In this document: positions 1-64,000 of the stretch, in pieces
Layout of the letters: each line of letters opens with the position of its first letter
How positions within the stretch are numbered: the stretch's first letter is position 1
Assembly: GCA_003154195.1 (NCBI GenBank)
Contig: PMCS01000018.1
Location: 44,773 to 108,772 of the forward strand
Origin: Candidatus Omnitrophota bacterium
GTDB taxonomy: Bacteria; Omnitrophota; Gorgyraeia; Duberdicusellales; 4484-171
Direction of reading: 5' to 3'
DNA length: 64,000 nt
Program-made: the position numbers and the translations under genes
The notes under the pieces: generated by a model
Database searches by the model: none
What the model was told of the DNA's origin: nothing
The model's input: only the letters and a program-made list of their open reading frames with translations

Positions 1-430
1 GGTCTTTAGGCAATTGGCCAGAGGCAAAAAGCTGTATCGAATCGAGGTACTTTTTTTCATCCCTTAACGCCGTCTGCTCATCCCTTAAGCCGCGTATTTC
101 ATCTCCCACTGCCGTGATCTCGGCTTCAACGCTGCGGATATTTTCGGCTGAAGCGGTGGTCAAATATTGGCTCTTTAACGTTGCCCCCATTATTTTTACG
201 TGATCATCCCCGGCGATGGCGCGGATTGAATTTTCTTCTACCTGCGACAGGATATTATCGAAGACTATCGTGTTATCCCCGGCTTCCAATTTCACCTGGG
301 CGACGCGGCTGACAAATGCCGAATCGTTATAAACGGTAACGGCATTGATACGCGACTCGGCTGTTTTATCCTGCGCGTAAACCCCCGCGGCCAAAAAAGA
401 CAAAACCAGAAAAGCTAAAAGTTTTCGCAT
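1..430 (-). CDS. Secreted DUF4139/DUF4140-like protein, C-terminal part truncated by window edge
   Basis: Minus-strand ORF starting ATG at 428-430 (MRKLLAFLVLSFLAAGVYAQ signal peptide) and running to position 1. Not in ORF track because it runs off the window. Domain assignment is from weak motif memory only. Confidence 0.4.
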   Translation of the reverse strand, partial: MRKLLAFLVLSFLAAGVYAQDKTAESRINAVTVYNDSAFVSRVAQVKLEAGDNTIVFDNILSQVEENSIRAIAGDDHVKIMGATLKSQYLTTASAENIRSVEAEITAVGDEIRGLRDEQTALRDEKKYLDSIQLFASGQLPKD

Positions 431-439
431 AAAACCTCC

Positions 440-871
440 TTATTCTTGACCCTTCTCTGCTGTAACGGTAATCGGCTCGCCGATTACCCCGGCGTAAAAC
501 ACAATAAGTTCAGTAACTTTATTCCCCTCATTTTTACCGTAGTGCCACTTGTTTACGACTTCAACAAGCGAATCGCCGGCCTTTAAATGCAGGGTCTCGT
601 TTTTTTCGGTGATGACCGTCAATTCACCCGCCAACACCACTCCGGCGTTGATCACGTTATGCTTGTGCAAAGCCAGTTGCGCCTTGGGTGGTATTCTTAT
701 TTTCAAAATCGTGACTTCCGGCGTTCCGGCGGGATAAGCGGGGAGCTTTTGGCCATCCCAGCTTAAACTACTTTTGGCTAACGGCGTTACCTCAATAGTT
801 TTTAAACTATTGTTAGCAGTGGCGCACGCCGACAATCCGGCCAGGTATAAAACAAAAAATAATTTTTTCAT
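440..871 (-). CDS. Cupin-fold lipoprotein/secreted protein
   Basis: N-terminal signal with lipobox-like LSAC; C-terminal cupin-like stretch (LHKHNVINAGVVLAGELTVITEKNETLHLKAGDSLVEV). Confidence 0.55.
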   Translation of the reverse strand: MKKLFFVLYLAGLSACATANNSLKTIEVTPLAKSSLSWDGQKLPAYPAGTPEVTILKIRIPPKAQLALHKHNVINAGVVLAGELTVITEKNETLHLKAGDSLVEVVNKWHYGKNEGNKVTELIVFYAGVIGEPITVTAEKGQE

Positions 872-1235
872 TAGAATATTCCGGCACTCCCTACGGGCGT
901 CAGCCCTTCAGTCGCGCTAACTTCTGGAAACTATTCTACTCCCGCAGGTAATTTTGGCAATGAAATTAACAGACTAAACACAAAACTCCTCGTTATCGTC
1001 TAAAACCCTGACATTCCTGAATAAATTCGGATATTTTTTAGCTTAAAAAGTATGTAGGGAAATAATTGTTTTGGGATTCAGGGCTTGAGCGGATTTTTTA
1101 ATGATTTGACCGCGCTTCCTTGTGTTGGCCGGCTACTCTTCTCCTAAAATAAAAATGTATTTAGTGGTAAATTTTAGGTTTTTACTCGGATTTTATGGTT
1201 TAGAACGGCAAAGCCGTCGCTCACATTAGCGAGCG

Positions 1236-1625
1236 TTAGGTTTTCCGTGGTGAATATTTTTCTGCTTCAGAATAAGACTTGTAAGTATGTACGGCTACCT
1301 GGTCAGAATAATGGAATAGGCTCATTATATTAAATCCTATATCCTTTTCTTGGTCGGGAATAATTCTTATAACCCTGGAAACTCCGCTCTTATTTAATAA
1401 ATCCATTACCTTTTCAATAAAAGAACTCGCGCTTATGTCCATCTGCTCCAAGGAAGATAAGTCGGTGAATACAATAAAACCTTTATTTAGCTTAGGGGCA
1501 ATCTCCTGAATTTGGGCATAGAATTGCTCTGCCTGTAAGAGATCATAAAAGCCTCCAAGGACGATATCTAATTTATTGCCCTTATCGCTTATTTTTAGGC
1601 TAAACATATTTTTCCCCTTAATCAA
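1236..1625 (-). CDS. Hypothetical protein
   Basis: 129-aa ORF with no recognisable motif; plausible coding composition. Confidence 0.35.
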   Translation of the reverse strand: MIKGKNMFSLKISDKGNKLDIVLGGFYDLLQAEQFYAQIQEIAPKLNKGFIVFTDLSSLEQMDISASSFIEKVMDLLNKSGVSRVIRIIPDQEKDIGFNIMSLFHYSDQVAVHTYKSYSEAEKYSPRKT

Positions 1626-1690
1626 TAAAAGCTTATTAGGAAATGAAACACAGGCGGCCCGTTTACATTCAGGCTGCGTTTTGAGTCAGC

Positions 1691-3202
1691 TCAGGAGAGC
1701 CCTTTGAAGGTGCGGGCCACGCGCTCAAGCACCGGAAGATGCTTTAAAAAAATATCTTTGGGGGCCGAGAAATGCATAACAAAAAAACCCTCTTTAGCCG
1801 GCAGGACATAGAACTTTTCCTTGAGTATTACGCTCTCGTCCGATTTGCTCTCAGGATGGAGATAGTGTTTTTCCTCGCGGTCAAACTCAAACGCTTTTCT
1901 TTTGTCCAGGGTTTTGGTCGTTACCGGGCTGTATTTGTCCGTCGCCGCGGCCATGTCATCTTGTGAATTGCTGTCCACATAGTCATTGTAATCCTTGAAA
2001 TATTTGTTGCCTTTGGAAAAGTACGAAACATATAAGGTCACCGGAACCTTTTCCGCGTCAGGGGCAATAAGTTCTATCTGAAAAACCCCCATCCTCTCCT
2101 GATCGGCCTTTTTCTCCAACCGCCAGTTCTCAGGCACTTCGCATGAAAAATAGCCGTCCCGAGAGAAGGCCTTGAAGCCTTCGCCTTCCGGTATCAAGGC
2201 TTTTACCTTACCATGATTCCCTCCCTCTACTGCGTTAGATAAAGGAGGAAGCGAAGGTTTTTCTTGTTGCGATGATTCATTTTTGCCGCTTCCCGATTTT
2301 TCCAGTAATTGAGAAATGTATTCAAGCCCATTTTTTTTAGCTAAAGATAAAGCAGTATCTCCATCTTTATCTTTTAAATCCGTCTTTGCGCCTTTTGCAA
2401 GAAGCGCCCGTACTATGGCTGCATCCCCATCGATAACAGCATCGATAAGCGGTGTTCTTCCAGTATTCAGCCACCCTTCATTTTGCGCATCCTCCTGCAC
2501 ATTCACATCAGCGCCTTTTTCAAGCAGGACATATATCGTTTTTGTCTTATCCCCTTCAGGGCCAAAGCGAGAGGAATAATGTTTACATGCTTCAAGCAAG
2601 GGGGTAACGCCGCCGCTTTTACCATTCACATCAGCGCCTTTTAAAATAAGGTATTTTACAACTTTAACATGCCCTTGGGCCGACGCCTCTATCAAGGGTG
2701 TTCTATCGCCGTCTTCTTTGCCGAAATCGATTTCTGCGCCATGTTCGATTAACAGCTTTACAATTTTAAGATTTCCATACATGGCGGCAGTGGATAACGG
2801 CGTTCCCGAGCGTCCCTTTTCGTTTATCTCATCTTCGTTGAGGCCTAAAAGAGCTGCCCTAAGGAATGCCTTTTTATATTTAGCATCACCTGGCTGCGCA
2901 GCAATTTTTGCCTTGAGGTCTTGGAATGCCTGGCTACTTTTATAAGCTTCCAGTGCCTTAAGAATTGATTTTACTTTTTTAATATCGCCCTTCTTAACAG
3001 CTTCCAACAAAGGAAAGTCGGGCGGAGGAAGAAAATCTATAATTGCGCCGCCATCCCTCTCGCCATATCTTACTGAATTGTTTTGTTCATCGTGGGGGAT
3101 CCGCCACTGTTCCCAGTCCATACCAAACGCTGGGTTTGAATAAAAAAAGACCGCAGAGCAGGCGCACGCAAGAAACATCGTCAAAATTTTTCTTTTCATC
3201 AT
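1691..3202 (-). CDS. Secreted ankyrin-repeat protein with C-terminal domain of the local paralog family
   Basis: Signal peptide MMKRKILTMFLACACSAVFFYSNPAFG. At least four ankyrin repeats (G-TPL-A---G---V--LL--GA--N pattern). C-terminal ~150 aa matches the domain in 3276-4454 and 5248-5889 (GYF..IP..W ... KFYVLP..GFFV..FSAP.D). Confidence 0.75.
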   Translation of the reverse strand: MMKRKILTMFLACACSAVFFYSNPAFGMDWEQWRIPHDEQNNSVRYGERDGGAIIDFLPPPDFPLLEAVKKGDIKKVKSILKALEAYKSSQAFQDLKAKIAAQPGDAKYKKAFLRAALLGLNEDEINEKGRSGTPLSTAAMYGNLKIVKLLIEHGAEIDFGKEDGDRTPLIEASAQGHVKVVKYLILKGADVNGKSGGVTPLLEACKHYSSRFGPEGDKTKTIYVLLEKGADVNVQEDAQNEGWLNTGRTPLIDAVIDGDAAIVRALLAKGAKTDLKDKDGDTALSLAKKNGLEYISQLLEKSGSGKNESSQQEKPSLPPLSNAVEGGNHGKVKALIPEGEGFKAFSRDGYFSCEVPENWRLEKKADQERMGVFQIELIAPDAEKVPVTLYVSYFSKGNKYFKDYNDYVDSNSQDDMAAATDKYSPVTTKTLDKRKAFEFDREEKHYLHPESKSDESVILKEKFYVLPAKEGFFVMHFSAPKDIFLKHLPVLERVARTFKGLS

Positions 3203-3275
3203 TATTTTTCCCCTATTCTTGCTTAATTTTCTGACATTACTTTGTATATTTTGTTCATGCGGCGCATCGCTGTCT

Positions 3276-4454
3276 TCATGTATTCGGCTTAAAAGACGCT
3301 ATAACCTGGTCGAAAATTTTCATCGATTCATCGGCTATGTCTTCAGGAGCTGAATACTCGAGAACATAGAAACCTTTGTTGCCTTTCAGGATAATGAGAC
3401 GTTTAAACATCGGGATTTTTACGGGATCGACTGCATAGGGAGGAATAAAGATAAATATTTTTTGGTCGAACTGGCTGGCAGCTCTTCCGGCAATGGTTAC
3501 GGTTTTGACCGGCCCGACCTTTTCTCCGGGCAAATTCATTCTTTCACGCGGATCGGCATTGAGCTTCAAAAACTTCTCCGCCGACGTGAAATAGCCATGG
3601 TCAGGGCCGTAATAGGTAATCGTTATGCTTGAAAATCCGCCGGCTTTATTCTTGGGCCCTTTCAGATTGACCCCATATTCTTTGGCTACCTCACCGCTGG
3701 CGATGCTCTCGTACTTTACCCAACTCTTCGGAATTTTTGCCATAAAATAATTTTTATAGCAGCAAAACTCAACTTCTTCAGGATTTTGCGGGATAATTGC
3801 TTTTTGAGCATCCTCGCTTATCTTGACCGCCTCATTGCCTGCAAAGGAGGCCAGCACGGATTCGTACTCTGCCAGCCCGGTTTCGGCCGCCGCCATTGAA
3901 GAGTAATAACTCAGGACATAAAATCCGTTCTTTACCGGGATGACGTGAAACTTTTCGTAGATGGGAATTTTTTTAGGCGAGATGGTCTCCGGCGGGACAA
4001 ACTCAAAAATCCTGCGCTCAAAAATTTTAGCGTAATACTTGCCCACCAGCCCGTTCTCCACGGGGCCGTACTTTTCGCCGTCCAGGGCGGCGCCCAACAC
4101 CGGCCGGGAGTGGGTTGCGATGAATTTTTCGGCTGTCTTGTGCAGCATATTGCCGGGGGCGTAATAGCGCACCGATATTTTTGAAACTATCCCGTCGGCG
4201 TCTTCCGGCCCCAGGAACTCCGCGCCATAGACTTTCTTTTCTTCCTGGGACAGCCCGAACGCGGCATCAGCCTTGTACCAGCCCGCCGGGATTTTCACCG
4301 TAAAATACCCATCCTCAGTATAAGCCGTCGCCGCCTCCTTTGCGCCGGCCTGGGCGGACGCGCCGGCGGGTAGAATTAAAACTGTTAATGCTAATATTTT
4401 GCTGATGTTTATAAAGACTGTCTTTAAAACCGCTAAATTATTTGTTCTGCTCAT
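3276..4454 (-). CDS. Secreted protein with two tandem copies of a ~170-aa paralog-family domain
   Basis: Signal peptide; internal duplication. Second copy is ~70% identical to 5248-5889. Shared C-terminus ESMKIFDQVIASFKPN(T/A). Confidence 0.6.
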   Translation of the reverse strand: MSRTNNLAVLKTVFINISKILALTVLILPAGASAQAGAKEAATAYTEDGYFTVKIPAGWYKADAAFGLSQEEKKVYGAEFLGPEDADGIVSKISVRYYAPGNMLHKTAEKFIATHSRPVLGAALDGEKYGPVENGLVGKYYAKIFERRIFEFVPPETISPKKIPIYEKFHVIPVKNGFYVLSYYSSMAAAETGLAEYESVLASFAGNEAVKISEDAQKAIIPQNPEEVEFCCYKNYFMAKIPKSWVKYESIASGEVAKEYGVNLKGPKNKAGGFSSITITYYGPDHGYFTSAEKFLKLNADPRERMNLPGEKVGPVKTVTIAGRAASQFDQKIFIFIPPYAVDPVKIPMFKRLIILKGNKGFYVLEYSAPEDIADESMKIFDQVIASFKPNT

Positions 4455-5255
4455 CTATTCCCTCCGCTATGATTTTTTTCCGTTTCGGCCAGTAAGGATC
4501 CCACTTCGGGGCTGCCTGCGCTCCTGGCCCAGTCGGCCGGGGTTTTTCCTTCGTTGTCTTTGGCGCCCCTGTTGGCCCCTTTACCCAGGAGATAACGAAC
4601 TATTTCAGGTTTCTTGCTTAGCGCGGCATAGTGAAGCGGCGTGACATCATTCGCATTCTTGTCGTTTATGTTGGCTGACTTTTCGCAAAGGAGCTGAACA
4701 ATCGGAAGATGGCCGCAATACGCCGCTGTGGCCAGCGGGTGTCGATCCTTGAAGTGTTCGCGCATTAACGTCTGCGCCATGGGCGATAAGATTGGATGCG
4801 ACATTCGTTAAACCCAGCTTGGCTGTCAGGTGCAGGGGGGTTGTGTTATCGACATCCCCGAGTTTTGTGTCTGCGCCGGCGGCAATAAGTTGCAGCGCGG
4901 CGTCTTGGCGTTCAAAGGCCACTGCCATATAAAGGGCGGTGCGTTTGAGTTTATCCTGCGAATTTAATGGGGCTTTGGCTTCTATGAGTATCCGGAGAGT
5001 ATTTGTATTGCCGGTCGCGGCGGCGTATGCCAGCACCATTATCCCATCTTCGGTAATGATGGCTTCAGGCAGCCTGGGATACCGGGCAATAAGAGCTTGG
5101 AGGCCATTTACATCACCGGCATCCAGAACAGCCGCAACATCTCTGGCCTGAAGCTCTTTTTCAGCGGCTGCTTTTGCCGCCGGCAAGCTTACCATGGACA
5201 ATGCTACGAGGAATATCGTCAAAATTTTTCTTTTCACCATCATAGCTTCATGCAT
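4451..5255 (-). CDS. Secreted ankyrin-repeat protein, apparently frameshifted (two overlapping ORFs 4647-5255 and 4451-4804)
   Basis: ORF 4647-5255 carries a signal peptide plus ankyrin repeats and then turns to non-ankyrin sequence. ORF 4451-4804 in another frame continues with clean ankyrin repeats (DVTPLHYAALSKKPEIVRYLLGKGAN). The overlap is around 4780-4804. Confidence 0.5.
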
Positions 5256-5889
5256 TCGGCTTAAAAGACGCGATAACCTGGTCGAAAATTTTCATCGACT
5301 CATCGACCATGTCTTCAGGAGCTGAGTACATGATAACATAGAAACCCTTATCGCCCTTCAGGATGATGAGGCGCTCAAACATCGGGATCTTTACGGGGTT
5401 GACGGCATCAGGAGGCATAAAAATAAATGCTTTTTTGTCTAACTGGTTGGCAGGTCTTCCGGCAATAGATACGGCTTTGGCGGTCCCGACCTTCTCTGCG
5501 GGTAAACTCCAGCTGCCGTCCGGACCGACATCGAATTTCAGAAAATCCTCCACCGACTTGAACCTTCTATGGTCGGGCCCATAATAGGTGATCTTTATGT
5601 ATGGAAATCCGCCGGCTTTATTCTTAGGCCCCTTCAGATCGACCCCATATTCCTTGTACACGTCAGCATCGCCGATCTCCTCATACTTGGCCCAACTCTT
5701 GGGAATTTTTGCCGTAAAATAATTGTTATAGCAGATGAACTTCTCGAAAACCTCTTTTTCCTTTGTGGACGACGCATTCGTTTCGGCGTAGCTTTGATCA
5801 ACAAAGCAAAAACCAATCATCGCAAAGATGACGGCAGCCAAACACATAAGCCTTGATCTTTTCACCGATATTATGGTTCGATTGTTCAT
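5248..5889 (-). CDS. Secreted single-domain member of the local paralog family
   Basis: Signal/TM anchor then the domain NYFTAKIPKSW...KITYYGPDH...FIFMPP...GFYV.MYSAPED...ESMKIFDQVIASFKPNA. 3' end and downstream DNA are near-identical to the 3276 region. Confidence 0.6.
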   Translation of the reverse strand: MNNRTIISVKRSRLMCLAAVIFAMIGFCFVDQSYAETNASSTKEKEVFEKFICYNNYFTAKIPKSWAKYEEIGDADVYKEYGVDLKGPKNKAGGFPYIKITYYGPDHRRFKSVEDFLKFDVGPDGSWSLPAEKVGTAKAVSIAGRPANQLDKKAFIFMPPDAVNPVKIPMFERLIILKGDKGFYVIMYSAPEDMVDESMKIFDQVIASFKPNA

Positions 5890-5902
5890 CTGTTCTTCCT
5901 GC

Positions 5903-7081
5903 TTATTTGGACATGTCCATGGGGGTAATAATAAAGTAATCCGAGCTATAAACGTCGGCCGGGCTAAAGGTAATACCCAGGAGTCTCTTTACCGGGGAAC
6001 TATTTTCCGGGATCTTGCGGCCGGCCTTGGCCAGAACCCATTGGCCCGCCTCCGAGCAGACCAGATTGTCATCGCCGTAAAGGCCATAGTTGGTATTGTC
6101 GATCCAGTTATATCTCTTTTCCGGCTCGCTGGCCAGCTCCTTGATTTCCAGTTCCTTGGCCGCGGCCAAGAGCTTGTTGGCTTCCTTATCGTTCAGCGGC
6201 TGCGCAACCGCGGCCGCGTAAACCGTGCGGGAACCATACCTCGTCTGTAACTCATCTTCGGTAATAATATGCGGGCCTTCGCCTCCCTTATTGTCCAAAA
6301 AGAACTTCTTGCCGTCAACCGTCTTGAGGTAGATCACTGCATGGGAAGCCGGCGATTTCCATTCCCAGGAGCCAAGCCGGTCGCCAAAACGGATCAGCTT
6401 ACTTTTTACGTCATCCGGCTCAAAAAGCAGCATGTCGCCGGACTTAAGTTGCGCAACCTGCTTATAAGGCAAGGGCGGGGCTTTCGTCTTTAAAGACGCG
6501 CAAATCGCGCTGCAATATTGGTTTGGTTCTTTGGTCCGCTGCTGAACAAGTTTCTTCTGGTTTTGCGACCAGGCGGCGGGATCATTCTCCAACTGCTTTT
6601 GCTGCGCTTCTACCATGGCTTTCTGCTTGAGGGAATCTTTCGCCAGCTTCAGATTCTGCTGTATGACCTTGTCGCCGGGGTTCAGCTTCAGCGCTTTCTG
6701 GTAACAGTCGATAGCGGCATTCCAGTCGCTATTCTGATAAGCGGCATTGCCTTTTTCATTCAGGGCATATACATCAGCCCTGCGTTTTTCTTCTTTCTGC
6801 CTTTCCTGTTCAGCCTTTAATGCTTTCTGCTTTTCCTGCGCCGCTCTCTGTTCGGCCATCTGCGCAGCCCTCTGTTTAGCCGTCTCTTCAGCCTGTTCAG
6901 TCCTCCACTCCGCCGCTCGTTGCAGCCGATCAGCTCTATCTTCATCTCTCCCTGAATTGTCTTGTCCGTCGCGGGGGATCCGCCACTGTTCCCAGTCCAT
7001 GCCAAACGCTGGGTTTGAATAAAAAAATACCGCAGAGCAGGCGCACGCAAGAAACATCGTCAAAATTTTTCTTTTCATCAT
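5903..7081 (-). CDS. Secreted coiled-coil/TPR-like protein with C-terminal permuted papain-like (NlpC/P60 superfamily, YiiX-like) domain
   Basis: Signal peptide identical to that of 1691-3202; charged coiled-coil region (AEQRAAQEKQKALKAEQERQKEEKRR); TPR-like YQKALKLNPGDK. C-terminal part has His-before-Cys arrangement (SHAVIYLK ... LVCSEAGQWV). Domain call is tentative. Confidence 0.45.
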   Translation of the reverse strand: MMKRKILTMFLACACSAVFFYSNPAFGMDWEQWRIPRDGQDNSGRDEDRADRLQRAAEWRTEQAEETAKQRAAQMAEQRAAQEKQKALKAEQERQKEEKRRADVYALNEKGNAAYQNSDWNAAIDCYQKALKLNPGDKVIQQNLKLAKDSLKQKAMVEAQQKQLENDPAAWSQNQKKLVQQRTKEPNQYCSAICASLKTKAPPLPYKQVAQLKSGDMLLFEPDDVKSKLIRFGDRLGSWEWKSPASHAVIYLKTVDGKKFFLDNKGGEGPHIITEDELQTRYGSRTVYAAAVAQPLNDKEANKLLAAAKELEIKELASEPEKRYNWIDNTNYGLYGDDNLVCSEAGQWVLAKAGRKIPENSSPVKRLLGITFSPADVYSSDYFIITPMDMSK

Positions 7082-7248
7082 TCTATTTTACTCCGATATA
7101 CCGAAAAGTTAAATCATTTGTTTTTCATATTCCCCGGCATTCTTTTTCACATTCCTCTTTTGTTTCAAATGGAAGATTTGCTTCCAGGTTACCCTTTTTG
7201 TCTGGCCGCTTATTATATTAAGGCTATCGTCAGATAGACAGATGATAG

Positions 7249-7974
7249 TTACTCTAAACTTAATTTGCCCTCATCGGCGAAGCTGTAGTATCGGTTGTTG
7301 CCGATGATCAAATGGTCGAGCATATTTATCTGGAGAGCTTTAGCCGCCCGGCACAATTCTCTGGTAAACTCGATATCTTCCCGGCTGGGCGAGGGGTCGC
7401 CGGAAGGATGGTTGTGCACGCAGATGACCGAGGCCGCGAAATTCTGCAGGGCTTTATGAAAAATCTCCCGGATCACGGGGTGGGCGTTGTTCACCGTTCC
7501 TTCGACGATTTCCACGGTATCGATGATCTTATTTTTTGAATTAAGCAGTAAAATTTTAAAAACTTCTTTTTTAAAGTCTCTCATCCTCGGTAAAAAAATT
7601 TCCGCGGCGTTTTTTGATGATGTTATTTTAAAATTATTTTCTTTGGCTTCTTCTTCGGTGAATCTCCGGCCGATTTCTACCGCAGCTTTGATCTGGGCTA
7701 TTTTTGCCGTTCCCAGGCCTTTGACTTCTTTCCAGCGCGCCGGATCGATACATGACAGGCCGCGGAATGTTTTAAATTTTTTTAATATTGTTCTCGCCAG
7801 GTCGACGGCGCTGCATCCTTTTGTCCCGGTGCGCAGAAGGATGGCCAGCAATTCGGAGTTGCTTAGGGTGTGCTCCCCGTGGCGCATCATTTTTTCTCTC
7901 GGCCGGTCTTCTTCGGGCCATTGTTTAATGCCTGTTCTGTGATTGGTGTTTTTTTTGGCTTTGTCTTTGCTCAT
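7249..7974 (-). CDS. radC: RadC-family JAB-domain protein (UPF0758)
   Basis: HhH region LLAILLRTGTKG; JAMM motif HNHPSGDPSPSREDIEFT. Confidence 0.85.
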   Translation of the reverse strand: MSKDKAKKNTNHRTGIKQWPEEDRPREKMMRHGEHTLSNSELLAILLRTGTKGCSAVDLARTILKKFKTFRGLSCIDPARWKEVKGLGTAKIAQIKAAVEIGRRFTEEEAKENNFKITSSKNAAEIFLPRMRDFKKEVFKILLLNSKNKIIDTVEIVEGTVNNAHPVIREIFHKALQNFAASVICVHNHPSGDPSPSREDIEFTRELCRAAKALQINMLDHLIIGNNRYYSFADEGKLSLE

Positions 7975-8255
7975 TGTAGTTTAGCCACCGATTGATAACC
8001 ACCCGCAAACGTTGGCGGGCATTAATGCTAAGCGATTATTAAAAAAATATAAATATTTAATTTACCGTAAAAAACTTTTTTAGCCACGGATTGTCACTGG
8101 TAAAACACTGATTTGAATAAAAAAATACTAGAAAATTTAAAAAAACATGGTTAGTTTTAAAATTTTTTATTCAAAAAATTCGACAAATATATTGCTTATC
8201 TGTGGCAATCAGTGTTAATCCGTGGCTAAAATAAACTGGATTGCCGTGTTTTCGA
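7975..8255. repeat. AT-rich gap with inverted arms ttagccacggatt ... aatccgtggctaa
   Basis: Arms at 7981-7995, 8084-8098 and 8216-8232. Similar arms occur at 41886-41916 and 61446-61543. Confidence 0.45.
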
Positions 8256-8627
8256 TTAACCGCCGGAGCGCTTTACGGTAAATCCCCTTCGGGTCAATTC
8301 TGCCAATAAAACATTTCGATGGTCGCCCTGGAGTTCGATTGTACCGTTTTTTATGACGCCGCCGGCGCCCAGTTTCCGTTTAAGTTCTTTTGCCAGTTCC
8401 GCCAGCCCGGTGTGATTTAAAGGTATGCCGGTTACGAGAGTAACTCCCTTTCCCTTGCGGCCTTTGGTTTCTCTTGAGACCCTGACAATTCCGTCATTTT
8501 TTATAATTGTGTTTTTTGTAAACTTAGGGAAGGCGTGGTTTTTACCTGTTGTCCTGCAATCGTGGGAGATATCGCCGCATTCCGTTGAATATACAAGGCG
8601 AGAATCAGGGTTATCGGGAGCGCTCAT
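8256..8627 (-). CDS. yciH: Translation initiation factor SUI1/YciH family
   Basis: DGIVRVSRETKGRKGKGVTLVTG...LKRKLGAGG is typical of the eIF1/SUI1 fold. Confidence 0.8.
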   Translation of the reverse strand: MSAPDNPDSRLVYSTECGDISHDCRTTGKNHAFPKFTKNTIIKNDGIVRVSRETKGRKGKGVTLVTGIPLNHTGLAELAKELKRKLGAGGVIKNGTIELQGDHRNVLLAELTRRGFTVKRSGG

Positions 8628-9898
8628 CTGAATCTATTCGGTTTTTGCCCGGAAGGCCTTCTTGGCCGCCATCCCCTGAACTGTTGCCGGGGATGGTCGC
8701 TGTATTGTTCGGAGGCGATTTCGGGATATTTGGAAACCGGCAGGGTCGCTTTGATGATTTTTTCGATATTCTCCACATCCTGTTTCTGGTCGGGTGTGGC
8801 AAAAGAAATCGCGTGTCCTTTGTTTCCGGCTCGCGCCGTGCGGCCGATGCGATGGACGTAATTTTCGGAGTCCTGCGGGATGTCGTAATTTATTACCACT
8901 TCGATTCCGGTGACATCGATTCCCCTGGCGGCAATATCGGTGGCGACGAGTATCTTGTACCGGCCGGACTTGAAGCCTTCGAGGGCCTGGCAGCGCTGGC
9001 TTAATGACCGGTCGGAATGGATTTCCGCCGCGCGGTGCCCCATGTCTTTGAGGGCTGCGGTGATTTTTCGCGCTTCATGTTTGGTGCGGGAAAATAAAAG
9101 AACGGCTCCGCGGTATTGGTTAAGTAATTTTCCCAGCAGTTTTAATTTCGCGTCGCGCCGGACGATAAATAATTCCTGAGTGATATTTTCCGCGGTAGTG
9201 CCGGACGGCGCGATTTCCACGGAAATAGGAAGTTTCATATGCTGGGACGCGATCGCCATGATTTCTTTAGGCATCGTCGCGGAAAAAAGCATGGTCTGGC
9301 GTTCCCGGGGCATTAATTTCAGTATTTGCTCGATTTGCGGGGCAAACCCCATATCCAGCATCCGGTCGGCTTCATCGAGTACGAGGATGAGCACGTCATC
9401 GGTGGCGATATTTCCTTGCCAGATGTGGTCGATAAATCTTCCCGGCGTGGAGATGATTACGCGCGGGCGTTTGCGCAACGCTTGTATCTGCGGGTTCATC
9501 AGCGCGCCGCCGATCAGACAGGCCGTATGCATCCCAAACGCATGAGTTAATCCCCTGAAGGCTTCGTCGATTTGCATGGCCAGCTCTCGGGTGGGAGCAA
9601 AGATCAGTGCTTTGCCATTTTCCACGGCCAGGCGTTGCACGATGGGGATGGCGAAAGCGTGGGTTTTTCCGGTGCCGGTCTGCGCGATACCGACAACGTC
9701 TTTGCCGGTAAGCGCTAAGGGGATAGCTTTAAGCTGAATTGGCGTGGGGATTTTAAATTTTATCCGTTCCAGGATTTCGAGGATTTTCGGCGCAATGCCT
9801 AAACCGTAAAAACTTGCTCCGGTTTCTTTGTTCTCGCGCGGAATATTTTGGGGATTATTTATTCGATGCGGCATTTTTGTATTATACACCTTAAGCAA
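8624..9898 (-). CDS. DEAD-box ATP-dependent RNA helicase
   Basis: Q motif; AQTGTGKT, PTRELA, DEAD, SAT, HRIGRTARAG motifs; basic C-terminal tail. Confidence 0.9.
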   Translation of the reverse strand: MLKVYNTKMPHRINNPQNIPRENKETGASFYGLGIAPKILEILERIKFKIPTPIQLKAIPLALTGKDVVGIAQTGTGKTHAFAIPIVQRLAVENGKALIFAPTRELAMQIDEAFRGLTHAFGMHTACLIGGALMNPQIQALRKRPRVIISTPGRFIDHIWQGNIATDDVLILVLDEADRMLDMGFAPQIEQILKLMPRERQTMLFSATMPKEIMAIASQHMKLPISVEIAPSGTTAENITQELFIVRRDAKLKLLGKLLNQYRGAVLLFSRTKHEARKITAALKDMGHRAAEIHSDRSLSQRCQALEGFKSGRYKILVATDIAARGIDVTGIEVVINYDIPQDSENYVHRIGRTARAGNKGHAISFATPDQKQDVENIEKIIKATLPVSKYPEIASEQYSDHPRQQFRGWRPRRPSGQKPNRFR

Positions 9899-9978
9899 AA
9901 AAATAAAAGCAATTTATGGGATAATATCAAATTTTTTTGTTATAAAATTTTTGACCGCGTCATGATTTGGAAGTTTTT

Positions 9979-10566
9979 TTATCTTTTTGGTTCCGGCTCG
10001 TTCCGGTTGGGGTCGGATTTTATCAGCCTGAATGTTTTGAGGGAATCCTCGAATTGCGGATTCATTTTGCTATAGAATTCCGGCGATGCGGCAAAAAATA
10101 TTGCATAATAGTTGTGGGTGTAAATAAATATAATTTCATGAGTCCTTTTGATTCCGCCCAGCGCTGTGGTAAGCCCCTCTATGTCCCAGGCTTCCACACC
10201 TCCGATTTTGCGTATTGTTTGCGACAATATTTTATCGCCGATTTTATTTTTGTGCGCGATAACCATTTTTTTTCCTTCTTCCCATGCTCCCGATAGGTTA
10301 GTCGGCATGGTCACGATTTGCATCATTGCCCGCGAGGGATCGCCTTTATCTTTAAAAGGAGAAAATGTATTGGAAATGATTTTTTCCCAGCCTCCGGGGA
10401 TATCAAGGCAAAACATTCCATAGGGGTCGAGGTAGGCATAATTATTGCGTTTCCTCAAGCACCCGTTGAACAGCAGGGCGGTTATCAGGCAAAACAAAAC
10501 GAGGTATGCAATCGGATTTTTACCGGTCGTTGCTCGGCGTTTTCCCGCCAATATTCTTTCTTTCAT
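9979..10566 (-). CDS. Membrane-anchored hypothetical protein
   Basis: N-terminal TM helix then soluble domain with no recognised motifs. Confidence 0.4.
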   Translation of the reverse strand: MKERILAGKRRATTGKNPIAYLVLFCLITALLFNGCLRKRNNYAYLDPYGMFCLDIPGGWEKIISNTFSPFKDKGDPSRAMMQIVTMPTNLSGAWEEGKKMVIAHKNKIGDKILSQTIRKIGGVEAWDIEGLTTALGGIKRTHEIIFIYTHNYYAIFFAASPEFYSKMNPQFEDSLKTFRLIKSDPNRNEPEPKR

Positions 10567-10569
10567 TTT

Positions 10570-11379
10570 TTACCTTCCGTTTTTTAAACTCTCTAAAAAT
10601 GATTTTATTGCCGCCAGGTATTTTTCTTTAGAATCCAGGAAGGCGTCGTTATGCCTGCCGTTTATTTCGGTAAATTCTTTCGGCGCGGCCGCCGCCTGAT
10701 AAAGCTTGAGCGCCATTGCCGGCGGTATTATCTCGTCGTCGCGGCTGGCGATAAATAATTTAGGAACGGTTACCCGTTTCACTTTATCGAGAGAATTAAA
10801 CCGGTCGGCGATAAAGAATCCCGGCACGATAGGAAAGATTTTTTTTGCCATATCCCGGGCGCTGGTAAAGGTTACCTCGGTTATTACGCCCGCCGTTTTT
10901 ACTTTTGCGGCTAAATCGATTGCTACCGCTCCGCCGAGGGATTCCCCGTAAAGGATGATATCTTCCGGGTTTATTTTTCGTTCGGCGGTCAGGTAGGTAT
11001 AGGCAGTTTCCGCGTCGGCATAGATACCTTTTTCGTAAGGTTTTCCCTGCGATTTGCCGTAACCCCGGTAATCGATGATTAATATATTTAGCCCCAGCGA
11101 TTGGAGCATCGCTATTTTATCCAAACGATGCGATAGATTTCCGGCATTGCCGTGAAAAAATAACAAGGTAAATTTAGCGCTACTGTGCGGTATAAACCAG
11201 GCGTTTATTTTAATTTTATCCGGGGTGATGAGGCCGATATCTTCAAAGGCCAGGTTTATCAGATTTGGCGTTGCTTCTATTCTTTTTGACGGGAAGAATA
11301 CGCCGTTGTATTCAATATATTTCACGTAAATAAAAAATAGTGCGAATATTCCCAGTGCATAAACTGCTATTTTAAACAT
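10570..11379 (-). CDS. Alpha/beta hydrolase (membrane-anchored)
   Basis: TM anchor; HGNAGN oxyanion region; nucleophile elbow GESLGG; DYRGYG. Confidence 0.8.
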   Translation of the reverse strand: MFKIAVYALGIFALFFIYVKYIEYNGVFFPSKRIEATPNLINLAFEDIGLITPDKIKINAWFIPHSSAKFTLLFFHGNAGNLSHRLDKIAMLQSLGLNILIIDYRGYGKSQGKPYEKGIYADAETAYTYLTAERKINPEDIILYGESLGGAVAIDLAAKVKTAGVITEVTFTSARDMAKKIFPIVPGFFIADRFNSLDKVKRVTVPKLFIASRDDEIIPPAMALKLYQAAAAPKEFTEINGRHNDAFLDSKEKYLAAIKSFLESLKNGR

Positions 11380-11384
11380 AAATA

Positions 11385-11560
11385 CTTTACAGGTTAGGGC
11401 TAAGGTTAAGAAGCCGGTAACAAATCGGCTAAGGTTAAGGTTAGGATGACGGTTTGGGCTATGGTAATGGTTAGGGCTGATATGAATTTACAGCCTTAAC
11501 CCTAACCCTGACCTATACTGGCATCCTTACCTTTACCCTAACCAAGTTTTATTACCCTAC
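11385..11560. repeat. Long imperfect palindrome built from ggttaggg/taagg units
   Basis: ggttagggctaaggttaag ... ttagggctgatatgaatttacagccttaaccctaaccc ... ccttacctttaccctaacc. Confidence 0.55.
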
Positions 11561-11955
11561 CCGTTTTTAATTATTAACGTATCCCCTTCTTTTATCCCTT
11601 TCGCTGCTGATAGTCCCGCGGCGCATTCGATGGTATAGAACGATTTGCGGCAAAACACTATTCGCATCGGCGGGACATTTTCGCGTAGTTTGATTACCTC
11701 CATGCTTTTGTCCAGGAAAATGATGTCAATCGGCATCAGCATAAAAAAAGTGTGGATTTCGCCCGCGCGATAAAAAATTAAAGCCTGATTATCCGGGATA
11801 CTTTTTCGAAACATTAATCCGATGAGGCGTTTGAGGCGTGAGTCGGCCATCCTTGCGTCATCAAAAAGGATTTTATTTCCGGCGTTGAGTATCTGCGGCA
11901 TATAATTTAAGTAGCTAGTAGAAAGTAGCCAGTAAACGGAAAAGCAAGAAGACAT
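11557..11955 (-). CDS. DUF192-domain protein
   Basis: ALIFYRAGEIHTFFMLMPIDIIFLD...YTIECAAG pattern of DUF192/COG1430. Start uncertain; an internal ATG lies near 11901. Confidence 0.55.
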   Translation of the reverse strand: MSSCFSVYWLLSTSYLNYMPQILNAGNKILFDDARMADSRLKRLIGLMFRKSIPDNQALIFYRAGEIHTFFMLMPIDIIFLDKSMEVIKLRENVPPMRIVFCRKSFYTIECAAGLSAAKGIKEGDTLIIKNG

Positions 11956-11976
11956 ATTTCTTTTTCTATTTACTTT

Positions 11977-12399
11977 CTACTTTGTGTTTTCTGCCGTTAA
12001 GGCGGCGCGAATGTCGTCGGGAATAACCATTGGCTTAAAGCCGTCGTTTACGCATACCAGGACTACCGTTGACCGGGCGATCAAAGCATCCCCGCGGTAG
12101 ATATTTTGCATAAATACCATTGACGCCGATTTTATTTTTTCAATTTCCGTAACGATTTGTAAAGTATCTTGATATTGCGCCGGCAGTTTATAGTCGATCT
12201 CAAGTTTGGCTACGACAAACCATATCCCCTTGTCGCCGAGGCCTTTCAGGTCAAGGCCTTTGTCGATAAGGTATTGCGTCCGGCCTTCTTCCAGATATTT
12301 CAGGTAATTGGCGTAATAAACTACTTCGCCGGCGTCGGTATCGTGGTAGTAAATTTTTTTTTCTATAATATTTTTATTGTCCATTATTATTATTCCCGC
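11977..12399 (-). CDS. Acyl-CoA thioesterase, hotdog fold (YbgC/4HBT-like)
   Basis: YHDTDAGEVVYYANYLKYLEEGRTQYL, the typical YbgC N-terminus. Start moved to an internal Met to avoid overlap with rmuC. Confidence 0.75.
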   Translation of the reverse strand, partial: AGIIIMDNKNIIEKKIYYHDTDAGEVVYYANYLKYLEEGRTQYLIDKGLDLKGLGDKGIWFVVAKLEIDYKLPAQYQDTLQIVTEIEKIKSASMVFMQNIYRGDALIARSTVVLVCVNDGFKPMVIPDDIRAALTAENTK

Positions 12400-13717
12400 C
12401 ATTTTGTCCGGCGGTATCAATCAGTTTATGCTCGTCAGGCGCGTTCACCGGCAGTTCCTGCACATTTTTTAATTTTCTTTCGATGGTGTGCGACTTTTTT
12501 GAGGCGTCTTCAACGATATTGGCCGCTTCCTGTAATTTTTTTTGTGTGCGTTCCAGGATTTCGTTAAATTTACCGAATTCTGTTTTTACCGCCCCCAGGA
12601 GCTGCCATACTTCACTGGCGCGTTTTTCTATTGCCAGGGTCCGGAATCCCATTTGCAGGCTGTTTAAAATCGCCGAGATTGTCGTCGGCCCGGCCAGTGA
12701 AACGCGGTAGTCTTTGCGCAGGGTATCGGATAACCCGGGCTTACGTAATACTTCGGCGTAGAGGCCTTCGACCGGCAGGAATAGTATGCCGAAATCAGTA
12801 GTGTTGGGCGGGTCGATATATTTTTCCTTAATATCTTTTGCTTCGGATTTTATCCTTGTTTCCAGCGCCTTTGCCGCTGTTTCAATTGATTCGATGTCGC
12901 CTTTTTCCTGCGCTTCGACGAGCTTTTGGTAGTCTTCGAGAGGAAATTTAGCGTCAATCGGCAGCCATGTCGCGGTACCGTCTTTGCCGGGGAGTTTTAT
13001 CGCGAACTCCACCCGTTCATTGCTCCCGATTTTTGTAACGACGTTTTTCGCGTATTGTTCGCGGGTTAAAATCTCTTCAAGGAGATTTTCCAATTGGACT
13101 TCTCCCCACATCCCCCTGGTTTTTACGTTGGTGAGTACTTTTTTTAGATCGCCGACTCCATTGGCAAGGCTTTGCATTTCGCCCAGGCCTTTGGATACCA
13201 GTTCCAACCTTTCGCTTACCAATTTGAACGATTCCCCCAGCCTTTTTTCCAGGGTATTGTGCAGTTTTTCGTCGACCGTGGCGCGCATTTGTTCAAGTTT
13301 CGTATTATTGTCATCCTGAAGATTTTTTAGTTTTTCTTCGACCGTGGCCCTCATTGCTTCCAGCTTCTGCTCATTCATCCGCGTAAGCGACGTTAATTGT
13401 CCGGAAAATACATCAAGCTGGTTTTTTTGCAGGTTCGCGATGTTGCTCATGGCGGCAAGAAGCGAGTCGTTGAAAGATTTTAAATTAGCGCTCATCTCCT
13501 GGCGGTTATCTTTCGCGGTCGCGTTGGTCTCCTGGCGGGTTTTTCCCGACTCATCTTTTATCGCGTTCTCTAACCGGGCAAGGCTTTGCTCCGCGTAGTC
13601 TAACTTTTCCCGGAACTTTATAATTTCGCCGGCAGGATTTCGTTTAAGCGAAACAAATAAAAATACCAGGTTTATTGCGCTAAGCGCGAGTAAGATTATT
13701 AAAAAGGCGGTAGTCAT
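12374..13717 (-). CDS. rmuC: DNA recombination protein RmuC
   Basis: N-terminal TM, long coiled coil, C-terminal RmuC domain (GMWGEVQLENLLE ... LPIDAKFPLEDY). Confidence 0.85.
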   Translation of the reverse strand: MTTAFLIILLALSAINLVFLFVSLKRNPAGEIIKFREKLDYAEQSLARLENAIKDESGKTRQETNATAKDNRQEMSANLKSFNDSLLAAMSNIANLQKNQLDVFSGQLTSLTRMNEQKLEAMRATVEEKLKNLQDDNNTKLEQMRATVDEKLHNTLEKRLGESFKLVSERLELVSKGLGEMQSLANGVGDLKKVLTNVKTRGMWGEVQLENLLEEILTREQYAKNVVTKIGSNERVEFAIKLPGKDGTATWLPIDAKFPLEDYQKLVEAQEKGDIESIETAAKALETRIKSEAKDIKEKYIDPPNTTDFGILFLPVEGLYAEVLRKPGLSDTLRKDYRVSLAGPTTISAILNSLQMGFRTLAIEKRASEVWQLLGAVKTEFGKFNEILERTQKKLQEAANIVEDASKKSHTIERKLKNVQELPVNAPDEHKLIDTAGQNGGNNNNGQ

Positions 13718-13734
13718 GAGAGTTATTTTAACTT

Positions 13735-13905
13735 ACACGGCCTTGGCGGTCAAGGAGGGAATTTGACGTCAGATAGACAGATGTCAGATAATCAGATATC
13801 AGATAATCGGATAACAGGTATCCGCCATCTGTCGTTCTGCTTATCGGGCATCTGCCTATCTATTTATCTGACACCTGTTTATCTGATACTGGTTTTATAT
13901 CAAAA
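13735..13905. repeat. Imperfect palindrome built from cagata units
   Basis: gacgtcagatagacagatgtcagataatcagatatcagataatcggataacagg ... cctgtttatctgatactgg. Confidence 0.5.
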
Positions 13906-14846
13906 ATAGTTATCTCCGGACGGGCGAAAAATCTTATTTTTGGCGCCGGCATCATGTCCATTCCCAGGCCTCGATTGACATAAAGAATCGTGCTGCCGAT
14001 ATGGTAGATCCCGGATTCGTATTTTTTTCCATATTTGGAAAGAGTGATTATCGCTCCGTAGAACGGCAAGCTGACCTGTCCTCCATGAGTATGGCCGCTG
14101 AGGTATAAATCGACGTTGTTCCTGGCGTATTCGATCAGGGCTGACGAATGATAAAGAAATATTTTAAAGTTTTTACCGGCGGAGTTTTGTAACATTGCCG
14201 GATTTATTTTTTGATAAGTGTAATTCATGCCGTAGAGGAAGATCGTTTCGCCGTTTTTTACTACGGCGGCGCGTTTATTGTTGAGTTCTTTGAAGCCGGA
14301 GTTTTTAAATAAATTTATTTTTGGCCAGTATCTTGCGTCTACATTACCGCGCACCGCGTATTTTATCCCGGCGTTTATGCGTTTAAGCGTATCCTGGAAA
14401 ACCGGCAAAGCCAGGCTGGTGTTAAGCGCATCGCCGGTAAAAACTACGATATCCGGTTTAAGTTTGTTAATGATGTCAGGGATGCGTTTTTCGTTTACGC
14501 TACCCCGGTCGCAGTGCAAGTCGGAGATCTGAGCGATGCGAAAGCTCGTCTTATTTAGTTTGGGAGTGGCGATTTCTATTATTTTTGTTTCCACCCAGTA
14601 GGGTTCGATAAAAAAACCGTAGGCAAGGCATAAAACGCTGGCAAGGGTCAGGGCGTGCAGGATAACGATAGGTTTAGCCGGTTTTTTCCGTGGTTTTTTG
14701 CGCAGCAAACTAACGAGAAATTTTATTAATAAGACTGATTCAGCAAAGTATAGCGCGGCCAGGAAAGCGAAGAGAATAATAAGGCCGGTTAATTCGCCGA
14801 AGCGTAATTCTTTGATAATTGATTTGAGGGATAGACTAGGCTCCAT
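13860..14846 (-). CDS. Membrane-anchored calcineurin-like metallophosphoesterase
   Basis: Two N-terminal TM helices; ISDLHCD, GDALN, GNVD, GHTHGGQ metallophosphatase motifs. Confidence 0.8.
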   Translation of the reverse strand: MEPSLSLKSIIKELRFGELTGLIILFAFLAALYFAESVLLIKFLVSLLRKKPRKKPAKPIVILHALTLASVLCLAYGFFIEPYWVETKIIEIATPKLNKTSFRIAQISDLHCDRGSVNEKRIPDIINKLKPDIVVFTGDALNTSLALPVFQDTLKRINAGIKYAVRGNVDARYWPKINLFKNSGFKELNNKRAAVVKNGETIFLYGMNYTYQKINPAMLQNSAGKNFKIFLYHSSALIEYARNNVDLYLSGHTHGGQVSLPFYGAIITLSKYGKKYESGIYHIGSTILYVNRGLGMDMMPAPKIRFFARPEITIFDIKPVSDKQVSDK

Positions 14847-16424
14847 TTAAAAGGGAATATTTCGGTTGGGCTCTTTTTTCTTAAGCGCGTACGTTTGTAC
14901 TTGGTCTTTTTCGCATATCCCGGCCGGCGCGAACTCATTTTTACTGCGTATTTTCTGGTAAGTGCTTTCCGAAATCAGTATTTCTCCGGGGTTGGCCATT
15001 TTCTGGAGATGTCCGGCGATGTCCAGCGCGGCGCTGAAGATTTCGCTGTTTTTCTGAGAGGTATCCGCCACAATTTTTCCCGTATTGATGCCCTGCCGGA
15101 CACGAAATCCCGATTTTAACGTATTGATCGATTTATTGAACCGGTCGATTTCTTTAAGTATTTCCTGGGCGGTTATTACCGCCTGGTCGGCGCTTTCGAA
15201 AATATAGATCGCGCCGTCTCCCGAGCGGGTCAAGATTTTTCCCCGGCGTCTCTGAATGGCGTCATCAACTATTTTCCAATACTTACGAAACGCCAGGAGT
15301 ACATTTTCCGCTTGTTCTTCCGATTTTAATTTAGCGCTGTCGGCGACGTCGATATCCAGCGCCGTTATCTCACGGACAAATTTTCGATTAATGTATTCTT
15401 GAAGTTTTTTCTGCATCTGAAGCGATTCTTCAAGGGTCAGCCCCTGGATCACGGCGATTTTTTCCCTGTCCGGCGGCGTCGGAGGGGTATCATCCGCGTT
15501 TTCCGATTCTCGCGGATTTTCCGTATCGTCCGCGGCGATTTTTCCGGCGGCGGCCCGCTTCGTTTCCCATATAACTAGCGCGATCAGCATGGCAATCGCG
15601 GCGCGCAGAGTGAAATCCGTCAGGCTAAAAGGAATTTTTTCCTGGTAAAGCGTCAGCACAATAAATTGCAATACGGTAATCATCGCGATGCCGATAACGG
15701 CGGCAAGTAAGTCGAGCGGCCATTTTTTTTTCGCGATTAAAAAGTGCAAGAGGGAGCTGGTTACTCCCCAGGCGACGACTTGCAGAAAGACCAGGGGCTG
15801 GTAGAGCATGAATTTTAACAGCTTAACCGCAGTGACCAGCGCGCCGCTCAGGTCGAAGGCTGAAAAAGCTTCTTTCAGCCAGGAAAGATTATAGAAAGGC
15901 GACTGGGGTTTAGAATTCAGGGCAATAAATTTATAGAGCGGTATCCCGATAACCAGGTTGCCCATAAGCTCTTGCTGTCCGATTATCCCCGCGATACAGC
16001 AGGCAAGGCAGGCGATGCTTGCTATAGTGCCGGCGGCCAATTGGGTTTCCGCCAACAGCGGCGCCAGAAAGATTATCAAAAATTCAATGGGCAAAGGCCG
16101 GCCAAAAATATTTAAAGCGGCCAGAAAAGGCGCGGCAACGATAAGCAGGAAGATTCTAGGGAAAGGCTGTGTTCTAACGGAAAATATTACCGCGATCACG
16201 GCGGCAAGCAGGTACAGGGTAAAAAGTTCCGGGGATTGATACAAAAGACTTATGCCGAAAACCGCCATCGCGGCGAAAATAGCGGTTTTGATAAACCAGT
16301 ATGCCGAAAGAGTTATCAGCAGAACAAAGGCCAACGTCCACCATTGAGGGAAATAGGGAAATACCCCGAGGGATAAATAGGTTAAAGCTCCGGCGGTTAA
16401 CGCCTGGAAAATTCTACCGAGCAT
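14847..16424 (-). CDS. Integral-membrane class III adenylate/guanylate cyclase
   Basis: About 8 TM helices then a cyclase homology domain (LDIDVADSAKL ... RSGDGAIYIFE ... RVRQGINTGKIV ... ISESTYQ). Confidence 0.7.
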   Translation of the reverse strand: MLGRIFQALTAGALTYLSLGVFPYFPQWWTLAFVLLITLSAYWFIKTAIFAAMAVFGISLLYQSPELFTLYLLAAVIAVIFSVRTQPFPRIFLLIVAAPFLAALNIFGRPLPIEFLIIFLAPLLAETQLAAGTIASIACLACCIAGIIGQQELMGNLVIGIPLYKFIALNSKPQSPFYNLSWLKEAFSAFDLSGALVTAVKLLKFMLYQPLVFLQVVAWGVTSSLLHFLIAKKKWPLDLLAAVIGIAMITVLQFIVLTLYQEKIPFSLTDFTLRAAIAMLIALVIWETKRAAAGKIAADDTENPRESENADDTPPTPPDREKIAVIQGLTLEESLQMQKKLQEYINRKFVREITALDIDVADSAKLKSEEQAENVLLAFRKYWKIVDDAIQRRRGKILTRSGDGAIYIFESADQAVITAQEILKEIDRFNKSINTLKSGFRVRQGINTGKIVADTSQKNSEIFSAALDIAGHLQKMANPGEILISESTYQKIRSKNEFAPAGICEKDQVQTYALKKKEPNRNIPF

Positions 16425-16464
16425 GTATTATATTTATATTAGAAATACAATGTTGTCAATAGGA

Positions 16465-16590
16465 AAATTTAAGGGGATCGGGGGGTCGGGGAATTGGGGT
16501 TTGGGAATCAGGATATTGGGTGATTGGGTAGTGCCTGATTCCCAGTTTCCCAGTCCCCAAATCCCGATGTCCTGATTTCCTGCTACCCTT
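16465..16590. repeat. Imperfect palindrome built from gggaat/ttgggg units
   Basis: ggggatcggggggtcggggaattggggtttgggaatcaggatattggg ... cccagtttcccagtccccaaatcccgatgtcctgatttcc. Confidence 0.55.
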
Positions 16591-16621
16591 ATTTATGCGC
16601 TTGTTTTTTCTTCGCTGCCGG

Positions 16622-17185
16622 TTACCTTTTAATGCCCGGCGATGATTTTCCCAGGTAAGCGTTGACGCGTTCTTCGATGATGAGCCGGGGGTTGGCTTTT
16701 ATTTTTTTCAGGTGTTCGAGCTGAGCTCCCAGCAAATTTATCTGGGCATCGATATTTTTGCCGTAATTATTCACATCGATGCTTGCTTCGACCAGGGAGG
16801 TAAGCTGCTGCCGCGCGTCTTGTTCCGGCAGCTTTCCGCTGTGGTACGCCGCGACAATCGCGGATATTTTTTTGCCTAGTTCTTTTTTTTCCAGGTACTT
16901 TTGATAAGCGGCCGGGTCTTTTTCTTTCATCTGCTGCATCATCCGTTCTTCCATCGCGTTTTGATTGCTAAGGTTGGATGGTTGGCGCATCGCCGAAGAC
17001 GGCATTGTCCGGAAAACGCTGGTAGTTGTCGACGTTTTAGTTTGTGTCGTTGTCGTTGACGCCGCAGGTGTTGTGCTGCTGGTCACTTTTTTACCGCTTG
17101 ATTTAATGACTACGTTCTCACCGTAGGCAAGAGATACGCCGATTGCGCTTACCGCTACGAATACTGATAACACAAATAGTCTCAT
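16622..17185 (-). CDS. Secreted Ser/Thr-rich hypothetical protein
   Basis: Signal peptide, poly-Thr/Ser linker, helical C-terminal domain. Confidence 0.4.
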   Translation of the reverse strand: MRLFVLSVFVAVSAIGVSLAYGENVVIKSSGKKVTSSTTPAASTTTTQTKTSTTTSVFRTMPSSAMRQPSNLSNQNAMEERMMQQMKEKDPAAYQKYLEKKELGKKISAIVAAYHSGKLPEQDARQQLTSLVEASIDVNNYGKNIDAQINLLGAQLEHLKKIKANPRLIIEERVNAYLGKSSPGIKR

Positions 17186-17342
17186 AAAAATTACCTCCTT
17201 ATTTTTTTGCTGGCAAAAAAATAATCACTCTTCCGTTTTTACCAACAAAATTATACCAACCAATTCAGTGAAATACTTTTTTCATAATGTATGATTATCT
17301 TTGGGTTAAATAGACCGTCTTCTTAATCTTTTTTTCGTCAAC

Positions 17343-17376
17343 TTATAATTCAAAAAATGCGTTTTCCAACGCATTT
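17343..17376 (-). terminator. Rho-independent terminator downstream of 17383-19299
   Basis: Perfect inverted repeat ttcaaaaaatgcgtt..aacgcattttttgaa with flanking T run. Confidence 0.6.
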
Positions 17377-17382
17377 TTTGAA

Positions 17383-19299
17383 TTATCCGCTCGTATAAAC
17401 CGCGGCGATCAGGTAGGCTTTATATTTTTTACCCTGGTACTCCACAGTATCGGTAACTTTATTCCAATCGACGTTTTCCGTGGCCTTGCCCAGGGTATAA
17501 TTATGCACCAAGTCGTCGTTTTGCTTCTGGCCGTAACCGGCGGCATAAGAAGTCGTGATGTAGTCGCCGGCTTCGATTGGGCCGTTAATGTCGCATACCC
17601 ACACCCGGCCTTCGCCTACCGCATTGACAAAGCCTTTTTGCTCTTTACCTTTGTACCAGTGGCTGTCTAAATCGAATTTTTTCACAAAAACGCCGAGGAT
17701 CGTTTTATCATTAGGCGAATTCGCCAGCTTTACCGTGGGCAAAGTATAGGACAAAGATATTTCGTCCCTACTGTCCTTGCGCAAGCGCGTCTCTCCGGTA
17801 ACGCAGACGATCACCCCCGGTTTAAATGCCGAATAATCTTTGGGTAGTAAACAATCGTGCGCGCCGGTAAAAGTGGCATACTTGACGCCTGGCCCCTGCG
17901 CTAGAAAGTTAGTCCCGTCTCCATTAGATAAAAATGAAACAAGGGTGGTGCCATTGCTTACTACGCCGATTGCCCCTTGAAAAACTCCACCATAATTAAG
18001 TCCCGTACCGGCCACGCCGGTATAGGGATAAATATTATGATCAACTGTGGACCCGCTAGCCTCGCCATAAATACCAAAGCCGGAGTCGGACCGGCCGTCA
18101 ACGCCTTTACCGTTCGAGTTATATCCTAAAATGCCGTCGCCAAGGTCGGTGAAACTCCAACCATAGATACCTTCGTGAGTCTCGCTATAGCCTTTAACTC
18201 CGACACCGTTAGTGCTGCTGCCATAAACACCAAGGGCGTTGGTGCTGTCACCCCAAACACCGCCGCTGAAACCGCCGTCTCCCTTTACACCGTAATCATT
18301 ATTGTCAATACTAGTGCTATGACCATAAACGCCGATCGTCCCCATGCCATATACGCCGTTACCGGTACCTTCGCCATAACCGCTCACGCCATACGATGTT
18401 CCGCGGCCGCATACGCCATCCCCGGATGTTGCAAAGCCAAATACGCCATACGCCCCCCCATTGCCAACCACGCCGGTGTCGCTTAAACCATCGATAATCA
18501 TACCGGCCGCCGCAGTGATACCATACACCCCGGGCCCTCCGTTACCGACTATGCCACTGCCGCTCACATCATAGCCAATAGGGCTTGCCCCAGCAGCCTC
18601 ACCACACATGCCGATTGGCCCCGTGCCATACACGCCATATGTCGCTGTTCCATCGCCATACACACCGGTCGGTCCACTGCCATACACGCCATATGTCGCT
18701 CCTGCGCCGGCCACACCACTGCTGGCGGGCAGAATATCGGGCGCCCCGCCGCCCCGGCCCATTACACCATATGTAGTTCCATAAGCATATACACCATAGG
18801 GGTTTCCGTTGCCATACACGCCCATGGTGTTTGTGGTTGTGCCATACCCCATTACACCGGATGAGGAATCTGCTGTTCCATATCCTTTTACACCGGCGTA
18901 TGTACTAGTGCCATATACGCCAGCCGATGGCCCAGAGCCATACACGCCGTACCCGTTCAGCCCGGTAGCCGTACCATGAATCGCATCGCCGTCCGTGCTT
19001 CTTGATGTATCAAGCGGATAGGCGGGAGTTACCGTCCCGATTCCCACGTTACCTTCAACTATCAAATCGGCGTTGGCGTCTATTGGTGTTCCTGCACCGC
19101 CTGACCAGGTATACAGGGAAGGATTATAATAATTATCGCCGATTGCTATTTTCTTCGCGCGGAGTTCATTATAAACTCCGAACGGCGCGGGATAGTAGGT
19201 GGTAATCGTGATGGTTTCCTGGGCATAAGCGATCAGGGAAAAAATAGCAAGAAGAAAACAAAAAGCGGATAACCTGATTAATCTGGTGGTTATAGTCAT
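17383..19299 (-). CDS. Secreted Gly/Tyr-rich repeat surface protein (tail-fibre-like)
   Basis: Signal peptide. N-terminal TTYYPAPFGVY and GNVGIGTVTP motifs. ~350 aa of YGVYG/GVSGYG repeats; the DNA shows direct repeats such as ccatacacgccatatgtcgct x2. Globular C-terminal ~170 aa. Confidence 0.7.
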   Translation of the reverse strand: MTITTRLIRLSAFCFLLAIFSLIAYAQETITITTYYPAPFGVYNELRAKKIAIGDNYYNPSLYTWSGGAGTPIDANADLIVEGNVGIGTVTPAYPLDTSRSTDGDAIHGTATGLNGYGVYGSGPSAGVYGTSTYAGVKGYGTADSSSGVMGYGTTTNTMGVYGNGNPYGVYAYGTTYGVMGRGGGAPDILPASSGVAGAGATYGVYGSGPTGVYGDGTATYGVYGTGPIGMCGEAAGASPIGYDVSGSGIVGNGGPGVYGITAAAGMIIDGLSDTGVVGNGGAYGVFGFATSGDGVCGRGTSYGVSGYGEGTGNGVYGMGTIGVYGHSTSIDNNDYGVKGDGGFSGGVWGDSTNALGVYGSSTNGVGVKGYSETHEGIYGWSFTDLGDGILGYNSNGKGVDGRSDSGFGIYGEASGSTVDHNIYPYTGVAGTGLNYGGVFQGAIGVVSNGTTLVSFLSNGDGTNFLAQGPGVKYATFTGAHDCLLPKDYSAFKPGVIVCVTGETRLRKDSRDEISLSYTLPTVKLANSPNDKTILGVFVKKFDLDSHWYKGKEQKGFVNAVGEGRVWVCDINGPIEAGDYITTSYAAGYGQKQNDDLVHNYTLGKATENVDWNKVTDTVEYQGKKYKAYLIAAVYTSG

Positions 19300-19522
19300 A
19301 GCCTACCCCCTTCGTAAATTGCAATTATTATCCCCTTAGGTCGTTGTCGCAAAACCGAGCTCACTTAAAGTATAACCTATAAATCGTAAAAATTCAAGGG
19401 ATACCCAAAATTTCAACCTCAGCGGAGTCTTGTTAACAAACTGTCCTGCTGCCGGTAAAAACTTCTGTCGCCTGACCTGTTTTTTGGGGAATGAAAAATA
19501 AACAGTCAGGAATTAAATAAAT

Positions 19523-19569
19523 TATGTATACTTTTTATATCGCTATAGCAATATAAAAAGTATACAAAC
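19523..19569. promoter_or_regulatory. Near-perfect 47-bp palindrome (candidate operator), copy 1
   Basis: tgtatactttttatatcgctatagcaatataaaaagtataca. The 30-bp core is repeated at 20661-20693. Confidence 0.5.
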
Positions 19570-19735
19570 TTGTGGAATAGAAATGCTTGCTTGTTAGAGT
19601 TTTACCAAGAATATTGTCCGCCGAGGATGATTAGACCTGGTTATGTTTGTCAAAACGTAACCCTAGGCGAAAATGAGGTGTTCCCCAATGTGGCGGAATT
19701 TTATATCGGCGGTATGCGGATTAAGCAGGGAAATA

Positions 19736-20566
19736 TCACAATCTTATATTGCAGGTAGAAAACAGTTTTTGGGGGAGCCGGGCAATCAAGCGCTCTGCCT
19801 CTACGCGTTTTCGCCAGAGGCCGGAAAAGTCTTTGGGTAAAAACGGATCTTTTACCAATAATTGATTGAATTCATGAAACAATTCCCCGCCTTTGAGGTA
19901 GTACTCTTTAAAATTGACTTCGTTTGTTTCTATAATACGGGTGTAGTCATTACAGCTTTCTATTAGTTTGTCGTAACGGCTATCGAGATTTTGTAAATTC
20001 CATGCCCGGTCAGCAATCTCATCGATATTTTTTCCGGCAAAAAAATTACCTTCGTATATGCAAAGATATTTCAGTAATCCATATTCCCGGCATCGATGGT
20101 TGATTTGATGCGTATAGTCGTAGCAGGAAGCCCAGCAGCTGTCCTGAATCATCCCGAATCCCAGCGCCTGCAGGTTATGCCGTAACCACTCCCGGTGTTT
20201 TTTGCTTCGCTCGGGGATATCGTAAATAACGAGGCGCCATTTTTTATCCCATTTTTTTTGAAACTGTTGCGCTTTTATGTCTATGGCATCCGACAGAAAA
20301 CTGTATCGCCGGTCTTTATTAAAAGAAAACTGAAGTTTTTTTGCCTTAATTTTACGGATATAGCCTTTTCGGCATAACGATGCGGTTCTATTGTGTAATC
20401 TTTGCCGCGAATACAATTCGAATAATTGCGAACCGTGCAGGGCTTTCGGCCAAAAAGGCGGGGTGGAAAAAAAGAGGCAAAAATATAACATTTCCAAACT
20501 TTCTCTTAATAAAAAATCCGTCGCGTCGTTCATGCCGTATTTAACTCTGTTTAATGTTTTATTCAT
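19736..20566 (-). CDS. PaaX-like domain regulator (putative)
   Basis: WDKKWRLVIYDIPERSKKHREWLRHNLQALGFGMIQDSCWAS resembles the PaaX C-terminal domain WDGxWxLVxxxIPE..R..LR..L...GFG.L...VW. Confidence 0.45.
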   Translation of the reverse strand: MNKTLNRVKYGMNDATDFLLRESLEMLYFCLFFSTPPFWPKALHGSQLFELYSRQRLHNRTASLCRKGYIRKIKAKKLQFSFNKDRRYSFLSDAIDIKAQQFQKKWDKKWRLVIYDIPERSKKHREWLRHNLQALGFGMIQDSCWASCYDYTHQINHRCREYGLLKYLCIYEGNFFAGKNIDEIADRAWNLQNLDSRYDKLIESCNDYTRIIETNEVNFKEYYLKGGELFHEFNQLLVKDPFLPKDFSGLWRKRVEAERLIARLPQKLFSTCNIRL

Positions 20567-20654
20567 GTTTTTGTGCCAAGGTTATGTGTTGTTGCGATAG
20601 CGCTGGAAAATATGAAATATTTACGCCATAGGAACTGTTTTTTTAGGAGTATAT

Positions 20655-20698
20655 TAAAAATATTGCTATAGCAATATAAAAAGTATACAAAAATTAAG
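20655..20698. promoter_or_regulatory. Palindromic candidate operator, copy 2
   Basis: atattgctatagcaatataaaaagtatacaaaa, immediately upstream of the PaaX-like gene. Confidence 0.5.
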
Positions 20699-20718
20699 TA
20701 AAAAAACAAGTGTATTTT

Positions 20719-21324
20719 TTAAACGGCAATCTTGTATTTTTTTAATTCTTGCGTGGCTTGTTTTAAATTTCTGAACTGGACGCAATTGAGGGAAAGTTTC
20801 CGGGCGGGGGTAATCAGATCCGGACGGTCGTCGATGTAAACGATTTGGGAATATTTGCATCCTGCCATTTTTTTCAGTTCGGCGTATATCTTTTTTTCCG
20901 GCTTGACCGATTTTACCTTATAGGAAAGAACGAGTTTGTTAAAAATATCAAAAACTGCGGGATATTTTGCGTAAAGATAATTGAAATGCCATTCGTTGAT
21001 GTTGGAAATCATATATAGCGGGTAATGCTGTGAAAGTTTTGCGGCAAAGTCGATTACTTCCGGCATGGGGAAGAATATTTCGTTCCAGATGACGATGAAT
21101 TCGTCATGGCCGATGTCAACGCCGAATTTATTTTTAAATTTTTCATAAAATTTTCTGCCGGAAACTAAACCTTTTTCAAACTCAAGGGCGAAATTCTTAT
21201 AGAATAATTCTTCGATCACCTGAGCATGGGGCGCGTTAATCCTCCCTTTTAACCGGCGCAGGGCGATTGCGTAGTCAAAATCAAATAATACTCTGCCTAA
21301 ATCAAAGGCAATAGCTTCAATCAT
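20719..21324 (-). CDS. HAD-superfamily hydrolase
   Basis: Motif I AFDLGRVLF; HAD-like motif YIDDR. Confidence 0.75.
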   Translation of the reverse strand: MIEAIAFDLGRVLFDFDYAIALRRLKGRINAPHAQVIEELFYKNFALEFEKGLVSGRKFYEKFKNKFGVDIGHDEFIVIWNEIFFPMPEVIDFAAKLSQHYPLYMISNINEWHFNYLYAKYPAVFDIFNKLVLSYKVKSVKPEKKIYAELKKMAGCKYSQIVYIDDRPDLITPARKLSLNCVQFRNLKQATQELKKYKIAV

Positions 21325-21445
21325 ATAAAATAAAAACCAAAAGATTTACCACCAAGGCACTAAGCCACAAAAAAGCGACATTAGATGAGGAAAGAATTAT
21401 TTTTTAATCTTAGTGTCTTGGTGTCTTTCTGGCAAAGTTTTTGGT

Positions 21446-22942
21446 TCAGAAATAGAGATCTCGTTCACCTTTTTTAATCTTTTCGTAATACTCGATCAAC
21501 TTCGGATAAATTTTGGGCATTTTTTCTTTTATTTCCGCCAGTTCACGGTTGATGACTTTTTCTCCGATTTTTTTCGTCGCCGGCCCGGCGAAATCGTCGA
21601 GCCACTCTCGGAAGGTGAGGATCGCGTTGAGTTTGCAGAATTTTCCTTCCTGTCCGGTTTTTAAAAGGTCCATAATACATTCTCCTGTCCGGCCGCAGCG
21701 GTAGCCGGCGGTGCAAAAAGAAGTGATATAACCCATGCGGCAGAATTCCGCGATTAATTCCTCGAGGCTGCGGGTATCGCCCAGCAAAAATTGCTGGCGT
21801 TTGGTTTCTTGTTTACCGCTGCTTCCGCTATAGGCGCCGATGCCGATACGCGTCGAGGCGTCGGTCTGGGTAACGCCTAATTGTATCGAGCGGCGGCGCA
21901 TCTGGGGCGTTTCCCGCGCGGTGATGATCATACCGGTATAAGGGACGCTTAAGCGGATTACCGTGATGAGCTTTTCAAAATTACGGTCAGATACTTTATG
22001 GCGTGAATCTATCGTATACGGCGCGTTGGCCGCCGGCTCAAGGCGCGGGAAAGAAATCGTGTGCGGCCCGATGCCGAATTGTTTTTCCAGTTCCCGGGCG
22101 TGGGCGACCAGGCCCATTACTTCGAATTTCCAGTCGTATAAACCAAAAAGCGCGCCGATGCCTACGTCGTCGATTCCTGCTTCGAGAGCGCGGTGCATCG
22201 TGTAAAGCCGCCATCGGTAGTCTGATTTTAATGTTCCCCGGGGATGCAGAGTGGCATAGGTATCGTGATGGTAAGTTTCCTGAAACACCTGGTAGGTGCC
22301 CAGCCCCGCCCGTTTTAAAATTTTTAATTCGTTAACGGGCATCGGCGCGGCATTGACGTTTACCCGGCGTATCCGGCTAAAGCCGTGTTTTGTTTTGGCC
22401 TTAACCTTGTAGATTTCTTTTATCGTTTTGACCATGTATCTCACATCAGCCCGGGGGTGTTCGCCGTAAACGACAATCAGGCGTTTGTGGCCGATTTTTC
22501 CCGCGAGGACTTCGGTTTCTTTCCGCACTTCTTCGAGGCTTAATATTTTTCGCTTTGCTTCCTTGTTGCCTTGCCGGAATCCGCAATAAAGGCAGTCATT
22601 CAGGCAAAGATTGCTCAGGTAAAGCGGGGCGAAAGTGACAATTCGGTTATCATAAACTTTTTTCTTGATCTGTAGGGCGGTTTTTTCCATTTCCCGCAGG
22701 AGGCCGGTATCGGTGACGTTTAATAGCGCTGCCGTTTCGTCGAGGGTTAAGGTTTCAATCGCGAGGGATTTCGCTAAGATGTTTTTTATTTTTTCCGGGC
22801 CGGGATGATTATTTGCTTTAAGAGTTTTAATTATTTCATTATCATCGATAAAATCCTTGCCGTTAACCAGGTATTTTTCAAACTCGTTTTTTTTGATTCG
22901 ATTCTTCGCCCAGTTTTTCACGTCGATTGATTTTTTTATCAT
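21446..22942 (-). CDS. hydG: HydG-like radical SAM enzyme (ThiH/HydG tyrosine-lyase family)
   Basis: NRIVTFAPLYLSNLCLNDCLYCGF radical-SAM CX3CX2C site. C-terminal FCTAGYRCGRTGECIM...KFCKLNAILTFREWL resembles the HydG auxiliary-cluster region. Start set at MIKKS because the longer ORF N-terminus overlaps an intergenic hairpin. Confidence 0.75.
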   Translation of the reverse strand: MIKKSIDVKNWAKNRIKKNEFEKYLVNGKDFIDDNEIIKTLKANNHPGPEKIKNILAKSLAIETLTLDETAALLNVTDTGLLREMEKTALQIKKKVYDNRIVTFAPLYLSNLCLNDCLYCGFRQGNKEAKRKILSLEEVRKETEVLAGKIGHKRLIVVYGEHPRADVRYMVKTIKEIYKVKAKTKHGFSRIRRVNVNAAPMPVNELKILKRAGLGTYQVFQETYHHDTYATLHPRGTLKSDYRWRLYTMHRALEAGIDDVGIGALFGLYDWKFEVMGLVAHARELEKQFGIGPHTISFPRLEPAANAPYTIDSRHKVSDRNFEKLITVIRLSVPYTGMIITARETPQMRRRSIQLGVTQTDASTRIGIGAYSGSSGKQETKRQQFLLGDTRSLEELIAEFCRMGYITSFCTAGYRCGRTGECIMDLLKTGQEGKFCKLNAILTFREWLDDFAGPATKKIGEKVINRELAEIKEKMPKIYPKLIEYYEKIKKGERDLYF

Positions 22943-23091
22943 AAGTTCTCGGCTGTAGAATTTGAATAAAAACCTAAAACCTACCACCAAGACACCAAGG
23001 CATAAAGAAAAGGTGAATTTTCTTGGTGGCTTGGTGTCTTGGTGGTAAATCTTTTGGTTTTATTTTATCTGCGATCATCAGCATTTTCTAA

Positions 23092-24411
23092 TCAGTGATC
23101 CTCTGCGTTTTCTCTGATTCCCAAATCTGTTGGCGCCCTTCCCAGGGATTTTAGGAGCGAGACGGTCGTTTCTATTTGTGAAGATATGCTATCGCCGGAG
23201 TGCGCTTTATTGGGATAAATCTCGTAGTGCCGGCGGTACTTAAGCGGCGTAACATTAAGCATAACTGTATTGCCGCCGCTTAGCAACCCTTGCCGCATCC
23301 CGGAAGGATCAACCGTCTCCAGGGCCGTGGTTACGGCGATCTTCGCGTTGGCGGCGTCAACCAGCCGGGCTAAAGCCATGACTTTCAGGACATCCGTGGA
23401 TTGTCCCGGCGGGCATGCTGCCAGCGGCGTACCGGGATGTGGTAAGAACGGGCCGAAAGAATACATTTCCGGCCGCAGTTTTTTTGCCAGCTTGATATCG
23501 TCAAGAATATCGGCTACGGTTTGCCCGGGGATGCCGATTAAAGAACCGGTCATGATGATGTAGCCTAATTCGTAAGCCCGGCGGATATGAGCCAGGCGTG
23601 TGTCGAGTGCGCGCCCGGGATGAAGCTTGGCGTAAAGCTCAGGGTTGGAAGTCTCAAAGCGCATCAGCATTGCCCGGCTGCCGGCGTCATATAGTTCCTC
23701 CAATCCTTCCATGCCGAGTTCGCCGAAGCTTACGCAAATCAAAACTGCCGCCTTTTTCTTTATTCCTTTGATAATCCCGGATAATTGTTTTGCGGTGAAG
23801 CCGGGGTCTTCCCCGCTTTGTAAGACTAACGCCTGGAATCCGTATTCTTCGCAGGCTTCGACTGCCGCGGCGATGATTTCTTCCGGCGTCATGCGATAGC
23901 GGGTAATATTTTTATTGTGGCGGGATATGCCGCAATATTGGCAGGCGCTTGCGCAGTGATTGGATATTTCGATGATGCCGTGCACGCAGCAGGAATTTTT
24001 ATGGTACTTTTGGCGCAGGAAATTAGCTGTCTTGAAAAGTAATTCTATTTCCTGGGGGGCGGCGAGACGGAATAAATATTCAAGGTCGTCTTTTTTAAGG
24101 GTTAATCCTTCCATCGCCCGGTCTAAAATCGTGCCGGTTTTCTTATTAATATTTTTTTTATCGAGATCCAGCCGGGAAAGGCGCAGATCGGTGTCCTGAA
24201 GCTGGAAAAAAATCTCACGCCAGGCTTCGATGATCTCCCCCGCTTCTTTTTCCGGCACTTTTTTTATTATAAAACCGCCCTGGGCGCAGACATAATCGCC
24301 GATTTTCAAGTCGTAGAATTCGTTCCGGGCTTTTTTCTCTTCGCCGAAGTAGTCGACAACGACGGTTTTTTCGTTGATCGCTTTAATTTTTCCGGGTATC
24401 GCGTAGCACAT
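23092..24411 (-). CDS. HypC-like domain fused to HydE/BioB/PylB-family radical SAM enzyme
   Basis: N-terminal ~65 aa MCYAIPGKIKAINEKTVVVDYFGEE...GDYVCAQGGFII matches HypC/HupF (Met-Cys start). Followed by IEISNHCASACQYCGISRHNKNITRYRMTPEEI, a HydE-like CX3CX2C radical SAM core. Confidence 0.7.
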   Translation of the reverse strand: MCYAIPGKIKAINEKTVVVDYFGEEKKARNEFYDLKIGDYVCAQGGFIIKKVPEKEAGEIIEAWREIFFQLQDTDLRLSRLDLDKKNINKKTGTILDRAMEGLTLKKDDLEYLFRLAAPQEIELLFKTANFLRQKYHKNSCCVHGIIEISNHCASACQYCGISRHNKNITRYRMTPEEIIAAAVEACEEYGFQALVLQSGEDPGFTAKQLSGIIKGIKKKAAVLICVSFGELGMEGLEELYDAGSRAMLMRFETSNPELYAKLHPGRALDTRLAHIRRAYELGYIIMTGSLIGIPGQTVADILDDIKLAKKLRPEMYSFGPFLPHPGTPLAACPPGQSTDVLKVMALARLVDAANAKIAVTTALETVDPSGMRQGLLSGGNTVMLNVTPLKYRRHYEIYPNKAHSGDSISSQIETTVSLLKSLGRAPTDLGIRENAEDH

Positions 24412-25171
24412 TGTTTAAACCTCAAAAATAAAACCAAAAACTTACCACCAAGGCACTAAGATTTTTATCACCAAGACACCAAGAAGAAAAAACTTTCTAC
24501 TACCCGCTCGCTTTGTTCGCTGAAGGACACGAAGCTCACGAAAGAAAACAAAAAATAATTTTCAGCCACAGGTTAACACAGATGGACACAGATAAATATA
24601 AAAAAATGTTTCCCGCAAAGTTCGCGAAGAAAATAAAAATCTTTACCGCAGGCACAAAGGATACAAGAAAGCTTCAAGGTATTTCCCGCAAAGGCGCAAA
24701 GTGCGCAAAGAAAAACAAAACTAAAATTTCGCCTGATTGGGCGAGTTCACAGAGAAAAAATATATCTGCCCCGTTTTGCACTATTTTTATTAAACCAATT
24801 TTTTATTCTTTTTCTCTATTTTTAAAAAAATGTTTGTATCTTCCGATTCCACATATTCTGGAGATAGGCAACTTATTTTATCGCCTTTTCTTATTTGTGC
24901 AATTTGCGTGATTCGTTGTTAAAATTTTCCCCTAGTTTTCTTATTTTTTATTTATCTTTTCTTTTTCTTAATCTGCGTAATCTGTGGACAAAAAATTTTT
25001 GTTTTTATTTTTTCTTCGTGAGCTTCGTGCTCTTCAGCGAGTACTCAAGCGGGTGGTGAAAATTATTTTCCCAATTTTTTATCCTGTCCATCCGTGTTCA
25101 TCTGTGGCCAATAATTCTAGGTCTTATTTTTTTGTGTCTTTGTGCCTTCGTGGTAAATCTTTTGGTTCTGT
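24412..25171. repeat. Nested inverted-repeat element in a 760-bp non-coding gap
   Basis: Outer arms accaccaaggcactaag (24447-) and gtgccttcgtggtaaatcttttgg (25143-). Inner arms cccgctcgctttgttcgctgaaggacacgaagctcacgaa (24503-) and ttcgtgagcttcgtgctcttcagcgagtactcaagcgggtgg (25017-). Internal cacagat / atctgtggac motifs. Confidence 0.6.
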
Positions 25172-25414
25172 TTATTCTATATCAAACGAAACCACGTCCA
25201 CCCTCTCCGCCATGAAACAGGTAATCTCTAATTCCACCCCTTCCAGGATCGTGCCTTTAGCTAAAACGCTGAATGTTTCCCGAAACGAAGTTTCCTTTAT
25301 GCCGGTTAATTCACCGATTTTCAGGCGTATTTTGGTTACGCGCCGGCCGCCTTCCTGTTTCGCGTGTTCGACGATACCTTTGATTATCGGTTCGATGATG
25401 TGCGTTTCGTGCAT
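25172..25414 (-). CDS. hypA: HypA-like nickel metallochaperone N-terminal domain (no zinc-finger domain)
   Basis: Starts MHE (Ni-binding N-terminus). Aligns to HypA through ...RVTKIRLKIGELTGIKETSFRETFSVLAKGTILEGVELEI. Ends at 80 aa without CxxC...CxxC. Confidence 0.6.
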   Translation of the reverse strand: MHETHIIEPIIKGIVEHAKQEGGRRVTKIRLKIGELTGIKETSFRETFSVLAKGTILEGVELEITCFMAERVDVVSFDIE

Positions 25415-25504
25415 AGAATATAGAAAAAATATAGATATAGAAAACCATAAAGATTCACCACGAAGGTCACGAAGGTCACGAAGAAATTTTTTATAAATGC
25501 CTGA

Positions 25505-26011
25505 TTAGTGTTTTTGTGCCTTAGTGTCTTGGTGGTAAGTTTTTGGTTTTTCTTTAGTCGCTTCGATTATCAATCTTGAAACTTCACCGACGGCTTTTTT
25601 AACCGGCTCCGACAATTCTTCCCCGAAAGAAATATTTTCCGGCTGTATCGCCAACAGATATATATCGGCCTTGATCCGGCTTTGTAAATATTCGATAAAA
25701 AGTTTCGGCGAAATATTATGCGTGGTGAATCCCGAGTTGGCGATTTCCTCGTTTTTCAGGATCCGGTATTGCCCAGTCTCTAAACCCAAGTGCGCCGCGT
25801 CGATGAGTATTACCGTATCGGGTTTTTCTTTGATTATCTTGCCGCTGTGGTTTTCCGGGGCGCTTCCCGCGTCGATGCATACTGCGGCGGTATGATTTTT
25901 TAATCTTTCGATAATTGCCGGACCCAATCCATCGTCCGAGCGTAAAGTATTGCCTATCCCGACAAAAACAATTTTGCCCTTTAGTATATCCTGAAATATA
26001 TTTTTTGCCAT
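25505..26011 (-). CDS. [NiFe] hydrogenase maturation endopeptidase (HycI/HybD family)
   Basis: KIVFVGIGNTLRSDDGLGPAII ... DAG ... VILIDAAH, the typical protease family pattern. Confidence 0.8.
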   Translation of the reverse strand: MAKNIFQDILKGKIVFVGIGNTLRSDDGLGPAIIERLKNHTAAVCIDAGSAPENHSGKIIKEKPDTVILIDAAHLGLETGQYRILKNEEIANSGFTTHNISPKLFIEYLQSRIKADIYLLAIQPENISFGEELSEPVKKAVGEVSRLIIEATKEKPKTYHQDTKAQKH

Positions 26012-26135
26012 ATTAAAGTTTGACCAAAGACCTTTGATGTATTTTCAAAATTTTCTGAAAGAAAATTTTGGTCTTTAGTCTTTGGTCTGTTGTCTTTAGT
26101 CTAATCTTAGTGCTTGGTGGCAGATGTTTTGCTTT

Positions 26136-26747
26136 TTATTCTTTCGTCGTCAAGGTAGTTTCCCGGCGGCAGCGGCTGCAGAGGATTTTTACCCGGTCGG
26201 AACGGCCGAAGTCTTTTAACGCGGAAGTGATATTTTCGTCGATTATACCCAGGCCTTTCAGCTTTGACAGGTAAAGGGTGGGGTTAGAAAAGCTAAGTTC
26301 CCCGATTCTTTCGGCGATCCATTTCAGGTGGTCTTTGCAAGCAATGACCGCGCCGCAAATTTCGCATAACTGTAATTCTTTTTCAATCTCTTCCTGGGAA
26401 AGTTTGCGGTCAAAAAACGACAATTCCCAGTCGTTGGATAATTTAATCCCCTCTTTATCGGCAAGGCAGCCGGCTTCGCACTGGCCGCAAAAAATACAGG
26501 TGTCGGTATAGTGGATCATTTTACGCCGTGGCGATTTGTCATCGATGATATCGACTGATTTTATCGCGCGGACCGGGCAGACCTGTTCGCAGGCGGTGCA
26601 GCCGACACATTTAGCTTCGTTGAACTTAGGTTGCCCCCGGAAACTGGGATAAGGCCTATGCGTTTCGTAAGGGAATTTTGAAGTATACGGCCCTTTCCAC
26701 AACGCTTTTATCGCTTCGATTAATTCTCTCAGTTTAGGCAATCTCAT
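26136..26747 (-). CDS. 2x[4Fe-4S] ferredoxin subunit (NuoI/EchF/MbhN-like) with C-terminal extension
   Basis: CVGCTACEQVCP and CIFCGQCEAGC motifs. Confidence 0.75.
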   Translation of the reverse strand: MRLPKLRELIEAIKALWKGPYTSKFPYETHRPYPSFRGQPKFNEAKCVGCTACEQVCPVRAIKSVDIIDDKSPRRKMIHYTDTCIFCGQCEAGCLADKEGIKLSNDWELSFFDRKLSQEEIEKELQLCEICGAVIACKDHLKWIAERIGELSFSNPTLYLSKLKGLGIIDENITSALKDFGRSDRVKILCSRCRRETTLTTKE

Positions 26748-27046
26748 TTATCCCCGTTTTTTTTAAACGGCTCTATTCCGTTCTTGAGGGCCGCCCGGCT
26801 TATTGCGTGGGCCGCCGTCGGAGTCGTCAATAATATAAAAATCATGCAGATGATGATTTTCGCACCGGCGGCGTTAAGGCCGGTTACCAGAAAGGTCCCG
26901 AATAATATGCCGCATGTCCCGGCAGTGACGCATTTGGTCGCGGCTTGCATGCGGTTATAAACGTCGGGCAGCCTGATGATGCCGATACAGCCGATCACAT
27001 TAAATGCCAGCCCAATACTTATAAATATAAAACCTGCGATAACCAT
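26744..27046 (-). CDS. mrpG: Mrp antiporter-module subunit G (MnhG/MbhB-like)
   Basis: IIRLPDVYNRMQAATKCVTAGTCGILFG, the MnhG signature; 3 TM helices. Confidence 0.85.
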   Translation of the reverse strand: MVIAGFIFISIGLAFNVIGCIGIIRLPDVYNRMQAATKCVTAGTCGILFGTFLVTGLNAAGAKIIICMIFILLTTPTAAHAISRAALKNGIEPFKKNGDK

Positions 27047-27209
27047 AGTTTATATTCCAGTTTTTTTCTTGTGGTTTTGCCACAAGGTATTTTCTCGAAG
27101 GGAAGGTTTGCTCGCCAAAAGTTTCCAACTTTTGGCGGAGTCTCGCTCTTGACGGAGAAACCGCAGGTTTCCAAATATATAAATCAATTCCTGCTTCGCA
27201 GGAATTGAT
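27047..27209 (-). ncRNA. Structured intergenic region (three stem-loops) between mrpF and mrpG
   Basis: Hairpins cttgtggttttgccacaag; gccaaaagtttccaacttttggc; aaatcaattcctgcttcgcaggaattgattt. Confidence 0.3.
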
Positions 27210-27579
27210 TTATTCGTCGAAGCCCTTTCCTTCCAGGTATTTTGCCAGGGCCAGCGTGCTGATAAAGCTTTGCAGCGTCCAGGCAATCGCGATGTCAATA
27301 TACCATGACCGTCCGGTGGGGATGGTAAGGATCGCGCATAGCCCCACGAGCATAACGCCTAAAATATCCAGAACGACGATCCGGTCGGCTCCCGTCGGGC
27401 CTTTAATCAGGCGCCAGAGCAGCAGCAAACAGCAAAGCAAAAGGATAAACAGCGCCCGGCCGAAAAAAGCGACATGAGGCAAGTCGTGATAAAAAAGAAA
27501 CGGCAGAGGTTTTATAATGATCAACCCGATTGCCGACATTAAAGCTATTGCTCCGATAAACCACTTCAATCTTTTCATG
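27210..27579 (-). CDS. mrpF: Mrp antiporter-module subunit F
   Basis: RLIKGPTGADRIVVLDILG, the MnhF signature. Start set at MKRLKW, which is directly preceded by the recurrent start-proximal palindrome. Confidence 0.8.
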
Positions 27580-27645
27580 TTATTCCCCTTATTTTTTTGC
27601 TTAGCAAAAAAATAATTATATAAAAAAATTCCGGAGGGAATTTTT

Positions 27646-28143
27646 TTATTCAAAAATCTTTTTCAACAGCGGTTCGAACTTACCCGCAATCAGCCGTGTC
27701 GCGGTTTCGCTGTCTTCGGCCTTAACGTTAATCCAGTGAATATATAAAATACCTTTATCTTTATCGATATTGACGCACATCGTTCCCGGAATAAGGGTAA
27801 TTGAATTGGCTAAAAAAGTAAGCCCGATATCGCTGGTCAACGATGTTTTTATCTGAACGATCCCCGGGTTAATCGGCAGGTCAGGATGCAGAATACGCCA
27901 GGCAGCGTCAATATTGGCTTTGAGGCACTGCCAGGCAAATAATGGTAAGTAGCCGATTAAAAAATACCCCCAGCGAGAAGGGCGCGTGAACAATCGCGTT
28001 CCGTCGATAAATAAATCGCCGCAGAGTAAAGCCGTCAAGCCGGCCGCGGCAATGCCCGCTAAAAGATGCTGGCTGTCCGGCGGCCAGGATAAAAGCATCC
28101 AAATCGCTAAAGCGGCGATGAATAAAGCTAACCTGCGCCTCAC
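27646..28143 (-). CDS. mrpE: Mrp antiporter-module subunit E
   Basis: SITLIPGTMCVNID, MnhE-like. Confidence 0.8.
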   Translation of the reverse strand: MRRRLALFIAALAIWMLLSWPPDSQHLLAGIAAAGLTALLCGDLFIDGTRLFTRPSRWGYFLIGYLPLFAWQCLKANIDAAWRILHPDLPINPGIVQIKTSLTSDIGLTFLANSITLIPGTMCVNIDKDKGILYIHWINVKAEDSETATRLIAGKFEPLLKKIFE

Positions 28144-29645
28144 TTTATTCCTCCCAGAATCATTAAGCTATGGTTTATTCCTTCCTGCAGGACTCCGCCG
28201 GCTTTGCCCAGAAAAATTTCACGAGCGCCGGCAAAGCCCAGTATTCCGCCGATGACGCAGATGGCCGCCAGGATGGTCATGGACAAGCGCATCAGCCCCG
28301 GCACTTCTTTAATGTCGCCTAAATTTGTGTTGAATTCGCCACCAAAAGCATATTTCATGACCTTGGCGAATGAGGCTAAGGTCATGATGCTGACTAAAAC
28401 CGCCAGGAAGGCGTAACCGAACCGGCCGGCATCGACTAACGCTACGATAATGATTAGTTTGCTCCAGAAACCGTTGAGCGGCGGGATCCCGGCGATGGAC
28501 ATCGACGCGACCAAAGCCGTGGCGCCGGTTACGGGCATCTTTTGCGCCAAACCGCCCATCTTTCTTAAATCGCGTGTTTTCGCGGCATATTCGACTGCGC
28601 CGGAATTTAGAAAGAGCAGAGATTTAAATACCGAGTGGTTAAAAAGATGGAACAGGCCACCGAGGATGCCCAGGGGCGTCCCCAGTCCGATACCTAAAAA
28701 AACATAGCCGATCTGGCTTATCGAATGATAAGCTAACAGGCGTTTAAAATCCCACTGGCCGATCGCCGAGAATACTCCTACTGTCATCGATAACGCGCCT
28801 AAAAACATCAGGACAGCGGAAAACTTCGCGTCCATCCCCAGCACATTAAAAAATAAGCGGCATAATGTATATACGCCTAAGGATTTTATGAGTACGCCGG
28901 AAAGCATCGCGGAAATGGGCGCCGGGGCAGAAGGGTGTGCGTCGGGAAGCCAGCCGTGAAAAGGTACCAGCGCCGCCTTAAGTCCGAATCCCATTATAAA
29001 CATGACGGCTACCATCAACGAGATGTTGCTTTTGCCTTTTTGCAGCAGAGCGCAGGCGATATCCGCCATATTGAGCGTTGAGGTAAAACTGTATAATAGC
29101 CCGATGCCGAGAAGAATGAATAACGACCCGACTGCGCTCATCAGGGTATATTTAAAGGAAGCTTCCAATTCATGACGTCCTGTCCCGAAGGCGACTAACG
29201 CAAAACTTGCGATTGAAGCAATTTCTAAAAAGACGAACAGGTTGAAAATATCGCCGGTGATCACAACACCGTTCATTCCTGCGACCATCAATAAGAATAA
29301 AGCGAAAAATTTTCCTTTTGAGGTGTATCGTTCCATGTACGGCCCGCTGTAAATTGCGATTAAAAAGGCGATTAAATTTACCGTGACCAGCATAAACGCC
29401 GAAAATCCGTCAATCACCAAAGTTATGCCCAGCGGCGGTTTCCAGCTGCCCACGTTATAGATTAAAATCCGGTAAAGACCGACTGCTTTAACCGCGGCCA
29501 GGGACAATATCAGCAGCATTCCCGTAACAATCAGCCCCATCGCGTAAGGAAAATGTTTCATCCTTTTCTCTAAAAGAGAGATCAGGAAAGCTCCCCCTAA
29601 GGAGATGACGATAAAAAGCGGAGCGATATTCGCGGCAGCAATCAT
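28140..29645 (-). CDS. mrpD: Mrp subunit D / NuoN-M-like proton-translocating subunit
   Basis: 14-TM antiporter-like fold; conserved WLPDAH and GIPPLNGF motifs. Confidence 0.85.
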   Translation of the reverse strand: MIAAANIAPLFIVISLGGAFLISLLEKRMKHFPYAMGLIVTGMLLILSLAAVKAVGLYRILIYNVGSWKPPLGITLVIDGFSAFMLVTVNLIAFLIAIYSGPYMERYTSKGKFFALFLLMVAGMNGVVITGDIFNLFVFLEIASIASFALVAFGTGRHELEASFKYTLMSAVGSLFILLGIGLLYSFTSTLNMADIACALLQKGKSNISLMVAVMFIMGFGLKAALVPFHGWLPDAHPSAPAPISAMLSGVLIKSLGVYTLCRLFFNVLGMDAKFSAVLMFLGALSMTVGVFSAIGQWDFKRLLAYHSISQIGYVFLGIGLGTPLGILGGLFHLFNHSVFKSLLFLNSGAVEYAAKTRDLRKMGGLAQKMPVTGATALVASMSIAGIPPLNGFWSKLIIIVALVDAGRFGYAFLAVLVSIMTLASFAKVMKYAFGGEFNTNLGDIKEVPGLMRLSMTILAAICVIGGILGFAGAREIFLGKAGGVLQEGINHSLMILGGIK

Positions 29646-29977
29646 CCTTGCAGCTCCTTGATTTTCGTAACGTCGAATGTTTTATATTTCTCGTAGATTC
29701 GCAAAGCCAGGGCGATAAGTATCGAGGTAAACGCCAGGCCGATGATAATTGAGGTTAAGGCCAGGGCCTGGGGAAGCATATCGACCATGTTTTCGATACG
29801 CGCGTTCGGCGAAAGAATCGCGGAGCGCCCTTCCCGGCGGTAGCCCAGGATTATGAAAAATAGGTTGACCGCGTATTGCGCGATGATCGTCCCGATGATT
29901 ATTTTGATGATATTGCGCTTGCGCACGATACAATAGATGCCCAGACAGAAAAGAATAAGGCACAATAGATAAATCAT
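29642..29977 (-). CDS. mrpC: Mrp subunit C (NuoK-like)
   Basis: IIKIIIGTIIAQYAVNLFFI...LPQALALTSIIIGLAFTSILIALAL. Confidence 0.85.
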   Translation of the reverse strand: MIYLLCLILFCLGIYCIVRKRNIIKIIIGTIIAQYAVNLFFIILGYRREGRSAILSPNARIENMVDMLPQALALTSIIIGLAFTSILIALALRIYEKYKTFDVTKIKELQG

Positions 29978-30429
29978 TACCGGTCATCCTCCCGATTTAT
30001 ACGTAAAAGTATCAGGGCGATAAAAATAGCAAAAAGCCCTGCTCCTACCTTGACGCCGATGGCGATATTATATAAAGGCATAATCCCCGCGCTGAACAAT
30101 CGGAATGGTTCGCCTTTACCGATGAAATTCAGTAAAAAATAACCGCCGGTAAAGCCCAGGCCGGCAAGGGCTAAAAACATCAACGCGCCTAGATTTTCAA
30201 TGAATGATGCCGCCGCCCGGGGTAATTTTTTAAAGGCTGATTCTTTACCGTAAGCGAGCATCAACTGGATAAACGCAAGGGCGATAATCACGCCGCCCAC
30301 GAATCCTCCTCCCGGAGAAACGTGGCCGTGGGAAAGGATGTATATGCCGTATAAGAAAATCGGGCCGGCGGTAAGCCGGGTTACGGTTTTTACGATTAAA
30401 GACATCCCTTTATCTTTTTCGTTATTCAT
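29977..30429 (-). CDS. mrpB: Mrp subunit B
   Basis: GHVSPGGGFVGGVI, the MnhB signature. Confidence 0.85.
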   Translation of the reverse strand: MNNEKDKGMSLIVKTVTRLTAGPIFLYGIYILSHGHVSPGGGFVGGVIIALAFIQLMLAYGKESAFKKLPRAAASFIENLGALMFLALAGLGFTGGYFLLNFIGKGEPFRLFSAGIMPLYNIAIGVKVGAGLFAIFIALILLRINREDDR

Positions 30430-30964
30430 TGTCCAGCCCTGTTTCTTCGTTTTTTCTTCCCTTTCGCCGTAAAATAGTTAATACGCCGATTACTGCCGTA
30501 AAAAGAACTGCTGCTTCGCCCAGAGTGTCGTAAGCCCTGAAATCAAGGATTACCGCGGATACCAGGTTGGTTGCCCCGGTATCTTTTAATCCTTCTTTTA
30601 AATATGCCGATGAGGTTTTTATCGTCGGGTAGCCGAATTGCGGCAGCTCTTTGAAACATTTAACCGCGGTGAAAATAAAAACAAAGATAAAACAAACGGT
30701 AATGACGGTATTTACCAACCACCGGCCGCTGGTGGAAAAAGGCAAGTCTTCTTTCATCGTGGCCCGGATTAATATTATCAGGCTTAATATTTCCACAATC
30801 AACTGGGTGATTGCCACATCGGGAGCTTTAAGGACAAGGAAGGTTAACGAAAGCCCCAGCCCGGTTGCGCCCAGCGCGATTACCGAGGAAAGTAGATCTT
30901 TCGTTTCGACGGCGATCGCCGCGGCGACGATGATGAAAATCAATAAGATGTATAAATCCAGCAT
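30422..30964 (-). CDS. MrpA C-terminal-domain / MnhB-like subunit (DUF4040-type, MbhD/E-like)
   Basis: AITQLIVEILSLI ... NLVSAVILDFRAYDTLGEAAVLFTAVIG. Confidence 0.65.
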   Translation of the reverse strand: MLDLYILLIFIIVAAAIAVETKDLLSSVIALGATGLGLSLTFLVLKAPDVAITQLIVEILSLIILIRATMKEDLPFSTSGRWLVNTVITVCFIFVFIFTAVKCFKELPQFGYPTIKTSSAYLKEGLKDTGATNLVSAVILDFRAYDTLGEAAVLFTAVIGVLTILRRKGRKNEETGLDNE

Positions 30965-31093
30965 AAGCGCCCCTTTATTCTCCTTCGCCGAATACCCTGT
31001 GGCTTGCCACAGGGATGAAGGCTTCTGGTATTTGGCTTCGGAGAAATGAAGATAGATACCCCGCGGGCTTGCCGCGGGGAGTACATTTGTGCT

Positions 31094-32749
31094 TCATTTA
31101 ATGCTCAGCGCGTAAAACAATATAATCATCCCTAGAAGGCACCAGGCCAAATAATTGGAGATTATACCGTTGTGCATACGGTTTAGTATTCCATTAAGCC
31201 AAAAAACAATTTTTTTGCCTGATTCGTACAAGTCAAAGTTTTTCTCTTCCGCTAACCGGTAAATATTTTTAAAAGGCGGCGCATCGCTTATTGTGTTATA
31301 GAATTCGGTCCCGGATACGCGCATTTGAGGATGGTCTTCCAGGATCTCGCCGCCGATAAAGTTCCGGGTTTCCCTCGGTTTTTTGTTTACGCCCAGCCAA
31401 TAAAATAATAAGCCGATAATAATCGCCGACAATAATAAAATCGTCGCAAGCGGAGAATTCCAAACCCCCGGAAAAACTAATCCGGGACCGACGCTGGGGA
31501 TGATATAATTTTTTAACGGCAGTTGGTAGGCGAAGACGCCGAATAATACGCATAGCGCCGCTAAGACGATTCCGACCGCAAGCATCGGCAATGGGGCTTC
31601 TCCCTGCTTTATGCTCGCGTTGGTTTTATCCGCAGGTTGGCCTAAAAACACCGCGTTAATCAATTTCATGAAGCTGGCTAAAGTCAGGGCGCTGCCGAAC
31701 ATTGCCGCCGCGAGGTATATCATCCACAGGGTATTTCCGGTTTTGGCGGAATCCACGATTGCCTGGTAAATCATCCATTTGGAAGCGAAGCCGTTAAAAG
31801 GCGGAATGCCCGAGATGGCCAGCGAAGCGATTAAAAAAGTTATAAAAGTAACCGGCATAAATTTAGCGTAACCGCCGAGTTTATCCAGATCGGTCGTGCC
31901 GGCTTTTTGTTCCACGTTGCCGGCGGAAAAAAAGAGGCATGATTTATAGATGGCATGGTTGAGCATGTGAAACAAACCGGCGGCGATTCCCAAAGCGGTT
32001 CCCGTACCGATACCTAAGACCATGTAACCGACCTGGCTTACGGCATGGTATCCCAGCAGGCGTTTCAGGTCATGCTGGACCAGCGCCATCATTACTGCGG
32101 CTACGATAGTGATGCTCCCCATAACCATTAGCAGGGTGTTCATCGCCGGGTTCATTATAAATAGATTTAACGACAGGCGGCAGAGCAGATAAATACCCAG
32201 AAGTTTGTCTAAAGATGCCGGCAAATACGCCGTTACCGGAGCCGGCGCGTCCTGGGCGGTATCGGGGATCCAGGTATGGAACGGCATTAATCCGGCTTTG
32301 GCGAAAGCGCCGCAGGCTAAGCACAGGTAAGCGGCGATTGCCGTATTCGAATCTAACGCTATCTTAATCTTAGAGATTTCCAGGGTACCGGTGATTTTCC
32401 AGACCATTGCCAGGCCCAATAACATTATCGCGTCGGAACCGCCGATGATAATCAAAGCTTTCTTGGCAGTGGCCGGAGTATTTTTATTTTCTCCAAAACT
32501 GATAAGAAGATATAAAAGCAGGCCTAAAAATCCCCAGAACACTATTAACACCAGAAGATTGCTTGAAAATATAACACCTAAAGATGCGATAAGGGTCAAT
32601 AAAATATAAAGGTAGTAGGGAAAAATATTTTTTCTTCCCCGCATAAAATCAAAAGAGTAAACCGCAGTCAATAGGGTAAACAAAACCGCGAATAGCCCTA
32701 TAAAAATTGAAAGATTGTCCAGTAATAATAATTGCCAGAAATTGTCCAT
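31094..32749 (-). CDS. mrpA: MrpA/NuoL-like antiporter subunit (MbhH-like)
   Basis: Multi-TM; WIPDTAQDAPAPVTAY and GIPPFNGFASKW motifs. Confidence 0.85.
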   Translation of the reverse strand: MDNFWQLLLLDNLSIFIGLFAVLFTLLTAVYSFDFMRGRKNIFPYYLYILLTLIASLGVIFSSNLLVLIVFWGFLGLLLYLLISFGENKNTPATAKKALIIIGGSDAIMLLGLAMVWKITGTLEISKIKIALDSNTAIAAYLCLACGAFAKAGLMPFHTWIPDTAQDAPAPVTAYLPASLDKLLGIYLLCRLSLNLFIMNPAMNTLLMVMGSITIVAAVMMALVQHDLKRLLGYHAVSQVGYMVLGIGTGTALGIAAGLFHMLNHAIYKSCLFFSAGNVEQKAGTTDLDKLGGYAKFMPVTFITFLIASLAISGIPPFNGFASKWMIYQAIVDSAKTGNTLWMIYLAAAMFGSALTLASFMKLINAVFLGQPADKTNASIKQGEAPLPMLAVGIVLAALCVLFGVFAYQLPLKNYIIPSVGPGLVFPGVWNSPLATILLLSAIIIGLLFYWLGVNKKPRETRNFIGGEILEDHPQMRVSGTEFYNTISDAPPFKNIYRLAEEKNFDLYESGKKIVFWLNGILNRMHNGIISNYLAWCLLGMIILFYALSIK

Positions 32750-32751
32750 AA

Positions 32752-33939
32752 TTACTTTTGGCCGTATTTTTTTCTGATTCTCTCGGTTTTTTCCTGAGAA
32801 AGCTTGACCAGATTTTGGCCGTTATAAAGATGTTTTCCTTTTATGTCGCGCACTGCCAGTCGTTCCGTGCAACAATAGCAAGGGTCAATCGCGGCGAGGA
32901 TTATCGTCGCGTCCGAAATGGTTTCGCCTACCACGGTCGCTTTATAGGTGGGGAGATTCATAAAAGTGGGCGCCCTGACTTTATGCCGGACCGGCCGGTT
33001 GGTGCCGTCGCTGCGAACGTAGTGAAAACATTCGCCCCGGGGAGCTTCGATGCGGCCGATGCCTTCACCCGACGGTATATTTTTTATGCCGGCGTCGATT
33101 TCCCCCTGAGGAAGCGCCGTCAAACAGGCTTTTAATATTTTTATCGATTCAAATGCTTCCAGCACGCGGAGCAAAAGTTTGTCGAATACATCGCCGTTGG
33201 GAGTAACGATTATTTGCCAATCTACTTTATCATACGCGGCATAGGGTGAATTTTTTCTTACGTCTTTAGCGACGCCGCTTGCCCTTGCGACTGGGCCCAG
33301 CGCCGAATAATCTATCGCTTCTTCTTTGGTCAGTATTCCTACGCCTTTGGTGCGCGCGTGCAATACCGGGTCGTCAGCTATGGCTTTTTTAAGCATTTCC
33401 AGCGTAGGTATGATTGAATCGATTTTTTTAAGGACAACCGGTATATCCTCGGATTTAATATCGCGGCGTACTCCTCCGGGCTTGAACATCGCGTAGTTAT
33501 TGCGGTTTCCCGAAAGGATTTCCATGACGTCTAAAATTTCTTCTCTTAATTTCCAGGCCCACATGTAGACAGTGTTGTATCCTAAAAAGTGCCCGGCCAG
33601 CCCCAGCCATAAGAGATGGGAATGTATTCGTTCGCCTTCGGCGATGATCGTGCGGATATACTGCGCGCGTAAGGGTATTTCTATTCCGGAGATATCTTCG
33701 ACGGCTTCGACCAGCGCGAAGGGGTGGCTGGTCGAACATATGCCGCAAATACGTTCGACTAAAAATGTAGATTGGTCGAAAGTCTTGGATTCCGAAAGTT
33801 TTTCGATGCCGCGATGGTTGTAGCCTATCCGGACGTCGATATCCACGACGCGCTCGCCTTCCACGGTAAGCGTGAAGAATTCCGGTTCTTCCTGTAAGGG
33901 ATGATACGGCCCGATTGGTACTATAGTTTTTTTTGACAT
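32752..33939 (-). CDS. Group 4 [NiFe] hydrogenase large subunit (EchE/MbhL, NuoD-like)
   Basis: N-terminal RICGICSTSH (RxCGxCxxxH) and C-terminal DPCYCCTER (DPCxxCxxR) Ni-Fe ligand motifs, followed by a ~35-aa C-terminal extension. Confidence 0.85.
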   Translation of the reverse strand: MSKKTIVPIGPYHPLQEEPEFFTLTVEGERVVDIDVRIGYNHRGIEKLSESKTFDQSTFLVERICGICSTSHPFALVEAVEDISGIEIPLRAQYIRTIIAEGERIHSHLLWLGLAGHFLGYNTVYMWAWKLREEILDVMEILSGNRNNYAMFKPGGVRRDIKSEDIPVVLKKIDSIIPTLEMLKKAIADDPVLHARTKGVGILTKEEAIDYSALGPVARASGVAKDVRKNSPYAAYDKVDWQIIVTPNGDVFDKLLLRVLEAFESIKILKACLTALPQGEIDAGIKNIPSGEGIGRIEAPRGECFHYVRSDGTNRPVRHKVRAPTFMNLPTYKATVVGETISDATIILAAIDPCYCCTERLAVRDIKGKHLYNGQNLVKLSQEKTERIRKKYGQK

Positions 33940-33944
33940 ATGTT

Positions 33945-34040
33945 CTAGATGATGATCGCTGATAAAAATAAAGGCAATTGATAATTATTTTTTATCTGTG
34001 GTCATCTGCTTCCTTTGACCTGTGATCATCTGCGCTTACA
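33945..34040. repeat. Intra-operon direct repeats tgtgRtcatctgc x2
   Basis: atctgtggtcatctgcttcctttgacctgtgatcatctgcgc between the large-subunit and NuoC-like genes. Confidence 0.4.
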
Positions 34041-34044
34041 GAAT

Positions 34045-34518
34045 TTATACTCCCCTGTCCCTTATCGCGTCTTTATCCCATTCCTTATAATCGTAGCGTA
34101 AGGGGTAAGAACCATCCGGCCAGTTTTCCGGTAAAAGCAGTTTTCGCAAATCCGGATGCCCGGTGAAATCGATGCCGAGCAATTCGTGCATTTCCCGTTC
34201 AATCCAATTTGCCGCTTCGAAAGTTTTAGCCAGGGAATCGATTCGTGGTGTATCCCGGGAAAGTATTACCCGCAGCGAAACGGTCAGGTTTATATCGTCA
34301 AAAGTGAAATGGTAAAGTATTTCGATATGCCGGCGGCAGTCTATCCCGGAAGCGATATTGAATCTTGCCCCCAGGTCTTTAAACACATAGGTAGAGATTT
34401 TGACTAACGCCTCCGGTTTTATCCCGACATATAACCGCCGGGGCGATTTATCGAAAAAATCAATAATATCGTCTTTAAACCGTTGTTTTAAATTGTCGAG
34501 AATTTCTTGTTTTTGCAT
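34045..34518 (-). CDS. NuoC-like 30-kDa subunit (EchD/MbhK)
   Basis: HFTFDDINLTVSLRV...ANWIEREMHELLGIDFTGHPD. Confidence 0.8.
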   Translation of the reverse strand: MQKQEILDNLKQRFKDDIIDFFDKSPRRLYVGIKPEALVKISTYVFKDLGARFNIASGIDCRRHIEILYHFTFDDINLTVSLRVILSRDTPRIDSLAKTFEAANWIEREMHELLGIDFTGHPDLRKLLLPENWPDGSYPLRYDYKEWDKDAIRDRGV

Positions 34519-34544
34519 AAATAGTACGAATAAATTTTTAAATC

Positions 34545-34660
34545 ATTATAGAATATTGTAGGGGCGGATCCGTGTATCCGCCCGTTACGATTTATTTTAT
34601 TATCATTGAATATTTTATTATTTTGTAACGGGCCGACACATAGGTCGGCCCCTACGATAT
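34545..34660. repeat. gtaggggc...gcccctac palindrome, copy 1
   Basis: tgtaggggcggatccgtgtatccgcccgttacgat...gtaacgggccgacacataggtcggcccctacgat. Confidence 0.6.
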
Positions 34661-35095
34661 TTATTTTTTCGCCGCGCCCTGTTTTACTTTTTCGATTAAT
34701 TTAACTACCCCCGCGATAATCGCTTCCGGCTTAGGCGGACAGCCCGGTATATAAATATCCACGGGAATTACCTTATCGATCGGCAGCGGGCAATTATAAC
34801 TATCAATAAACATACCCCGGGATAGCGAGCATTCTCCGATGGCTACGACGAAACACGGTTTGGGCGCCTGCTCGTAAACGAGCTTTACGCGTTCCATGGC
34901 TTGCCGGTTTCCCGATCCGGTGACTACCAGAATGTCCGCGTGGCGGATGCTTCCGACAAGTTGTATCCCAAAACGCTCGACATCGAAGCGCGGCGTCAGG
35001 CAGTCCAACAACTCGATGTCACAATTGTTGCAGCTGCCGGTCGATAAATGAAAAATCCAAGGAGACTTTAACAACGCTTTTGTTTTTATGTTCAT
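34661..35095 (-). CDS. Group 4 [NiFe] hydrogenase small subunit (NuoB-like, EchC/MbhJ)
   Basis: GSCNNCDIELLDC, DILVVTGS, GECS, GCPPKP, the NuoB-type [4Fe-4S] ligands. Confidence 0.85.
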   Translation of the reverse strand: MNIKTKALLKSPWIFHLSTGSCNNCDIELLDCLTPRFDVERFGIQLVGSIRHADILVVTGSGNRQAMERVKLVYEQAPKPCFVVAIGECSLSRGMFIDSYNCPLPIDKVIPVDIYIPGCPPKPEAIIAGVVKLIEKVKQGAAKK

Positions 35096-35099
35096 ATAT

Positions 35100-35215
35100 G
35101 TACCAAAATTTATATTGTAGGGGCGGATTCGTGTATCCGCCCGCTAGGATCTATTTTATGATTATCGGATATTTTGTAACGGGTCGATACATGGATCGAC
35201 CCCTACAATCAAAAT
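35100..35215. repeat. gtaggggc...gcccctac palindrome, copy 2
   Basis: attgtaggggcggattcgtgtatccgcccgctaggat...gtaacgggtcgatacatggatcgacccctacaat. Confidence 0.6.
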
Positions 35216-35216
35216 A

Positions 35217-36140
35217 TTACAATCCCATCATCGCTAACGCCACCGCGATTATCGCGATAGCCGTCACCGGCCCCCAGAAGAATCTCAGCGCCTGATCGAT
35301 CCGCACACGGGGGTTGGTATTGCGGATGACGGTTATCAGGACGACGACGGCAAGATATTTTAAAAAACCTAACGCAATTCCCGCGGCGCTTTGTGTTTGC
35401 CAGCCGCCCATAAACATCAATACCAGAAAAAACGGCAGTATAAAAAAAAGGATACTTTTGGTTAATTTAAAAGCGGCTAAGGTTTTTCCTGAGCATTCGA
35501 TTAGCGGGCCGCCGATGATCTCCGTTTCCGCTTCCGCGATATCGAAAGGCGCCAGTCCCAGTTTTGCCTGGACGCATAGCAGGGCTGCCAAAAATGCCAA
35601 CAGCCCCGAAATGCCGGATATAAACATCCCGTGGTGCCGTATCGTTAATATCTCCCCCAGTTTCAGGGAATAGCCGCTTTTTATTATCGGCACAAATATC
35701 GCCAGTATAAAGGGAAGTTCATAACCTAAAATAAGTTTCATTTCCCGCGATGAGCCTAAACTTGCCAGGGGATTCCCTGAGGCAAATCCGGTAACGATAA
35801 TAGCGAGCGACGGTATCGTCAAAAGATATAGCGTAACGATTAAATCGCCCAAAAACGTTTGCTGAGGGTTAATAGTGTTTATCCAGAGAATAGTTGCCGT
35901 CACCATGACGCTCGCCAGGCCGATCAGCGGCGCGCCCAGAAATATCGCGCGCGAAGCACTTTCGGGGATAAGAGTTTCTTTACCCAGAAGTTTCACGATA
36001 TCGGTCAGCGGCTGCAGTAACGGCGGCCCGACGCGGTATTGCAGCCGCGCCGTAACCTTGCGGTCAACCCAGCTGGCGAATAGTCCAATTCCCGCGCTTA
36101 ATATAAAACCATAAATGAATAAATATATTAGGTAAACCAT
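35217..36140 (-). CDS. NuoH/HycD-like membrane subunit (EchB/MbhM)
   Basis: WVDRKVTARLQYRVGPP, the NuoH signature; 8 TM helices. Confidence 0.85.
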   Translation of the reverse strand: MVYLIYLFIYGFILSAGIGLFASWVDRKVTARLQYRVGPPLLQPLTDIVKLLGKETLIPESASRAIFLGAPLIGLASVMVTATILWINTINPQQTFLGDLIVTLYLLTIPSLAIIVTGFASGNPLASLGSSREMKLILGYELPFILAIFVPIIKSGYSLKLGEILTIRHHGMFISGISGLLAFLAALLCVQAKLGLAPFDIAEAETEIIGGPLIECSGKTLAAFKLTKSILFFILPFFLVLMFMGGWQTQSAAGIALGFLKYLAVVVLITVIRNTNPRVRIDQALRFFWGPVTAIAIIAVALAMMGL

Positions 36141-36144
36141 AAGA

Positions 36145-36262
36145 ACCTACTCGGCTTCGGTAACCGTTAATCGGTTGCGTAGCTCGTTACGGTTATCGTC
36201 TATCGTGTTTTGCCGATAGCCGAATAACGATTAACGATTCGAGTTACGCAACCCTTTAACGC
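36145..36262. repeat. Imperfect palindrome built from taacg/ttacg units
   Basis: cggtaaccgttaatcggttgcgtagctcgttacgg ... ccgaataacgattaacgattcgagttacgcaacc. Confidence 0.5.
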
Positions 36263-36263
36263 T

Positions 36264-36830
36264 TTACGCTTTATCTCTATCCCAGTGTATCGAATGAACG
36301 ATCAAGTTATCGCCCGCTAAAAATGTATTTTTATCCAACTCGCTATCGGCCTTAACTAGTTTTACCGCGCTATAGGGACAAGTCTTTATGCACAGCGGTT
36401 CGTCTTTTTCATTTCTCCGGTCAAGACAAAAGTCGCAGGCGTGGATTAAAAACGGGACACTCTCCGGATAAATCGTGCCGTAGGGGCAGGCGTGCGAACA
36501 TGATTTACAGCTGACGCAGCGCATATTATGGCGAATCAGTAATTTGTTTTTATCTTTTTGCTGTTCAAGAGCTTCCCGGGGGCACGCCGCGACGCAGTGC
36601 GGTTCTTCGCAGCGGCGGCAAACCAGAAAATACGTTGCCAGCTCTCTGATAGAAGTAATGCCGTTATTGCCCTGGTTTTGACGGTGATATAAATAACTGC
36701 ATTTTATCACGCATTCTTTACAGAGGCTGCCGGAACAGATATCGAGATCGACATAGAGCCGCACGTCGTTTCCTTTCTGCGGGGTTACGTTGGTTTTTCC
36801 TTCGTGTATTTGCTGCGCGCTATTATCCAT
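36264..36830 (-). CDS. Polyferredoxin-type Fe-S protein
   Basis: Multiple Cys clusters: CKECVIKC, CRRCEEPHCVAACP, CVSCKSCSHACP, CDFCLD...CIKTCP. Confidence 0.7.
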   Translation of the reverse strand: MDNSAQQIHEGKTNVTPQKGNDVRLYVDLDICSGSLCKECVIKCSYLYHRQNQGNNGITSIRELATYFLVCRRCEEPHCVAACPREALEQQKDKNKLLIRHNMRCVSCKSCSHACPYGTIYPESVPFLIHACDFCLDRRNEKDEPLCIKTCPYSAVKLVKADSELDKNTFLAGDNLIVHSIHWDRDKA

Positions 36831-36928
36831 AATTTTTTGCTCCGCAAAAAATTATCCGCATCCCCTTAGGGATGAGGAGAGACATTAAAATTGTTATTGA
36901 ACTTTTTTTCAGTTTTCGTTTTCTGCAA

Positions 36929-36984
36929 ATCCGCTCGTAGGCGGATTTATTTCTAAAATGATTATGCGGTTTACCGCATAATCA
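36929..36984 (-). terminator. Tandem stem-loops downstream of 36987-37874
   Basis: aaatccgctcgtaggcggattt and aaaatgattatgcggtttaccgcataatcatttt. Confidence 0.5.
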
Positions 36985-36986
36985 TT

Positions 36987-37814
36987 TTAGTCCCAGAGCT
37001 CATGAAAATTCTTTATCTGGTTATAGGTAAACACCGGTCCGTCTTTGCAGCAATAGTATGTTCCCAGGCGGCAGTGGCCGCATTTGCCGATGCCGCAGGA
37101 CATATTTTTTTCCATCGAAAGATAAAGATTATCTTCCTTAAAACCGAGCCCCAGTAATTTCAGGGTTACAAATTTCATCATGATCGGCGGCCCGCAAACA
37201 ATAGCTATGCCGCCTGGGCAATCCATTTCCAAATTTTCTAAAATTGTCGTAACCAGGCCGACATTGCCCTGCCATCCTTCTTCGCTTTTATCGACCGTAA
37301 TTTTAAAATCCAGCGCGTGCTGTTTCGGCCATTCGCTGATCTCATTCTTATATACCAGTTCTCTGGGATTTTTACAGCCGCCGCGAAAAATAAGATTTTT
37401 CAATTCGCCGCGCATTTCAAAAAGAGTATACATCAGGCTTCGGATCGGGGCAAAACCGCAGCCGCCGCCTACGACCAGGACTTCCCGGTTTTTGAATTTA
37501 TCGGTAGGATAACCGTTGCCCAGGGGGCCGCGCACTCCGATAATATCGCCGGGTTTCAGCAAGTGGATTTTCGATGTTACCTTACCGACTTTCATCACCG
37601 TCACTTCCATGATTTCTTTTACCGACGGCCGCGAGGACGGCGTAAAAAACGCTTCTCCGGACCCGGGAATAGTAATCGCGACAAATTGGCCGGTGCGAAA
37701 TTCCATTAGTTCCTTAGGCCGGAAACGAATGGTTATAATCGTAGGCGTTTCCGGGATAACTTCAAGCACCTGCGCTTCGATCGGCCGATAAGGATTCTCT
37801 TCTTTGCTGGGCAT
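36987..37814 (-). CDS. FAD/NAD(P)-binding [2Fe-2S] oxidoreductase subunit (PyrK/AsrB/sulfhydrogenase-gamma-like)
   Basis: Ferredoxin-reductase fold (RFRP...GQFV; GPLGNG; VVGGGCGFAP). C-terminal CGIGKCGHCRLG...C [2Fe-2S] motif. Start set at MPSKEEN. Confidence 0.75.
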   Translation of the reverse strand: MPSKEENPYRPIEAQVLEVIPETPTIITIRFRPKELMEFRTGQFVAITIPGSGEAFFTPSSRPSVKEIMEVTVMKVGKVTSKIHLLKPGDIIGVRGPLGNGYPTDKFKNREVLVVGGGCGFAPIRSLMYTLFEMRGELKNLIFRGGCKNPRELVYKNEISEWPKQHALDFKITVDKSEEGWQGNVGLVTTILENLEMDCPGGIAIVCGPPIMMKFVTLKLLGLGFKEDNLYLSMEKNMSCGIGKCGHCRLGTYYCCKDGPVFTYNQIKNFHELWD

Positions 37815-37874
37815 CAGCGTTACTCCATCAAAACATTTTAAATTTAAGAATAAAAAAAGGTAATCAGAAACCAA

Positions 37875-37995
37875 AACTTTTGTCCACAGATTTCACTGAT
37901 TTTCACAGAAACTATGGATCAAGGTAATGTTAAAAAGCGAAATTAAAAAATTAATCTGTAAAATCTGGGCAATCTGTGGACAGGGTTTATTGCTT
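37875..37995. repeat. Inverted-repeat element gtccacagattt...aatctgtggac inside the operon
   Basis: tgtccacagatttcactgattttcacagaa ... aatctgtaaaatctgggcaatctgtggacag. A second copy is at 43935-44080. Confidence 0.55.
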
Positions 37996-38000
37996 TAACG

Positions 38001-39029
38001 TTATACTGTTAAATCCACCAGTTTCCTTAATATTCTACGTATATCTATTTTCGCCGGGCAGGCCGAAATACAGCGGCCGCAGCCGGTGCAGGCGTAAACG
38101 CCGGCAACCTTGGGAAAATAATCAAACTTTTTCTCAAACCGGTTGCGCAGCCGCATCCATAACTTTTTACGCGGGTTAGCGCCGCCGGCGACCCGGGCAA
38201 AGTCCTTTATCAGGCATGAATCCCAGATGCGTAAACGATCCATATTCTTTTCGTCTTTCTGGTCGTAAAGCAAAAAACAGTGGCAAGTCGGGCAAATCGT
38301 ATTGCAGGCGCCGCATTCGACGCAGGTCTTCGCTTCATCCTGCCATAACGAAGCGTCATAGTTTTTATCGATGATTTGTTTATACCGCGTTTGATCGGGT
38401 ATGCTGTTTTCTTCGATATTTTTTTCCACTTGTTTTATCATATTGCTTCTCAAGGTTTCTTTTTCTTTTAACAAGCTATCGCCGGCTTGGGATACCAGCG
38501 CGGAAAATTTATCCACGACGCCCTGTCCTTTCGTTGAACCGATTTCTAAAATAAAACCACCGGCAATCGGAGAAAGATTTAAATCATAATCTTCCTGGGG
38601 GTACGGTTTTATGCCTAACGCTAGACAGAAGCAGGTATCGATGGCGCAGGTGCAATCGCAGGATAATATCAGATTATCGCGCCGCGCTTTAAGATAAAAC
38701 GGGTCGGGATAATCATGGTTGCGGAAAACATGGTCTTGAACTTTGAAGCCTTTTAAATCGCAGGCTTTTACGCCGACGATGCAAAAAGGTTTTTTCCCAT
38801 CCTCGGGCATTTCCGGACGAAAATCGCGCGCGATGGTTTCCCGGGCGCGGGAAAAAAATGCCTTCATCGGTTCGAACGGCCGGACTTCGCCCAGGGTTAT
38901 ATTTTTATCTAAACTGCGATAAGGCTGGTAATAACGCTGGCGGCCTTTTTTTACGGGGGCATAAACTAAAAAATCGTCCCCCAGTTTATCGAGCATTTTG
39001 TATAAATTATTCGTAGCTATATATAGCAC
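38001..39029 (-). CDS. Fe-S subunit, AsrA/sulfhydrogenase-beta-like (4Fe-4S dicluster)
   Basis: CVECGACNTICPTCHC and CTGCGRCISACP motifs. Pairs with the PyrK-like gene as in AsrAB/HydBG. Confidence 0.7.
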   Translation of the reverse strand: MLYIATNNLYKMLDKLGDDFLVYAPVKKGRQRYYQPYRSLDKNITLGEVRPFEPMKAFFSRARETIARDFRPEMPEDGKKPFCIVGVKACDLKGFKVQDHVFRNHDYPDPFYLKARRDNLILSCDCTCAIDTCFCLALGIKPYPQEDYDLNLSPIAGGFILEIGSTKGQGVVDKFSALVSQAGDSLLKEKETLRSNMIKQVEKNIEENSIPDQTRYKQIIDKNYDASLWQDEAKTCVECGACNTICPTCHCFLLYDQKDEKNMDRLRIWDSCLIKDFARVAGGANPRKKLWMRLRNRFEKKFDYFPKVAGVYACTGCGRCISACPAKIDIRRILRKLVDLTV

Positions 39030-39040
39030 GATTTTCCTGT

Positions 39041-39709
39041 TTATACCCCGTCAGGTTGCGCGGAGGCGGTTAATTGTCCGACGACTCCGGTTTTGATCAC
39101 CGCGTTGGCAAAATAAATCGTATTTTCCAATTCCAATACCAGGTTTACGTTATTGATTACGACATTCTCGGGGCCATGCAAACGCATGGGCGCGAAATTT
39201 AATATTCCCTTTACACCGGCTTGGATCATGGTATCGGCAATTTGCTGGGCGGCAAAGTCGGGAACCGCGATGACCCCGATTTTAATCTGGTTCTGGCGGA
39301 TGAAATTTTCCATTTCGGCGATGGGAAAAACCGGTATTTCTCCGGCCGCGTTTTGCTTTACGGTATTGATGTCAAATCCCGCGATAATTTTAATACTTTC
39401 TTTTTCGAAACCTTTATAATTCAGCAGAGCGGTTCCGATATTACCGATGCCGGCTACAACGACTTTATGGATTTCATCTTTTCCTAATAGCCTATTTAGA
39501 TTATTGATAAGGTCGTCGATTTGATAGCCGCCCTTGCGGGTTCCGGAAATGCCGAATTGAGAAAAGTCTTTACGTACCTGTGTCGCGGTAACCCCCACGG
39601 CATCGGCTAAATTATCGGAAAAGATTTTAACAAATCCCAAAGATTTAAGCCGGTATAGAGCATTTTTGTACCGCGATAGGCGAATTACACAATTTTTGTT
39701 GGTTTTCAT
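39041..39709 (-). CDS. rex: Redox-sensing transcriptional repressor Rex
   Basis: Winged-helix N-terminus (IRLSRYKNALYRLKSLGF..ISGTRKGGY). Rossmann NADH site VVAGIGNIGTAL. Confidence 0.85.
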   Translation of the reverse strand: MKTNKNCVIRLSRYKNALYRLKSLGFVKIFSDNLADAVGVTATQVRKDFSQFGISGTRKGGYQIDDLINNLNRLLGKDEIHKVVVAGIGNIGTALLNYKGFEKESIKIIAGFDINTVKQNAAGEIPVFPIAEMENFIRQNQIKIGVIAVPDFAAQQIADTMIQAGVKGILNFAPMRLHGPENVVINNVNLVLELENTIYFANAVIKTGVVGQLTASAQPDGV

Positions 39710-39796
39710 TGTGGGTATTATATGTTCTTTTTTTCACAACATTGGATAAAGTATACTACATGATTATGCGTAGTCAAGCATTTTTTGTGATTTTTA

Positions 39797-40903
39797 TCAC
39801 ATCGAAACTAGTATTTCCTGTGCTTTTTTGAAAACTTCCTGGGGGGTAATCGCGCTCAGGCAGAGAAATTCTTTTACGCAGTTGTGGGCGAGGCAATTCC
39901 GGCAGCCGACATCTTTATGGAGATAAAACGACCGTATGCCGACTGGTTTCCAGCGGGTCGGCGAAATCCCCGGGTTCTTACGGCTGAAAATAGCGATTAC
40001 CGGAGTTTCCATCGCCGCGGCGATATGCGCCGGGCCTGAGTCGTTAGAAATTAAAAGAGCGCCGCGTTTCATCAGGGCGCCGGTTTCCGCCAGGCTTAAG
40101 CGGCCGCGCAAGTCAATCACGCCACACTCGCTTACTAAACGTTCAGCCAAATTTTTATCTTCCGCCGCGCTGATAACCGCTATTTTGTATTTAGTATCTT
40201 TTTGTAACAATCTGATTAATTGTAAAAAATAGTTTTGCGGCCAACGTCGCGAGGGACAAGAAGCGCAAGGATGGATGATGATTATTTTTTCTTGAGGCGC
40301 GACGCCTTTTTCTTCCAGTACGGCATTTACCTTATTAATTGAATCTTCCCTGATGGGGAAAAAAATATTTTTGTCTTTGATGGGTATGTTTAAGGCCCGT
40401 AATAAATCCAGCGTGTATTCGATTTCGTGTTTTACCCCTTCCTGTTTTAGGTGAGGGATTTTTTTTGTAAGGAGCCAGCCGTTTTTTTTATCCCAACCGA
40501 TCCGCTGAGGTATGCCGGCCAGGAAGGAGATGATATGAACGCGGTTGGTAGGATGCAGGATGATCACCCAATCGAATTTCTTTTTGCGTAAATAAAACGA
40601 GAATAAAAAGGAATGGAATAAACTATTTTGTTTTTTATCTTTGTCGTAGAGCACTACTTCATTTAAATCGGGATTAGCCTCAAAGATATCTTTAGCATAA
40701 GGCCGGCACATAAATGCGACATACGCTTTTGGATAGGCCAGGCGTATATTTTTGATAACCGGCGTGGAAAGAATCGCGTCGCCGATCCGGTCGGTGCGGA
40801 CGATCAGGATACGTTTGGGGTCTTTTTTTGGGTTTATTTTAAAATTATCATTTAGCATTGGACATTTATCATTTTTTAAAAATTTAAAATGTGTAATGGT
40901 CAA
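39797..40903 (-). CDS. ADP-heptose:LPS heptosyltransferase (GT9)
   Basis: ILIVRTDRIGDAILSTPVI; C-terminal NDSGPAHIAAAMETP. Confidence 0.8.
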   Translation of the reverse strand: MTITHFKFLKNDKCPMLNDNFKINPKKDPKRILIVRTDRIGDAILSTPVIKNIRLAYPKAYVAFMCRPYAKDIFEANPDLNEVVLYDKDKKQNSLFHSFLFSFYLRKKKFDWVIILHPTNRVHIISFLAGIPQRIGWDKKNGWLLTKKIPHLKQEGVKHEIEYTLDLLRALNIPIKDKNIFFPIREDSINKVNAVLEEKGVAPQEKIIIIHPCASCPSRRWPQNYFLQLIRLLQKDTKYKIAVISAAEDKNLAERLVSECGVIDLRGRLSLAETGALMKRGALLISNDSGPAHIAAAMETPVIAIFSRKNPGISPTRWKPVGIRSFYLHKDVGCRNCLAHNCVKEFLCLSAITPQEVFKKAQEILVSM

Positions 40904-40922
40904 TGAACAATTTAAAATGAAA

Positions 40923-41849
40923 TTACATTAAAATGTTTTCCACGGCGGTGGCAACAAGTTCGGCGTCTATTTTCATGCAGACATTATTATAACCGCAGGA
41001 CATCATATCGCACGGCGCGATGGGGCAATCGCGATTGGTCAAAACTACCGATTTATCTGAGCTGGGACGGCTTCGTTCCGGCGGGGTCGGGCCAAATAAC
41101 GCTACGCAGGACGTGCCCAGGTAAGACGCCAGGTGCAAAATGCCGGAGTCAACCCCTACCAGGGCCATTGCGTATCGCGAAATGAGATGGGGTAATTCCC
41201 ACATCTGCGTTTTACCTACTAAATCGATAACGTTACCTATCGAAAGAATATCTTTATAGAAATCCCGCTCGCTATTTTTCCCTAATATGACAAGGGGATA
41301 TTTTTTATTCATCCGGCTGACCAGCGCTTTTATCGATTCGTAAGGATATTGTTTTAACGACGAAAGCGATGTGCCGGCGATAAAGATTGCTTGCGGTAAT
41401 TTTAATGCGTCGAGCCTGCTCTCTTCTTCTTTTGTAAGGATGAATTTACCAGGCAAAGAGCTTTGCCGGCCGGGGACACATTCCTGGGCAAGTTTTAAAT
41501 ATTTATCTTTCAGGTGCATATTTTTCGGGTACTTATTACGCCGGAAAGGCGTCCGGTTTTTACAATTGATCAGCGCCGGAATCGCCGTATTCTTAAAATC
41601 GACGGCGACCTCATATTTTCCCCATAATGACAGGACAAATTTAATTTTTTTTCCGATGCCGGCGCGCTTATCGAATAGAATTGTTTTGTCTACATGGCTA
41701 TGGCGGGAAAGCATATCCTTTGTCGCCTGGGACGCAATCGCCGTTATTTTATCACCGGGGCAATTCACCTTAATAAAATCGAGCGCCGGCAGCGCCATAA
41801 ACACATCGCCGAGGTTAGTGGGAAAATTGATCAAAATTCTTTTATCCAT
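40923..41849 (-). CDS. Heptosyltransferase family protein (GT9)
   Basis: NFPTNLGDVFMALPALDFIK; VDSGILHLASYLGTSCVALFGPT. Confidence 0.75.
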   Translation of the reverse strand: MDKRILINFPTNLGDVFMALPALDFIKVNCPGDKITAIASQATKDMLSRHSHVDKTILFDKRAGIGKKIKFVLSLWGKYEVAVDFKNTAIPALINCKNRTPFRRNKYPKNMHLKDKYLKLAQECVPGRQSSLPGKFILTKEEESRLDALKLPQAIFIAGTSLSSLKQYPYESIKALVSRMNKKYPLVILGKNSERDFYKDILSIGNVIDLVGKTQMWELPHLISRYAMALVGVDSGILHLASYLGTSCVALFGPTPPERSRPSSDKSVVLTNRDCPIAPCDMMSCGYNNVCMKIDAELVATAVENILM

Positions 41850-41928
41850 AAATTCGGCCTAAATAACATTTCGGCGCGTGGCCGAATTTATCCGTGATAA
41901 TCAGTGTTAATCAGTGGCTGAAACACTT

Positions 41929-42954
41929 TTATTGTTGCGGTGATTTTTTCGCCGCCAATATTTTTTTTGTTTCCGCCAGCACTTCCTCCACCGTAATTTT
42001 TTTCATGCATAGGTTATCCGCGCAATTTGTTTTATAGCACGGGATTTTGCAGCCAACGCTCGAGTTTATTATTTTTACCGCTTGGCCCCGGGGGCCGGTT
42101 AATTCTTTCGCAGTAGGCCCGAATAAGACAAGGGTATTAATACCCATGGCAGCAGCTAAATGGGCCGGTCCGGAATCATTAGAGATAAAAATGTCGCAGC
42201 CGCTGATTATAGCGGCTAAGTCTCTTAAAGTTGTCTTACCGCATAAATCATAGGGTTTCATGCGTATACCGGACTTGACTTCCTCGATGAGTTTGCGTTC
42301 TTTTTCCTCGCCGATGAGGACAATCCCGCAATTTGTTTCCTTCACAAGAGTATCGGCTAATTTTGAAAAGTTTTCCGCCGGCCAGCGTTTTAAATCCCAA
42401 TTGGCTGAAGGGTTGAGCCCTACGATAAAAGCATTGCGCTTACGCGTTTCGCCAAAAAAATCAGCGTATTTTTTTTGCTCGTCGGCAGTGATAAAAACTT
42501 CGCCGGATTTATCCGTTACAGGTATGCCGTATTTTTCAAAAAGGCCAAGGTAGTAATCTTGCCGGTGAATATTTTCTGCCGGCGGATCGATCCGGTTGGT
42601 CAGCAGCAAGAAGTTTTTGCTCCGGTTGTAGCCGACGCGCGTTTTTATCTCGGCGAGAAAACAAAGAAAAGCACGGGTCCATGAGCGATGGATTAAAAAT
42701 ACGGTATCGAATTTCTTTTTCTTAAGGGTAAGGATTAATTTTATCTTAGCGAACAGACTCCGGCCGTTATCTCGCTCGTCAAAAGTAATTATATCATCGA
42801 TAAAGGGGTTATTCTGGAAAACTTCCCGCGTGCGTTCCGGAGTCATCACCGCTGCATAAGAATCCGGATATTTATTTTTAAGCGCGCGAAACGCCGGGGT
42901 GGCCATAACGCAATCCCCCAGCCAATTGGGCGTGACGACTAATATTCTGTTCAT
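41929..42954 (-). CDS. ADP-heptose:LPS heptosyltransferase (GT9, WaaF/WaaC-like)
   Basis: ILVVTPNWLGDCVMATPAFRALK; NDSGPAHLAAAMGINTLVLFGPT. Confidence 0.8.
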   Translation of the reverse strand: MNRILVVTPNWLGDCVMATPAFRALKNKYPDSYAAVMTPERTREVFQNNPFIDDIITFDERDNGRSLFAKIKLILTLKKKKFDTVFLIHRSWTRAFLCFLAEIKTRVGYNRSKNFLLLTNRIDPPAENIHRQDYYLGLFEKYGIPVTDKSGEVFITADEQKKYADFFGETRKRNAFIVGLNPSANWDLKRWPAENFSKLADTLVKETNCGIVLIGEEKERKLIEEVKSGIRMKPYDLCGKTTLRDLAAIISGCDIFISNDSGPAHLAAAMGINTLVLFGPTAKELTGPRGQAVKIINSSVGCKIPCYKTNCADNLCMKKITVEEVLAETKKILAAKKSPQQ

Positions 42955-43047
42955 TTTTATTTAGGGTAACTGGGCTGCCTCAGGGTGAAGCTCCAAGGGA
43001 GCGGAACCCTGAATAACAAGAGGCCAGCGCCGTTAGGCGGTGGAGCT

Positions 43048-43233
43048 TCACCAACCGATTTTTTTTAACCGCTGCCATATTGCTTTATTTTGCGCCGGCA
43101 CGGCTTTTACAAAAAAAGCGTTAAGCCGCTCCAAAGAATTGAGTTTTTCCTTGGCCGGCAGAGCCATATAATTCTTTAAATCATCAAGATTATAATAATC
43201 ATCTGCGTTTTTTTCTTTCTTTTTCGCTTTCAT
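43048..43233 (-). CDS. Small ORF overlapping the NTase 3' end via an A-run (possible frameshift extension rather than a separate gene)
   Basis: Overlap lies in gaaagcgaaaaagaaagaaaaaaacgcagatga. Product is a basic 61-aa peptide. Confidence 0.25.
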   Translation of the reverse strand: MKAKKKEKNADDYYNLDDLKNYMALPAKEKLNSLERLNAFFVKAVPAQNKAIWQRLKKIGW

Positions 43234-43720
43234 TCTTTAGCTCCCGTATTTTCATTAAAGCTTTAATGTCAATCTTGTCTCTTTCCCGGCCGGCTTTTTT
43301 CTTTAAAACAATTAAATCATTTATTGAGATAAGCGGTATTTTTATCTTGTCGGCGCAGACTTCTTGCCGCCGCTTATAGGCTTGATCGAAGTCAATATAT
43401 TTAACTACCATAATATCAATGTGTTCTATCGGATCGGCGGGATTGTAAAGCGAAAATACCTTCATGTGTTTTTCTTTTACCCACTTTTGCCTTTTGGCGA
43501 CATCGGCTAATTCTTCAATTTTAACAGGCACCCCGGGCTTTAAGCCCAAGGCTTTTGCCATTGTTATGAATTTATTCAGGTTGGTTTTATTAAAAAAAAG
43601 TATAATATCTAAATCGCCGGTTGCTCGATAAAATCCATGAAGGTTTACCGCAACCCCGCCGATAACGAGATATTTAATTTTTTTATTTGCCAATTCTCTG
43701 AATATCCGCTCAAAAATCAT
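43199..43720 (-). CDS. Nucleotidyltransferase-fold protein (putative toxin-antitoxin/abortive-infection-type NTase)
   Basis: KYLVIGGVAVNLHGFYRATGDLDIIL, the minimal NTase motif (G-x-a-x(n)-h-G-x(n)-D-h-D). Confidence 0.5.
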   Translation of the reverse strand: MIFERIFRELANKKIKYLVIGGVAVNLHGFYRATGDLDIILFFNKTNLNKFITMAKALGLKPGVPVKIEELADVAKRQKWVKEKHMKVFSLYNPADPIEHIDIMVVKYIDFDQAYKRRQEVCADKIKIPLISINDLIVLKKKAGRERDKIDIKALMKIRELKNESEKERKKRR

Positions 43721-43734
43721 ATTTATATTTTACC

Positions 43735-44143
43735 ACGAATGACACCGTGTTTCACGAAGAAAAATTGAACCTAAAAGTGTAGGGAAAAATTGGGCGCAGA
43801 TTTGTTGGATCGGCGAAGGTAAAACTAAAAAATTTCACCACCCGCTCGCCTTGCTCGCTCGAGAACACCGAGCGCACAGAGAAAATACTTTTATTCAGCC
43901 ACCGACTGTTATGGATAAAACTGGTTCTAAAAGATAATATAGTCCACAGATTTCTCAGATTACTCTGATTAAAAGAATAAGACGATTAAAAAATAAAAAA
44001 TTTGATGTTCATGTTTTAAAATATTCTAAATAAATTTTTTTCTTATAATCTGTAAAATCTGAGCAATCTGTGGACAAAAGTAGTTTGATTTATTTCTGTT
44101 GTGATTTTTGGTCTGTAGCCTGCGGTCTGACGCCTGAAGTCTA
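43735..44143. repeat. Repeat-dense non-coding gap with copies of the cacccgctcgc and gtccacagat/atctgtggac elements
   Basis: ttcaccacccgctcgccttgctcgctcgagaacaccgagcgcacag...ttcagccaccgactg...tagtccacagatttctcagatt...aatctgtaaaatctgagcaatctgtggacaaaag. Matches 24503-24600 and 37875-37995. Confidence 0.6.
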
Positions 44144-44923
44144 CTAGTAGGGTTTTTTTGGTTTCTTAAAAAAATTATAAATCCCGCTCAGCTTTACCCA
44201 TAAACTGACACCCCGGTCGTCATTGGTTATTTTAATCCTCCGGAGGGCAAAGCGGTCGATATTTTCCGAGAATCCGCGGTTGGTGGTACAGGCGCATAGG
44301 TAATCGGCGCTCCTCACTTCCTTCAGCGTATGTTCGTTAAAACCGCCCACAGGATAGGAGATAGTTTCAACAGGCGTTTTGAATAGTTCCTCCAGGCTTT
44401 TTTTGGAATCGAAAATTTCCCGGCGCAGGATAGTGCTGTTTAAATCAGGTAAATACGCGTGCGTCAGGGTATGGGAGCCGACGGTTACTTTCGTATTTTT
44501 CAGGAGCCAATTAATGTTGTTTTTGGTTAAGTAATTGGGAGAGCCGATTTCGTCGACCACTACAAATATTGTAGCGGGATAATCGAATTTTTTTAAAATC
44601 TCTATGGCTTTTAGGTTATCGCGGTAACCGTCGTCGAAGGTTATAATCGCGATATTTTTCGGTATCGGTTTTTTGTCTTTGAGCATCCGGCAGTAATCGT
44701 CGAGGGGTATAACTTTGTAATTTTTATCTTTCAGGAACTTCATTTGTTTATAAAATACCTGCGGTTTTACCGCGGCGTAATTGGTTACCATATTTTCATC
44801 CAGCGAATGATACATTAATATGGGAGGAGCATATGTCGAGTGCAGGTGAAAATAAAAATAACCAAACCAGACGACGAAAAGTATTAACGCTGATTTTATA
44901 AAGTTTTTTATAATTTTTTTCAT
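44144..44923 (-). CDS. Polysaccharide deacetylase (NodB homology domain), membrane-anchored
   Basis: TM anchor; ITFDDGYRDN; HTLTH. Confidence 0.8.
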   Translation of the reverse strand: MKKIIKNFIKSALILFVVWFGYFYFHLHSTYAPPILMYHSLDENMVTNYAAVKPQVFYKQMKFLKDKNYKVIPLDDYCRMLKDKKPIPKNIAIITFDDGYRDNLKAIEILKKFDYPATIFVVVDEIGSPNYLTKNNINWLLKNTKVTVGSHTLTHAYLPDLNSTILRREIFDSKKSLEELFKTPVETISYPVGGFNEHTLKEVRSADYLCACTTNRGFSENIDRFALRRIKITNDDRGVSLWVKLSGIYNFFKKPKKPY

Positions 44924-44988
44924 AATGAAACTTCACCGAGCTCAAGCCCAGGGGGCGTAGAGCGAGGTGGTAGTTGAATTACCCAGCA

Positions 44989-46071
44989 CTAGCGAAGTGG
45001 TTCGAGAATCTCCTTATATACATTTTCCGCGCCGCGCGCCATTGCTTCAAGGGAAAACTTAAACGCGTCTTGATATCCCTGACGGGTCAGACCTTCGCGT
45101 AAATCTCTGTTCGCGATGAGTTCCTCTACCGCGTTTTTTAACGCGGGGGCCGTATATTCGTAAAACAGGAGGCCGTTTACCCGGTTTTTAATTATTTCCG
45201 CTATTCCGCCGACGTTAAATCCCACCACCGGGACTTTTTTAAAAAATGCTTCGACCACGGCATAGCCAAAGCCCTCTTTCCGGGAAGGCATTATCAATAC
45301 ATCAATTATATCTAAAAAATCGCCGGCGTCCAAGCAATAAAATGTTACAAAATCACGGCAATTTATTTTTTCGATAAATTTTTTCAGATTTTTTTCCAGC
45401 CGGCCCCTGCCGGCGACGATGAGATGGATATTAGGGTGTTCTACGGATAATTCTTTTATCGCGTCGAGCGCGAGGAAATGCCCTTTTTCTTCGGAAATAC
45501 GCCCCAGGATTCCGATGAGAAAATCGTTATCGCTGAACCCATAATCGGCCTTACGTTTATTTTTTACCGAGAAGTATTTTTCGTCGACGCCGTTGTAAAC
45601 AACGCGTATGTTTTCCGGGTCGAATTTCAAATCATTAACCAGATAGTTTTTTACCGCTTTGCTTACGGCGATCGAACGATTCCCGGCTAATTTAAACAAT
45701 TTTCGCGTCAGGCCGGGCTTAAAAAATCCATGGAACGCGCTTACGTAAGGAGTTTTATATATTTTGAAAATAAGCCAGGCGAGAAATTGCGTAACCCTGG
45801 TATTGGCGTGAACAATCTGAATTTTTTCTTGCTTCAGGAATCCCGCCAGGTAAAAAAATGATAAAAATACTTTAGGGCTTAAGATTGCTTTGGTTTTTAT
45901 CGGGATGAATTTATAACCGATGCCGTTTTTAGCTAATTCATCTAGCCATTCGCCCTTGTCGCTGCCGATCCAGACGGTATGCCCCAGAGATTTAAGTCCG
46001 CGCGCTAAATTAATTACATAGCGCGAGATTCCCCCCGTATTCAGATGAGTGGTCAGGATAAGAATGTTCAT
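44989..46071 (-). CDS. Glycosyltransferase family 4
   Basis: MNILILTTHLNTGGISRYV; EGFGYAVVEAFFKKVPVVGFNVGG (EX7E-like). Confidence 0.8.
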   Translation of the reverse strand: MNILILTTHLNTGGISRYVINLARGLKSLGHTVWIGSDKGEWLDELAKNGIGYKFIPIKTKAILSPKVFLSFFYLAGFLKQEKIQIVHANTRVTQFLAWLIFKIYKTPYVSAFHGFFKPGLTRKLFKLAGNRSIAVSKAVKNYLVNDLKFDPENIRVVYNGVDEKYFSVKNKRKADYGFSDNDFLIGILGRISEEKGHFLALDAIKELSVEHPNIHLIVAGRGRLEKNLKKFIEKINCRDFVTFYCLDAGDFLDIIDVLIMPSRKEGFGYAVVEAFFKKVPVVGFNVGGIAEIIKNRVNGLLFYEYTAPALKNAVEELIANRDLREGLTRQGYQDAFKFSLEAMARGAENVYKEILEPLR

Positions 46072-46074
46072 TAG

Positions 46075-46215
46075 TTCTTCATAAATAAGGCTATCGGGAT
46101 ATCGGGGTATCAGGATTTGGATATTAGGGGACTGGGATATTAGGTATTTCCTAATACCCTAATCGCCTAATTCCCAAATCCTAATTTCCCGATTTACCAA
46201 TCCCCTTCTTTTAGA
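46075..46215. repeat. Imperfect palindrome built from gggatattagg/cctaat units
   Basis: ggatattaggggactgggatattaggtatttcctaataccctaatcgcctaattcccaaatcc. Confidence 0.55.
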
Positions 46216-46217
46216 GC

Positions 46218-48290
46218 TTAGTCAGACATATTCGCCAATATTTCTTTCAGAATATGAAAAACTTCAGAGGGTGTTATGTGTTCCATGCAGGCGTTGTGCT
46301 CTTTTTGTTGCCGACATTCGGGTTGATAGCAAAATAAACACGGCGTATCTTTTTTAAAACATACGCGTAGATTGTCGGATTGAATGGTGTGGCGTCGGGG
46401 ATCCGTAGGGCCAAAAAGGGCAATCACCGGAATATTTAAAGCGCAGGCCAGGTGCAGAGTTGCCGTATCCGGGGTAATAAACGCTTTTAATTTTTTTATT
46501 ACTCCCGGGAGTTCCGATAGCGATATTTTACCGCACAGGTTTATGACTCTGTTCGATATGTTCGCTTCGATGTTTTCGGCAGTTTTTTCTGTTGTCTTGT
46601 CGCCGATCAGGACAATTTTAAACAAGGGGAAATTTTTTTCTGCCATATCGATAAAATGGGTAATGTTGTCTACCGGCCAATTTTTCGATTCCCAGCGCGA
46701 AGAGGCGCATACGGCAATGCCGATGTAGCTGCCGTCGGGTAATAATGGTTTTGTTTCTTGTTTTTGTTCCCAGAAGACAAGTTTTTTTTGTTTTAGCGTA
46801 ATGCCTAATAATTTTAATATTTTTTCCTGTGAGTTTAAGGGGTTATCTTTAGTATCGTAAGGTACTTTTTTTGTAAGCAGCCCTCCCCAGCGCAGCTTGA
46901 AACCGAAGGAAAAAGACGGTAAGCTTAAAAAAGAAATAAGATGAGAGGCGCGGCTATTCTGTAGATCAATGATGTAATCAAAAGATCTACGGCGTAAATT
47001 TTTGGATAATTCCAGGATATTCTTGAGTTTTTTATAATCGTCGCCGACGGTGATTATTTCATCGACATAGGGGCAGCCGTAAAAGAAGGGAGAATATTTC
47101 TTTGAAGTCAGGAGGTTTACCTTACTGTCGGGAAAATTTTCTTTTATTGCTTTCAATGAGGGCAGAGAAAGAATAATATCTCCCAGCGACGATATCTTAA
47201 CCGCGAGAATCCTTTTAAAGCTGATTGTTTTTTTATAAACATCGCGCGTTTGCTCCAGGCATTTATCCATGCTGTATAGATTTTCCGCTTTCTTTCTTCC
47301 GTTCAGGACGAGACCATTGGCGAGAGCGTCATCTTTAATAACGCTCAGGATACTATCGGTTAGCGCGTTGCTGTCTTTAGGGTCAACGAGGATACCGTCA
47401 ACTTTATCTTCGATTACCTCGTTGAATCCGCCGACGCGTGTGGCGATAACCGGCACGCCGCAGGCAAATGCTTCCACAATGACCCTGCCGAAAGATTCGT
47501 CTTCGATCGATGAAGCGATAAGCATGCGGGCGTCTTTCAGGACATTTTCAACATCTTCGCGAAATCCTGAAAATTGAACATTGTATTCCAGGGAAAAACG
47601 CTTCGTAAGTGTTTTTAGGTAATTATAGTAATTCATCTTGGTTTTATCCGGGGCGCCGACGATTTTTAATATTAAATAGGGATTGGTGCGTACCAATTTT
47701 TTAAAACTTTCAATTAAGTACTCATACCCTTTTGCCGGCGCGATGCGGCCGATGCTGACGATAGTATTGTTGTTGAGGCGGTGCCGGTAATCGGTAAATT
47801 TAAATTTATTCAAATCCACCCAGCGGTTGATAATAACTATTTTTTCCTGCGCTACGCCGAAATTTTCCTTCATGTGGCGGGCGACAATTTTAGAGGGGCA
47901 GATTACAAATTTTCCCCAAGCCATCGGTTCGCTCCAGAACCGATTACTGTAAACTCCGTGCGCGGTGGTAATAAAGGAAGCGTTGGTCGCGCGCGAGGCG
48001 AAAAATCCTATCCAGGCGGGGACGCGGGAGCGGGCGTGAAGTATATCGATATTTTCTTTTTCGATTATTTTTCTTAAAGGATTTATTAAAAGCAGCGAAA
48101 ACGGCGATTTTTTATATATCCCGAGGCAGTAATGGTTTACTTTTTCCTTTTGTATTTCTTTTGCCAGCGTTCCGCCGCCGGAAATGACAATATTCTCGAT
48201 ATCGCTGCCCTTGAAGTAGCGTACCAGGTCTACGACTCCCCTCTCTACTCCGCCTACGTTCAGGAATGGGATGGCCTGTAAGACACGCAT
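46218..48290 (-). CDS. Bifunctional glycosyltransferase: N-terminal GT4 fused to C-terminal GT9 heptosyltransferase
   Basis: N-half GT4 (FPYLILKIVG...ESFGRVIVEAFACGVPVIATRVGG). C-half GT9 (ILAVKISSLGDIILSLPSLKAIKENFP...PDTATLHLACALNIPVIALFGPT). Confidence 0.75.
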   Translation of the reverse strand: MRVLQAIPFLNVGGVERGVVDLVRYFKGSDIENIVISGGGTLAKEIQKEKVNHYCLGIYKKSPFSLLLINPLRKIIEKENIDILHARSRVPAWIGFFASRATNASFITTAHGVYSNRFWSEPMAWGKFVICPSKIVARHMKENFGVAQEKIVIINRWVDLNKFKFTDYRHRLNNNTIVSIGRIAPAKGYEYLIESFKKLVRTNPYLILKIVGAPDKTKMNYYNYLKTLTKRFSLEYNVQFSGFREDVENVLKDARMLIASSIEDESFGRVIVEAFACGVPVIATRVGGFNEVIEDKVDGILVDPKDSNALTDSILSVIKDDALANGLVLNGRKKAENLYSMDKCLEQTRDVYKKTISFKRILAVKISSLGDIILSLPSLKAIKENFPDSKVNLLTSKKYSPFFYGCPYVDEIITVGDDYKKLKNILELSKNLRRRSFDYIIDLQNSRASHLISFLSLPSFSFGFKLRWGGLLTKKVPYDTKDNPLNSQEKILKLLGITLKQKKLVFWEQKQETKPLLPDGSYIGIAVCASSRWESKNWPVDNITHFIDMAEKNFPLFKIVLIGDKTTEKTAENIEANISNRVINLCGKISLSELPGVIKKLKAFITPDTATLHLACALNIPVIALFGPTDPRRHTIQSDNLRVCFKKDTPCLFCYQPECRQQKEHNACMEHITPSEVFHILKEILANMSD

Positions 48291-48299
48291 TTAGTTATG

Positions 48300-48448
48300 T
48301 CCTCTTTGATGATTTTGAATGTCGGTAAAGGTTATGGTAACGATGCCAGTATGGGTTATGGCTACGGTTAAGGCTGCAAATTCGTATTAGCCTTAACCAT
48401 TACCTTTACCTAAACGGGCTTCGTAACCTTAGCCTTAACCTAGCAGTA
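48300..48448. repeat. ~100-bp ggttatgg/ggttaagg palindromic repeat, copy A
   Basis: atgccagtatgggttatggctacggttaaggctgcaaattcgtattagccttaaccattacctttacctaaacgggcttcgtaaccttagcc is near-identical to 50320-50420. Confidence 0.65.
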
Positions 48449-50254
48449 TTACAATATCTTTTTAATCGCCGCCTTAACCGCTTCCCGGTTGTCTTCAAAG
48501 ATAGTCGAGGTTTTCAATTTTATGCCCCTGATACTATAAGGGTGATATAAAAAGTCCACGTCTTTTTCTATTGATTGCAAAAAAACCTTATGCTTGTCTA
48601 CATGTTTTTCCAGCAAGACGCAAACGCACGGTTTTTTTAACGATAATGTTTCGGAAATCATGGAAATACTTTCGCTGGTGACAAAAACGGCGTCGGACAT
48701 TCCCACGAAACCTTCGAAAACGAAATCGTAATTTTCCCGGTTGGCGTAAACAATCTTTTCCACAACTCCGGAGGCGGCCAGCTCTTTGTTGATGATCGCT
48801 TCTGCCGCTTCCGGCGTGCGGCGGGAAGTGCTGGCGAGAATTTTATAGTTATTCAGTTCGGCAAATTTTTTTAATTGGCCGAGAAATATCCCCAGGTTGT
48901 CGACAAATTCTTTTCGATCGCTGCGCGGGCCACCCAGAAAAAGAGAAATTTTTTTCCCGTCGGCAATATTGAATTGCTTTTTACATTCGAGTATCTTTTC
49001 GCTGAAGTTGGCCGGATAGGACAACGCGCCTCTCACTTTGACTTCGTTATCCGACCATGTCCGGTCATGCTCCGGGATAAGGCATAGGTCGAACCGCCTT
49101 AAGGGGATATTCGAACGCAGTATCGTTATCGCTTTCGCGCCCAGGCTGGAAGCGATTATCCTATTGACCGGCGAAACGAAGCTGCCGGTACTTATCACGA
49201 CATCGGCGTAAGTGCGTTCTAATTGTTCAAATGTGTTTTGAGTCAAAAGGTATTTAAGGCAGCGGCCGCAGCCGAGGCAGCCCCGGGAAGAAAGAAGCGC
49301 GCATATTTCGCAAAGATTTCTGGTTAGTTTATTCTTATACTTCACTTCGATGATTTTGCTGCGCATGGCCAAACCTTCTTCTTTCAGGAATGACAGCAAC
49401 GCCTGCGATTGCTTAAGGTGGCCTAGTTTGCCGTCGCTTAAAATAAGAATATCACGGTCGTTCTTATATTTGAAGCGTTTATGCTGCCAGAGGTAATTTG
49501 CCGGGTACTGCGTTAAATGGTCTTCATACATTTTGTTGATTTCCCGCAGCAATTCATTATCGTTTTTATTGGTCACATCCAGCGGCCCTTTCAGTTCGGA
49601 AACATGATTGAAGAATTTGGTACGGCGTGTGAATCCGACAAAAATATTTTTGTTAAATTTTCTGGCGATATGGATCGCTCCGGTAGGCATCGGCACGCTG
49701 TGGCCAAAAAAGTCTACCGGGGGGGCGTTATCCTCTGCTCCATGGTCGGCCATTAACCCGACAAGCCAGCCCTGATGCAGAAATTTTATTATATCTTTCA
49801 GGGAAAAGCATACCTGTAGTTTGTTCTGTTGCCTTAATTCATTTAAAAATTTATCAAGTTTTTCATTCTTTTGTTTTTTTACCAGGATCGCATAGGGTAT
49901 TTTTTGCGCCAAGGCAAAATTAAAAAACTCCCAATTTCCGGTATGTATACCTACGATAACGCCGCCTTCTTTCCCAAGCTTATCAAGGCCTTGCAAATGC
50001 GTGTATTTTAATAATTTGGGAGCAATTAGATTCTCGACGATGATCAACCCCAAATTGGAAAAACTTTTTCTGGCGATGCGTTTTATTTCTTTATTAGTTT
50101 TATCAGGGAATGATGATTTTATATTACGGAAAGCTATGGTTCGCTTGCGCGGGTTGGCATAAATGGCCAGTCCGATTGTTTTTCCGAAAAGAAAGGAAAA
50201 CCACAGCGGCATTTTCAGGAGAATTTTTTGAGCTAATTTTATAAAAGTATACAT
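48449..50254 (-). CDS. LpxL/HtrB-like lipid A acyltransferase fused to a C-terminal ELM1/DUF1022-like domain
   Basis: N-half ...GIHTGNWEF...GLMADH... is the lysophospholipid/lipid A acyltransferase pattern. C-half ~300 aa; domain call is tentative. Confidence 0.55.
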   Translation of the reverse strand: MYTFIKLAQKILLKMPLWFSFLFGKTIGLAIYANPRKRTIAFRNIKSSFPDKTNKEIKRIARKSFSNLGLIIVENLIAPKLLKYTHLQGLDKLGKEGGVIVGIHTGNWEFFNFALAQKIPYAILVKKQKNEKLDKFLNELRQQNKLQVCFSLKDIIKFLHQGWLVGLMADHGAEDNAPPVDFFGHSVPMPTGAIHIARKFNKNIFVGFTRRTKFFNHVSELKGPLDVTNKNDNELLREINKMYEDHLTQYPANYLWQHKRFKYKNDRDILILSDGKLGHLKQSQALLSFLKEEGLAMRSKIIEVKYKNKLTRNLCEICALLSSRGCLGCGRCLKYLLTQNTFEQLERTYADVVISTGSFVSPVNRIIASSLGAKAITILRSNIPLRRFDLCLIPEHDRTWSDNEVKVRGALSYPANFSEKILECKKQFNIADGKKISLFLGGPRSDRKEFVDNLGIFLGQLKKFAELNNYKILASTSRRTPEAAEAIINKELAASGVVEKIVYANRENYDFVFEGFVGMSDAVFVTSESISMISETLSLKKPCVCVLLEKHVDKHKVFLQSIEKDVDFLYHPYSIRGIKLKTSTIFEDNREAVKAAIKKIL

Positions 50255-50269
50255 ATTTTTAAAAAACGG

Positions 50270-50470
50270 TTAGGGCAAAGGCAATGATGCCGTTAAAACT
50301 TGGCTAGGGCAAAGGTAATGATGCCAGTATGGGTTATGGCTACGGTTAAGGCTGCAAATTCGTATTAGCCTTAACCATTACCTTTACCTAAACGGGCTTC
50401 GTAACCTTAGCCCTAGCCGGTTTTTTACCGGCATCCTAACCCTGGCCATAGCCCGGTATTTATCATACCG
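50270..50470. repeat. ~100-bp ggttatgg/ggttaagg palindromic repeat, copy B (plus partial extra units)
   Basis: See copy A; includes the flanking ggcaaaggcaatgatgcc units. Confidence 0.65.
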
Positions 50471-50496
50471 GCTTCGTTATCCTAGCTTTAGCCTAA

Positions 50497-51516
50497 TCAT
50501 TTTATTAAACAATTTTCTACTTCTCGTAAGAAATTTTCGCTGTCTTCGATTATCATCTCTATATCCATGACGATTACCCGTATTTTCCCCGGCGGTAAAC
50601 CGGGAAGATGGTATTTATCTTTGCGGGTTATTATTATATCGTTTATTCCTTCATCTGCCAGCTCATTCTGAATTTTCTCGAATTCCTTTTCGCTTAATTC
50701 ATAGTGATCGGGGTAAGTTATTTTTTTCGCCACTTTTACCCCTTCTTTGCTAAGCATCTGGAAAAAACCATCGGGGTATCCGATAGCGGTAAGCGCCGCT
50801 GTGGGGCGGCCGCTAAAATCCCCGGAGTTAACGATATTATCCCGCAAATCGCAAAATTTTTTTATTTTATACCCGGAGGTAAATATTTTTAAATGAGGGG
50901 ACTTCTTTTTTGTTTCGGACTTGAATTCATTGAGGCCGGCCGCTTGCTCAGCGTGGTTAATAACAAGTATATTCGCGCGCTTTAACGAAGACAGCGGTTC
51001 GCGAAAGATTTGCGCCGGAATCAACCGGCGGGGAAGTTTTAATTCTCGCGCGCCCATCACTACAATATCGCATTGCCGGGCGAGCTTGCGGTATTGGAAA
51101 CCGTCATCAAGAATAAAAACGCCGTACTTTTCCGATAATTTTCCGGCTAACGCCGCCCGGTTTTTATCCGCGTAGACTATCGCCCCACTTTGTTCGATTA
51201 ATTTATTTTCATCGTCGCCGTATCCGCGGCGCAATATCGCGATTTTATAGCGCGCGGATAATTTTTGGTATAAATATAACGTGAGAGTTGTTTTACCGGT
51301 TCCTCCCCACGAAAGATTCCCGACACTGATTATTTTTTTTGTCGAATAAAAAATAGGGGTTATTTTTTTATCGTAAGCGAAATTGCGGATACCGACAACC
51401 GCGCCGTAAATCCCGGATAAAAATATCAACAAAGCGCGGAATAATACCGCGGCAATGTTTTTGTCATCACCGGCGAGGAAATCCACATACCATTGTTTTA
51501 ATCCAGATTTAAGCAT
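50497..51516 (-). CDS. lpxK: Tetraacyldisaccharide 4'-kinase
   Basis: VGNLSWGGTGKTTLTLYL P-loop; LpxK length and topology. Confidence 0.85.
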   Translation of the reverse strand: MLKSGLKQWYVDFLAGDDKNIAAVLFRALLIFLSGIYGAVVGIRNFAYDKKITPIFYSTKKIISVGNLSWGGTGKTTLTLYLYQKLSARYKIAILRRGYGDDENKLIEQSGAIVYADKNRAALAGKLSEKYGVFILDDGFQYRKLARQCDIVVMGARELKLPRRLIPAQIFREPLSSLKRANILVINHAEQAAGLNEFKSETKKKSPHLKIFTSGYKIKKFCDLRDNIVNSGDFSGRPTAALTAIGYPDGFFQMLSKEGVKVAKKITYPDHYELSEKEFEKIQNELADEGINDIIITRKDKYHLPGLPPGKIRVIVMDIEMIIEDSENFLREVENCLIK

Positions 51517-52829
51517 GATATTATTAATTTAACGTTATTTTCCGTGGCGCCGGTTTGCTCACGAAACACCTTAGCGCAATTCTTTTGTAATTTTTCGCGT
51601 TCGTCTTTATCGTTGATCAATAATATTAGTTTTGATGTTAATTCTTCCGTATCTCTTACCTGAATCCCCGCTTTTTCCGCATGGACAATTTCGGCGATAT
51701 CGCTGAAATTGTCCATGAACGGTCCGAAAATCGTCGGCTTTCCTAACGATATCGGTTCTAAAATATTTTGCCCGCCATGCTTTACCAGGCTGCCGCCGAC
51801 AAAACAAATATCGCTCAGCGCATAAAAATAGAGTAATTCGCCGATAGTGTCGAGCAAAAATACGGTATCGTTATTAACTTCGTTTTTTTTTGCCGCGCTC
51901 AGGCGTAGGGGTTTTAACCCTTCCGCGATTATCAGTTTTTCGATTTCCGGCGTTCTTTCGATGTGACGCGGCGCGATAATCAGCTTAATATCGCTGCGCT
52001 TCTTCCGGATTTCCTTGTACGCTCGCAGTGCGTATTCTTCTTCCGGACAATGGGTGCTGGCTGCAATTAAAACGATATTCCCCGGCGGAGCGATAATCCC
52101 GGAATATTTTACTTTAACTTTGGTCAGCGTATTGTTATCGAGATTTATATTATCGAACTTCATGTTACCGGTAATTTTTATCTTACTTTCGGGACAACCT
52201 AAGTCAATAAAGCGTTGCCGGTATTCTTCATTTTGAACCGCGACTATGGCGCATTCTTTTAACGCGTATTGCACGATAAATTTAAAACGTTTATAGCGAT
52301 TGATAGCTTTATCGGAAATTCTTGCGTTAATAATCGCAATCGGTATGTTTTTCCGCGATAAGCGAAAAAACAGATTGGGCCATATTTCTGTTTCCACGGC
52401 GATGAAAATTTTTAAATTGAACGTTTTAATAACGTGCCTGATAGCAAACGAGATATCGAAAGGGAAAAAAATTATTTTCGCCCGGCCGGGATACCTTTTT
52501 TTAGCTAAGCGATTGCCGGTTAAAGTGGTGGCAGAAATTATAATCTCGTAATCGCCGTATTCTTTCAGTTGTTTCAGTAAACCGTCTAAAAGATTGACTT
52601 CGCCGACGCTTACCGCCTGAATCCAGATACATTTTTTTCCCGGCGGCGGCGCCGGTTTGGTATCGGTAAACCCCAATTTTTCCTTCAGGGCGGCGAAAGT
52701 TATTTTTTTGCGCCAGAAATAAACCGGGAGATATACGATTAGCCCGGCAAAAAAAATAATATCGTAAAAAAAGAAAACGATATTTTCGATAAAAGCTTGG
52801 GATTGATTTTTTTCGGTTATATCGGGCAT
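51498..52829 (-). CDS. waaA: 3-deoxy-D-manno-octulosonic acid (Kdo) transferase
   Basis: N-terminal TM; IWIQAVSVGEVN (HxxSxGE variant). Confidence 0.85.
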   Translation of the reverse strand: MPDITEKNQSQAFIENIVFFFYDIIFFAGLIVYLPVYFWRKKITFAALKEKLGFTDTKPAPPPGKKCIWIQAVSVGEVNLLDGLLKQLKEYGDYEIIISATTLTGNRLAKKRYPGRAKIIFFPFDISFAIRHVIKTFNLKIFIAVETEIWPNLFFRLSRKNIPIAIINARISDKAINRYKRFKFIVQYALKECAIVAVQNEEYRQRFIDLGCPESKIKITGNMKFDNINLDNNTLTKVKVKYSGIIAPPGNIVLIAASTHCPEEEYALRAYKEIRKKRSDIKLIIAPRHIERTPEIEKLIIAEGLKPLRLSAAKKNEVNNDTVFLLDTIGELLYFYALSDICFVGGSLVKHGGQNILEPISLGKPTIFGPFMDNFSDIAEIVHAEKAGIQVRDTEELTSKLILLINDKDEREKLQKNCAKVFREQTGATENNVKLIISCLNLD

Positions 52830-52936
52830 TGAATAATTATAATTTTAGAACATCAATCTACGCCTGCCTTGGTGAAAACTTTCTTTGCCTCTATTTTTTC
52901 TTTGCGTACTTTGCGCCTTTGCGGGAAAGGTTTCCT

Positions 52937-53812
52937 TTAAGCCCGCGGATGTGCCTTGTCATAAACTTTTTTCAACGTATCCATGGTTAAATGGGTATAG
53001 ATTTGCGTCGTCGCGATGCTGGAATGGCCTAATAGTTCCTGGACGCTGCGCAAATCCGCGCCGTGATTCAGCAGGTGCGTGGCGAATGAATGGCGAAAGG
53101 TATGCGGTGAAATACTCAAAGTGATTGACGTCTGGTGTATATATTTGTTAACAATATTTCGTACGCTACGGTCGGTCAGGCTTCCCAGCCGTTTGTTTAC
53201 TAATAAGGAAGGATTTTTATCATTTCGGCGGTCGATATATTTTTTTAACGCTATAATTGCCGGTTCCCCCAGGGGCAAAAGCCGTTCTTTTTTTCCCTTG
53301 CCGATAACCTTTGCGATTCCGCTGATTAAGTCAACATCGTTAATTTTTAGCGATACCAGCTCCGCGACTCGCGCGCCGGTAGAATAAAGCGTTTCCAGTA
53401 TCGCTTTATCTCTTAGCGTCATGATATCGTCGCCTTTGGGGGCGTTTAGAATCCGAGAGATATCTTCTTCGGTTAAAAACTTCGGCAAAGGTTTGTCGAG
53501 TTTAGGGTAAATTAAAGATACCGCCGGGTTATTTTTCATTTCCCCTTCTTTTACCATGAATTTAAAAAAACTTTTCAGGGTGGAAATTTTTCGCGATAAG
53601 GTCCGTTTATTGAATTTTTTTTCGCTCAACGAACTCAAAAACTTACGTAAAAGAAAATAATCGATATCTTTTATGTCTTTCCCGCCGGAAGATTGGAGAA
53701 AGGCATTGAATCCGCGAAGGTCGATCTCGTAGTTTATGATGGTATGGGATGAGTAATTTTTCTCGATATTGAGGTAATTGAGGAATTTGTCGGTGTAATA
53801 GGAGAAAGGTAT
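52937..53812 (-). CDS. Tyrosine site-specific recombinase XerC/XerD
   Basis: C-terminal HTFRHSFATHLLNHGADLRSVQELLGHSSIATTQIYTH. Start set at MIPFSYY because the start-proximal palindrome sits directly upstream of it; the ORF track gives a longer 53893 start. Confidence 0.8.
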   Translation of the reverse strand: MPFSYYTDKFLNYLNIEKNYSSHTIINYEIDLRGFNAFLQSSGGKDIKDIDYFLLRKFLSSLSEKKFNKRTLSRKISTLKSFFKFMVKEGEMKNNPAVSLIYPKLDKPLPKFLTEEDISRILNAPKGDDIMTLRDKAILETLYSTGARVAELVSLKINDVDLISGIAKVIGKGKKERLLPLGEPAIIALKKYIDRRNDKNPSLLVNKRLGSLTDRSVRNIVNKYIHQTSITLSISPHTFRHSFATHLLNHGADLRSVQELLGHSSIATTQIYTHLTMDTLKKVYDKAHPRA

Positions 53813-54036
53813 CATTTTTTTGCTCCGCAAAAAAATCTGTTCATCCGCTTCGCCCCGATACGCCTGAATATCGCGAAAATCTCTTTCAGACATTTTCGCG
53901 AAGCTTTCGGGACTCCGCTTATGCTTCGCGGATGAAAAGGCAGCCTATTTTGCTGGGGGATACCGGCGATATCAATATCGGTTATCGATAGAATAGGGCC
54001 TTTATCCCGTTAGTACGGTTAGTGAGGCGATTTATG

Positions 54037-56157
54037 TTAGTTAGACGGCGATTGCGCCGGCGTGTTACTTTCGTTGTTTTTTTCCGGCGTGGTTTCGGTT
54101 GTCGTCGGCGCATTGTCTATTGCAATCGGGGTTCCGGCTGCGGCGATCGGTGGCCCGGCTGTATCGGCAGACGTTCCGGCTTCCTCGGAAGGCGGCACTT
54201 TGGCTTCTGTGGAAGCCAAAGTGGGTAGATTCCGTGACGTGTAGCGGCAGGCGGGGAATTTACTGCACCCGTAAAACGCCTGGCCTCTTTTATTCCGGCG
54301 CTCGATGAGCATGCCTTCTTTGCACAGGGGGCATGCCGTATCGGTCAAGATGCTTTCCGCGTATTTGCATTTGGGAAAAGTGGAGCAGCTTAAAAACTTC
54401 CCCCGCCGCGACCATTTTATCACCATGGGGCTGTGGCATTGCGGGCATTCTTTATCATAGTAGACGACATCTTTTTTGGCGACTAACGCTACTTCATCCA
54501 CTTTAGCTTTAAAGGAAGGATAAAAATCTTCGATAATCTTTTGCCAGGTTATTTTGCCTTCCTCGACTTCGTCAAGCTTTTCTTCCATTGAGGCAGTAAA
54601 GTCTTCGTTCATAATCGTGGGAAAATGCTCAAAGATGAAATCGTTGACCTTCATGCCTAATTCTGTAGGCGTAAAGTATCCCTTTTCCCGGCGGATATAA
54701 TTTCGCCGTATCAAGGTCGAGAGGGTGGGCGCGTAGGTAGAAGGCCGGCCGATTCCTTTCTCTTCCATAATTTTTACCAGGGAGGCATCGTTAAAATGCG
54801 CCGGCGGCTTAGTTATGTGTTCGATAACTTCCATCCCCTCTACTCTAACAGTCTCATCTTTGCTCATAGATGGTAATGCGATTTCATTGTCTTCCCGGTC
54901 TAAGATTTTTAAAAATCCGTCAAAGATGAGCCGGCGTCCCGACGCTTCGAATTCCGCTGATTTAGAAGATAACGATACCTTTGTATTTTCATATACCGCT
55001 TCTTTCATGAAGGAGGCAAGAGTGCGCTTCCAGATTAATTCATAAAGTTTTAGCCCATCTTCGTCTAAATATTCTTGAATGTCGCCATATTTACGCTGGA
55101 TACTGGTCGGCCGGATAGCCTCATGGGCAAATTGAGCCCCCTTTTTTTCTTTATAGCGGTGTTCCTGAGCCGGCAAGTAATCATTCCCGTACTGGCTGAC
55201 GATGAAATCCTTGATTTCATGTTTTGCCTTGGGGCTGATATGGAAGGAATCGGTACGCATGTAGGTAATAAGTCCGGCTTGTGTTCCCCCGATATCGATA
55301 CCTTCATAGAGTTTTTGCGCGACCAACATTGTTTTCTGCGATGAAAAATGAAGGCTGTTAAAGCCGTCCTGCTGCAACAGCGACGTTATATAGGGCGAAG
55401 GCGGTTTTCGTCTGGTTTCTTTTTTTACGATATCGTTAACTCTGAAGCTTTCGGTTTTTATTTCTTCGATGCATTTTAGAGCTTCTTCCCGGGAGGCAAA
55501 AACTGCCTTATTCCCTTTATAATTCTGGAGTTCGGCTTCGAAAATATCCCCCCTTATGCTGAATTTTGCGTTTATCGAATAGGTTGTTTCCGGAATGAAA
55601 GCTTTTATTTCCCGTTCCCGGTCGACGATGAATTTTAACGCGACCGATTGGACTCTTCCCGCGGAAAGGCCCCTGACAATTTTCTTCCAGAGCAACGGCG
55701 AGAGAAAATAACCGACGATTCGATCGAGGACGCGCCGGGCAACCTGAGAATTTACCTTATTCATGTCGATTTGCGCCGGTTTCTTAAAAGCTTCACGCAG
55801 GGCGTCTTCGGTGATTTCATGAAATTCGACCCGGTAAAATGTTTTTTCTCCTTTTTCTTTGGATAGTTTTTGTTGTATGTGCCAGCCGATTGCCTCTCCT
55901 TCCCGGTCAGGGTCGGTAGCGATATAAATCGTCTTTAATTCATTCGCTTTTTTCTTCAATTGCGATATTATTTTTTCCTTACCCTTGATTACGTGATAGT
56001 CGGGGGCAAAGCCGTTTTCTACGTCAATCGAGAGTTTAGCTACGGGTAGATCGATGAGGTGGCCCATAGAAGGGATAACATCATAGTCTGGGCCTAATAT
56101 CGCGTGGATAGTTTTGGCCTTAGTCGGTGATTCGACGATTACTAAATATTTACTCAT
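54037..56157 (-). CDS. topA: DNA topoisomerase I
   Basis: Toprim (VIVESPTKAKTI), catalytic Tyr region, three C4 zinc ribbons (CPQCHS..C, CPLC..), low-complexity C-terminal tail. Confidence 0.9.
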   Translation of the reverse strand: MSKYLVIVESPTKAKTIHAILGPDYDVIPSMGHLIDLPVAKLSIDVENGFAPDYHVIKGKEKIISQLKKKANELKTIYIATDPDREGEAIGWHIQQKLSKEKGEKTFYRVEFHEITEDALREAFKKPAQIDMNKVNSQVARRVLDRIVGYFLSPLLWKKIVRGLSAGRVQSVALKFIVDREREIKAFIPETTYSINAKFSIRGDIFEAELQNYKGNKAVFASREEALKCIEEIKTESFRVNDIVKKETRRKPPSPYITSLLQQDGFNSLHFSSQKTMLVAQKLYEGIDIGGTQAGLITYMRTDSFHISPKAKHEIKDFIVSQYGNDYLPAQEHRYKEKKGAQFAHEAIRPTSIQRKYGDIQEYLDEDGLKLYELIWKRTLASFMKEAVYENTKVSLSSKSAEFEASGRRLIFDGFLKILDREDNEIALPSMSKDETVRVEGMEVIEHITKPPAHFNDASLVKIMEEKGIGRPSTYAPTLSTLIRRNYIRREKGYFTPTELGMKVNDFIFEHFPTIMNEDFTASMEEKLDEVEEGKITWQKIIEDFYPSFKAKVDEVALVAKKDVVYYDKECPQCHSPMVIKWSRRGKFLSCSTFPKCKYAESILTDTACPLCKEGMLIERRNKRGQAFYGCSKFPACRYTSRNLPTLASTEAKVPPSEEAGTSADTAGPPIAAAGTPIAIDNAPTTTETTPEKNNESNTPAQSPSN

Positions 56158-56284
56158 TCTCTTTTCTCATGCTCCCTTAATTGTAAATGCCGCTCTAATT
56201 TAAAACAAAAAATTTTTACTACAGAAGGCACGGAGAGGAAAATATTTAAGATAAATTTTTCAAACTGAATACGACAACAAAACC

Positions 56285-56500
56285 GTAAAGATTTTACCAC
56301 CAAGACACTAAAAATATTTTAAGATTTTATTTTTTCTTTAAAATTGTTTAAGATGATTTTCAGGAAACTTGTTGAAAACATACAACAAAACCAAAAGATT
56401 AACCACCAAGGCACCAAGAAATACTAAAATATAAATAACTATCTTTTTCTTTGTGCCTTTAGTGCCTTGGTGGTAAATTTTAGGTTTTTATCCATATTCT
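56285..56500. repeat. accaccaagRcac hairpin repeats, topA-dprA gap
   Basis: taccaccaagacactaaaa ... aaccaccaaggcaccaag ... ctttgtgcctttagtgccttggtggtaaattttagg. Confidence 0.55.
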
Positions 56501-56512
56501 GTAGTTTATATT

Positions 56513-57595
56513 TTATTCTCTGCCGACCGGCGTTTTGATAAAACGCGACGGCGCGGCTTCTTTTATTAATCCTTTCAACTGCAGGCCCAGAATGATCTTA
56601 TTTATCGTTGCCGGCGTTAGTTTAGTTTGACGCATGATCTCTTCGATATATGTCCCGCTGGAGCAAATTGTATCGAAAACTATTCTTTCATCCTTGTCGA
56701 TGTTTATTGTTTGCCCGCCATCTTCCTTTTTAAAATCAATATTAAGCTCTTCGATTATATCTTCTATGGAGTCGACTAATTTTGCCCCGTCTTTTATAAG
56801 GCTATGGCCGCCCTTGCTTAACGGCGAATCGGCGTTACCGGGAAGAGCGAAAACCTCCCGGTTTTGCTCCATGGCCAGGCGCGCGGTGATGAGCGCGCCG
56901 CTTTTGGCCGCTGCCTCCACGACTAAAACTCCATGCGACAGGCCGCTGACAATGCGGTTACGCCGGGGAAAATTTTCCTTTAACGGCGGCGTACCCAGGG
57001 GGAATTCGCTGATTAAGGCTCCCTGAGAGCATATTTGTCCGGCTAAGCGGATATTCTCTCGCGGATATATATTCAGTAATCCGCTGCCTAAAACCGCGAC
57101 GGTTTCACCGTTACGCAAAGCCGCTTTGTGGGCCGCGGTGTCAATCCCCCGCGCCAATCCCGAAACAACCGTAATGCCTAACGATGCTAATTTATAGGAG
57201 AATTCCTCGGCCATGGAAATCCCGTATAGCGTAGGAAGCCGCGTGCCGACGACCGCAAATAAAAATTTATTTAACGCCGCAATATTGCCTTTTACGTATA
57301 AAACAAGCGGCGGCCGGCTTATTTCTTTCAGGATGTTGGGATAATCCACGTCAAAAATATCAATAACGTTAATTTTTTCTTTTTCAATGAGCTTTAATTC
57401 TTTTTCCAGAGAACCGGAATCCCGTACCTGCAGGATTTTTTCGATATCTTTTTCATCGAGAGAGGCGATTGATTTGAATTCCGGCCCCTGGGCTTGGAGT
57501 ATTTTATCGGTATCGTCAAAAAACTTTATTATGTCTTCAGTTTTTTGAGGTGCTAAATCAACGAGATTTAAAAGTATCGAACCGGTCTTAGCCAT
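56513..57595 (-). CDS. dprA: DNA processing protein DprA (Smf)
   Basis: Rossmann-like DprA domain (VVSGLARGIDTAAH...); C-terminal winged-helix. Confidence 0.85.
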   Translation of the reverse strand: MAKTGSILLNLVDLAPQKTEDIIKFFDDTDKILQAQGPEFKSIASLDEKDIEKILQVRDSGSLEKELKLIEKEKINVIDIFDVDYPNILKEISRPPLVLYVKGNIAALNKFLFAVVGTRLPTLYGISMAEEFSYKLASLGITVVSGLARGIDTAAHKAALRNGETVAVLGSGLLNIYPRENIRLAGQICSQGALISEFPLGTPPLKENFPRRNRIVSGLSHGVLVVEAAAKSGALITARLAMEQNREVFALPGNADSPLSKGGHSLIKDGAKLVDSIEDIIEELNIDFKKEDGGQTINIDKDERIVFDTICSSGTYIEEIMRQTKLTPATINKIILGLQLKGLIKEAAPSRFIKTPVGRE

Positions 57596-58109
57596 TTTTA
57601 TTTTTTTCTCCGCAAAAAATAAAAATAATTTCGTTTGCGATTTTTTGCGGAGTTTTATTTTTTGTGTTTATAAAATAATGCGCTTTCCGGTAATAAGGTT
57701 TGCGGTATCTTAATAGTTGCTGTATCCGCTTCAACGGATTTGCGACATCAAGCAAGGGGCGTCTTTTTGTTTTTTTTATCCGTTCCCAGATAACCGATGC
57801 CGGAGCGGTAAGGTTAACGATTATTCCGGTATTGCGCATAATCTCGGCGTTTTCTTTATTGCAGATTACGCCGCCGCCGCAACTGATTACCAACTTGTTT
57901 TTCCGGGAAATTTTTTTGAGTAATTTATTTTCCAACTTACGGAAATAGGTTTCGCCTTTAGCCTTGAAAATATTTCTTATTGTCTGTTTTTCGTTTTTTT
58001 CGATTGTCCGGTCCATTTCGATAAACTCCCGGCGCATTTTTCGCGCAAGAAATTTACCCACGGTAGTCTTGCCCGTGCCCATGAAACCAACGAGATAGAT
58101 ATTGTTCAT
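57588..58109 (-). CDS. aroK: Shikimate kinase
   Basis: NIYLVGFMGTGKTTVGKFLA P-loop; SCGGG. Confidence 0.8.
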   Translation of the reverse strand: MNNIYLVGFMGTGKTTVGKFLARKMRREFIEMDRTIEKNEKQTIRNIFKAKGETYFRKLENKLLKKISRKNKLVISCGGGVICNKENAEIMRNTGIIVNLTAPASVIWERIKKTKRRPLLDVANPLKRIQQLLRYRKPYYRKAHYFINTKNKTPQKIANEIIFIFCGEKNKNG

Positions 58110-58124
58110 GAATTTTATATTTTG

Positions 58125-58270
58125 TCAAAATGCTGCCGTAGGGGCGAGGTAATAAAATTTGGTTTGCCGCAAAGCGGCAAAGCTTAATTTTATTACCTCG
58201 CCCTCTAATCTATGATTGATTTTGCAATTATTTTTTAGAGGGCCGGGCATGCCCGGCCCCTACAGGATTG
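58125..58270. repeat. gtaggggc...gcccctac palindrome, copy 3 (longer)
   Basis: gctgccgtaggggcgaggtaataaaatt...aattttattacctcgccctctaatc...agagggccgggcatgcccggcccctacagg. Confidence 0.55.
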
Positions 58271-58271
58271 T

Positions 58272-59438
58272 TTATTTTGTGTATTTTTTAATCAATTCCA
58301 ACGCGATGATGTTGCGCTGAATCTGGTTTGTCCCTTCATAAATCTGGGTGATTTTGGCGTCGCGCATAAATTTTTCTACCGGGTAATCGCGCGTGTAGCC
58401 GTAACCGCCAAAAATCTGCACGGCATCGGTGGTAACAGACATCGCCACATCCGAAGCATACATCTTGGCCATGGCGCTGGGGGCGGAAACATCTTTGCAC
58501 CCCCGGTCTACCATTCGCGCTACAGTGTAAATTAAACTGCGTGCCGTTTCGACCTTGGTGGCCATATCGGCAAGCATCCATTGTATTCCCTGGAATGAAC
58601 TTATGGGTTTACCAAATTGAACACGGGTATGAGCGTATTCGACCGCCGCTTCCATTGCCCCCTGAGCAATGCCTAAAGCCTGCGCGCCGACTCCCGGCCG
58701 GGAGTGATCAAAAGTTTTCATGGTAGCGATAAAACCAGCCCCTTCTTTACCGCCTAAAAGCTGGTCTTTATGCACTTTGCAGTCGGTGAAAATCAATTCG
58801 CGGGTGGAAGAAGCGCGAATCCCCAGCTTCGCCTCTTTTTTACCAAAACTGAATCCTTCCATCCCTTTTTCTAAAATAAACGCCGAGATACCGCGCGGGC
58901 CGCGGGCTTTATCGGTTACGGCAACCACGCTGTAGGTTTGCGCGTCGCCGCCATTGGTGATGAAGCACTTGGTACCGTTTAAGATATAGTAATCACCTTC
59001 TTTGCGGGCAATAGTTTTAATGCCGGAGGCATCCGAACCGGCTTCCGGTTCGGTCAAGGCGAACGCGGCCAGCTTATGGCCGCCGGCTAAATCCGGCAGG
59101 TATTTTTTCTTTTGCGCTGCGGTTCCGCCGATTAAAATCGGCAGGGTACCTAAAAATGACGCGGCATAAGCGGTCCCGACACCGCCGTCTACGCGGCAGA
59201 TTTCTTCGGTGGCGATGCATAGTTCCATAAGCCCTGAACCGGGCACACCGCCGTATTCTTCCGGGATGCACAGGCCGAATAAATCGGATTGGCCCAGGAT
59301 TTTCATAATTTCGGCGGGGAATTCTTCTTTTTCGTCGTATTCGCGCGACACTGGCTTGATCTTTTCTTCAGCGATTTTTCTCACCAGGTCTCTTAGCATC
59401 TGTTGCTCTTCGGTTAAATTATAATCGACCAGAAACAT
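58272..59438 (-). CDS. Acyl-CoA dehydrogenase (short/medium-chain type)
   Basis: Full ACAD fold; catalytic region [13 protein letters not shown]. Confidence 0.9.
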
Positions 59439-59537
59439 TCGGTCCCTCCTTTTAATAGCGCCATAGCGTCAAAGTGTCAGAGCATCAGAGCGTCAGATCA
59501 GAGAAGAGTTTAATTTCGATGTTGCTTTGACACTGTT

Positions 59538-59999
59538 TTATTGTTTTGCAAAACGAAAAATAACCGCCTTTTCGTTACAATTGGGAAACGAGACGCAGTT
59601 GATGCAGTCGCTCCATATTTTATGGGGCAAATCTTTCTTGTCGACTTCCGTAAACCCCTGTTTTTTAAAGAATCCGTCTACAAAAGTAAGGGCAAATATA
59701 TTTTTTAAACCGAGCTGCTTTGCTTCTTCCAGGCACTGCCGGACTAATTTTACTCCGATGCCGCGCTTTTGATAATTTTTAGCCACCGCCAACGACTTGA
59801 CTTCGGCTAAATCTTCCCAGCCGATGATGTGCAGGGCGCAGCAGCCGCAGACCTTGCCTTTATCAGTATACACCCAGAAATCGCGGATATGTTCATAAAT
59901 ATAATTTAGCGAACGCTCCAGCAGCTTTCCCTTTTTTGCCCAAAAGGCAAGAAGGTCGTAAATTCCCTTAGCATCGTCGATTGCAGCTTTTCTCAGCAT
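59538..59999 (-). CDS. GNAT-family N-acetyltransferase
   Basis: CALHIIGWEDLAEVKSLAVAKNYQKRGIGVKLV acetyl-CoA motif. Start set at MLRKAAIDD. Confidence 0.65.
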   Translation of the reverse strand: MLRKAAIDDAKGIYDLLAFWAKKGKLLERSLNYIYEHIRDFWVYTDKGKVCGCCALHIIGWEDLAEVKSLAVAKNYQKRGIGVKLVRQCLEEAKQLGLKNIFALTFVDGFFKKQGFTEVDKKDLPHKIWSDCINCVSFPNCNEKAVIFRFAKQ

Positions 60000-60120
60000 A
60001 ATCAAAGAATTGTAATCCGATTTAACCCTAATGTCAACCCGAAAAACGTAAATTTTCAGAAAACAAAGGGCTGGATACATTATCCAGCCCTTATAAATAT
60101 CGACGTTTGCCTGGTTGTCG

Positions 60121-61401
60121 TTACTTTTTCTTTGTTTCTTTCTTCGGTTTAGGCACGACTTTTTTATTCAAAGGCGTTCTAGGGAGCTTGGCGAAATAAT
60201 CCTTCAACGCGTAATACGCCGTTTTTGGCAGGCGCTTGTCGATATAGAACGTGCCCCAGGACACTTCTTTTTCTTCGCTGCTTAAGGCTGCGATACCAAA
60301 CCACTCCTCGTTCATATTTAAGTTATCCTTGGCGCGGACGTCGTTAAAGTATGAGCCGTTGGACCACCCCGCTTCTTTGTTATGGATGTTCCAGTCCGGC
60401 TGGTAGCCTTCGTTATGTTTCCACCATTCGTCGGTCCACTCAAAAATAGTCCCGCCCAGGCAGTTGCCGTCTTTCTGGCCGCTGAAAGTAGAGCTGTTGT
60501 AGATTTCATTCCATTGCGATAGGAGGTATTTAGCTTGCGTATCCTGGTCTTCGATATTTTTGAAAGCGTCGTAAGAGTCGCAGCCAAATTCCGAAAGAAA
60601 CAGCGGTTTATCAAAAAACGATTTAACTTTCCGGAACAAGCCGGCGAAAGTTTTGCCGCGGTAAGCGATAATCCCCAGGGCGTCGATGTCCGGGCAATTT
60701 TTAGCGGCGATATTAAGGTAGTTTTCTTCGCCGTTACTCATAACCACCGGATGGATTTTGTCGATTTTTTTGATTTCCTTCACCAGTTCATTGATAAATT
60801 TATAATAAATTTCTGCTTTGGCCATTACCCTTTGCGCTTCTTCCAGATTTTCTATTTCCGGAGACGTCCAGAAGCCGATTTTTCCGGAAAAAGTATAGTT
60901 ATTTTCGTTACCGAGAATCCACATCAAAAGGCCTTTTTCATCTTTCAGGGCGGCGATAATTTTGAGTATCCTTTCTTTGGTTTGTTTTTGAAATTCCGGG
61001 TCGGCATAATTAGCGCCGGGATAGCTCCAGAGGCCTAACCAGTCGCTGGCCAAGGTGTAAATGCCGTATTTATCATGCATCTCTTTGATAAACTGTTTGA
61101 CTTTTTCCAGGTCGCTGTCCACGGAGTAGATCCGGACGCAGTTGATGCCTGCTTCTTTCATCAGTTTTCCGTCAACCAGCCAAGGCTTTTTTTCGTCGAG
61201 AAAAAAATCTTCGTCATATCCGGCGCCGATCGGCCGCGGGCTGTAAATCACGCCCTTCATCAAAAACGGTTTGTTTTTGACATAGAGAGTATAGCCGCCT
61301 TCTTTGGAAGTTTTGATGATTGCTTCCTCGGCGTAAGCTAGGCCGCTGATTATGCTTGTTCCTATTGTCAGAATAGCAAAAATTTGCCGGATACGTTTCA
61401 T
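60121..61401 (-). CDS. Secreted clan GH-A (TIM-barrel) glycoside hydrolase-like protein
   Basis: Signal peptide; LGNENN (acid/base) and LSEFGCD (nucleophile) sequons. Paralog of 63034-64000. Confidence 0.6.
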   Translation of the reverse strand: MKRIRQIFAILTIGTSIISGLAYAEEAIIKTSKEGGYTLYVKNKPFLMKGVIYSPRPIGAGYDEDFFLDEKKPWLVDGKLMKEAGINCVRIYSVDSDLEKVKQFIKEMHDKYGIYTLASDWLGLWSYPGANYADPEFQKQTKERILKIIAALKDEKGLLMWILGNENNYTFSGKIGFWTSPEIENLEEAQRVMAKAEIYYKFINELVKEIKKIDKIHPVVMSNGEENYLNIAAKNCPDIDALGIIAYRGKTFAGLFRKVKSFFDKPLFLSEFGCDSYDAFKNIEDQDTQAKYLLSQWNEIYNSSTFSGQKDGNCLGGTIFEWTDEWWKHNEGYQPDWNIHNKEAGWSNGSYFNDVRAKDNLNMNEEWFGIAALSSEEKEVSWGTFYIDKRLPKTAYYALKDYFAKLPRTPLNKKVVPKPKKETKKK

Positions 61402-61564
61402 ATATGACTCCTATTCGTTCTAAGATGTCAGCTTCTTTAATGTTTTTTAGGCCACTGATTGACACGGATAAAGCACAGATTTCAATAACGAAAAATGTTA
61501 TATTTTTAATCCGTGTTCAATCCGTGTCCATCTGTGGCTAAAAATCTGGAAAATTTGTTGTGTT

Positions 61565-61622
61565 TATTTTCTTAAATCCGCCGCAGGCGGATAGGCTATA
61601 AAAATATTGCGGCATACCGCAA
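61565..61622 (-). terminator. Tandem stem-loops downstream of 61628-62899
   Basis: aatccgccgcaggcggat and aaaatattgcggcataccgcaatatttt. Same two-hairpin architecture as at 36929-36984. Confidence 0.5.
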
Positions 61623-61627
61623 TATTT

Positions 61628-62899
61628 TTATTCGTACTTAATTTCGTCTAAATAGAATACTATACCATTTCCGCCATTAACGTCGGTGTTGGTTGCCCAG
61701 CAAAAACCGCCGATTATGTAAGAAAGGTCGCGGCCGGTCAGGTCGATTTCGTATTGTTTCCATTCGGTCGTTAAGGTAATCGGCCCGATGCTGTTGCTGT
61801 CGGAGTCGATATAGTCGCCGCTGGAGATGCCGCCGATTTTGAATTCGTTGATGACTTCCCCGCCCTTATCGCCTCTTACCCAGAAGGTAAGTTTTTTCGC
61901 GCCGGTTAAATTAAAACCCGTCTTAGGAACTGTCCCCCAGTTATTGGCCGGTTGCTGCCAGAAAATTCCTGCCCAGCCGGTTCCCGACTTATTTTCATAT
62001 TCGACGCGGATACAGGTTTGGCCGCTAAAGGGAAGGTTTTTCCATTTAGGGTCGAACTTTAAGTCTTTGGCCGCCGTCGCCGGCATCCAGCCGCTGGGGA
62101 TATAGTGGTTGTCCAGCGAACCGGCGTCGGAATAGACATAAAACGGGAAATTTATCTTCTTTTCCGTTTTCTTTAAATCTTTTTCATAAACGTAACCGAT
62201 ATTGTCGAGGTAAATGGTTTGTTCTCCGCCGGCCTGGTCGGCATTAAAAACGAGACACAATCCGCCGTTTACGTAAGAAAGGTCTTCTCCCGCCAGGTTA
62301 AGGGAAAACTCCTGCCACTCTTTGGTTAATTTATAGGGGCCGTTTTCTACGCTCAGGGAGTCAGCGTAAGGAAGCGGTTCGTTGGTCGTCTGGTTTTTAG
62401 TAATGCCCCCGATTTTGGCGATAGTAATGACTTCGCCGCCGTTTTTCCCGCGCGCCTTAAATGTAAGTTTATTAAAACCGCTTAAGTCATAACCGGTATT
62501 TTTTGTTCCCCAGTTATTTTGGGCCGATTGCCAGTAGATACCCGCCCAGCCCTGTCCGGCTGATTTTTTTGCGCTATAAACAATCTTAAGACAGGTAGCG
62601 CCGCTGGCCGGATTATCGGTGGACTGATCGCTAAATTGTAAATCGTTGACATCGCCCATCCAACCGCTGGGGATAAAATGATTTCCCGTAGCGCTTTTTT
62701 CGGTGAAAATATCAAACTTTTCGCCGGTTACTTTTTTCGCTTTTTTCTCCGGCAGCGCGGGGGGGGTAACGGGAGCCGCCGCGGGAGCGGCTTCTGCCGC
62801 TATATTTCCTGTTTGCGTGGTTGTGTTTACGGCTTGCGCGAAAGCCACAAAGCTGAATAGCCCCAATCCTAAAAGTGTTAACCCAAGAATCTTATGCAT
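61628..62899 (-). CDS. Secreted protein with two tandem ~170-aa beta-sandwich (CBM-like) domains
   Basis: Signal peptide. Internal duplication (HFIPSGWMGD...GWAGIYWQ...NNWGT...LTFKARGKNGGEV vs HYIPSGWMPA...GWAGIFWQ...NNWGT...LTFWVRGDKGGEV). Confidence 0.5.
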   Translation of the reverse strand: MHKILGLTLLGLGLFSFVAFAQAVNTTTQTGNIAAEAAPAAAPVTPPALPEKKAKKVTGEKFDIFTEKSATGNHFIPSGWMGDVNDLQFSDQSTDNPASGATCLKIVYSAKKSAGQGWAGIYWQSAQNNWGTKNTGYDLSGFNKLTFKARGKNGGEVITIAKIGGITKNQTTNEPLPYADSLSVENGPYKLTKEWQEFSLNLAGEDLSYVNGGLCLVFNADQAGGEQTIYLDNIGYVYEKDLKKTEKKINFPFYVYSDAGSLDNHYIPSGWMPATAAKDLKFDPKWKNLPFSGQTCIRVEYENKSGTGWAGIFWQQPANNWGTVPKTGFNLTGAKKLTFWVRGDKGGEVINEFKIGGISSGDYIDSDSNSIGPITLTTEWKQYEIDLTGRDLSYIIGGFCWATNTDVNGGNGIVFYLDEIKYE

Positions 62900-62924
62900 T
62901 GTTTCCGACCTCCTTCTTTTTAAG

Positions 62925-63045
62925 GATATCCAGGTATTGGGTAATTAGGATTTGGTGATTAGCCTATTGGGATATTAGGCGATATCCCCAATTTCCTAAT
63001 CTCCAAATCTCCAAATCCTGATACCCTGATGTCCTAATATCCCTC
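62925..63045. repeat. Imperfect palindrome built from gggatattagg/cctaat units
   Basis: ggtaattaggatttggtgattagcctattgggatattaggcgatatccccaatttcctaatctccaaatcc...cctaatatccc. Confidence 0.55.
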
Positions 63046-64000
63046 GTTTTTACTTTTTGCCCATAACTCCTGATACGTAAAGTACGCTTTTTTAAGCTCG
63101 CGTAAATAGGGCGAGTTTTTGCCGTTTCCCTGGCCGCAGATACCCAGCCACTCCTCATGCATATAGCCGTCCAGAAACGGCCCGGACCATAATCCTTTTT
63201 TATCATGATAAAACGGTTCGTAGGCTTTCCACCATTCGTCGAGCCATTCAAAGGCGTATCCGCCGACGGCATTACCCGCGCCAAAGCCGCAGGAGTTATT
63301 TTTTATGTCCTGCCAGGCGTTACGATGGTATTGGGCCTGGAACCCTTCCGCTTCCGGCAGGGTATAATTCTTTGCGTAAGAAGCCGCGCCGTACTCGGTG
63401 ATCATCGCCGGCCGGTCAGCAGCGCGCTTCACCTCTTCCCAGAAGTCAAGAAAACCATATTTCCCCCGGTAGGAATTTGCTCCGTAGACGTCGACGTCGG
63501 GGCAGTTTGCGCCAAAGATATCCAAATCGAGCGTATCGCCGCCGGCGATACCAACGGGACGCTTTTGGGGGTCGAGCGATTTTATCAGCTTTGTCGCCTC
63601 GTTGACAAACTTAAAAAAGCTTTCCGGTTTTTTATTGGCGTTACAGCCATAACCATAAACATTTTCGTTGCCTAAAAGCCACATTAAAATAAAAGGTTCG
63701 TTTTTAAACTCCTCGACCATTGCTTTGACGCATTCCAGCATTTTCGCTTTTTGGACGGGATCGTCGTAGTCGGTTCCCTGTTCCCAGCTGGCGCCGCTGC
63801 CGATGGCATATTTGCCCAGAAAATCGCCCATTGCCGTATATATCCCGTAATTTTCGTAAAGTTTCCGCAGGAGTTCTTTATTATTCAGCAATGAAGGATT
63901 ATCCTTAAACGGTTTCTGATAAAGGCGGATGCAATTGACGCCCATTTCTTTCATCAATTGGAAATCGCCCGTGATTTTTTCATCGGGGTCACGGGTATTA
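63034..64000 (-). CDS. Second clan GH-A glycoside hydrolase-like paralog, N-terminus beyond window
   Basis: LLGNENV and ITEYGAAS sequons. Aligns to 60121-61401 from its residue ~70 onward, so the real start lies past 64000. Confidence 0.55.
   Translation of the reverse strand, partial: NTRDPDEKITGDFQLMKEMGVNCIRLYQKPFKDNPSLLNNKELLRKLYENYGIYTAMGDFLGKYAIGSGASWEQGTDYDDPVQKAKMLECVKAMVEEFKNEPFILMWLLGNENVYGYGCNANKKPESFFKFVNEATKLIKSLDPQKRPVGIAGGDTLDLDIFGANCPDVDVYGANSYRGKYGFLDFWEEVKRAADRPAMITEYGAASYAKNYTLPEAEGFQAQYHRNAWQDIKNNSCGFGAGNAVGGYAFEWLDEWWKAYEPFYHDKKGLWSGPFLDGYMHEEWLGICGQGNGKNSPYLRELKKAYFTYQELWAKSKNEGY

Follow-up and report, generated by a model that had tools for sequence, protein, structure and literature searches.

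Hairpins at the junctions of the maturation cluster

The DNA analysed here, called the window below, is a stretch of 64 kb from an Omnitrophota genome. With the 16 kb of contig included on its flanks, the analysis covered about 80 kb of the genome. The genes of the window are co-directional without exception (61/61), so that every gap lies within a potential polycistronic transcript. In the hydrogenase-maturation cluster, genes for a HAD hydrolase (20719-21324), HydG (21446-22942) and HypC-HydE (23092-24411) are followed at higher coordinates by those for HypA, HycI and a ferredoxin. The gaps between them carry inverted repeats, referred to here as CACCAAG hairpins. Short repeats could mislead assemblers, and N runs are found near by in the scaffolds. 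Against this, independent ENA, JGI and NCBI assemblies agree at 99.8-100% identity over the repeats at 21-26 kb. From 22.3 to 25.6 kb, ENA WOOD18 scaffolds of different samples, a contig built by MEGAHIT, one from JGI and an NCBI MAG, together six independent assemblies, match base for base, single-nucleotide differences aside. Faulty assembly or chimera formation in repeat-rich metagenomic DNA is virtually excluded as the source of the pattern.

All the inverted repeats listed by a previous, sequence-only reading of this DNA exist. With up to 3 mismatches allowed, ACCACCAAGRCACYAAG has 13 matches in the window against 0.15 expected, a number that 0 of 100 shuffles reach. The matches are confined to 21348-25536 and 56296-56474, and 12 of the 13 are intergenic; the other (25520-25536) falls inside the HycI reading frame, in its final codons. 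An outer motif, AAAACCAAAAGATT, had also been described beside the arms. It is found 13 times (2.2 expected), and its matches with 0-1 mismatch are indeed all at the arms.

An arm of about 35-45 nt is made of an A/T-rich leader (AAAACCAAAAGATTT), ACCAC and 2-4 tandem octamers CAC-N-AAG-R, in which CAC and AAG are invariant while the N and R positions vary. Tandem Repeats Finder gives arm periods of 7-10 (8 for CTTGGTGG, CACCAAGA and TTTGTGCC, 9 for CACGAAGGT). Two inverted arms make an imperfect hairpin with a stem of 20-45 bp, A/U-rich bases, a loop of 6-45 nt and a broken U-run after the 3' arm. Some arms stand alone, and others are strung together with arms of other types to give an A-B-C module of about 190 nt that recurs. 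Single arms fold, as DNA, at 0 to -2.6 kcal/mol (z +0.6 to -2.4). Folded as RNA in the sense orientation, hairpins at five CACCAAG sites are far better than their shuffles: z ranges from -3.5 to -10.2, and 0 of 200 shuffles equal each of them. Across the whole window Rfam 15 has 0 matches at the gathering score.

The doublet at 21328-21449, between HydG and the HAD hydrolase gene, has its arms at 21332-21372 (+) and 21395-21446 (-); an extra 8-nt unit in one arm forms a bulge, and 21325-21450 folds at -31.3 kcal/mol (z -4.2). The best-paired copy lies between HypC-HydE and HydG (22964-23066) and contains three CTTGGTGG units of period 8; here 22955-23075 folds at -49.4 kcal/mol (z -10.2). Between HypA and HypC-HydE, arms are present at 24447-24480 and 25143-25168, as had been noted, but they are the outermost arms of a nested composite of 760 nt (24426-25172). 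Its left half consists of A arms (24426-24484), a B arm (24494-24545), a C arm (24560-24593) and CGCAAAG arms (24609-24710). In the right half, the reverse complements C' (24970-24994), B' (25014-25064), C'' (25083-25112) and A' (25131-25170) follow, so that the arm types CACGAAG/CGCTGAAG, CACAGAT and CGCAAAG are mixed in roughly mirrored order. Over its full length (24412-25171), the gap has a folding energy of -227 kcal/mol (z -10.7). It holds no credible gene, and the ORFs placed in it by gene callers, one of them of 109 aa, are spurious.

A CACGAAG/CACCAAG doublet with 2.8 copies of CACGAAGGT occupies 25438-25554, between HycI and HypA, and 25430-25560 folds at -26.2 kcal/mol (z -3.5). The hairpin earlier placed at 25452-25548 is present, but its 3' arm (25505-25552) lies within the HycI frame. 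The single hairpin assigned to 26015-26135 resolves into two elements: a hairpin of 7-nt units (GACCAAA/TTTAGTC, five times; 26022-26087) just upstream of HycI, and a single CACCAAG arm on the minus strand (26100-26137) directly after the ferredoxin stop codon. The region 26012-26140 folds at -24.2 kcal/mol (z -4.2). Bracketing of every gene, as first proposed, holds for HydG, HypC-HydE, HypA and HycI. The HAD hydrolase gene has a hairpin on its upstream side only, and the series ends on reaching the mutually overlapping genes for ferredoxin and Mrp/Mbh.

Insertion into a compact operon

The comparison with orthologous clusters, suggested together with the original claim, went against a feature proper to these genes. 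About 160 orthologous loci, none above 66% protein identity, do not have the motif, and where gene order can be read the genes are tightly packed. HycI and HypA are adjacent or overlapping in 77 of 78 cases among the relatives, and 90 nt apart in the window. The median spacing in relatives is 22 nt from Fer4 to HycI, against 124 nt here, and 12 nt from HypA to HypC-HydE, against 760 nt. Structured gaps make up about 25% in the relatives, versus 14-25% of coding DNA, i.e. there is no excess. This comparison shows that the operon was originally compact and translationally coupled, and that the cluster copies entered its junctions later.

It also shows that the HycI stop codon was replaced by one of the insertions, with a gain of 14 residues. 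The last 14 residues of HycI are encoded by the 3' arm, and the C-terminus KEKPKTYHQDTKAQKH, arm-encoded in the window, is missing in four relatives. All relatives examined have this operon in compact form, and the repeats disrupt its translational coupling. For annotation, they yield spurious ORFs and change true gene ends, as in the HycI tail. No presence/absence polymorphism of the hairpins was found among the available strains, because all of these are 99.8-100% identical.

Distribution and spread of the repeat families

The CACCAAG family is not confined to the cluster. The dprA-topA gap (56.2-56.5 kb), unrelated to hydrogenase genes, holds a single arm (56281-56335, plus strand) and a doublet (56383-56493), and 56375-56500 folds at -42.3 kcal/mol (z -6.5). 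At 1.1 kb there is a degenerate arm (AAAACCTAAAATTTACCACTAAATAC; 1130-1187, minus strand), 81% identical to 56467-56508 including flank. Six more gaps with the family lie in the 16 kb of flanking contig, where response-regulator, HTH, CsgG and solute-binding genes are the neighbours. The composite A-B-C module can be aligned in five places. Besides the 760-nt gap, 43721-44143 holds a copy of it, along with a CACAGAT hairpin.

Hairpins are not limited to this family. Strong ones (z < -3) are found in 22 of 41 window gaps of at least 60 nt, as opposed to 3 of 123 coding controls. Likewise, 59% of the gaps between 80 and 300 nt long have folding energies of at most -0.30 kcal/mol per nt, versus 6% of coding controls. 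At least 8 unit types are used, with a period that is mostly 8 (range 7-10), and different families have a common design: a T-run, NCCAC and C[AG]C-N-[AG]A[GT] units. In each gap the hairpin begins within a few nucleotides of the stop codon upstream and takes up almost all of the space. The window also contains a classical GTAG-tagged family of REP doublets (34519-34660, 35096-35216 and 58110-58271).

The CACCAAG hairpins are one of at least 8 short-repeat families that fill most gaps of this genome. The sequence-only reading had opposed enrichment at the cluster to a generic repeat of intergenic regions. The outcome is largely generic, most other gaps holding equivalent hairpins of other unit types. 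Since repeat families fill most gaps and the cluster copies are secondary insertions into a compact operon, they do not constitute a control system dedicated to the cluster. The repeats are lineage-specific, dispersed elements of REP/STRR/MITE-like character inserted at operon junctions. We consider it probable that the CACCAAG hairpins represent a non-coding dispersed repeat family that colonised intergenic gaps in this Omnitrophota lineage.

A cluster-specific device (operators of a hydrogenase regulator, insulators or attC-like cassette scars controlling each maturation gene) is a very improbable alternative. It would account for the flanking of HydG, HypC-HydE, HypA and HycI alike, and five consecutive junctions with the same family exceed random placement (P about 0.006, with family labels assigned by eye). 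However, such a run fits local repeat spread rather than cluster function, and other families cluster among neighbours likewise. A set of regulator targets or insulators restricted to the cluster is at odds with the copies beside dprA/topA, at 1.1 kb, in the six flanking gaps and next to other unrelated genes, and with orthologous clusters that do without the family.

Assembly from cassettes, also considered originally, fares no better. Imperfect palindromes after each gene of a co-directional array do recall integron attC sites, but the window has neither an integron integrase nor R''/R' core sites, and no GTTRRRY core sites were found. The sole tyrosine recombinase (52937-53893), 27 kb away, is XerC (343.3 bits against a cut-off of 335.15); with the integron-integrase model TIGR02249 it scores 130.6, well below the cut-off of 265. 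The flanked genes are housekeeping genes, including topA, dprA, lpxK and hydrogenase subunits, and are spread over 64 kb. The hairpins of this locus should not be taken as regulation specific to hydrogenase maturation.

As to how the dispersed family came to fill consecutive gaps, gaps next to each other carry the same family in 8 cases, compared with an expectation of 3.4 (P = 0.01, family labels again by eye), and identity is 85-88% between neighbouring copies and 65% between distant ones. Spread would be mostly short-range, since neighbouring copies are the most alike and copies of the same family cluster. The arms probably evolve by gain and loss of 8-nt units: the bulge in the 21.4-kb doublet is one such unit, and two related loci, L183 and L192, differ by one. 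No transposase or RAYT gene is present in the approximately 80 kb covered, so that mobilisation is putative. Target-site duplications are absent from the flanks of the five doublets, which have no direct repeats of 3 nt or longer in common.

Possible roles and likeness to known systems

In long co-directional transcripts, a stable stem-loop would sit between cistrons. There it would uncouple neighbouring genes, and it may hold up 3'-exonucleases or cause RNA polymerase to pause or, in part, to terminate. Judging from REP/BIME elements and the STRR hairpins of cyanobacteria, such an effect on transcripts is likely. Hydrogenase maturation is not regulated by the repeats.

It seems rather unlikely, if arguable, that the hairpins are selected RNA elements at gene boundaries genome-wide, acting as partial terminators or 3'-end stabilisers that set cistron expression and not merely tolerated as selfish repeats. 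Their position, close behind upstream stop codons and almost filling the gaps, their stability (-24 to -55 kcal/mol), the UUUUGGUUUUUAUUUU at the end of the 3' arm and the common direction of all 61 genes would suit this role, and the same action has been proposed for STRR hairpins in cyanobacterial hup/hox clusters (PMC2670836). Yet the sense strand has no folding advantage, being more stable than the antisense in only 5 of 21 hairpin gaps. The hairpin arms do not co-vary, partner arms being no more alike than random ones (0.644 versus 0.621, P = 0.25). Single arms exist, and arms occur in either orientation. In several gaps a canonical terminator already accompanies the long hairpin (e.g. 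61402-61627 and 36831-36986). A consensus terminator scan misses the hairpins themselves. Only 6-12 nt are left before several start codons, which would give no room for a new promoter were termination efficient. Finally, relatives manage without the hairpins.

An absence of co-variation is what would be expected if the arms were arrays of binding sites for a protein reading CAC-N-AAG octamers on DNA or RNA, e.g. a nucleoid or replication protein or an S1/Csp-type RNA binder, with the hairpin a by-product of opposite orientations. The fixed CAC and AAG with variable N and R, and the single design across families, agree with this model, and TAACTGA heptamer arrays have been so interpreted (PMC4679880). 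Furthermore, AAACCTACCACC in one arm is the Thermotoga maritima DnaA-box oligonucleotide (PMC10316083), and TT[AG]TCCACA occurs within C arms. The DnaA-box likeness, however, is exact in just a single arm and may be fortuitous. No candidate protein was identified, period 8 does not match the helical repeat of DNA, orientation bias relative to genes is absent, and at least 8 unrelated unit types would require equally many binders. We regard this model, including its candidate proteins, as unlikely.

Unexpectedly, the same arm, TTWACCAC-N-AAG-R-CAC-N-AAG, turns up in environmental viral contigs that are unrelated and have 36-72% GC, a recurrence that also speaks for sequence-specific binding, as does the third unit carried by 22 of 42 of these arms although the search pattern did not demand one. 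No description of this arm was found in the literature searched. In a viral contig of 72% GC (L214), two copies of about 170 nt have the same arms and a common internal core, and neither has a target-site duplication. In L216, composite arms bracket two ORFs without Pfam or PDB match. Among 45 viral stretches with the arm no protein family is common to all, the largest cluster spanning 4 loci. The fixed A-B-C order and a sequence kept without arm co-variation would point to conserved machinery and not to hairpin selection alone. Tentatively, and with the balance rather against it, the CACCAAG arms could be part of a so far undescribed, phylum-crossing superfamily of modular octamer-array elements recognised by such machinery. 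Its members, in genomes and viral contigs of 36-72% GC, would share, with similar reserve, the T-run, NCCAC and 2-4 C[AG]C-N-[AG]A[GT] units. The machinery could be an enzyme of a new kind that mobilises the repeats, or a factor of the host that binds DNA or RNA. The recurrence of one arm type in unrelated environmental and viral DNA gives the repeats broader relevance.

Among known elements, an intrinsic terminator has a short G+C-rich stem, a loop of 3-8 nt and a U-tract directly after it; at the CACCAAG doublets, no such structure was picked up by the consensus scan. Bacterial MITEs (Correia, RUP, BOX and similar) measure 100-200 nt, have terminal inverted arms round a short core, reach high copy numbers and can alter gene ends by intergenic insertion. 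The doublets, at 100-120 nt, have the inverted repeats and short non-coding core of a MITE (50-500 nt), as have the two L214 copies of about 170 nt, but they lack target-site duplications and their arms are internally repetitive. In the 80 kb covered there was no transposase, and no parent insertion sequence with matching ends was found there.

REP/BIME and REPIN elements (PMC3116915, PMC3733652) are likewise short, extragenic and multi-copy, with several families per genome, and their inverted doublets often form a long hairpin between co-transcribed genes. The mainly intergenic matches (12 of 13) and the five doublets (z -3.5 to -10.2) conform to this description. Unlike REPs, whose units are imperfect palindromes of 20-40 nt, the CACCAAG arms are built of tandem octamers and are not palindromic alone (0 to -2.6 kcal/mol against -9 for GTAG arms). 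An alignment of the 13 arms shows neither the GTAG nor the CGTC tag that marks one end of REP units, in contrast to the tagged GTAGGGGC family of the window. No RAYT (Y1 transposase) is encoded among the genes of the window and its 16-kb flanks.

TAACTGA heptamer repeats of Beggiatoaceae, Cyanobacteria and Bacteroidetes are patchy across phyla with no evident transfer mechanism (PMC4679880). They too are short tandem units in gaps, often near start codons without a canonical ribosome-binding site, but they are almost always direct (1 indirect set among 170), whereas inverted pairs dominate here (PMC4679880). Unit and period differ from those of the CACCAAG arms as well.

Cyanobacterial STRRs, with families such as CCCCAGT and others, have 7-nt units. 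The Omnitrophota repeats have a period that is mostly 8 (7-10), many unit types and a conserved arm leader. STRR hairpins are found within hydrogenase clusters, e.g. in the intergenic regions between hupS and hupL and upstream of hoxW; transcript stability or translational coupling has been proposed as their role (PMC2670836). Like STRRs, the CACCAAG repeats are intergenic arrays in which short units stand in tandem and can pair with a second array of opposite orientation. With about 60% of its gaps filled by hairpins from at least 8 octamer-array families, this genome offers a good natural system for the function and spread of REP/STRR-like repeats.

Hairpins at the junctions of the hydrogenase-maturation genes

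The ORF model gives 61 genes in the window (1-64000), every one of them on the minus strand. The maturation genes (20.7-26.7 kb) are found downstream of an Mrp/Mbh-type [NiFe] hydrogenase and comprise, in the order in which they are transcribed, a ferredoxin (26136-26747), the HycI hydrogenase protease (25505-26011), an 80-aa HypA fragment (25172-25414), a HypC-HydE fusion (23092-24411), HydG (21446-22942) and a HAD hydrolase (20719-21324). HydG is bona fide (TIGR03955, 457 bits), while the HypC-HydE fusion scores 254.3 bits with the HydE model against a cut-off of 254.6. These radical-SAM maturases of the [FeFe]-hydrogenase type (21446-24411) share their neighbourhood with HycI and the truncated HypA (25172-26011) and with a group-4 Mbh/Mrp-type [NiFe] hydrogenase (26744-34518). 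The fusion is kept at 50-66% identity in MAGs of Omnitrophota, Caldatribacterium, Brevinematales and Spirochaetota. The source population is an Omnitrophota from Stordalen Mire, and its nearest named relatives are Omnitrophota MAGs; contigs from ENA, JGI and NCBI encode identical proteins.

The sequence-only reading had described inverted-repeat hairpins around the individual maturation genes, and their presence is confirmed. With up to 3 mismatches, ACCACCAAGRCACYAAG has 13 matches in the window against 0.15 expected; 12 are intergenic and one (25520-25536) lies in the last HycI codons. For the outer AAAACCAAAAGATT, 13 matches compare with 2.2 expected. Alignment of the 13 arms yields the consensus AAAACCAAAAGATTT-ACCAC-CAAG-R-CAC-Y-AAG-R-CACAAAG, and Tandem Repeats Finder reports an arm-internal period of 8 or 9. 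Fold-energy calculation, a check proposed with that reading, bears the hairpins out: five fold at -24 to -49 kcal/mol (z -3.5 to -10.2). For the 760-nt gap at 24412-25171 the value is -227 kcal/mol (z -10.7). The region is the same, base for base, in independent assemblies, so the hairpins are not an assembly artefact. A consensus terminator scan was uninformative, the stems being too long for it, and Rfam gave no match across the 64 kb. tRNA genes are ruled out as repeat targets, since the window contains none.

Distribution along the contig and in related genomes

The hairpins of this family (CACCAAG, with arms of CAC-N-AAG-R octamers) are not specific to the maturation cluster, which refutes most of the cluster-centred interpretation. 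The family recurs in the dprA-topA gap (56281-56493), as a degenerate copy at 1130-1187, and, over 16 kb of flanking contig, in six more gaps next to CsgG, solute-binding, HTH and response-regulator genes; in total it is carried by about 13 of 54 gaps. Most other gaps hold equivalent hairpins built from different units (GGTTA/GGTAA, GGGAWTN, CACAGAT, CAGATA, CGCAAAG, CTGAYGC, CGTTAA and classical GTAG-tagged REP). Folds with z < -3 are found in 22 of 41 gaps versus 3 of 123 coding controls, and -0.30 kcal/mol per nt or lower is reached by 59% of gaps of 80-300 nt versus 6% of coding controls.

Comparison with orthologous clusters, likewise proposed as a check, also went against the earlier interpretation: the motif is essentially absent from ~160 loci encoding orthologous HypC-HydE (47-66% identity). 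Where neighbouring genes could be mapped, these loci are tightly packed. The Fer4-HycI junction has a median of 22 nt in relatives versus 124 nt in the window; HycI and HypA are adjacent or overlapping in 77 of 78 cases versus 90 nt apart; and the HypA-HypC-HydE junction has a median of 12 nt versus 760 nt. HycI of the window ends in 14 residues, KEKPKTYHQDTKAQKH, that four relatives are without; this tail is a translated repeat arm. Judged from this comparison, the copies in the cluster are secondary insertions. The gaps of relatives show no more structure than coding DNA, so that hairpin saturation is a trait of the window's lineage. Six further assemblies from this population revealed no insertion polymorphism; they are 99.8-100% identical and differ only by N runs and single nucleotides. 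Scans of genome and metagenome collections returned no relative above 66% protein identity. In relatives, a Rex-type redox repressor gene lies between HypC-HydE and HydG (11313-11972 in one relative's locus, L009); the corresponding junction of the window holds a hairpin doublet only, and Rex is 15 kb off (39041-39709).

The best explanation, which we hold to be probably correct, is that a modular octamer-array repeat family invaded the operon junctions in a lineage-specific manner. The sequence-only reading considered terminators or insulators, regulator targets or cassette footprints; a putative effect of the hairpins on polycistronic transcripts is likely.

Propagation of the arms and their occurrence in viral DNA

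Hairpins of the same family occupy adjacent gaps 8 times versus 3.4 expected (P = 0.01), and five CACCAAG gaps in a row have P = 0.006. The neighbouring copies at 48307 and 50285 are 88% identical over 134 nt, a distant copy only 65%; those at 34553 and 35112 are 85-88% identical. That likeness is greatest among neighbours points to short-range copying as the probable mode of spread. Arms differ in length by whole 8-nt units. A composite of ~190 nt, made of arms A (CACCAAG), B (CACCACCCGCTCGC...CACGAAG) and C (GTCCACAGATT...), aligns at five places. An inverted pair of the composite is found in the 760-nt gap, and a second one encloses two unannotated ORFs to the left of the window. These ORFs (286 and 200 aa; 12417-13993 of L216, a locus that includes this DNA, ~2-4 kb left of the window) have a transposon-like layout; neither has a Pfam or PDB match or a transposase signature.

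The two arms of a hairpin resemble each other no more than arms taken at random do (similarity 0.644 versus 0.621, P = 0.25), and only 5 of 21 gaps have a sense RNA that folds more stably than the antisense. The arms therefore seem to pair because each matches the family consensus, and neither comparison gives any hint that a sense-strand RNA helix is under selection.

In IMG/VR, TTWACCACNAAGRCACNAAG is found in 45 stretches, where a rough estimate gives ~6 by chance. They represent 42 distinct arms on contigs of 36-72% GC; in 22 of the 42 a third CAC-N-AAG unit is present beyond what the search pattern demanded, 13 are paired with an inverted arm no more than 250 nt away, and some adjoin other arm types or GTAG REPs. 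On one such contig (L209 1969-2215, 47% GC) an arm plus 20 nt of flank stands in 3-4 tandem copies with a period of 44 nt, so that arms can also amplify as larger tandem blocks. No protein family is common to the neighbourhoods on the viral contigs, and no orientation bias relative to genes is evident (22 sense versus 17 antisense near starts). The B arm (TTCACCACCCGCTCGCNTTGCTCGCT) had no exact hit in the viral contigs, and collections of cultured phages and plasmids gave no BLAST match to the best doublet. Literature searches on Omnitrophota hairpins or repeats, and with the literal repeat strings, returned nothing relevant. It is this cross-phylum arm that is worth following up.

Other repeats of the window and comparison with known systems

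A 43-nt palindrome, GTATACTTTTTATAT(C/T)GCTATAGCAATATAAAAAGTATAC, flanks a PaaX-like regulator gene (19736-20566) at 19526-19568 and 20649-20691, forming a candidate operator pair. A smaller one, TTTTTTGC(T)CCGCAAAAAA, occurs four times (17203-17237, 36833-36867, 53816-53850, 57601-57635), with at least two copies immediately upstream of a start codon. Classical GTAG-tagged REP units (GTAGGGGCGGAT...ATCCGCCC, -9 kcal/mol each) form REPIN-like inverted doublets at 34519-34660, 35096-35216 and 58110-58271, an arrangement suggesting that the genome also encodes a RAYT. GGGAWTN-unit arms (16425-16621, 46072-46217, 62900-63033) have at least four G3 tracts on one strand and hence G-quadruplex potential, a feature to be compared with the G4 heptamer repeats in Xanthomonas and Nostoc (PMC4692102). 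One CACCAAG arm (22969-22990) includes AAACCTACCACC, the Thermotoga maritima DnaA-box oligonucleotide (PMC10316083), and CACAGAT arms start with TT[AG]TCCACA, one copy being a perfect TTATCCACA (L216 12128-12330). This resemblance to DnaA boxes may be coincidence. Stretches of 158-300 nt in paralogous TPR/ankyrin-repeat genes (3052-3573, 5246-5545, 6931-7088) are 81-90% identical, which looks like recent local gene duplication.

As to known classes of element, a MITE identity fails on target-site duplication, and integron attC sites were rejected on integrase and core sites. The closest functional analogue of the CACCAAG arms is REP/BIME/REPIN (PMC3116915, PMC3733652), from which they differ in lacking a GTAG/CGTC tag and in not being self-palindromic. 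Architecturally they are closest to the cyanobacterial STRR hairpins, which are found inside hup/hox hydrogenase clusters, where their function is not known, but which are built of 7-nt units (PMC2670836). The TAACTGA heptamer arrays have a likewise patchy cross-phylum distribution, but unlike the CACCAAG arms they are direct repeats (PMC4679880).

Follow-up and report, generated by a model that had tools for sequence, protein, structure and literature searches.

A HypC–HydE-like fusion encoded beside HydG and a group 4 [NiFe] hydrogenase in an Omnitrophota bacterium: a candidate radical-SAM route of [NiFe] maturation

A protein that joins a HypC-like domain to a HydE-like radical-SAM domain is encoded, next to HydG, among the maturation genes of a group 4 [NiFe] hydrogenase in a 64-kb stretch of Omnitrophota DNA (the window, meaning the whole stretch analysed). 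We consider it somewhat better than even (about 55%) that this fusion is a dedicated [NiFe] maturation factor which, together with HydG, supplies the iron-carbonyl-cyanide unit by radical-SAM chemistry. The components of this reading differ in strength: a role of the fusion in [NiFe] maturation is highly likely, the HydG product is its probable substrate, and a complete replacement of HypDEF is rather doubtful. HypC is an iron carrier and HydG a radical-SAM tyrosine lyase that makes an Fe(CO)2(CN)Cys synthon, and, to our knowledge, HydE/HydG-type machinery is known only from iron-iron hydrogenases. If true, the reading would thus describe a new path to the [NiFe] Fe-CO/CN unit that draws on that machinery.

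Gene order at the hydrogenase locus

The genes named in the original prediction all exist at the positions it gave, and all lie on the minus strand, in the order [NiFe] hydrogenase, HycI, a short HypA, the HypC–HydE-like fusion and HydG. The hydrogenase operon (26136–36140), defined from open reading frames, motifs and the Pfam annotation of identical contigs, comprises a NuoH-like gene (35217–36140), the small subunit (34661–35095), a 30-kDa-like gene (34045–34518), the large subunit (32752–33939) with its motifs RICGICSTSH and DPCYCCTER, Mrp-antiporter-like subunits (26744–32749) and a 2x[4Fe-4S] subunit (26136–26747). Predicted as Ech/Mbh-type, it proved to be a membrane-bound group 4 enzyme of the Mbh/Mrp type, the best PDB match of the large subunit being Pyrococcus furiosus MBH (6CFW_L, 306.6 bits). 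The genes upstream of it (36264–39709, minus strand) probably belong to the same unit; by Pfam annotation they encode a Rex-like regulator (39041–39709), a Fer4_22 protein (38001–39029), a DHODB-type FAD/NAD(P) protein (36987–37874) and a polyferredoxin (36264–36830), and the first three also occur near the fusion in many other loci.

Downstream of the operon, the presumed hydrogenase endopeptidase (25505–26011, minus strand) is of the HycI type (TIGR00142, 120.9 bits; cut-off 119.1). The proposed HypA homolog (25172–25414, minus strand) is one only in its N-terminal part: with 80 residues it matches positions 1–66 of the 112 in Pfam HypA and residues 1–64 of PDB 3A43, and scores 56.1 bits against TIGR00100, below the cut-off of 88.1. 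It keeps the N-terminal MHE nickel site and is missing the zinc-binding CxxC...CxxC domain, as is typical of the family, where 51 of the 60 HypA-bearing fusion loci have this short zinc-less form. Between it and the fusion lies an AT-rich spacer of 760 bp with short doublet repeats (24412–25171). Spacing compared across loci marks it as a trait of this lineage, hypA' and the fusion being almost contiguous elsewhere; it may hold a promoter of its own for the fusion and hydG, but a promoter scan of the spacer gave no signal above chance. As predicted, the precomputed Pfam annotation, which covers every called gene in the window, lists no HydA, HydF, HypD, HypE or HypF.

A HypC-like domain joined to a distinct HydE paralogue

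The fusion (23092–24411, minus strand; 439 aa) matches Pfam HupF_HypC over residues 1–64 (55.4 bits; cut-off 28.5), bearing out the HypC domain foreseen at its N-terminus, and Pfam Radical_SAM over residues 147–308; its top PDB matches are Thermotoga maritima HydE (TmHydE, 236 bits) and Thermococcus kodakarensis HypC (E 8.7e-12). The HypC-like domain (aa 1–78; 24178–24411, minus strand) opens with the invariant MCYAIPG stretch carrying Cys2, and the MC..IPG N-terminus with Cys2 is invariant across the family. The canonical His51, however, is replaced by an invariant Gln44, so this domain might act unlike HypC. In the AF2 model, DSSP assigns it five strands and a helix (54–78), and this long helix closes the domain and runs on into the HydE-like one. 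The model as a whole forms a single compact unit (pLDDT 90.6, pTM 0.90), and its barrel superimposes on TmHydE with a target-normalised TM of 0.95 (Foldseek).

The HydE-like TIM-barrel domain (aa 96–432; 23116–24126, minus strand) lacks the auxiliary-cluster cysteines. Its C153/C157/C160, Q198 and R251 correspond to TmHydE C63/C67/C70, Q107 and R159, and its M316, T361/T362, M384 and K402 to M224, T268/T269, M291 and K309. In TmHydE, the carboxylate of the substrate is gripped by R159, T268 and T269. All 81 fused sequences keep V105 (or L/I), Q107, L157, R159, E161, M224, T268, T269 (or S) and M291, with K or R at K309. Within this set, V105, L157, M224, M291 and K309 are reported to form the TmHydE cavity that receives the Fe(CO)2(CN) species, or to bind or process that species (PMC10114646, PMC11826987).

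The domain had been taken for a HydE/BioB-type core, and HydE (TIGR03956) is indeed its top NCBIfam match, but at 254.3 bits it falls just short of the cut-off of 254.6. This holds throughout the family: fused radical-SAM halves score 220–254 bits, all below the cut-off, and form a monophyletic clade, whereas the stand-alone HydE of locus L030 reaches 359.6 bits. Because L030 and L049 each hold such a stand-alone HydE as well as the fusion, the fused copy is best seen as a second, specialised paralogue. Judged by sequence, the radical-SAM half is a distinct HydE paralogue and not HydE proper.

A conserved family in [NiFe] gene clusters

The fusion belongs to a conserved family of about 20 clusters at 50% identity, with a mean column identity of 66%. 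Its architecture recurs in at least 120 homologous clusters at 90% identity. The family is represented in Omnitrophota, Atribacterota, Spirochaetota, Elusimicrobia and further phyla, and is encoded in complete genomes too (CP070797.1, CP070684.1, NZ_CP189974.1 and the Centrionella genome). We compared 82 fusion loci from different species and more than eight phyla, taking 10 kb on either side of each fusion (1.37 Mb in all). Upstream, the [NiFe] large subunit is found in 62 loci, HypA in 60 and HycI in 56; the hydrogenase is Mbh/Mrp group 4, Ech-type group 4 or a four-subunit group 3 enzyme, fusion-tree subclades track its type, and the Ni-Fe ligand motifs are intact in all 58 complete large subunits. 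HydG is the commonest downstream neighbour, present in 41 of the 82 loci (31/68 among those with enough downstream sequence); about half of the loci, among them every Ech-type one and Caldatribacterium, show no HydG within 10 kb. HydA lies near the fusion in two loci, and HydF is absent from 81 by motif scan only, not by HMM. Nowhere in the 1.37 Mb do HypD, HypE, HypF or a stand-alone HypC occur; these loci do hold HypA, HycI and sometimes HypB, as in L046, where the order is hypA-hypB-[hypC::hydE] with hydG adjoining. A module hycI–hypA'–hypC::hydE(-like)–(hydG) accompanies three kinds of [NiFe] hydrogenase, and since its gene order repeats in dozens of species, the pattern is not due to chance.

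Single-ORF HypC–HydE–HydG proteins exist in at least three divergent lineages (41–45% mutual identity), all within [NiFe] clusters, and their HydG halves fall in different HydG clades. A natural control is provided by a HydE–HydG fusion without HypC, which adjoins HydF and an [FeFe]-hydrogenase-like gene. The alternative named in the original prediction was a set of [FeFe]-maturation genes left behind without the HydA it once served. The HydG clade of the window does also serve [FeFe] clusters, as such a chance remnant would, but [NiFe] synteny, HydG adjacency and the triple fusions make this a poor fit for the fusion; furthermore, the cassette contains no HydF (motif scan), and the arrangement recurs across phyla, hydrogenase types and dozens of species at high identity, a pattern not produced by a handful of close relatives. 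We regard this explanation as extremely improbable.

A passing mention of a HypC–HydE-type fusion appears in one 2026 preprint, which reports that a symbiont of 1,249 genes, whose sole hydrogenase is of the [NiFe] kind and which has no [FeFe] enzyme of its own, retains it, describes the reduced symbiont genome as lacking HypDEF, and leaves HydG unmentioned (bioRxiv 10.64898/2026.04.11.717937). This retention bears on whether the two halves have independent jobs, the HypC part working with a normal HypDEF set for [NiFe] and the HydE part for an [FeFe] enzyme encoded elsewhere, so that the fusion merely mirrors co-expression of hydrogenase maturases. The fully HydE-like pocket would suit such a division, HydF and HydA exist in related genomes (L030, L049, L054, L094), and Rex-type regulators lie near both kinds of hydrogenase genes. 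Moreover, the hydF-hydG pair of L094 is without a hydE within 10 kb, so in some genomes the fusion could be the sole HydE and serve the [FeFe] pathway. Yet bona fide HydE stands alongside the fusion in L030 and L049, and the fused proteins form a monophyletic clade in which the auxiliary cluster is lost and no member reaches the HydE cut-off. HydF (by motif scan only) and HydA are missing from nearly all loci (81 and 80 of 82), and the fusion that does accompany HydF is the one without HypC. The symbiont keeps the protein with [NiFe] alone, and the structure is predicted as a single rigid unit. Together these points leave two separate jobs quite unlikely.

Alternatively, the fused HydE-like domain might do without HydG, acting on an iron-cysteine species built directly on the HypC domain or drawn from general Fe-S machinery, in chemistry that has nothing to do with the HydG synthon. 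The many loci lacking a nearby HydG and the silence of the preprint on HydG would agree with this, as would HydE homologues with another carrier-like domain (PF11823) at the N-terminus, which show that the HydE scaffold is reused. Against it stand the triple fusions in three lineages, the place of HydG as the commonest downstream neighbour and the invariance of the residues by which TmHydE holds Fe(CO)2(CN); we rate HydG-free chemistry as very unlikely.

HydG and the proposed route

The HydG assignment was upheld: the gene (21446–22942, minus strand; 498 aa from ATG, with a TTG-started version extending to 22990) matches TIGR03955 over its full length (456.7 bits; cut-off 312) and Thermoanaerobacter italicus HydG (4WCX, 439 bits). 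Residue mapping places the radical-SAM cysteines at C113/C117/C120 and the dangler-Fe histidine at H281. The C-terminal auxiliary-cluster motif that had been noted exists as C410-x2-G-x2-C416-x5-C422...C436, but departs from the canonical CX2CX22C, the second Cys being Gly413 and two extra invariant cysteines (C416, C422) being present. This altered motif marks a 'type A' HydG clade, is common to all 120 nearest 90%-identity clusters, and recurs in canonical hydF-hydG(-hydE) and HydABC clusters of related genomes (L030, L094). By its sequence relationships, then, HydG is the ordinary HydG of the lineage and not a [NiFe]-specific variant. It is probably common to several pathways and, in genomes with an [FeFe] hydrogenase, is likely to supply a separate stand-alone HydE and HydF as well; because of this shared clade, its adjacency here could reflect co-regulation of all hydrogenase maturases. 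The predicted hybrid pathway is accordingly retained as to the fusion, tied to [NiFe] genes and linked to HydG by adjacency and triple fusions, and is given up as to a special HydG and a true HydE.

The favoured route would run from HydG through the HydE-like domain and the tethered HypC Cys2 to the [NiFe] large subunit. Going by full-length homology and the conserved radical-SAM cysteines and dangler-Fe histidine, HydG would cleave tyrosine, and its auxiliary cluster would be the site where an Fe(CO)x(CN)y-cysteine synthon is assembled, as in known HydG chemistry. The conserved residues and predicted fold suggest that the HydE-like pocket would hold this synthon and remove its cysteine by 5'-deoxyadenosyl-radical attack on sulfur. 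More conjecturally, a mononuclear Fe(CO)(CN) would then be caught by Cys2 of the HypC-like domain, rather than pairing with a second Fe unit and moving on to HydF, and that domain would dock onto the large-subunit precursor and hand over the iron unit. Nickel insertion followed by C-terminal trimming is the known order of [NiFe] maturation; the gene set suggests that these steps would fall here to the zinc-less HypA and to HycI.

The [NiFe] site requires one CO and two CN. The known HydG product has 2 CO to 1 CN (HydG chemistry reviewed in PMC10114646), so a HydG-fed route would need an extra step. This ratio suits a CO donor more than a donor of the full Fe(CN)2CO, and half of the fusions have no HydG nearby. 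Both points favour an accessory role, in which HypD/E/F encoded elsewhere give both cyanides and the fusion, with or without HydG, supplies only CO or readies iron on HypC, filling the gap of the anaerobic CO source; the synteny of the 82 loci would look the same. Canonical hypC usually adjoins hypD in hyp operons, yet HypD adjoins the fusion in none of the 82 loci, and the HypC-like domain lacks the His51 that canonical HypC uses. With a symbiont genome described as free of HypDEF, and triple fusions that suggest use of the whole synthon rather than of CO alone, we consider an accessory role unlikely.

Gene order in the window

Hydrogenase and maturation genes share the minus strand of the window. 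A Rex-like regulator, a Fer4_22 protein, an FAD/NAD(P) protein and a polyferredoxin (39709-36264) precede thirteen genes of an Mbh/Mrp-type membrane-bound [NiFe] hydrogenase (36140-26136; Pfam assignments). Behind these follow the HycI endopeptidase (26011-25505; TIGR00142, 120.9 bits against a cut-off of 119.1), an 80-aa HypA encoded by hypA' (25414-25172), an AT-rich spacer of 760 bp (24412-25171), a fusion of a HupF/HypC domain with a HydE-like barrel (24411-23092) and HydG (22942-21446; TIGR03955). This confirms the original prediction of HydG, a HypC–HydE-like fusion, HycI and HypA behind the hydrogenase operon. Domain annotation also bears out its further statement that HydA, HydF, HypD, HypE and HypF are absent, as their domains occur in no called gene of the 64-kb window. 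The same sequence is found, identical, in Stordalen Mire metagenomes and in the MAG GCA_003154645.1.

The hydrogenase large subunit holds both cysteine pairs that ligate Ni-Fe (RxCGxC and DPCxxC) as well as a C-terminal extension, and its best solved relative is the P. furiosus MBH (6CFW_L, 306.6 bits); the membrane subunits match the Pfam families MbhD/E, MnhB, MNHE, MrpF and PhaG. The Fer4_22 and FAD/NAD(P) proteins, which together with the Rex-like regulator precede this membrane-bound enzyme, are of the kind that soluble group 3 sulfhydrogenases have as beta and gamma subunits, and their genes ahead of a group 4 enzyme suggest an NAD(P)H-linked input.

Downstream of hydG lie genes for an aldo-keto reductase, an epimerase, a HAD hydrolase, an SNase-like protein, an M48 peptidase and a tRNA synthetase. 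These were considered as pathway members and rejected, since they are unrelated and their conservation is confined to a single Omnitrophota clade. A 638-aa ORF without a Pfam match (17383-19299, minus strand) adjoins a PaaX-like regulator with a Cas2-like domain (19736-20566). This ORF varies between strains, differing among otherwise identical contigs (L001, L002 and L004): its length is 617-638 aa in some of them, and in L001 it is split into 115 and 480 aa.

The fusion protein and its family

The HupF/HypC domain occupies residues 1-64 of the fusion and is recognised by Pfam PF01455 (55.4 bits against a cut-off of 28.5), with TIGR00074 reaching 45.1 bits, below its cut-off of 48. The HydE-like barrel begins at about residue 96. 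As anticipated, the top NCBIfam match of the fusion is the HydE model TIGR03956, but its 254.3 bits fall just below the equivalog cut-off of 254.6; five fusion relatives score 219.9-238.6 bits on this model, and the stand-alone HydE of locus L030 scores 359.6. An AlphaFold2 model built from a 70-sequence alignment (pLDDT 90.6, pTM 0.90) predicts an N-terminal domain of five strands joined to the barrel by a long helix, and the predicted barrel superposes on T. maritima HydE (TmHydE, 3IIZ) with a target-normalised TM of 0.95 at 38% identity.

Across the 70 sequences, M1, C2, A4, I5, P6 and G7 of the MCYAIPG start are invariant, and His51 of canonical HypC (E. coli numbering) aligns with an invariant Gln44. 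The extra Cys42 of the HypC domain was rejected as a stand-in for the HypD cysteine, because Y or S can also occupy this position in the family. In the barrel, Q107, L157, R159, E161, M224 and T268 (TmHydE numbering) are invariant in 81 fused sequences. M291 is kept in 80 of the 81, the remaining one having a gap. V105 is conserved in 73 and T269 in 78, with Ser in the other three, and K309 is K or R. We take R159, T268 and T269 to be the binders of the substrate carboxylate in TmHydE. The three auxiliary-cluster cysteines, which the stand-alone HydE of L030 possesses, are absent from the 81 fused sequences. Reviews and computations on TmHydE, naming V105, L157, M224, M291 and K309, have the Fe(CO)2(CN)-cysteine synthon bound in front of SAM, after which Fe(CO)2(CN)(SH) moves between M291 and M224 (PMC10114646, PMC11826987). 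With HydE (TmHydE, TIGR03956) the fusion has in common the CX3CX2C cluster, the TIM-barrel fold and the pocket residues, but it differs in its N-terminal HypC, in the missing auxiliary-cluster cysteines, in its family's scores of 220-254 bits against the cut-off of 254.6, and in its neighbours, which are [NiFe] hydrogenase, HycI and HypA rather than HydF/HydA.

The search for further HypC–radical-SAM fusions and their neighbours, a step proposed with the original prediction, uncovered a widespread family, mainly in [NiFe] loci. Among 5.8 billion proteins, at least 120 clusters are 58-68% identical to the fusion, nearly all of them two-domain proteins alike and mostly labelled Omnitrophota, and an exhaustive search of 50%-identity representatives yielded about 20 clusters whose alignment begins at residue 1. 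The weakest full-length fusion (278 bits) scores above P0262, a HydE–HydG fusion without HypC (261), and above the best stand-alone HydE (258), and in the tree the fused proteins form a clade apart from stand-alone HydE. NCBI labels for family members vary between HypC-family chaperone, radical SAM protein and HydE. The 80 loci collected, from one genome per species, belong to Omnitrophota, Caldatribacterium/Atribacterota (including a complete genome), Auribacterota, Brevinematales/Spirochaetota, WOR-3, Elusimicrobia, Margulis-/Saganbacteria, Nitrospirae and others. Atribacter laminatus is without [NiFe] hydrogenases. The genus Caldatribacterium was recently isolated, and one member's complete genome carries the fusion at locus L051 (PMC13408713), so experiments are feasible. 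Complete genomes with the fusion include CP070797.1, CP070684.1 and NZ_CP189974.1, and it also lies on the single contigs CAWCLF010000001.1, CAVYGN010000001.1 and CAWIGG010000002.1.

Maturation genes around the fusion

Together with two loci from earlier look-ups, 82 neighbourhoods (1.37 Mb; at most 21 kb each, ±10 kb around the fusion) were scanned by tblastn. A [NiFe] large subunit is present in 62, HypA in 60, HycI in 56 and Rex in 34 of them; HypB, present in three, is almost always missing, HydA appears in two loci, and HypD, HypE, HypF and a stand-alone HypC are found in none. In 73 loci the sequence upstream extends over 2.5 kb or more, and 55 of these have the large subunit upstream on the same strand; RxCGxC and DPCxxC are kept in all 58 complete large subunits. 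The enzyme ahead of the fusion is an Mbh/Mrp group 4, an Ech-type group 4 or a four-subunit group 3 hydrogenase, and the branches of the fusion tree match the hydrogenase type. At L046, where the order is hypA-hypB-[hypC::hydE] with hydG alongside, the fusion and hydG hold the normal position of hypD-E-F.

The fused domain resembles HypC/HybG/HupF in its MC..(I/V)PG start with Cys2, in its small beta-barrel plus helix and in being encoded next to the [NiFe] structural genes, hypA and the protease gene, but it is tethered and has Gln in place of His51. Furthermore, canonical HypC acts with the HypD scaffold in the HypCDEF route to Fe(CN)2CO, in which HypE and HypF derive the cyanide from carbamoyl phosphate, whereas no HypD, HypE or HypF lies beside the fusion in the 82 loci. 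HydF was looked for by sequence motifs only; it appears in one of the 82 loci, L030, where NCBIfam then confirmed it, beside a separate HydE. Genes of 610-635 aa behind the fusion in some loci were rejected as HydA, being sensor kinases or Ech membrane subunits. On a 1.28-Mb Omnitrophota chromosome (L095, CP070684.1), hypA', the fusion and hydG follow one another with no hydrogenase gene within ±10 kb; the maturation module is therefore separable from the structural genes.

The HypA of the window keeps the N-terminal MHE nickel site (MHETH...) and is without any CxxC, scoring 56.1 bits on TIGR00100 against a cut-off of 88.1; since it matches only the first 66 of 112 model positions, it has no zinc domain. 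N-terminal MHE or VHE is present in 60 of 60 HypA proteins from fusion loci, and in 51 of these loci HypA has the short form, the whole zinc-binding CxxC...CxxC domain being gone. This mini-HypA is kept across phyla wherever the fusion comes after Mbh or group 3 enzymes, and full-length HypA (111-119 aa) is found in Ech-type loci, L046 and L057. On both sides of hypA' in the window, AT-rich non-coding stretches (24412-25171 and 25415-25504) contain many short doublet repeats in both orientations, such as CACGAAGNTCACGAAG, with 4 matches against 0.05 expected by chance, and CGCAAAGTNCGCNAAG. Rfam has no match for these stretches, and scans for the Rex operator consensus, promoters/terminators and Rfam families gave nothing beyond chance. 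Other species are without the stretches, and hypA' and the fusion are separated there by anything from a few bases to a few tens.

HydG, found in 41 of the 82 loci, is the most frequent gene downstream of the fusion. Triple fusions, with HypC, HydE and HydG in one ORF, occur in at least three lineages, L019 (921 aa), L088/P0242 (943 and 906 aa) and P0252 (881 aa), which are 41-45% identical to one another. Because the HydG halves of these proteins come from different HydG clades, the genes were probably joined on more than one occasion. Both L088 and P0252 lie within group 3 [NiFe] clusters. At L019 (CP070797.1, 823350-844651), the triple fusion is accompanied by an Mrp-type membrane module, HycI and mini-HypA; a large- or small-subunit match is absent from the 10 kb upstream, where only short ORFs stand in the expected place. 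P0262, the HydE–HydG protein without HypC, adjoins HydF and an [FeFe]-hydrogenase-like sensor gene; set against the triple fusions, it indicates that the HypC domain accompanies [NiFe] surroundings and is lacking in [FeFe] ones.

The HydG of the window reaches 456.7 bits with TIGR03955, where the cut-off is 312, covering positions 7-470 of the 470-position model, and it matches T. italicus HydG (4WCX) with 439 bits. Its radical-SAM cysteines C113/C117/C120 and dangler-iron His H281 are present, both invariant in 39 HydGs from the loci. While this full-length match secures the identity first read from the sequence, the auxiliary motif on which that reading had drawn is noncanonical. It departs from CX2CX22C in that C410 and C436 are kept, the second Cys is Gly413, and C416 and C422, invariant in the clade, are added; residues 410-436 read C-x2-G-x2-C-x5-C...C instead of CX2C...C. 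HydGs with this altered motif (type A) form a monophyletic clade, and the motif is common to the nearest 120 90%-identity clusters (P0391-P0510).

The altered motif could have marked a HydG dedicated to [NiFe] enzymes, an idea rejected on two grounds: type A HydG also occurs in hydF-hydG-hydE and HydABC-HydF-HydG clusters (L030 and L094), and canonical-motif HydGs too come after the fusion. At L030, a group 3 [NiFe] cluster whose last gene is the fusion is preceded, 5 kb upstream, by a partial HydF (TIGR03918, 276 bits over the C-terminal half), type A HydG and stand-alone HydE. At L094, a HydABC – TM1266-like – ammonia-lyase – HydF cluster ends with type A HydG. Moreover, L049 and L054 have an [FeFe] HydABC cluster downstream of the cluster with the [NiFe] genes and the fusion, followed at L049 by its own HydG and HydE. 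From these arrangements, the HydG clade of the window is the lineage's ordinary HydG, stand-alone and fused HydE can coexist in one genome, and hydA and hydF may well lie elsewhere in the window's genome. Compared with 4WCX, the window HydG is alike over its full length, in the radical-SAM Cys, the dangler-iron His and the two outer Cys of the auxiliary motif, and members of its clade adjoin HydF and HydA; it differs in coming after a [NiFe] operon and the fusion, without HydF.

The hybrid pathway put forward in the original prediction is partly supported by these sequence comparisons: synteny places the fusion with [NiFe] maturation, and adjacency and triple fusions point to a functional tie with HydG, but that HydG is shared and ordinary. 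HydG is, moreover, missing from about half of the neighbourhoods, so the fusion may act independently of HydG, or may supply only CO while HypDEF work beside it.

A candidate route to the [NiFe] cofactor

[NiFe] and [FeFe] hydrogenases are the textbook case of convergent active sites with unrelated maturation machineries, and we know of no settled source for the carbonyl ligand in the [NiFe] enzymes of anaerobes. The iron carrier of [NiFe] maturation and a radical-SAM maturase of the [FeFe] type, combined in one widespread and conserved protein, would connect both systems. Lying in [NiFe] operons beside, and sometimes joined to, HydG, the generator of tyrosine-derived CO/CN, the fusion is a directly testable candidate both for the ligand source and for a cross-over of the two maturation systems.

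Going beyond the observed gene content, conservation, synteny and fusions, we propose a second route to the [NiFe] cofactor, one based on radical-SAM enzymes, from tyrosine through the HydG synthon, a HydE paralogue and its own HypC to the large subunit, dispensing with HypD, HypE, HypF and carbamoyl phosphate; we give this reading a chance of roughly one in three. HydG would produce an organometallic iron synthon, the HydE-like domain would take off its cysteine through radical chemistry, and Cys2 of the tethered HypC would catch the mononuclear Fe-CO/CN fragment, so that dimerisation and hand-over to HydF would not take place. The HypC domain would then pass the iron unit to the large subunit, mini-HypA would insert nickel, and HycI would cut the C-terminal extension. 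Such a scheme would need a conversion from 2 CO + 1 CN to 1 CO + 2 CN. If this tyrosine-based route is real, the fusion, HydG, zinc-less HypA and HycI would make up a self-contained four-gene kit moving horizontally with hydrogenase operons, and the diatomic ligands of the [NiFe] and [FeFe] cofactors would share an enzymatic origin in these lineages. For producing [NiFe] hydrogenases in heterologous hosts, it might offer a far smaller set of genes as well.

The fusion system is assembled from known families. Algal HydEF is a maturase fusion and P0262 joins HydE to HydG, both being precedents for fusing consecutive cofactor-assembly steps; they stay in the [FeFe] pathway with HydF, whereas the window fusion combines a [NiFe] carrier with an [FeFe]-type enzyme. 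HypX is an aerobic accessory enzyme giving CO to HypC/HypD-bound iron (PMC6802093). It resembles the role proposed for the fusion as an add-on enzyme supplying a diatomic ligand in [NiFe] maturation, but its protein family is unrelated, its chemistry relies on formyl-tetrahydrofolate and it is used by aerobes.

Among the ten open-access papers naming HydE, HydG and HypC together, none is on a fusion. An architecture like that of the window fusion, by description only, is the 'unusual HydE-HypC fusion protein' of Ca. Centrionella anaeramoebae, a Legionellales symbiont (1.52 Mb, 1,249 genes), to which a preprint devotes a single sentence, without analysis, mechanism or distribution (bioRxiv 10.64898/2026.04.11.717937). 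It lies in a group 3 [NiFe] operon with protease and HypA that 'encodes full maturation machinery'; HypB is present there, unlike in the window. For the symbiont, the preprint names neither HypD/E/F nor HydG, and the sole [FeFe] hydrogenase described is the host's (bioRxiv 10.64898/2026.04.11.717937). This symbiont fits a [NiFe] role of the HydE-like domain in a streamlined genome.

HypC is not the only small domain found at this position. Four HydE homologues (P0304, P0309, P0310 and P0339) carry an N-terminal PF11823 'Se/S carrier-like' domain instead, so small carrier domains seem to have been attached to the HydE N-terminus repeatedly.

Follow-up and report, generated by a model that had tools for sequence, protein, structure and literature searches.

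In DNA of a Stordalen Mire population of Omnitrophota, a hypA-like gene and a hypC-hydE fusion gene are separated by a 760-bp gap in which a composite arm of ∼170–200 nt occurs twice, in inverted orientation, around a 367-nt interior. The repeat block proper (positions 24418–25168, 751 bp, of the 64-kb stretch of DNA analyzed here, the window) is made of modules that recur elsewhere, is a gain of this lineage, and holds neither a coding sequence nor a known RNA. We consider it, with a probability of roughly 60%, to be a nonautonomous, selfish-looking repeat block, similar to MITEs and to REPIN clusters, that was inserted into a former 2- to 3-bp junction between the two genes. Its mobility, the enzyme responsible, and an effect on RNA we infer.

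Results

A Noncoding Gap among Hydrogenase Maturation Genes

The gap (24412–25171) is flanked by the hypA-like gene (25172–25414, minus strand, 80 aa) and by the gene for a fusion of HypC with a HydE-like radical-SAM protein, hypC-hydE (23092–24411, minus strand, ATG at 24411). Upstream lie a group-4-type membrane hydrogenase/Mrp cluster and hycI, downstream lies a HydG-like radical-SAM gene, and the long ORFs of the window are without exception on the minus strand. The HypC-HydE protein is found with identical sequence on 14 contigs, including WOOD18 scaffolds, three JGI assemblies, and the NCBI MAG GCA_003154645.1. Its named homologues come nearly all from Omnitrophica/Omnitrophota, with a top identity of 66–68%.

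The first-pass annotation had described this gap between hypA-like and hypC-hydE-like genes as noncoding, and both the gene positions and the Pfam and homologue searches agree. Three gap ORFs gave no Pfam match, and the 132-aa ORF has no homologue but itself among 5.8 billion proteins; ORFs of 109–132 aa are called in the gap by the annotation of several assemblies. Neither promoter-like sites (1 vs. 1.9 expected) nor terminator-like sites (2 vs. 1.0 expected) exceed those in shuffled sequence. A known structured RNA was rejected because Rfam returned nothing at gathering score in the whole window. At E values up to 10, the gap and a sister gap (43700–44160) gave only generic long-hairpin noise (plant miRNA precursors), with RsmY as the best match for the gap (13.5 bits vs. 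a gathering score of 57). No window ORF carries a transposase or RAYT domain; the sole recombinase is an XerC/D-like gene in a dprA-topA neighborhood.

Six independent assemblies, made from different samples with different assemblers, span the same 760 bp with a single SNP, so the gap is not an assembly artefact. Three assemblies (L004, L008, and L010) stop within the left outer arm, module a, which indicates that the repeat disturbs assembly. Such breaks would also be expected of a chimeric join through the repeats, an explanation that the agreement of the six makes hardly credible. Assemblies differ by substitutions and short indels, which mostly sit next to scaffolding Ns or at locus ends and leave the repeats unaffected; no presence/absence polymorphism of the block was seen among the six. 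Assembly L001 is the exception among these differences in having a hypA deletion.

Two Composite Arms in Inverted Orientation

Each arm runs through module a, one variable extra module, module c, an A-rich spacer, and module y or d. The modules are built of two to three tandem units of 8–10 nt (detected with TRF), with a head of the CCAC/GTGG type on the outside and an A/T-run tail on the inside; their heads read TTACCAC, CACCACCCG, GTCCACAG, and TTTCCCGC. The left half carries a, a2, c, d, e, f, g, and h in one orientation, and the right half carries x, y, c, d, and a in the other. A replication origin, suggested by the resemblance of the y/d heads to DnaA boxes, was rejected because the window shows neither a gene strand switch nor a skew turn.

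On the plus strand, the left arm begins with module a (24425–24461, outer arm AAAACCAAAAACTTACCACCAAGGCACTAAGA; a-family HMM match at 24430–24465, E = 5.4e-8). Its extra module is a2 (24463–24487, TTATCACCAAGACACCAAGAAG), a shorter a-type arm of tandem period 8 that lies between a and c. Module c follows (24494–24556, TTTCTACTACCCGCTCGCTTTGTTCGCTGAAGGACACGAAGCTCACGAAAG...), with a pattern match and a match to an HMM built from foreign copies only (24494–24547, E = 2.3e-13). Module d (24564–24597, AGCCACAGGTTAACACAGATGGACACAGATAAAT) aligns with the y modules and fills the y position. The right arm lies on the minus strand and comprises module a (25125–25167; a-family HMM match at 25128–25168, E = 5.9e-9), module d as the extra between c and a (25078–25111, TTTATCCTGTCCATCCGTGTTCATCTGTGGCCAA, tandem period 10), module c (25004–25065; foreign-only HMM match at 25011–25063, E = 5.7e-11), and module y (24965–24993, TTCTTAATCTGCGTAATCTGTGGACAAAA; five copies vs. 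0.1 expected). The conserved boxes of the c arm are (A/C)CCACCCGYTC and TCRCTGAAGRACACGAAG. Between the two arms, the interior (24598–24964) contains the solitary left-type arms e (24609–24636), f (24644–24673), g (24682–24715), and h (24729–24762), all of tandem 8- to 9-nt units, then a 28%-GC core (24763–24892), and finally a weak right-type arm, x (24893–24925).

The split ACCACCAAG hairpin and the imperfect inner inverted repeats of ∼40 bp that had been noted earlier are both present. The outer arms (24431–24461 and 25137–25167) are 31 nt long, 81% complementary, and 675 nt apart; the inner arms (24517–24558 and 24999–25040) are 42 nt long and 83% complementary, and they extend to 24494–24556 and 25004–25065. 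Two motifs assigned to the inner repeats belong elsewhere: ccatccgtgttcatctgtggcc lies at 25088–25109, outside the right inner arm, and aatctgtggacaaaa, taken for the right end of the inner repeat, is rather a separate module lying inside. A repeat search also found CACAGAT-type arms (24577–24606 and 25077–25106). The best sequence partners are a with a (score 40), c with c (score 53), and left d with right d at 25078–25111 (score 37). Judged by sequence pairing, the c pair and the d pair are not nested but cross each other, a crossing that vanishes in the alignment of five half-elements.

Recurrence of the Arms in This Genome

We aligned five half-elements: the left half of the gap, its right half (as reverse complement), one at 43722–43980 of the window, and two from the 8-kb extension past the first position of the window (L132, 16360–16505 and 14455–14650). 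The last three are solitary copies of the composite half-element within ∼80 kb (the 64-kb window plus an extension of ∼15 kb). The order a, extra, c, spacer, y/d is the same in five of five, and its recurrence in the three solitary half-elements indicates that a, c, and y/d travel as one composite arm. The stretch from c to y (∼96 nt) is 73–79% identical, with few gaps, among both gap halves and the L132 copy at 16360–16505. That of the solitary, left-oriented half-element at 43722–43980 (plus strand; a, c, d, and y; in another gap) is 64–75% identical to the c-bearing copies and has a 40-nt insertion; its c module matches the c HMM with E = 2.8e-12. In the L132 copy at 14455–14650, the middle module is only c-like, and the c-to-y stretch is 59–68% identical. 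Neither of the two genes that separate the L132 half-elements shows a transposase domain.

Single modules recur as well. The ACCACCAAG family pattern has 11 matches in the window (vs. 0.73 expected). The a-arm HMM finds 11 copies there and more in the extension; it has no match in 1 Mb of foreign loci, which makes the a family lineage-specific. The closest copy of left a (25520–25550, opposite strand) is 97% identical over 31 nt, and right a is 92.5% identical over 40 nt to 21335–21374. The c pattern matches three times in the window (vs. 0.00 expected) and once more in the 8-kb extension (E = 1e-15). The left-end sequence that the first-pass annotation had seen again elsewhere is indeed found at 43833–43886 (nhmmer, E = 2.8e-12), and the recurrence of AATCTGTGGACA holds too, with five matches vs. 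0.10 expected (others at 37971, 44065, 37881 on the minus strand, and 43941 on the minus strand). Module y with its spacer (24970–25013) is 91% identical over 44 nt to L132 14593–14636. A solitary g-type arm (52895–52928, minus strand), 28 kb away and downstream of the XerC/D-like gene, is 97% identical over 34 nt to g, on the opposite strand. A 105-bp hairpin of another family occurs at 48336–48440 and 50314–50418, 2 kb apart and 97.1% identical, so whole hairpins get copied in this genome. An a-type arm encodes the last 13–14 residues of HycI, which ends earlier in relatives, and modules also adjoin unrelated genes (LPS synthesis, xerC, topA, and others).

The ∼80 kb contain neither a second full-length block, with both arms and interior, nor a copy of the interior. 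The suggestion of a small nonautonomous repeat family is right for a multicopy, noncoding, inverted-repeat sequence, but it lacks another full-length copy in this range.

Gain at a Compact Junction

The closest relatives with the same gene order are L011 and L012, whose HypC-HydE proteins are 68% and 66% identical to that of the window. The conserved order is Mrp-like subunits, ferredoxin, hycI, hypA, and hypC-hydE. In these relatives, hypA and hypC-hydE are 3 bp (L011) and 2 bp (L012) apart, and hycI overlaps hypA. Given this junction, the 751-bp block is a lineage-specific gain, but at 66–68% HypC-HydE identity, the gain can be neither dated nor shown to be a single event. HypA is 80–81 aa long in the window, L011, and L012, so the insert caused no truncation. 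A conserved cis-regulatory or ncRNA element was rejected in view of this 2- to 3-bp orthologous junction. Across six junctions of the conserved cluster, the window has 90–760 bp of hairpin DNA, vs. at most 17 bp in L012 and at most 103 bp in L011.

The hexamer TGTTTA occurs as a direct repeat on either side of the whole block. Its first copy (24412–24417; TAAACA in gene orientation) abuts the hypC-hydE ATG on the upstream side, and its second (25169–25174) includes the hypA stop codon (25172–25174). Deletion of one copy together with the 751 bp yields GAATAAACAATG as the reconstructed empty site between hypA and hypC-hydE, which reads GAA-TAA-ACA-ATG; the relatives have TAA-ATA-ATG and TAA-CA-ATG. 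The pair is suggestive of a target-site duplication (TSD) but statistically weak: the chance of such a flanking repeat is 17% for a generic match (at least 6 nt between two random 26-nt intergenic windows) and 0.4% in a position-specific calculation made post hoc. TSD-like flanks, which the first-pass annotation had proposed to check for, exist around the whole block. The ends of the c arms have none, either within the window or at 15 convergent pairs of foreign loci, and nothing of the kind flanks four further a-type hairpins.

Folding

On the minus strand, the whole gap has a predicted folding energy of −227.4 kcal/mol (z = −11.45 vs. 20 dinucleotide shuffles), and on the plus strand one of −203.9 kcal/mol (z = −9.21 vs. 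dinucleotide shuffles); no shuffle reached these values. The core had been described as AT-rich, which the 367-nt interior (24598–24964) is, but folded alone it has no significant structure of its own (z = −1.07). Set against the −11.5 of the whole gap, this assigns the excess folding entirely to the two composite arms. Single modules folded alone do no better than shuffles (z from −2.4 to +1.0) and thus are not palindromes. Across the window, z is below −3 in 25 of 40 intergenic gaps vs. 0 of 14 coding controls.

The c Module in Distant Organisms

Among 185,579 GTDB representative genomes, the strict c pattern occurs in one contig, from an unrelated MAG labeled Proteobacteria; either the source genome is not among the representatives, or the arms are missing there. 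The relaxed pattern occurs in at least 115 metagenome stretches, among the matches listed mostly from metagenome Ga0180007, and ∼1 Mb of foreign loci taken from these matches holds at least 204 c arms. An HMM made from the foreign copies only recovers, within the window, its three c arms and nothing else (E = 2e-13 to 6e-11). Proteins shared between the window and the foreign c-bearing contigs are merely 31–45% identical. Parts of the gap other than c are not shared with the ∼1 Mb of foreign loci. The c consensus had no blastn match in plasmid records, and the c pattern had none in IMG/VR viral contigs.

For each c arm of the window there is a foreign arm 80–86% identical to it, closer than its partner in the gap (76%). 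The identity of the gap partners (0.76) equals the background of random family members (0.77), and foreign paired arms are likewise no more alike than random ones (0.73 vs. 0.77). Among the foreign c arms listed, there are 20 convergent pairs (140–1,062 bp apart), 12 divergent pairs, and 30 same-strand neighbors. The foreign arms listed are mainly extragenic, with a 50:23 bias toward the antisense strand of co-directional flanking genes. A Tn3-type 38-bp inverted repeat was rejected as the source of the c arm, its score being reached by 605–1,061 of 2,000 shuffles.

Discussion

Relation to Known Repeats

In targeted literature searches, no paper on MITEs, REPs, or intergenic hairpins in Omnitrophota came up, and within that search the repeat family appears to be undescribed. 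Bacterial MITEs such as the Neisseria Correia element and ERIC are noncoding, have terminal inverted repeats, and lie between genes or at gene ends; Correia and ERIC elements can add residues to ORFs, supply expression signals, and form long RNA hairpins. The present block is similarly small (751 bp) and noncoding, with the composite arms (24425–24597 and 24965–25167) as terminal inverted repeats. In a MITE family, however, the full-length copies follow one homogeneous consensus, the TSD is defined, and there is usually a parent IS whose ends are identical, whereas here only the arms recur (in the 64 kb and the ∼15 kb searched), the interior is unique, the TSD-like repeat is seen once and is statistically insecure, and the window has no transposase.

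Pneumococcal BOX elements consist of boxA, boxB repeated n times, and boxC; they are intergenic and have a predicted stable RNA structure. The block shares their modular build, variable number of internal units, predicted stable structure, and intergenic position. Unlike BOX, which is a single linear string of modules, it forms an inverted pair around a unique core, and there is no sequence similarity. Among the small dispersed repeats of cyanobacteria, very small elements nested in other repeats were reportedly described by Elhai and coworkers in 2008 (Genome Res 18:1484).

Intergenic short tandem units of 7–10 nt link the block to the cyanobacterial STRR heptamer arrays and TAACTGA repeats. 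PMC4679880 describes intergenic TAACTGA heptamer repeats that have the same unit in distantly related lineages and no known vector, and gives 169 of 170 'Maribeggiatoa' heptamer sets as direct. In contrast to such mostly direct arrays of one heptamer, the units here differ from module to module, number only two to three, and make up long inverted arms.

The REPINs and BIMEs of enterobacteria, as portrayed by Bertels and Rainey in 2011 (PMC3116915, which cites Gilson et al. 1991), are extragenic inverted doublets that form hairpins in single-stranded DNA or mRNA. According to the same paper, they also occur as solitary units, in several families per genome, with mosaic architecture, and in disordered clusters of >700 bp, which by its section 11 form via insertion into or next to REPINs. 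All these traits find a likeness here. REP units, however, are imperfect palindromes of 20–60 bp that are tagged at one end with GTAG or CGTC (PMC3733652), whereas the present modules are nonpalindromic, lack either tag, and are built of tandem 8- to 10-nt units, so that a strict REP was rejected; three types of module make up the arm in a fixed combination, and the window has no RAYT. Canonical GTAG REP doublets do occur in other window gaps (34555–34660 and 35115–35216) and look quite different from the modules.

Alternative Explanations

The first-pass annotation had explained the nested repeats by successive insertions, in which a MITE of ∼560 bp with the c arms as terminal inverted repeats (24503–25060) entered an already present ACCACCAAG hairpin at its loop. 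The a arms do stand 663 nt apart, against loops of only ∼14–45 nt in the other a-type hairpins of the window, the foreign matches listed do include the 20 convergent c pairs, and insertion of one REPIN into another is documented in the section of PMC3116915 on clusters. We nevertheless think this course of events unlikely. The order a, c, y recurs in the solitary half-elements, as independent arrivals would hardly produce; TSDs are missing at the c ends here and at the foreign pairs; 164 of the 204 foreign c arms listed lie outside convergent pairs; partner c arms are as unlike as random ones; and the sequence between the c arms is common to no other locus in the ∼1 Mb of foreign DNA.

Host selection offers another account, under which the block would be a cis-acting processing, attenuation, or stabilizing hairpin, or an ncRNA gene, that regulates the hydrogenase maturation genes. 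The extreme predicted folding would suit it, as would an intercistronic site in an operon with genes that may have to be expressed at different levels, and the orientation bias of the foreign c arms hints at a strand-specific effect. The earlier idea of a structured ncRNA locus finds no support, however: no Rfam family matches even at E up to 10, and relatives with the same operon lack the element, which leaves no conservation or covariation to show. With the same modules beside LPS synthesis genes, xerC, and topA, an unstructured interior, and no convincing promoter or terminator in the gap, we rate a host-selected RNA as quite improbable. We give no better odds to an origin in situ without mobility, in which slippage would make the tandem units, template switching or inverted duplication would make the palindrome, and mutational bias or gene conversion would account for the other copies. 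This would explain why the arms consist of short tandem units of varying number (two vs. three), why many hairpins in the window share a design but have unrelated unit sequences, and why no transposase was found in the window. But dispersed copies are 91–97% identical over 31–44 nt, and one over 105 nt; the same 55-nt c module is recognizable in distant organisms; and each gap arm is closer to a copy elsewhere than to its own partner, which argues against a recent local inverted duplication. Because the composite arms are merely ∼73% alike, slow build-up or an in-situ origin could still have produced them.

A Probable Repeat Insertion into an Operon

In the insertion that we favor, a composite inverted-repeat block would have entered the hypA/hypC-hydE junction of a compact hydrogenase/maturation operon, its copying carried out by machinery supplied in trans. 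The insert would uncouple the translation of hypA and hypC-hydE. In the relatives, the Shine–Dalgarno sequence of hypC-hydE lies within the 3′ end of hypA; here, the gene would use a putative site, GAGG (in GAGGTT, 24418–24423, minus strand), which lies within the insert and 8 nt before the ATG. A read-through transcript would carry a long imperfect hairpin of ∼200 bp per arm, a possible site for RNase III or attenuation.

On this best-supported reading, the block would be part of an invasion that reached intergenic sites across the genome, with strong folding in 25 of 40 gaps (z < −3). A wider proposal, possible but doubtful, is that the modules make up an undescribed superfamily of intergenic repeats whose composite arms are copied by a trans-acting system and which, in this Omnitrophota lineage, has widened the majority of junctions in once compact operons, among them six in the hydrogenase/maturation cluster.

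The locus shows how repeat DNA can split up an operon whose counterparts in related Omnitrophota are densely packed and have coupled translation, with a gain of 751 bp at hypA/hypC-hydE and of 90–160 bp at neighboring junctions. The repeat family is modular, breaks short-read assemblies, and adds residues to at least one protein (HycI), and the ORFs called in such gaps (e.g., those of 109–132 aa) are spurious, a warning for annotation. The occurrence of a 55-nt noncoding module, c, in distant organisms leads one to ask which machinery spreads or conserves it. If the modules do form a superfamily, they might add a new layer of intercistronic RNA processing.

Hairpins of the Intergenic Gaps

Hairpins with a folding z (folding energy relative to shuffled sequence) below -3 occurred in 25 of the 40 intergenic gaps of the window, compared with none of the 14 coding controls; the gaps at 11380-11556, 16425-16621, 46072-46217, and 58110-58271 are examples by this score. 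Their arms consist of 7- to 10-nt units in tandem, with a unit sequence specific to each family (TTAGGG-like, GGGGATC-like, TCAGATAA, and TAACGAT), and the families share a common design while being unrelated in sequence. One complete 105-bp TTAGGG-like hairpin is present in two copies (48336-48440 and 50314-50418) that are 97.1% identical and sit within differing outer arms. The hairpin was thus copied recently.

Three stretches (34555-34660, 35115-35216, and 58125-58271) carry REP doublets of the canonical kind with a GTAG tag (GTAGGGGCGGAT...ATCCGCCC plus an inverted partner). These doublets suggest that a RAYT, the transposase tied to REP repeats, may reside elsewhere in the genome.

Repeat Modules of the hypA Gap Beyond Their Home Locus

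The short repeat modules of the gap beside hypA (a, c, d, and y) also form composite half-elements. In L132, a locus reaching beyond the window, a right-type half-element (14455-14650) and a left-type one (16360-16505) lie 6-8 kb past the window start and occupy both gaps bordering a two-gene block, an arrangement similar to a composite transposon that may be coincidental. A family search with the two enclosed genes (286 and 200 aa) returned no match.

At five foreign metagenome or MAG loci (L014, L028, L059, L071, and L093), the c arms surround additional layers of inverted sequence (GCCTCCGGCGGCC..., CCAGATTTTAAAAATCTGG), which are nested and have hypervariable interiors, and c arms there also stand head-to-head with arms of CTTCGTG units.

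At 24979-24992, 37878-37892, and 61525-61540, modules of the y/d type have heads (TTGTCCACA, TTAGCCACA) that resemble DnaA boxes. A replication origin is unlikely, because neither a skew turn nor a gene-strand switch was found in the window.

Genes Adjoining the Repeats

An a-type arm (25505-25552) encodes the C-terminal 13-14 residues of HycI (KPKTYHQDTKAQKH) together with the stop codon; the HycI of relatives stops sooner, and its gene overlaps hypA. HypA itself (25172-25414) is only 80 aa long and matches positions 1-66 of the 112 in the Pfam model, lacking the zinc-finger part, and this short form is also kept in relatives. On the other side of the gap, HypC and a HydE-like radical SAM enzyme are joined in a single fusion (23092-24411) that recurs across Omnitrophota. 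One assembly of the same population (L001, sample SAMN07125062) lacks 118 bp within hypA (window 25268-25385), a difference due either to a genuine deletion variant or to misassembly.

A near-perfect ~40-bp palindrome (GTATAC...TTGCTATAGCAA...GTATAC; ~19526-19568 and ~20655-20695) flanks the gene for a PaaX-like regulator (19736-20566) on each side and looks like an operator.
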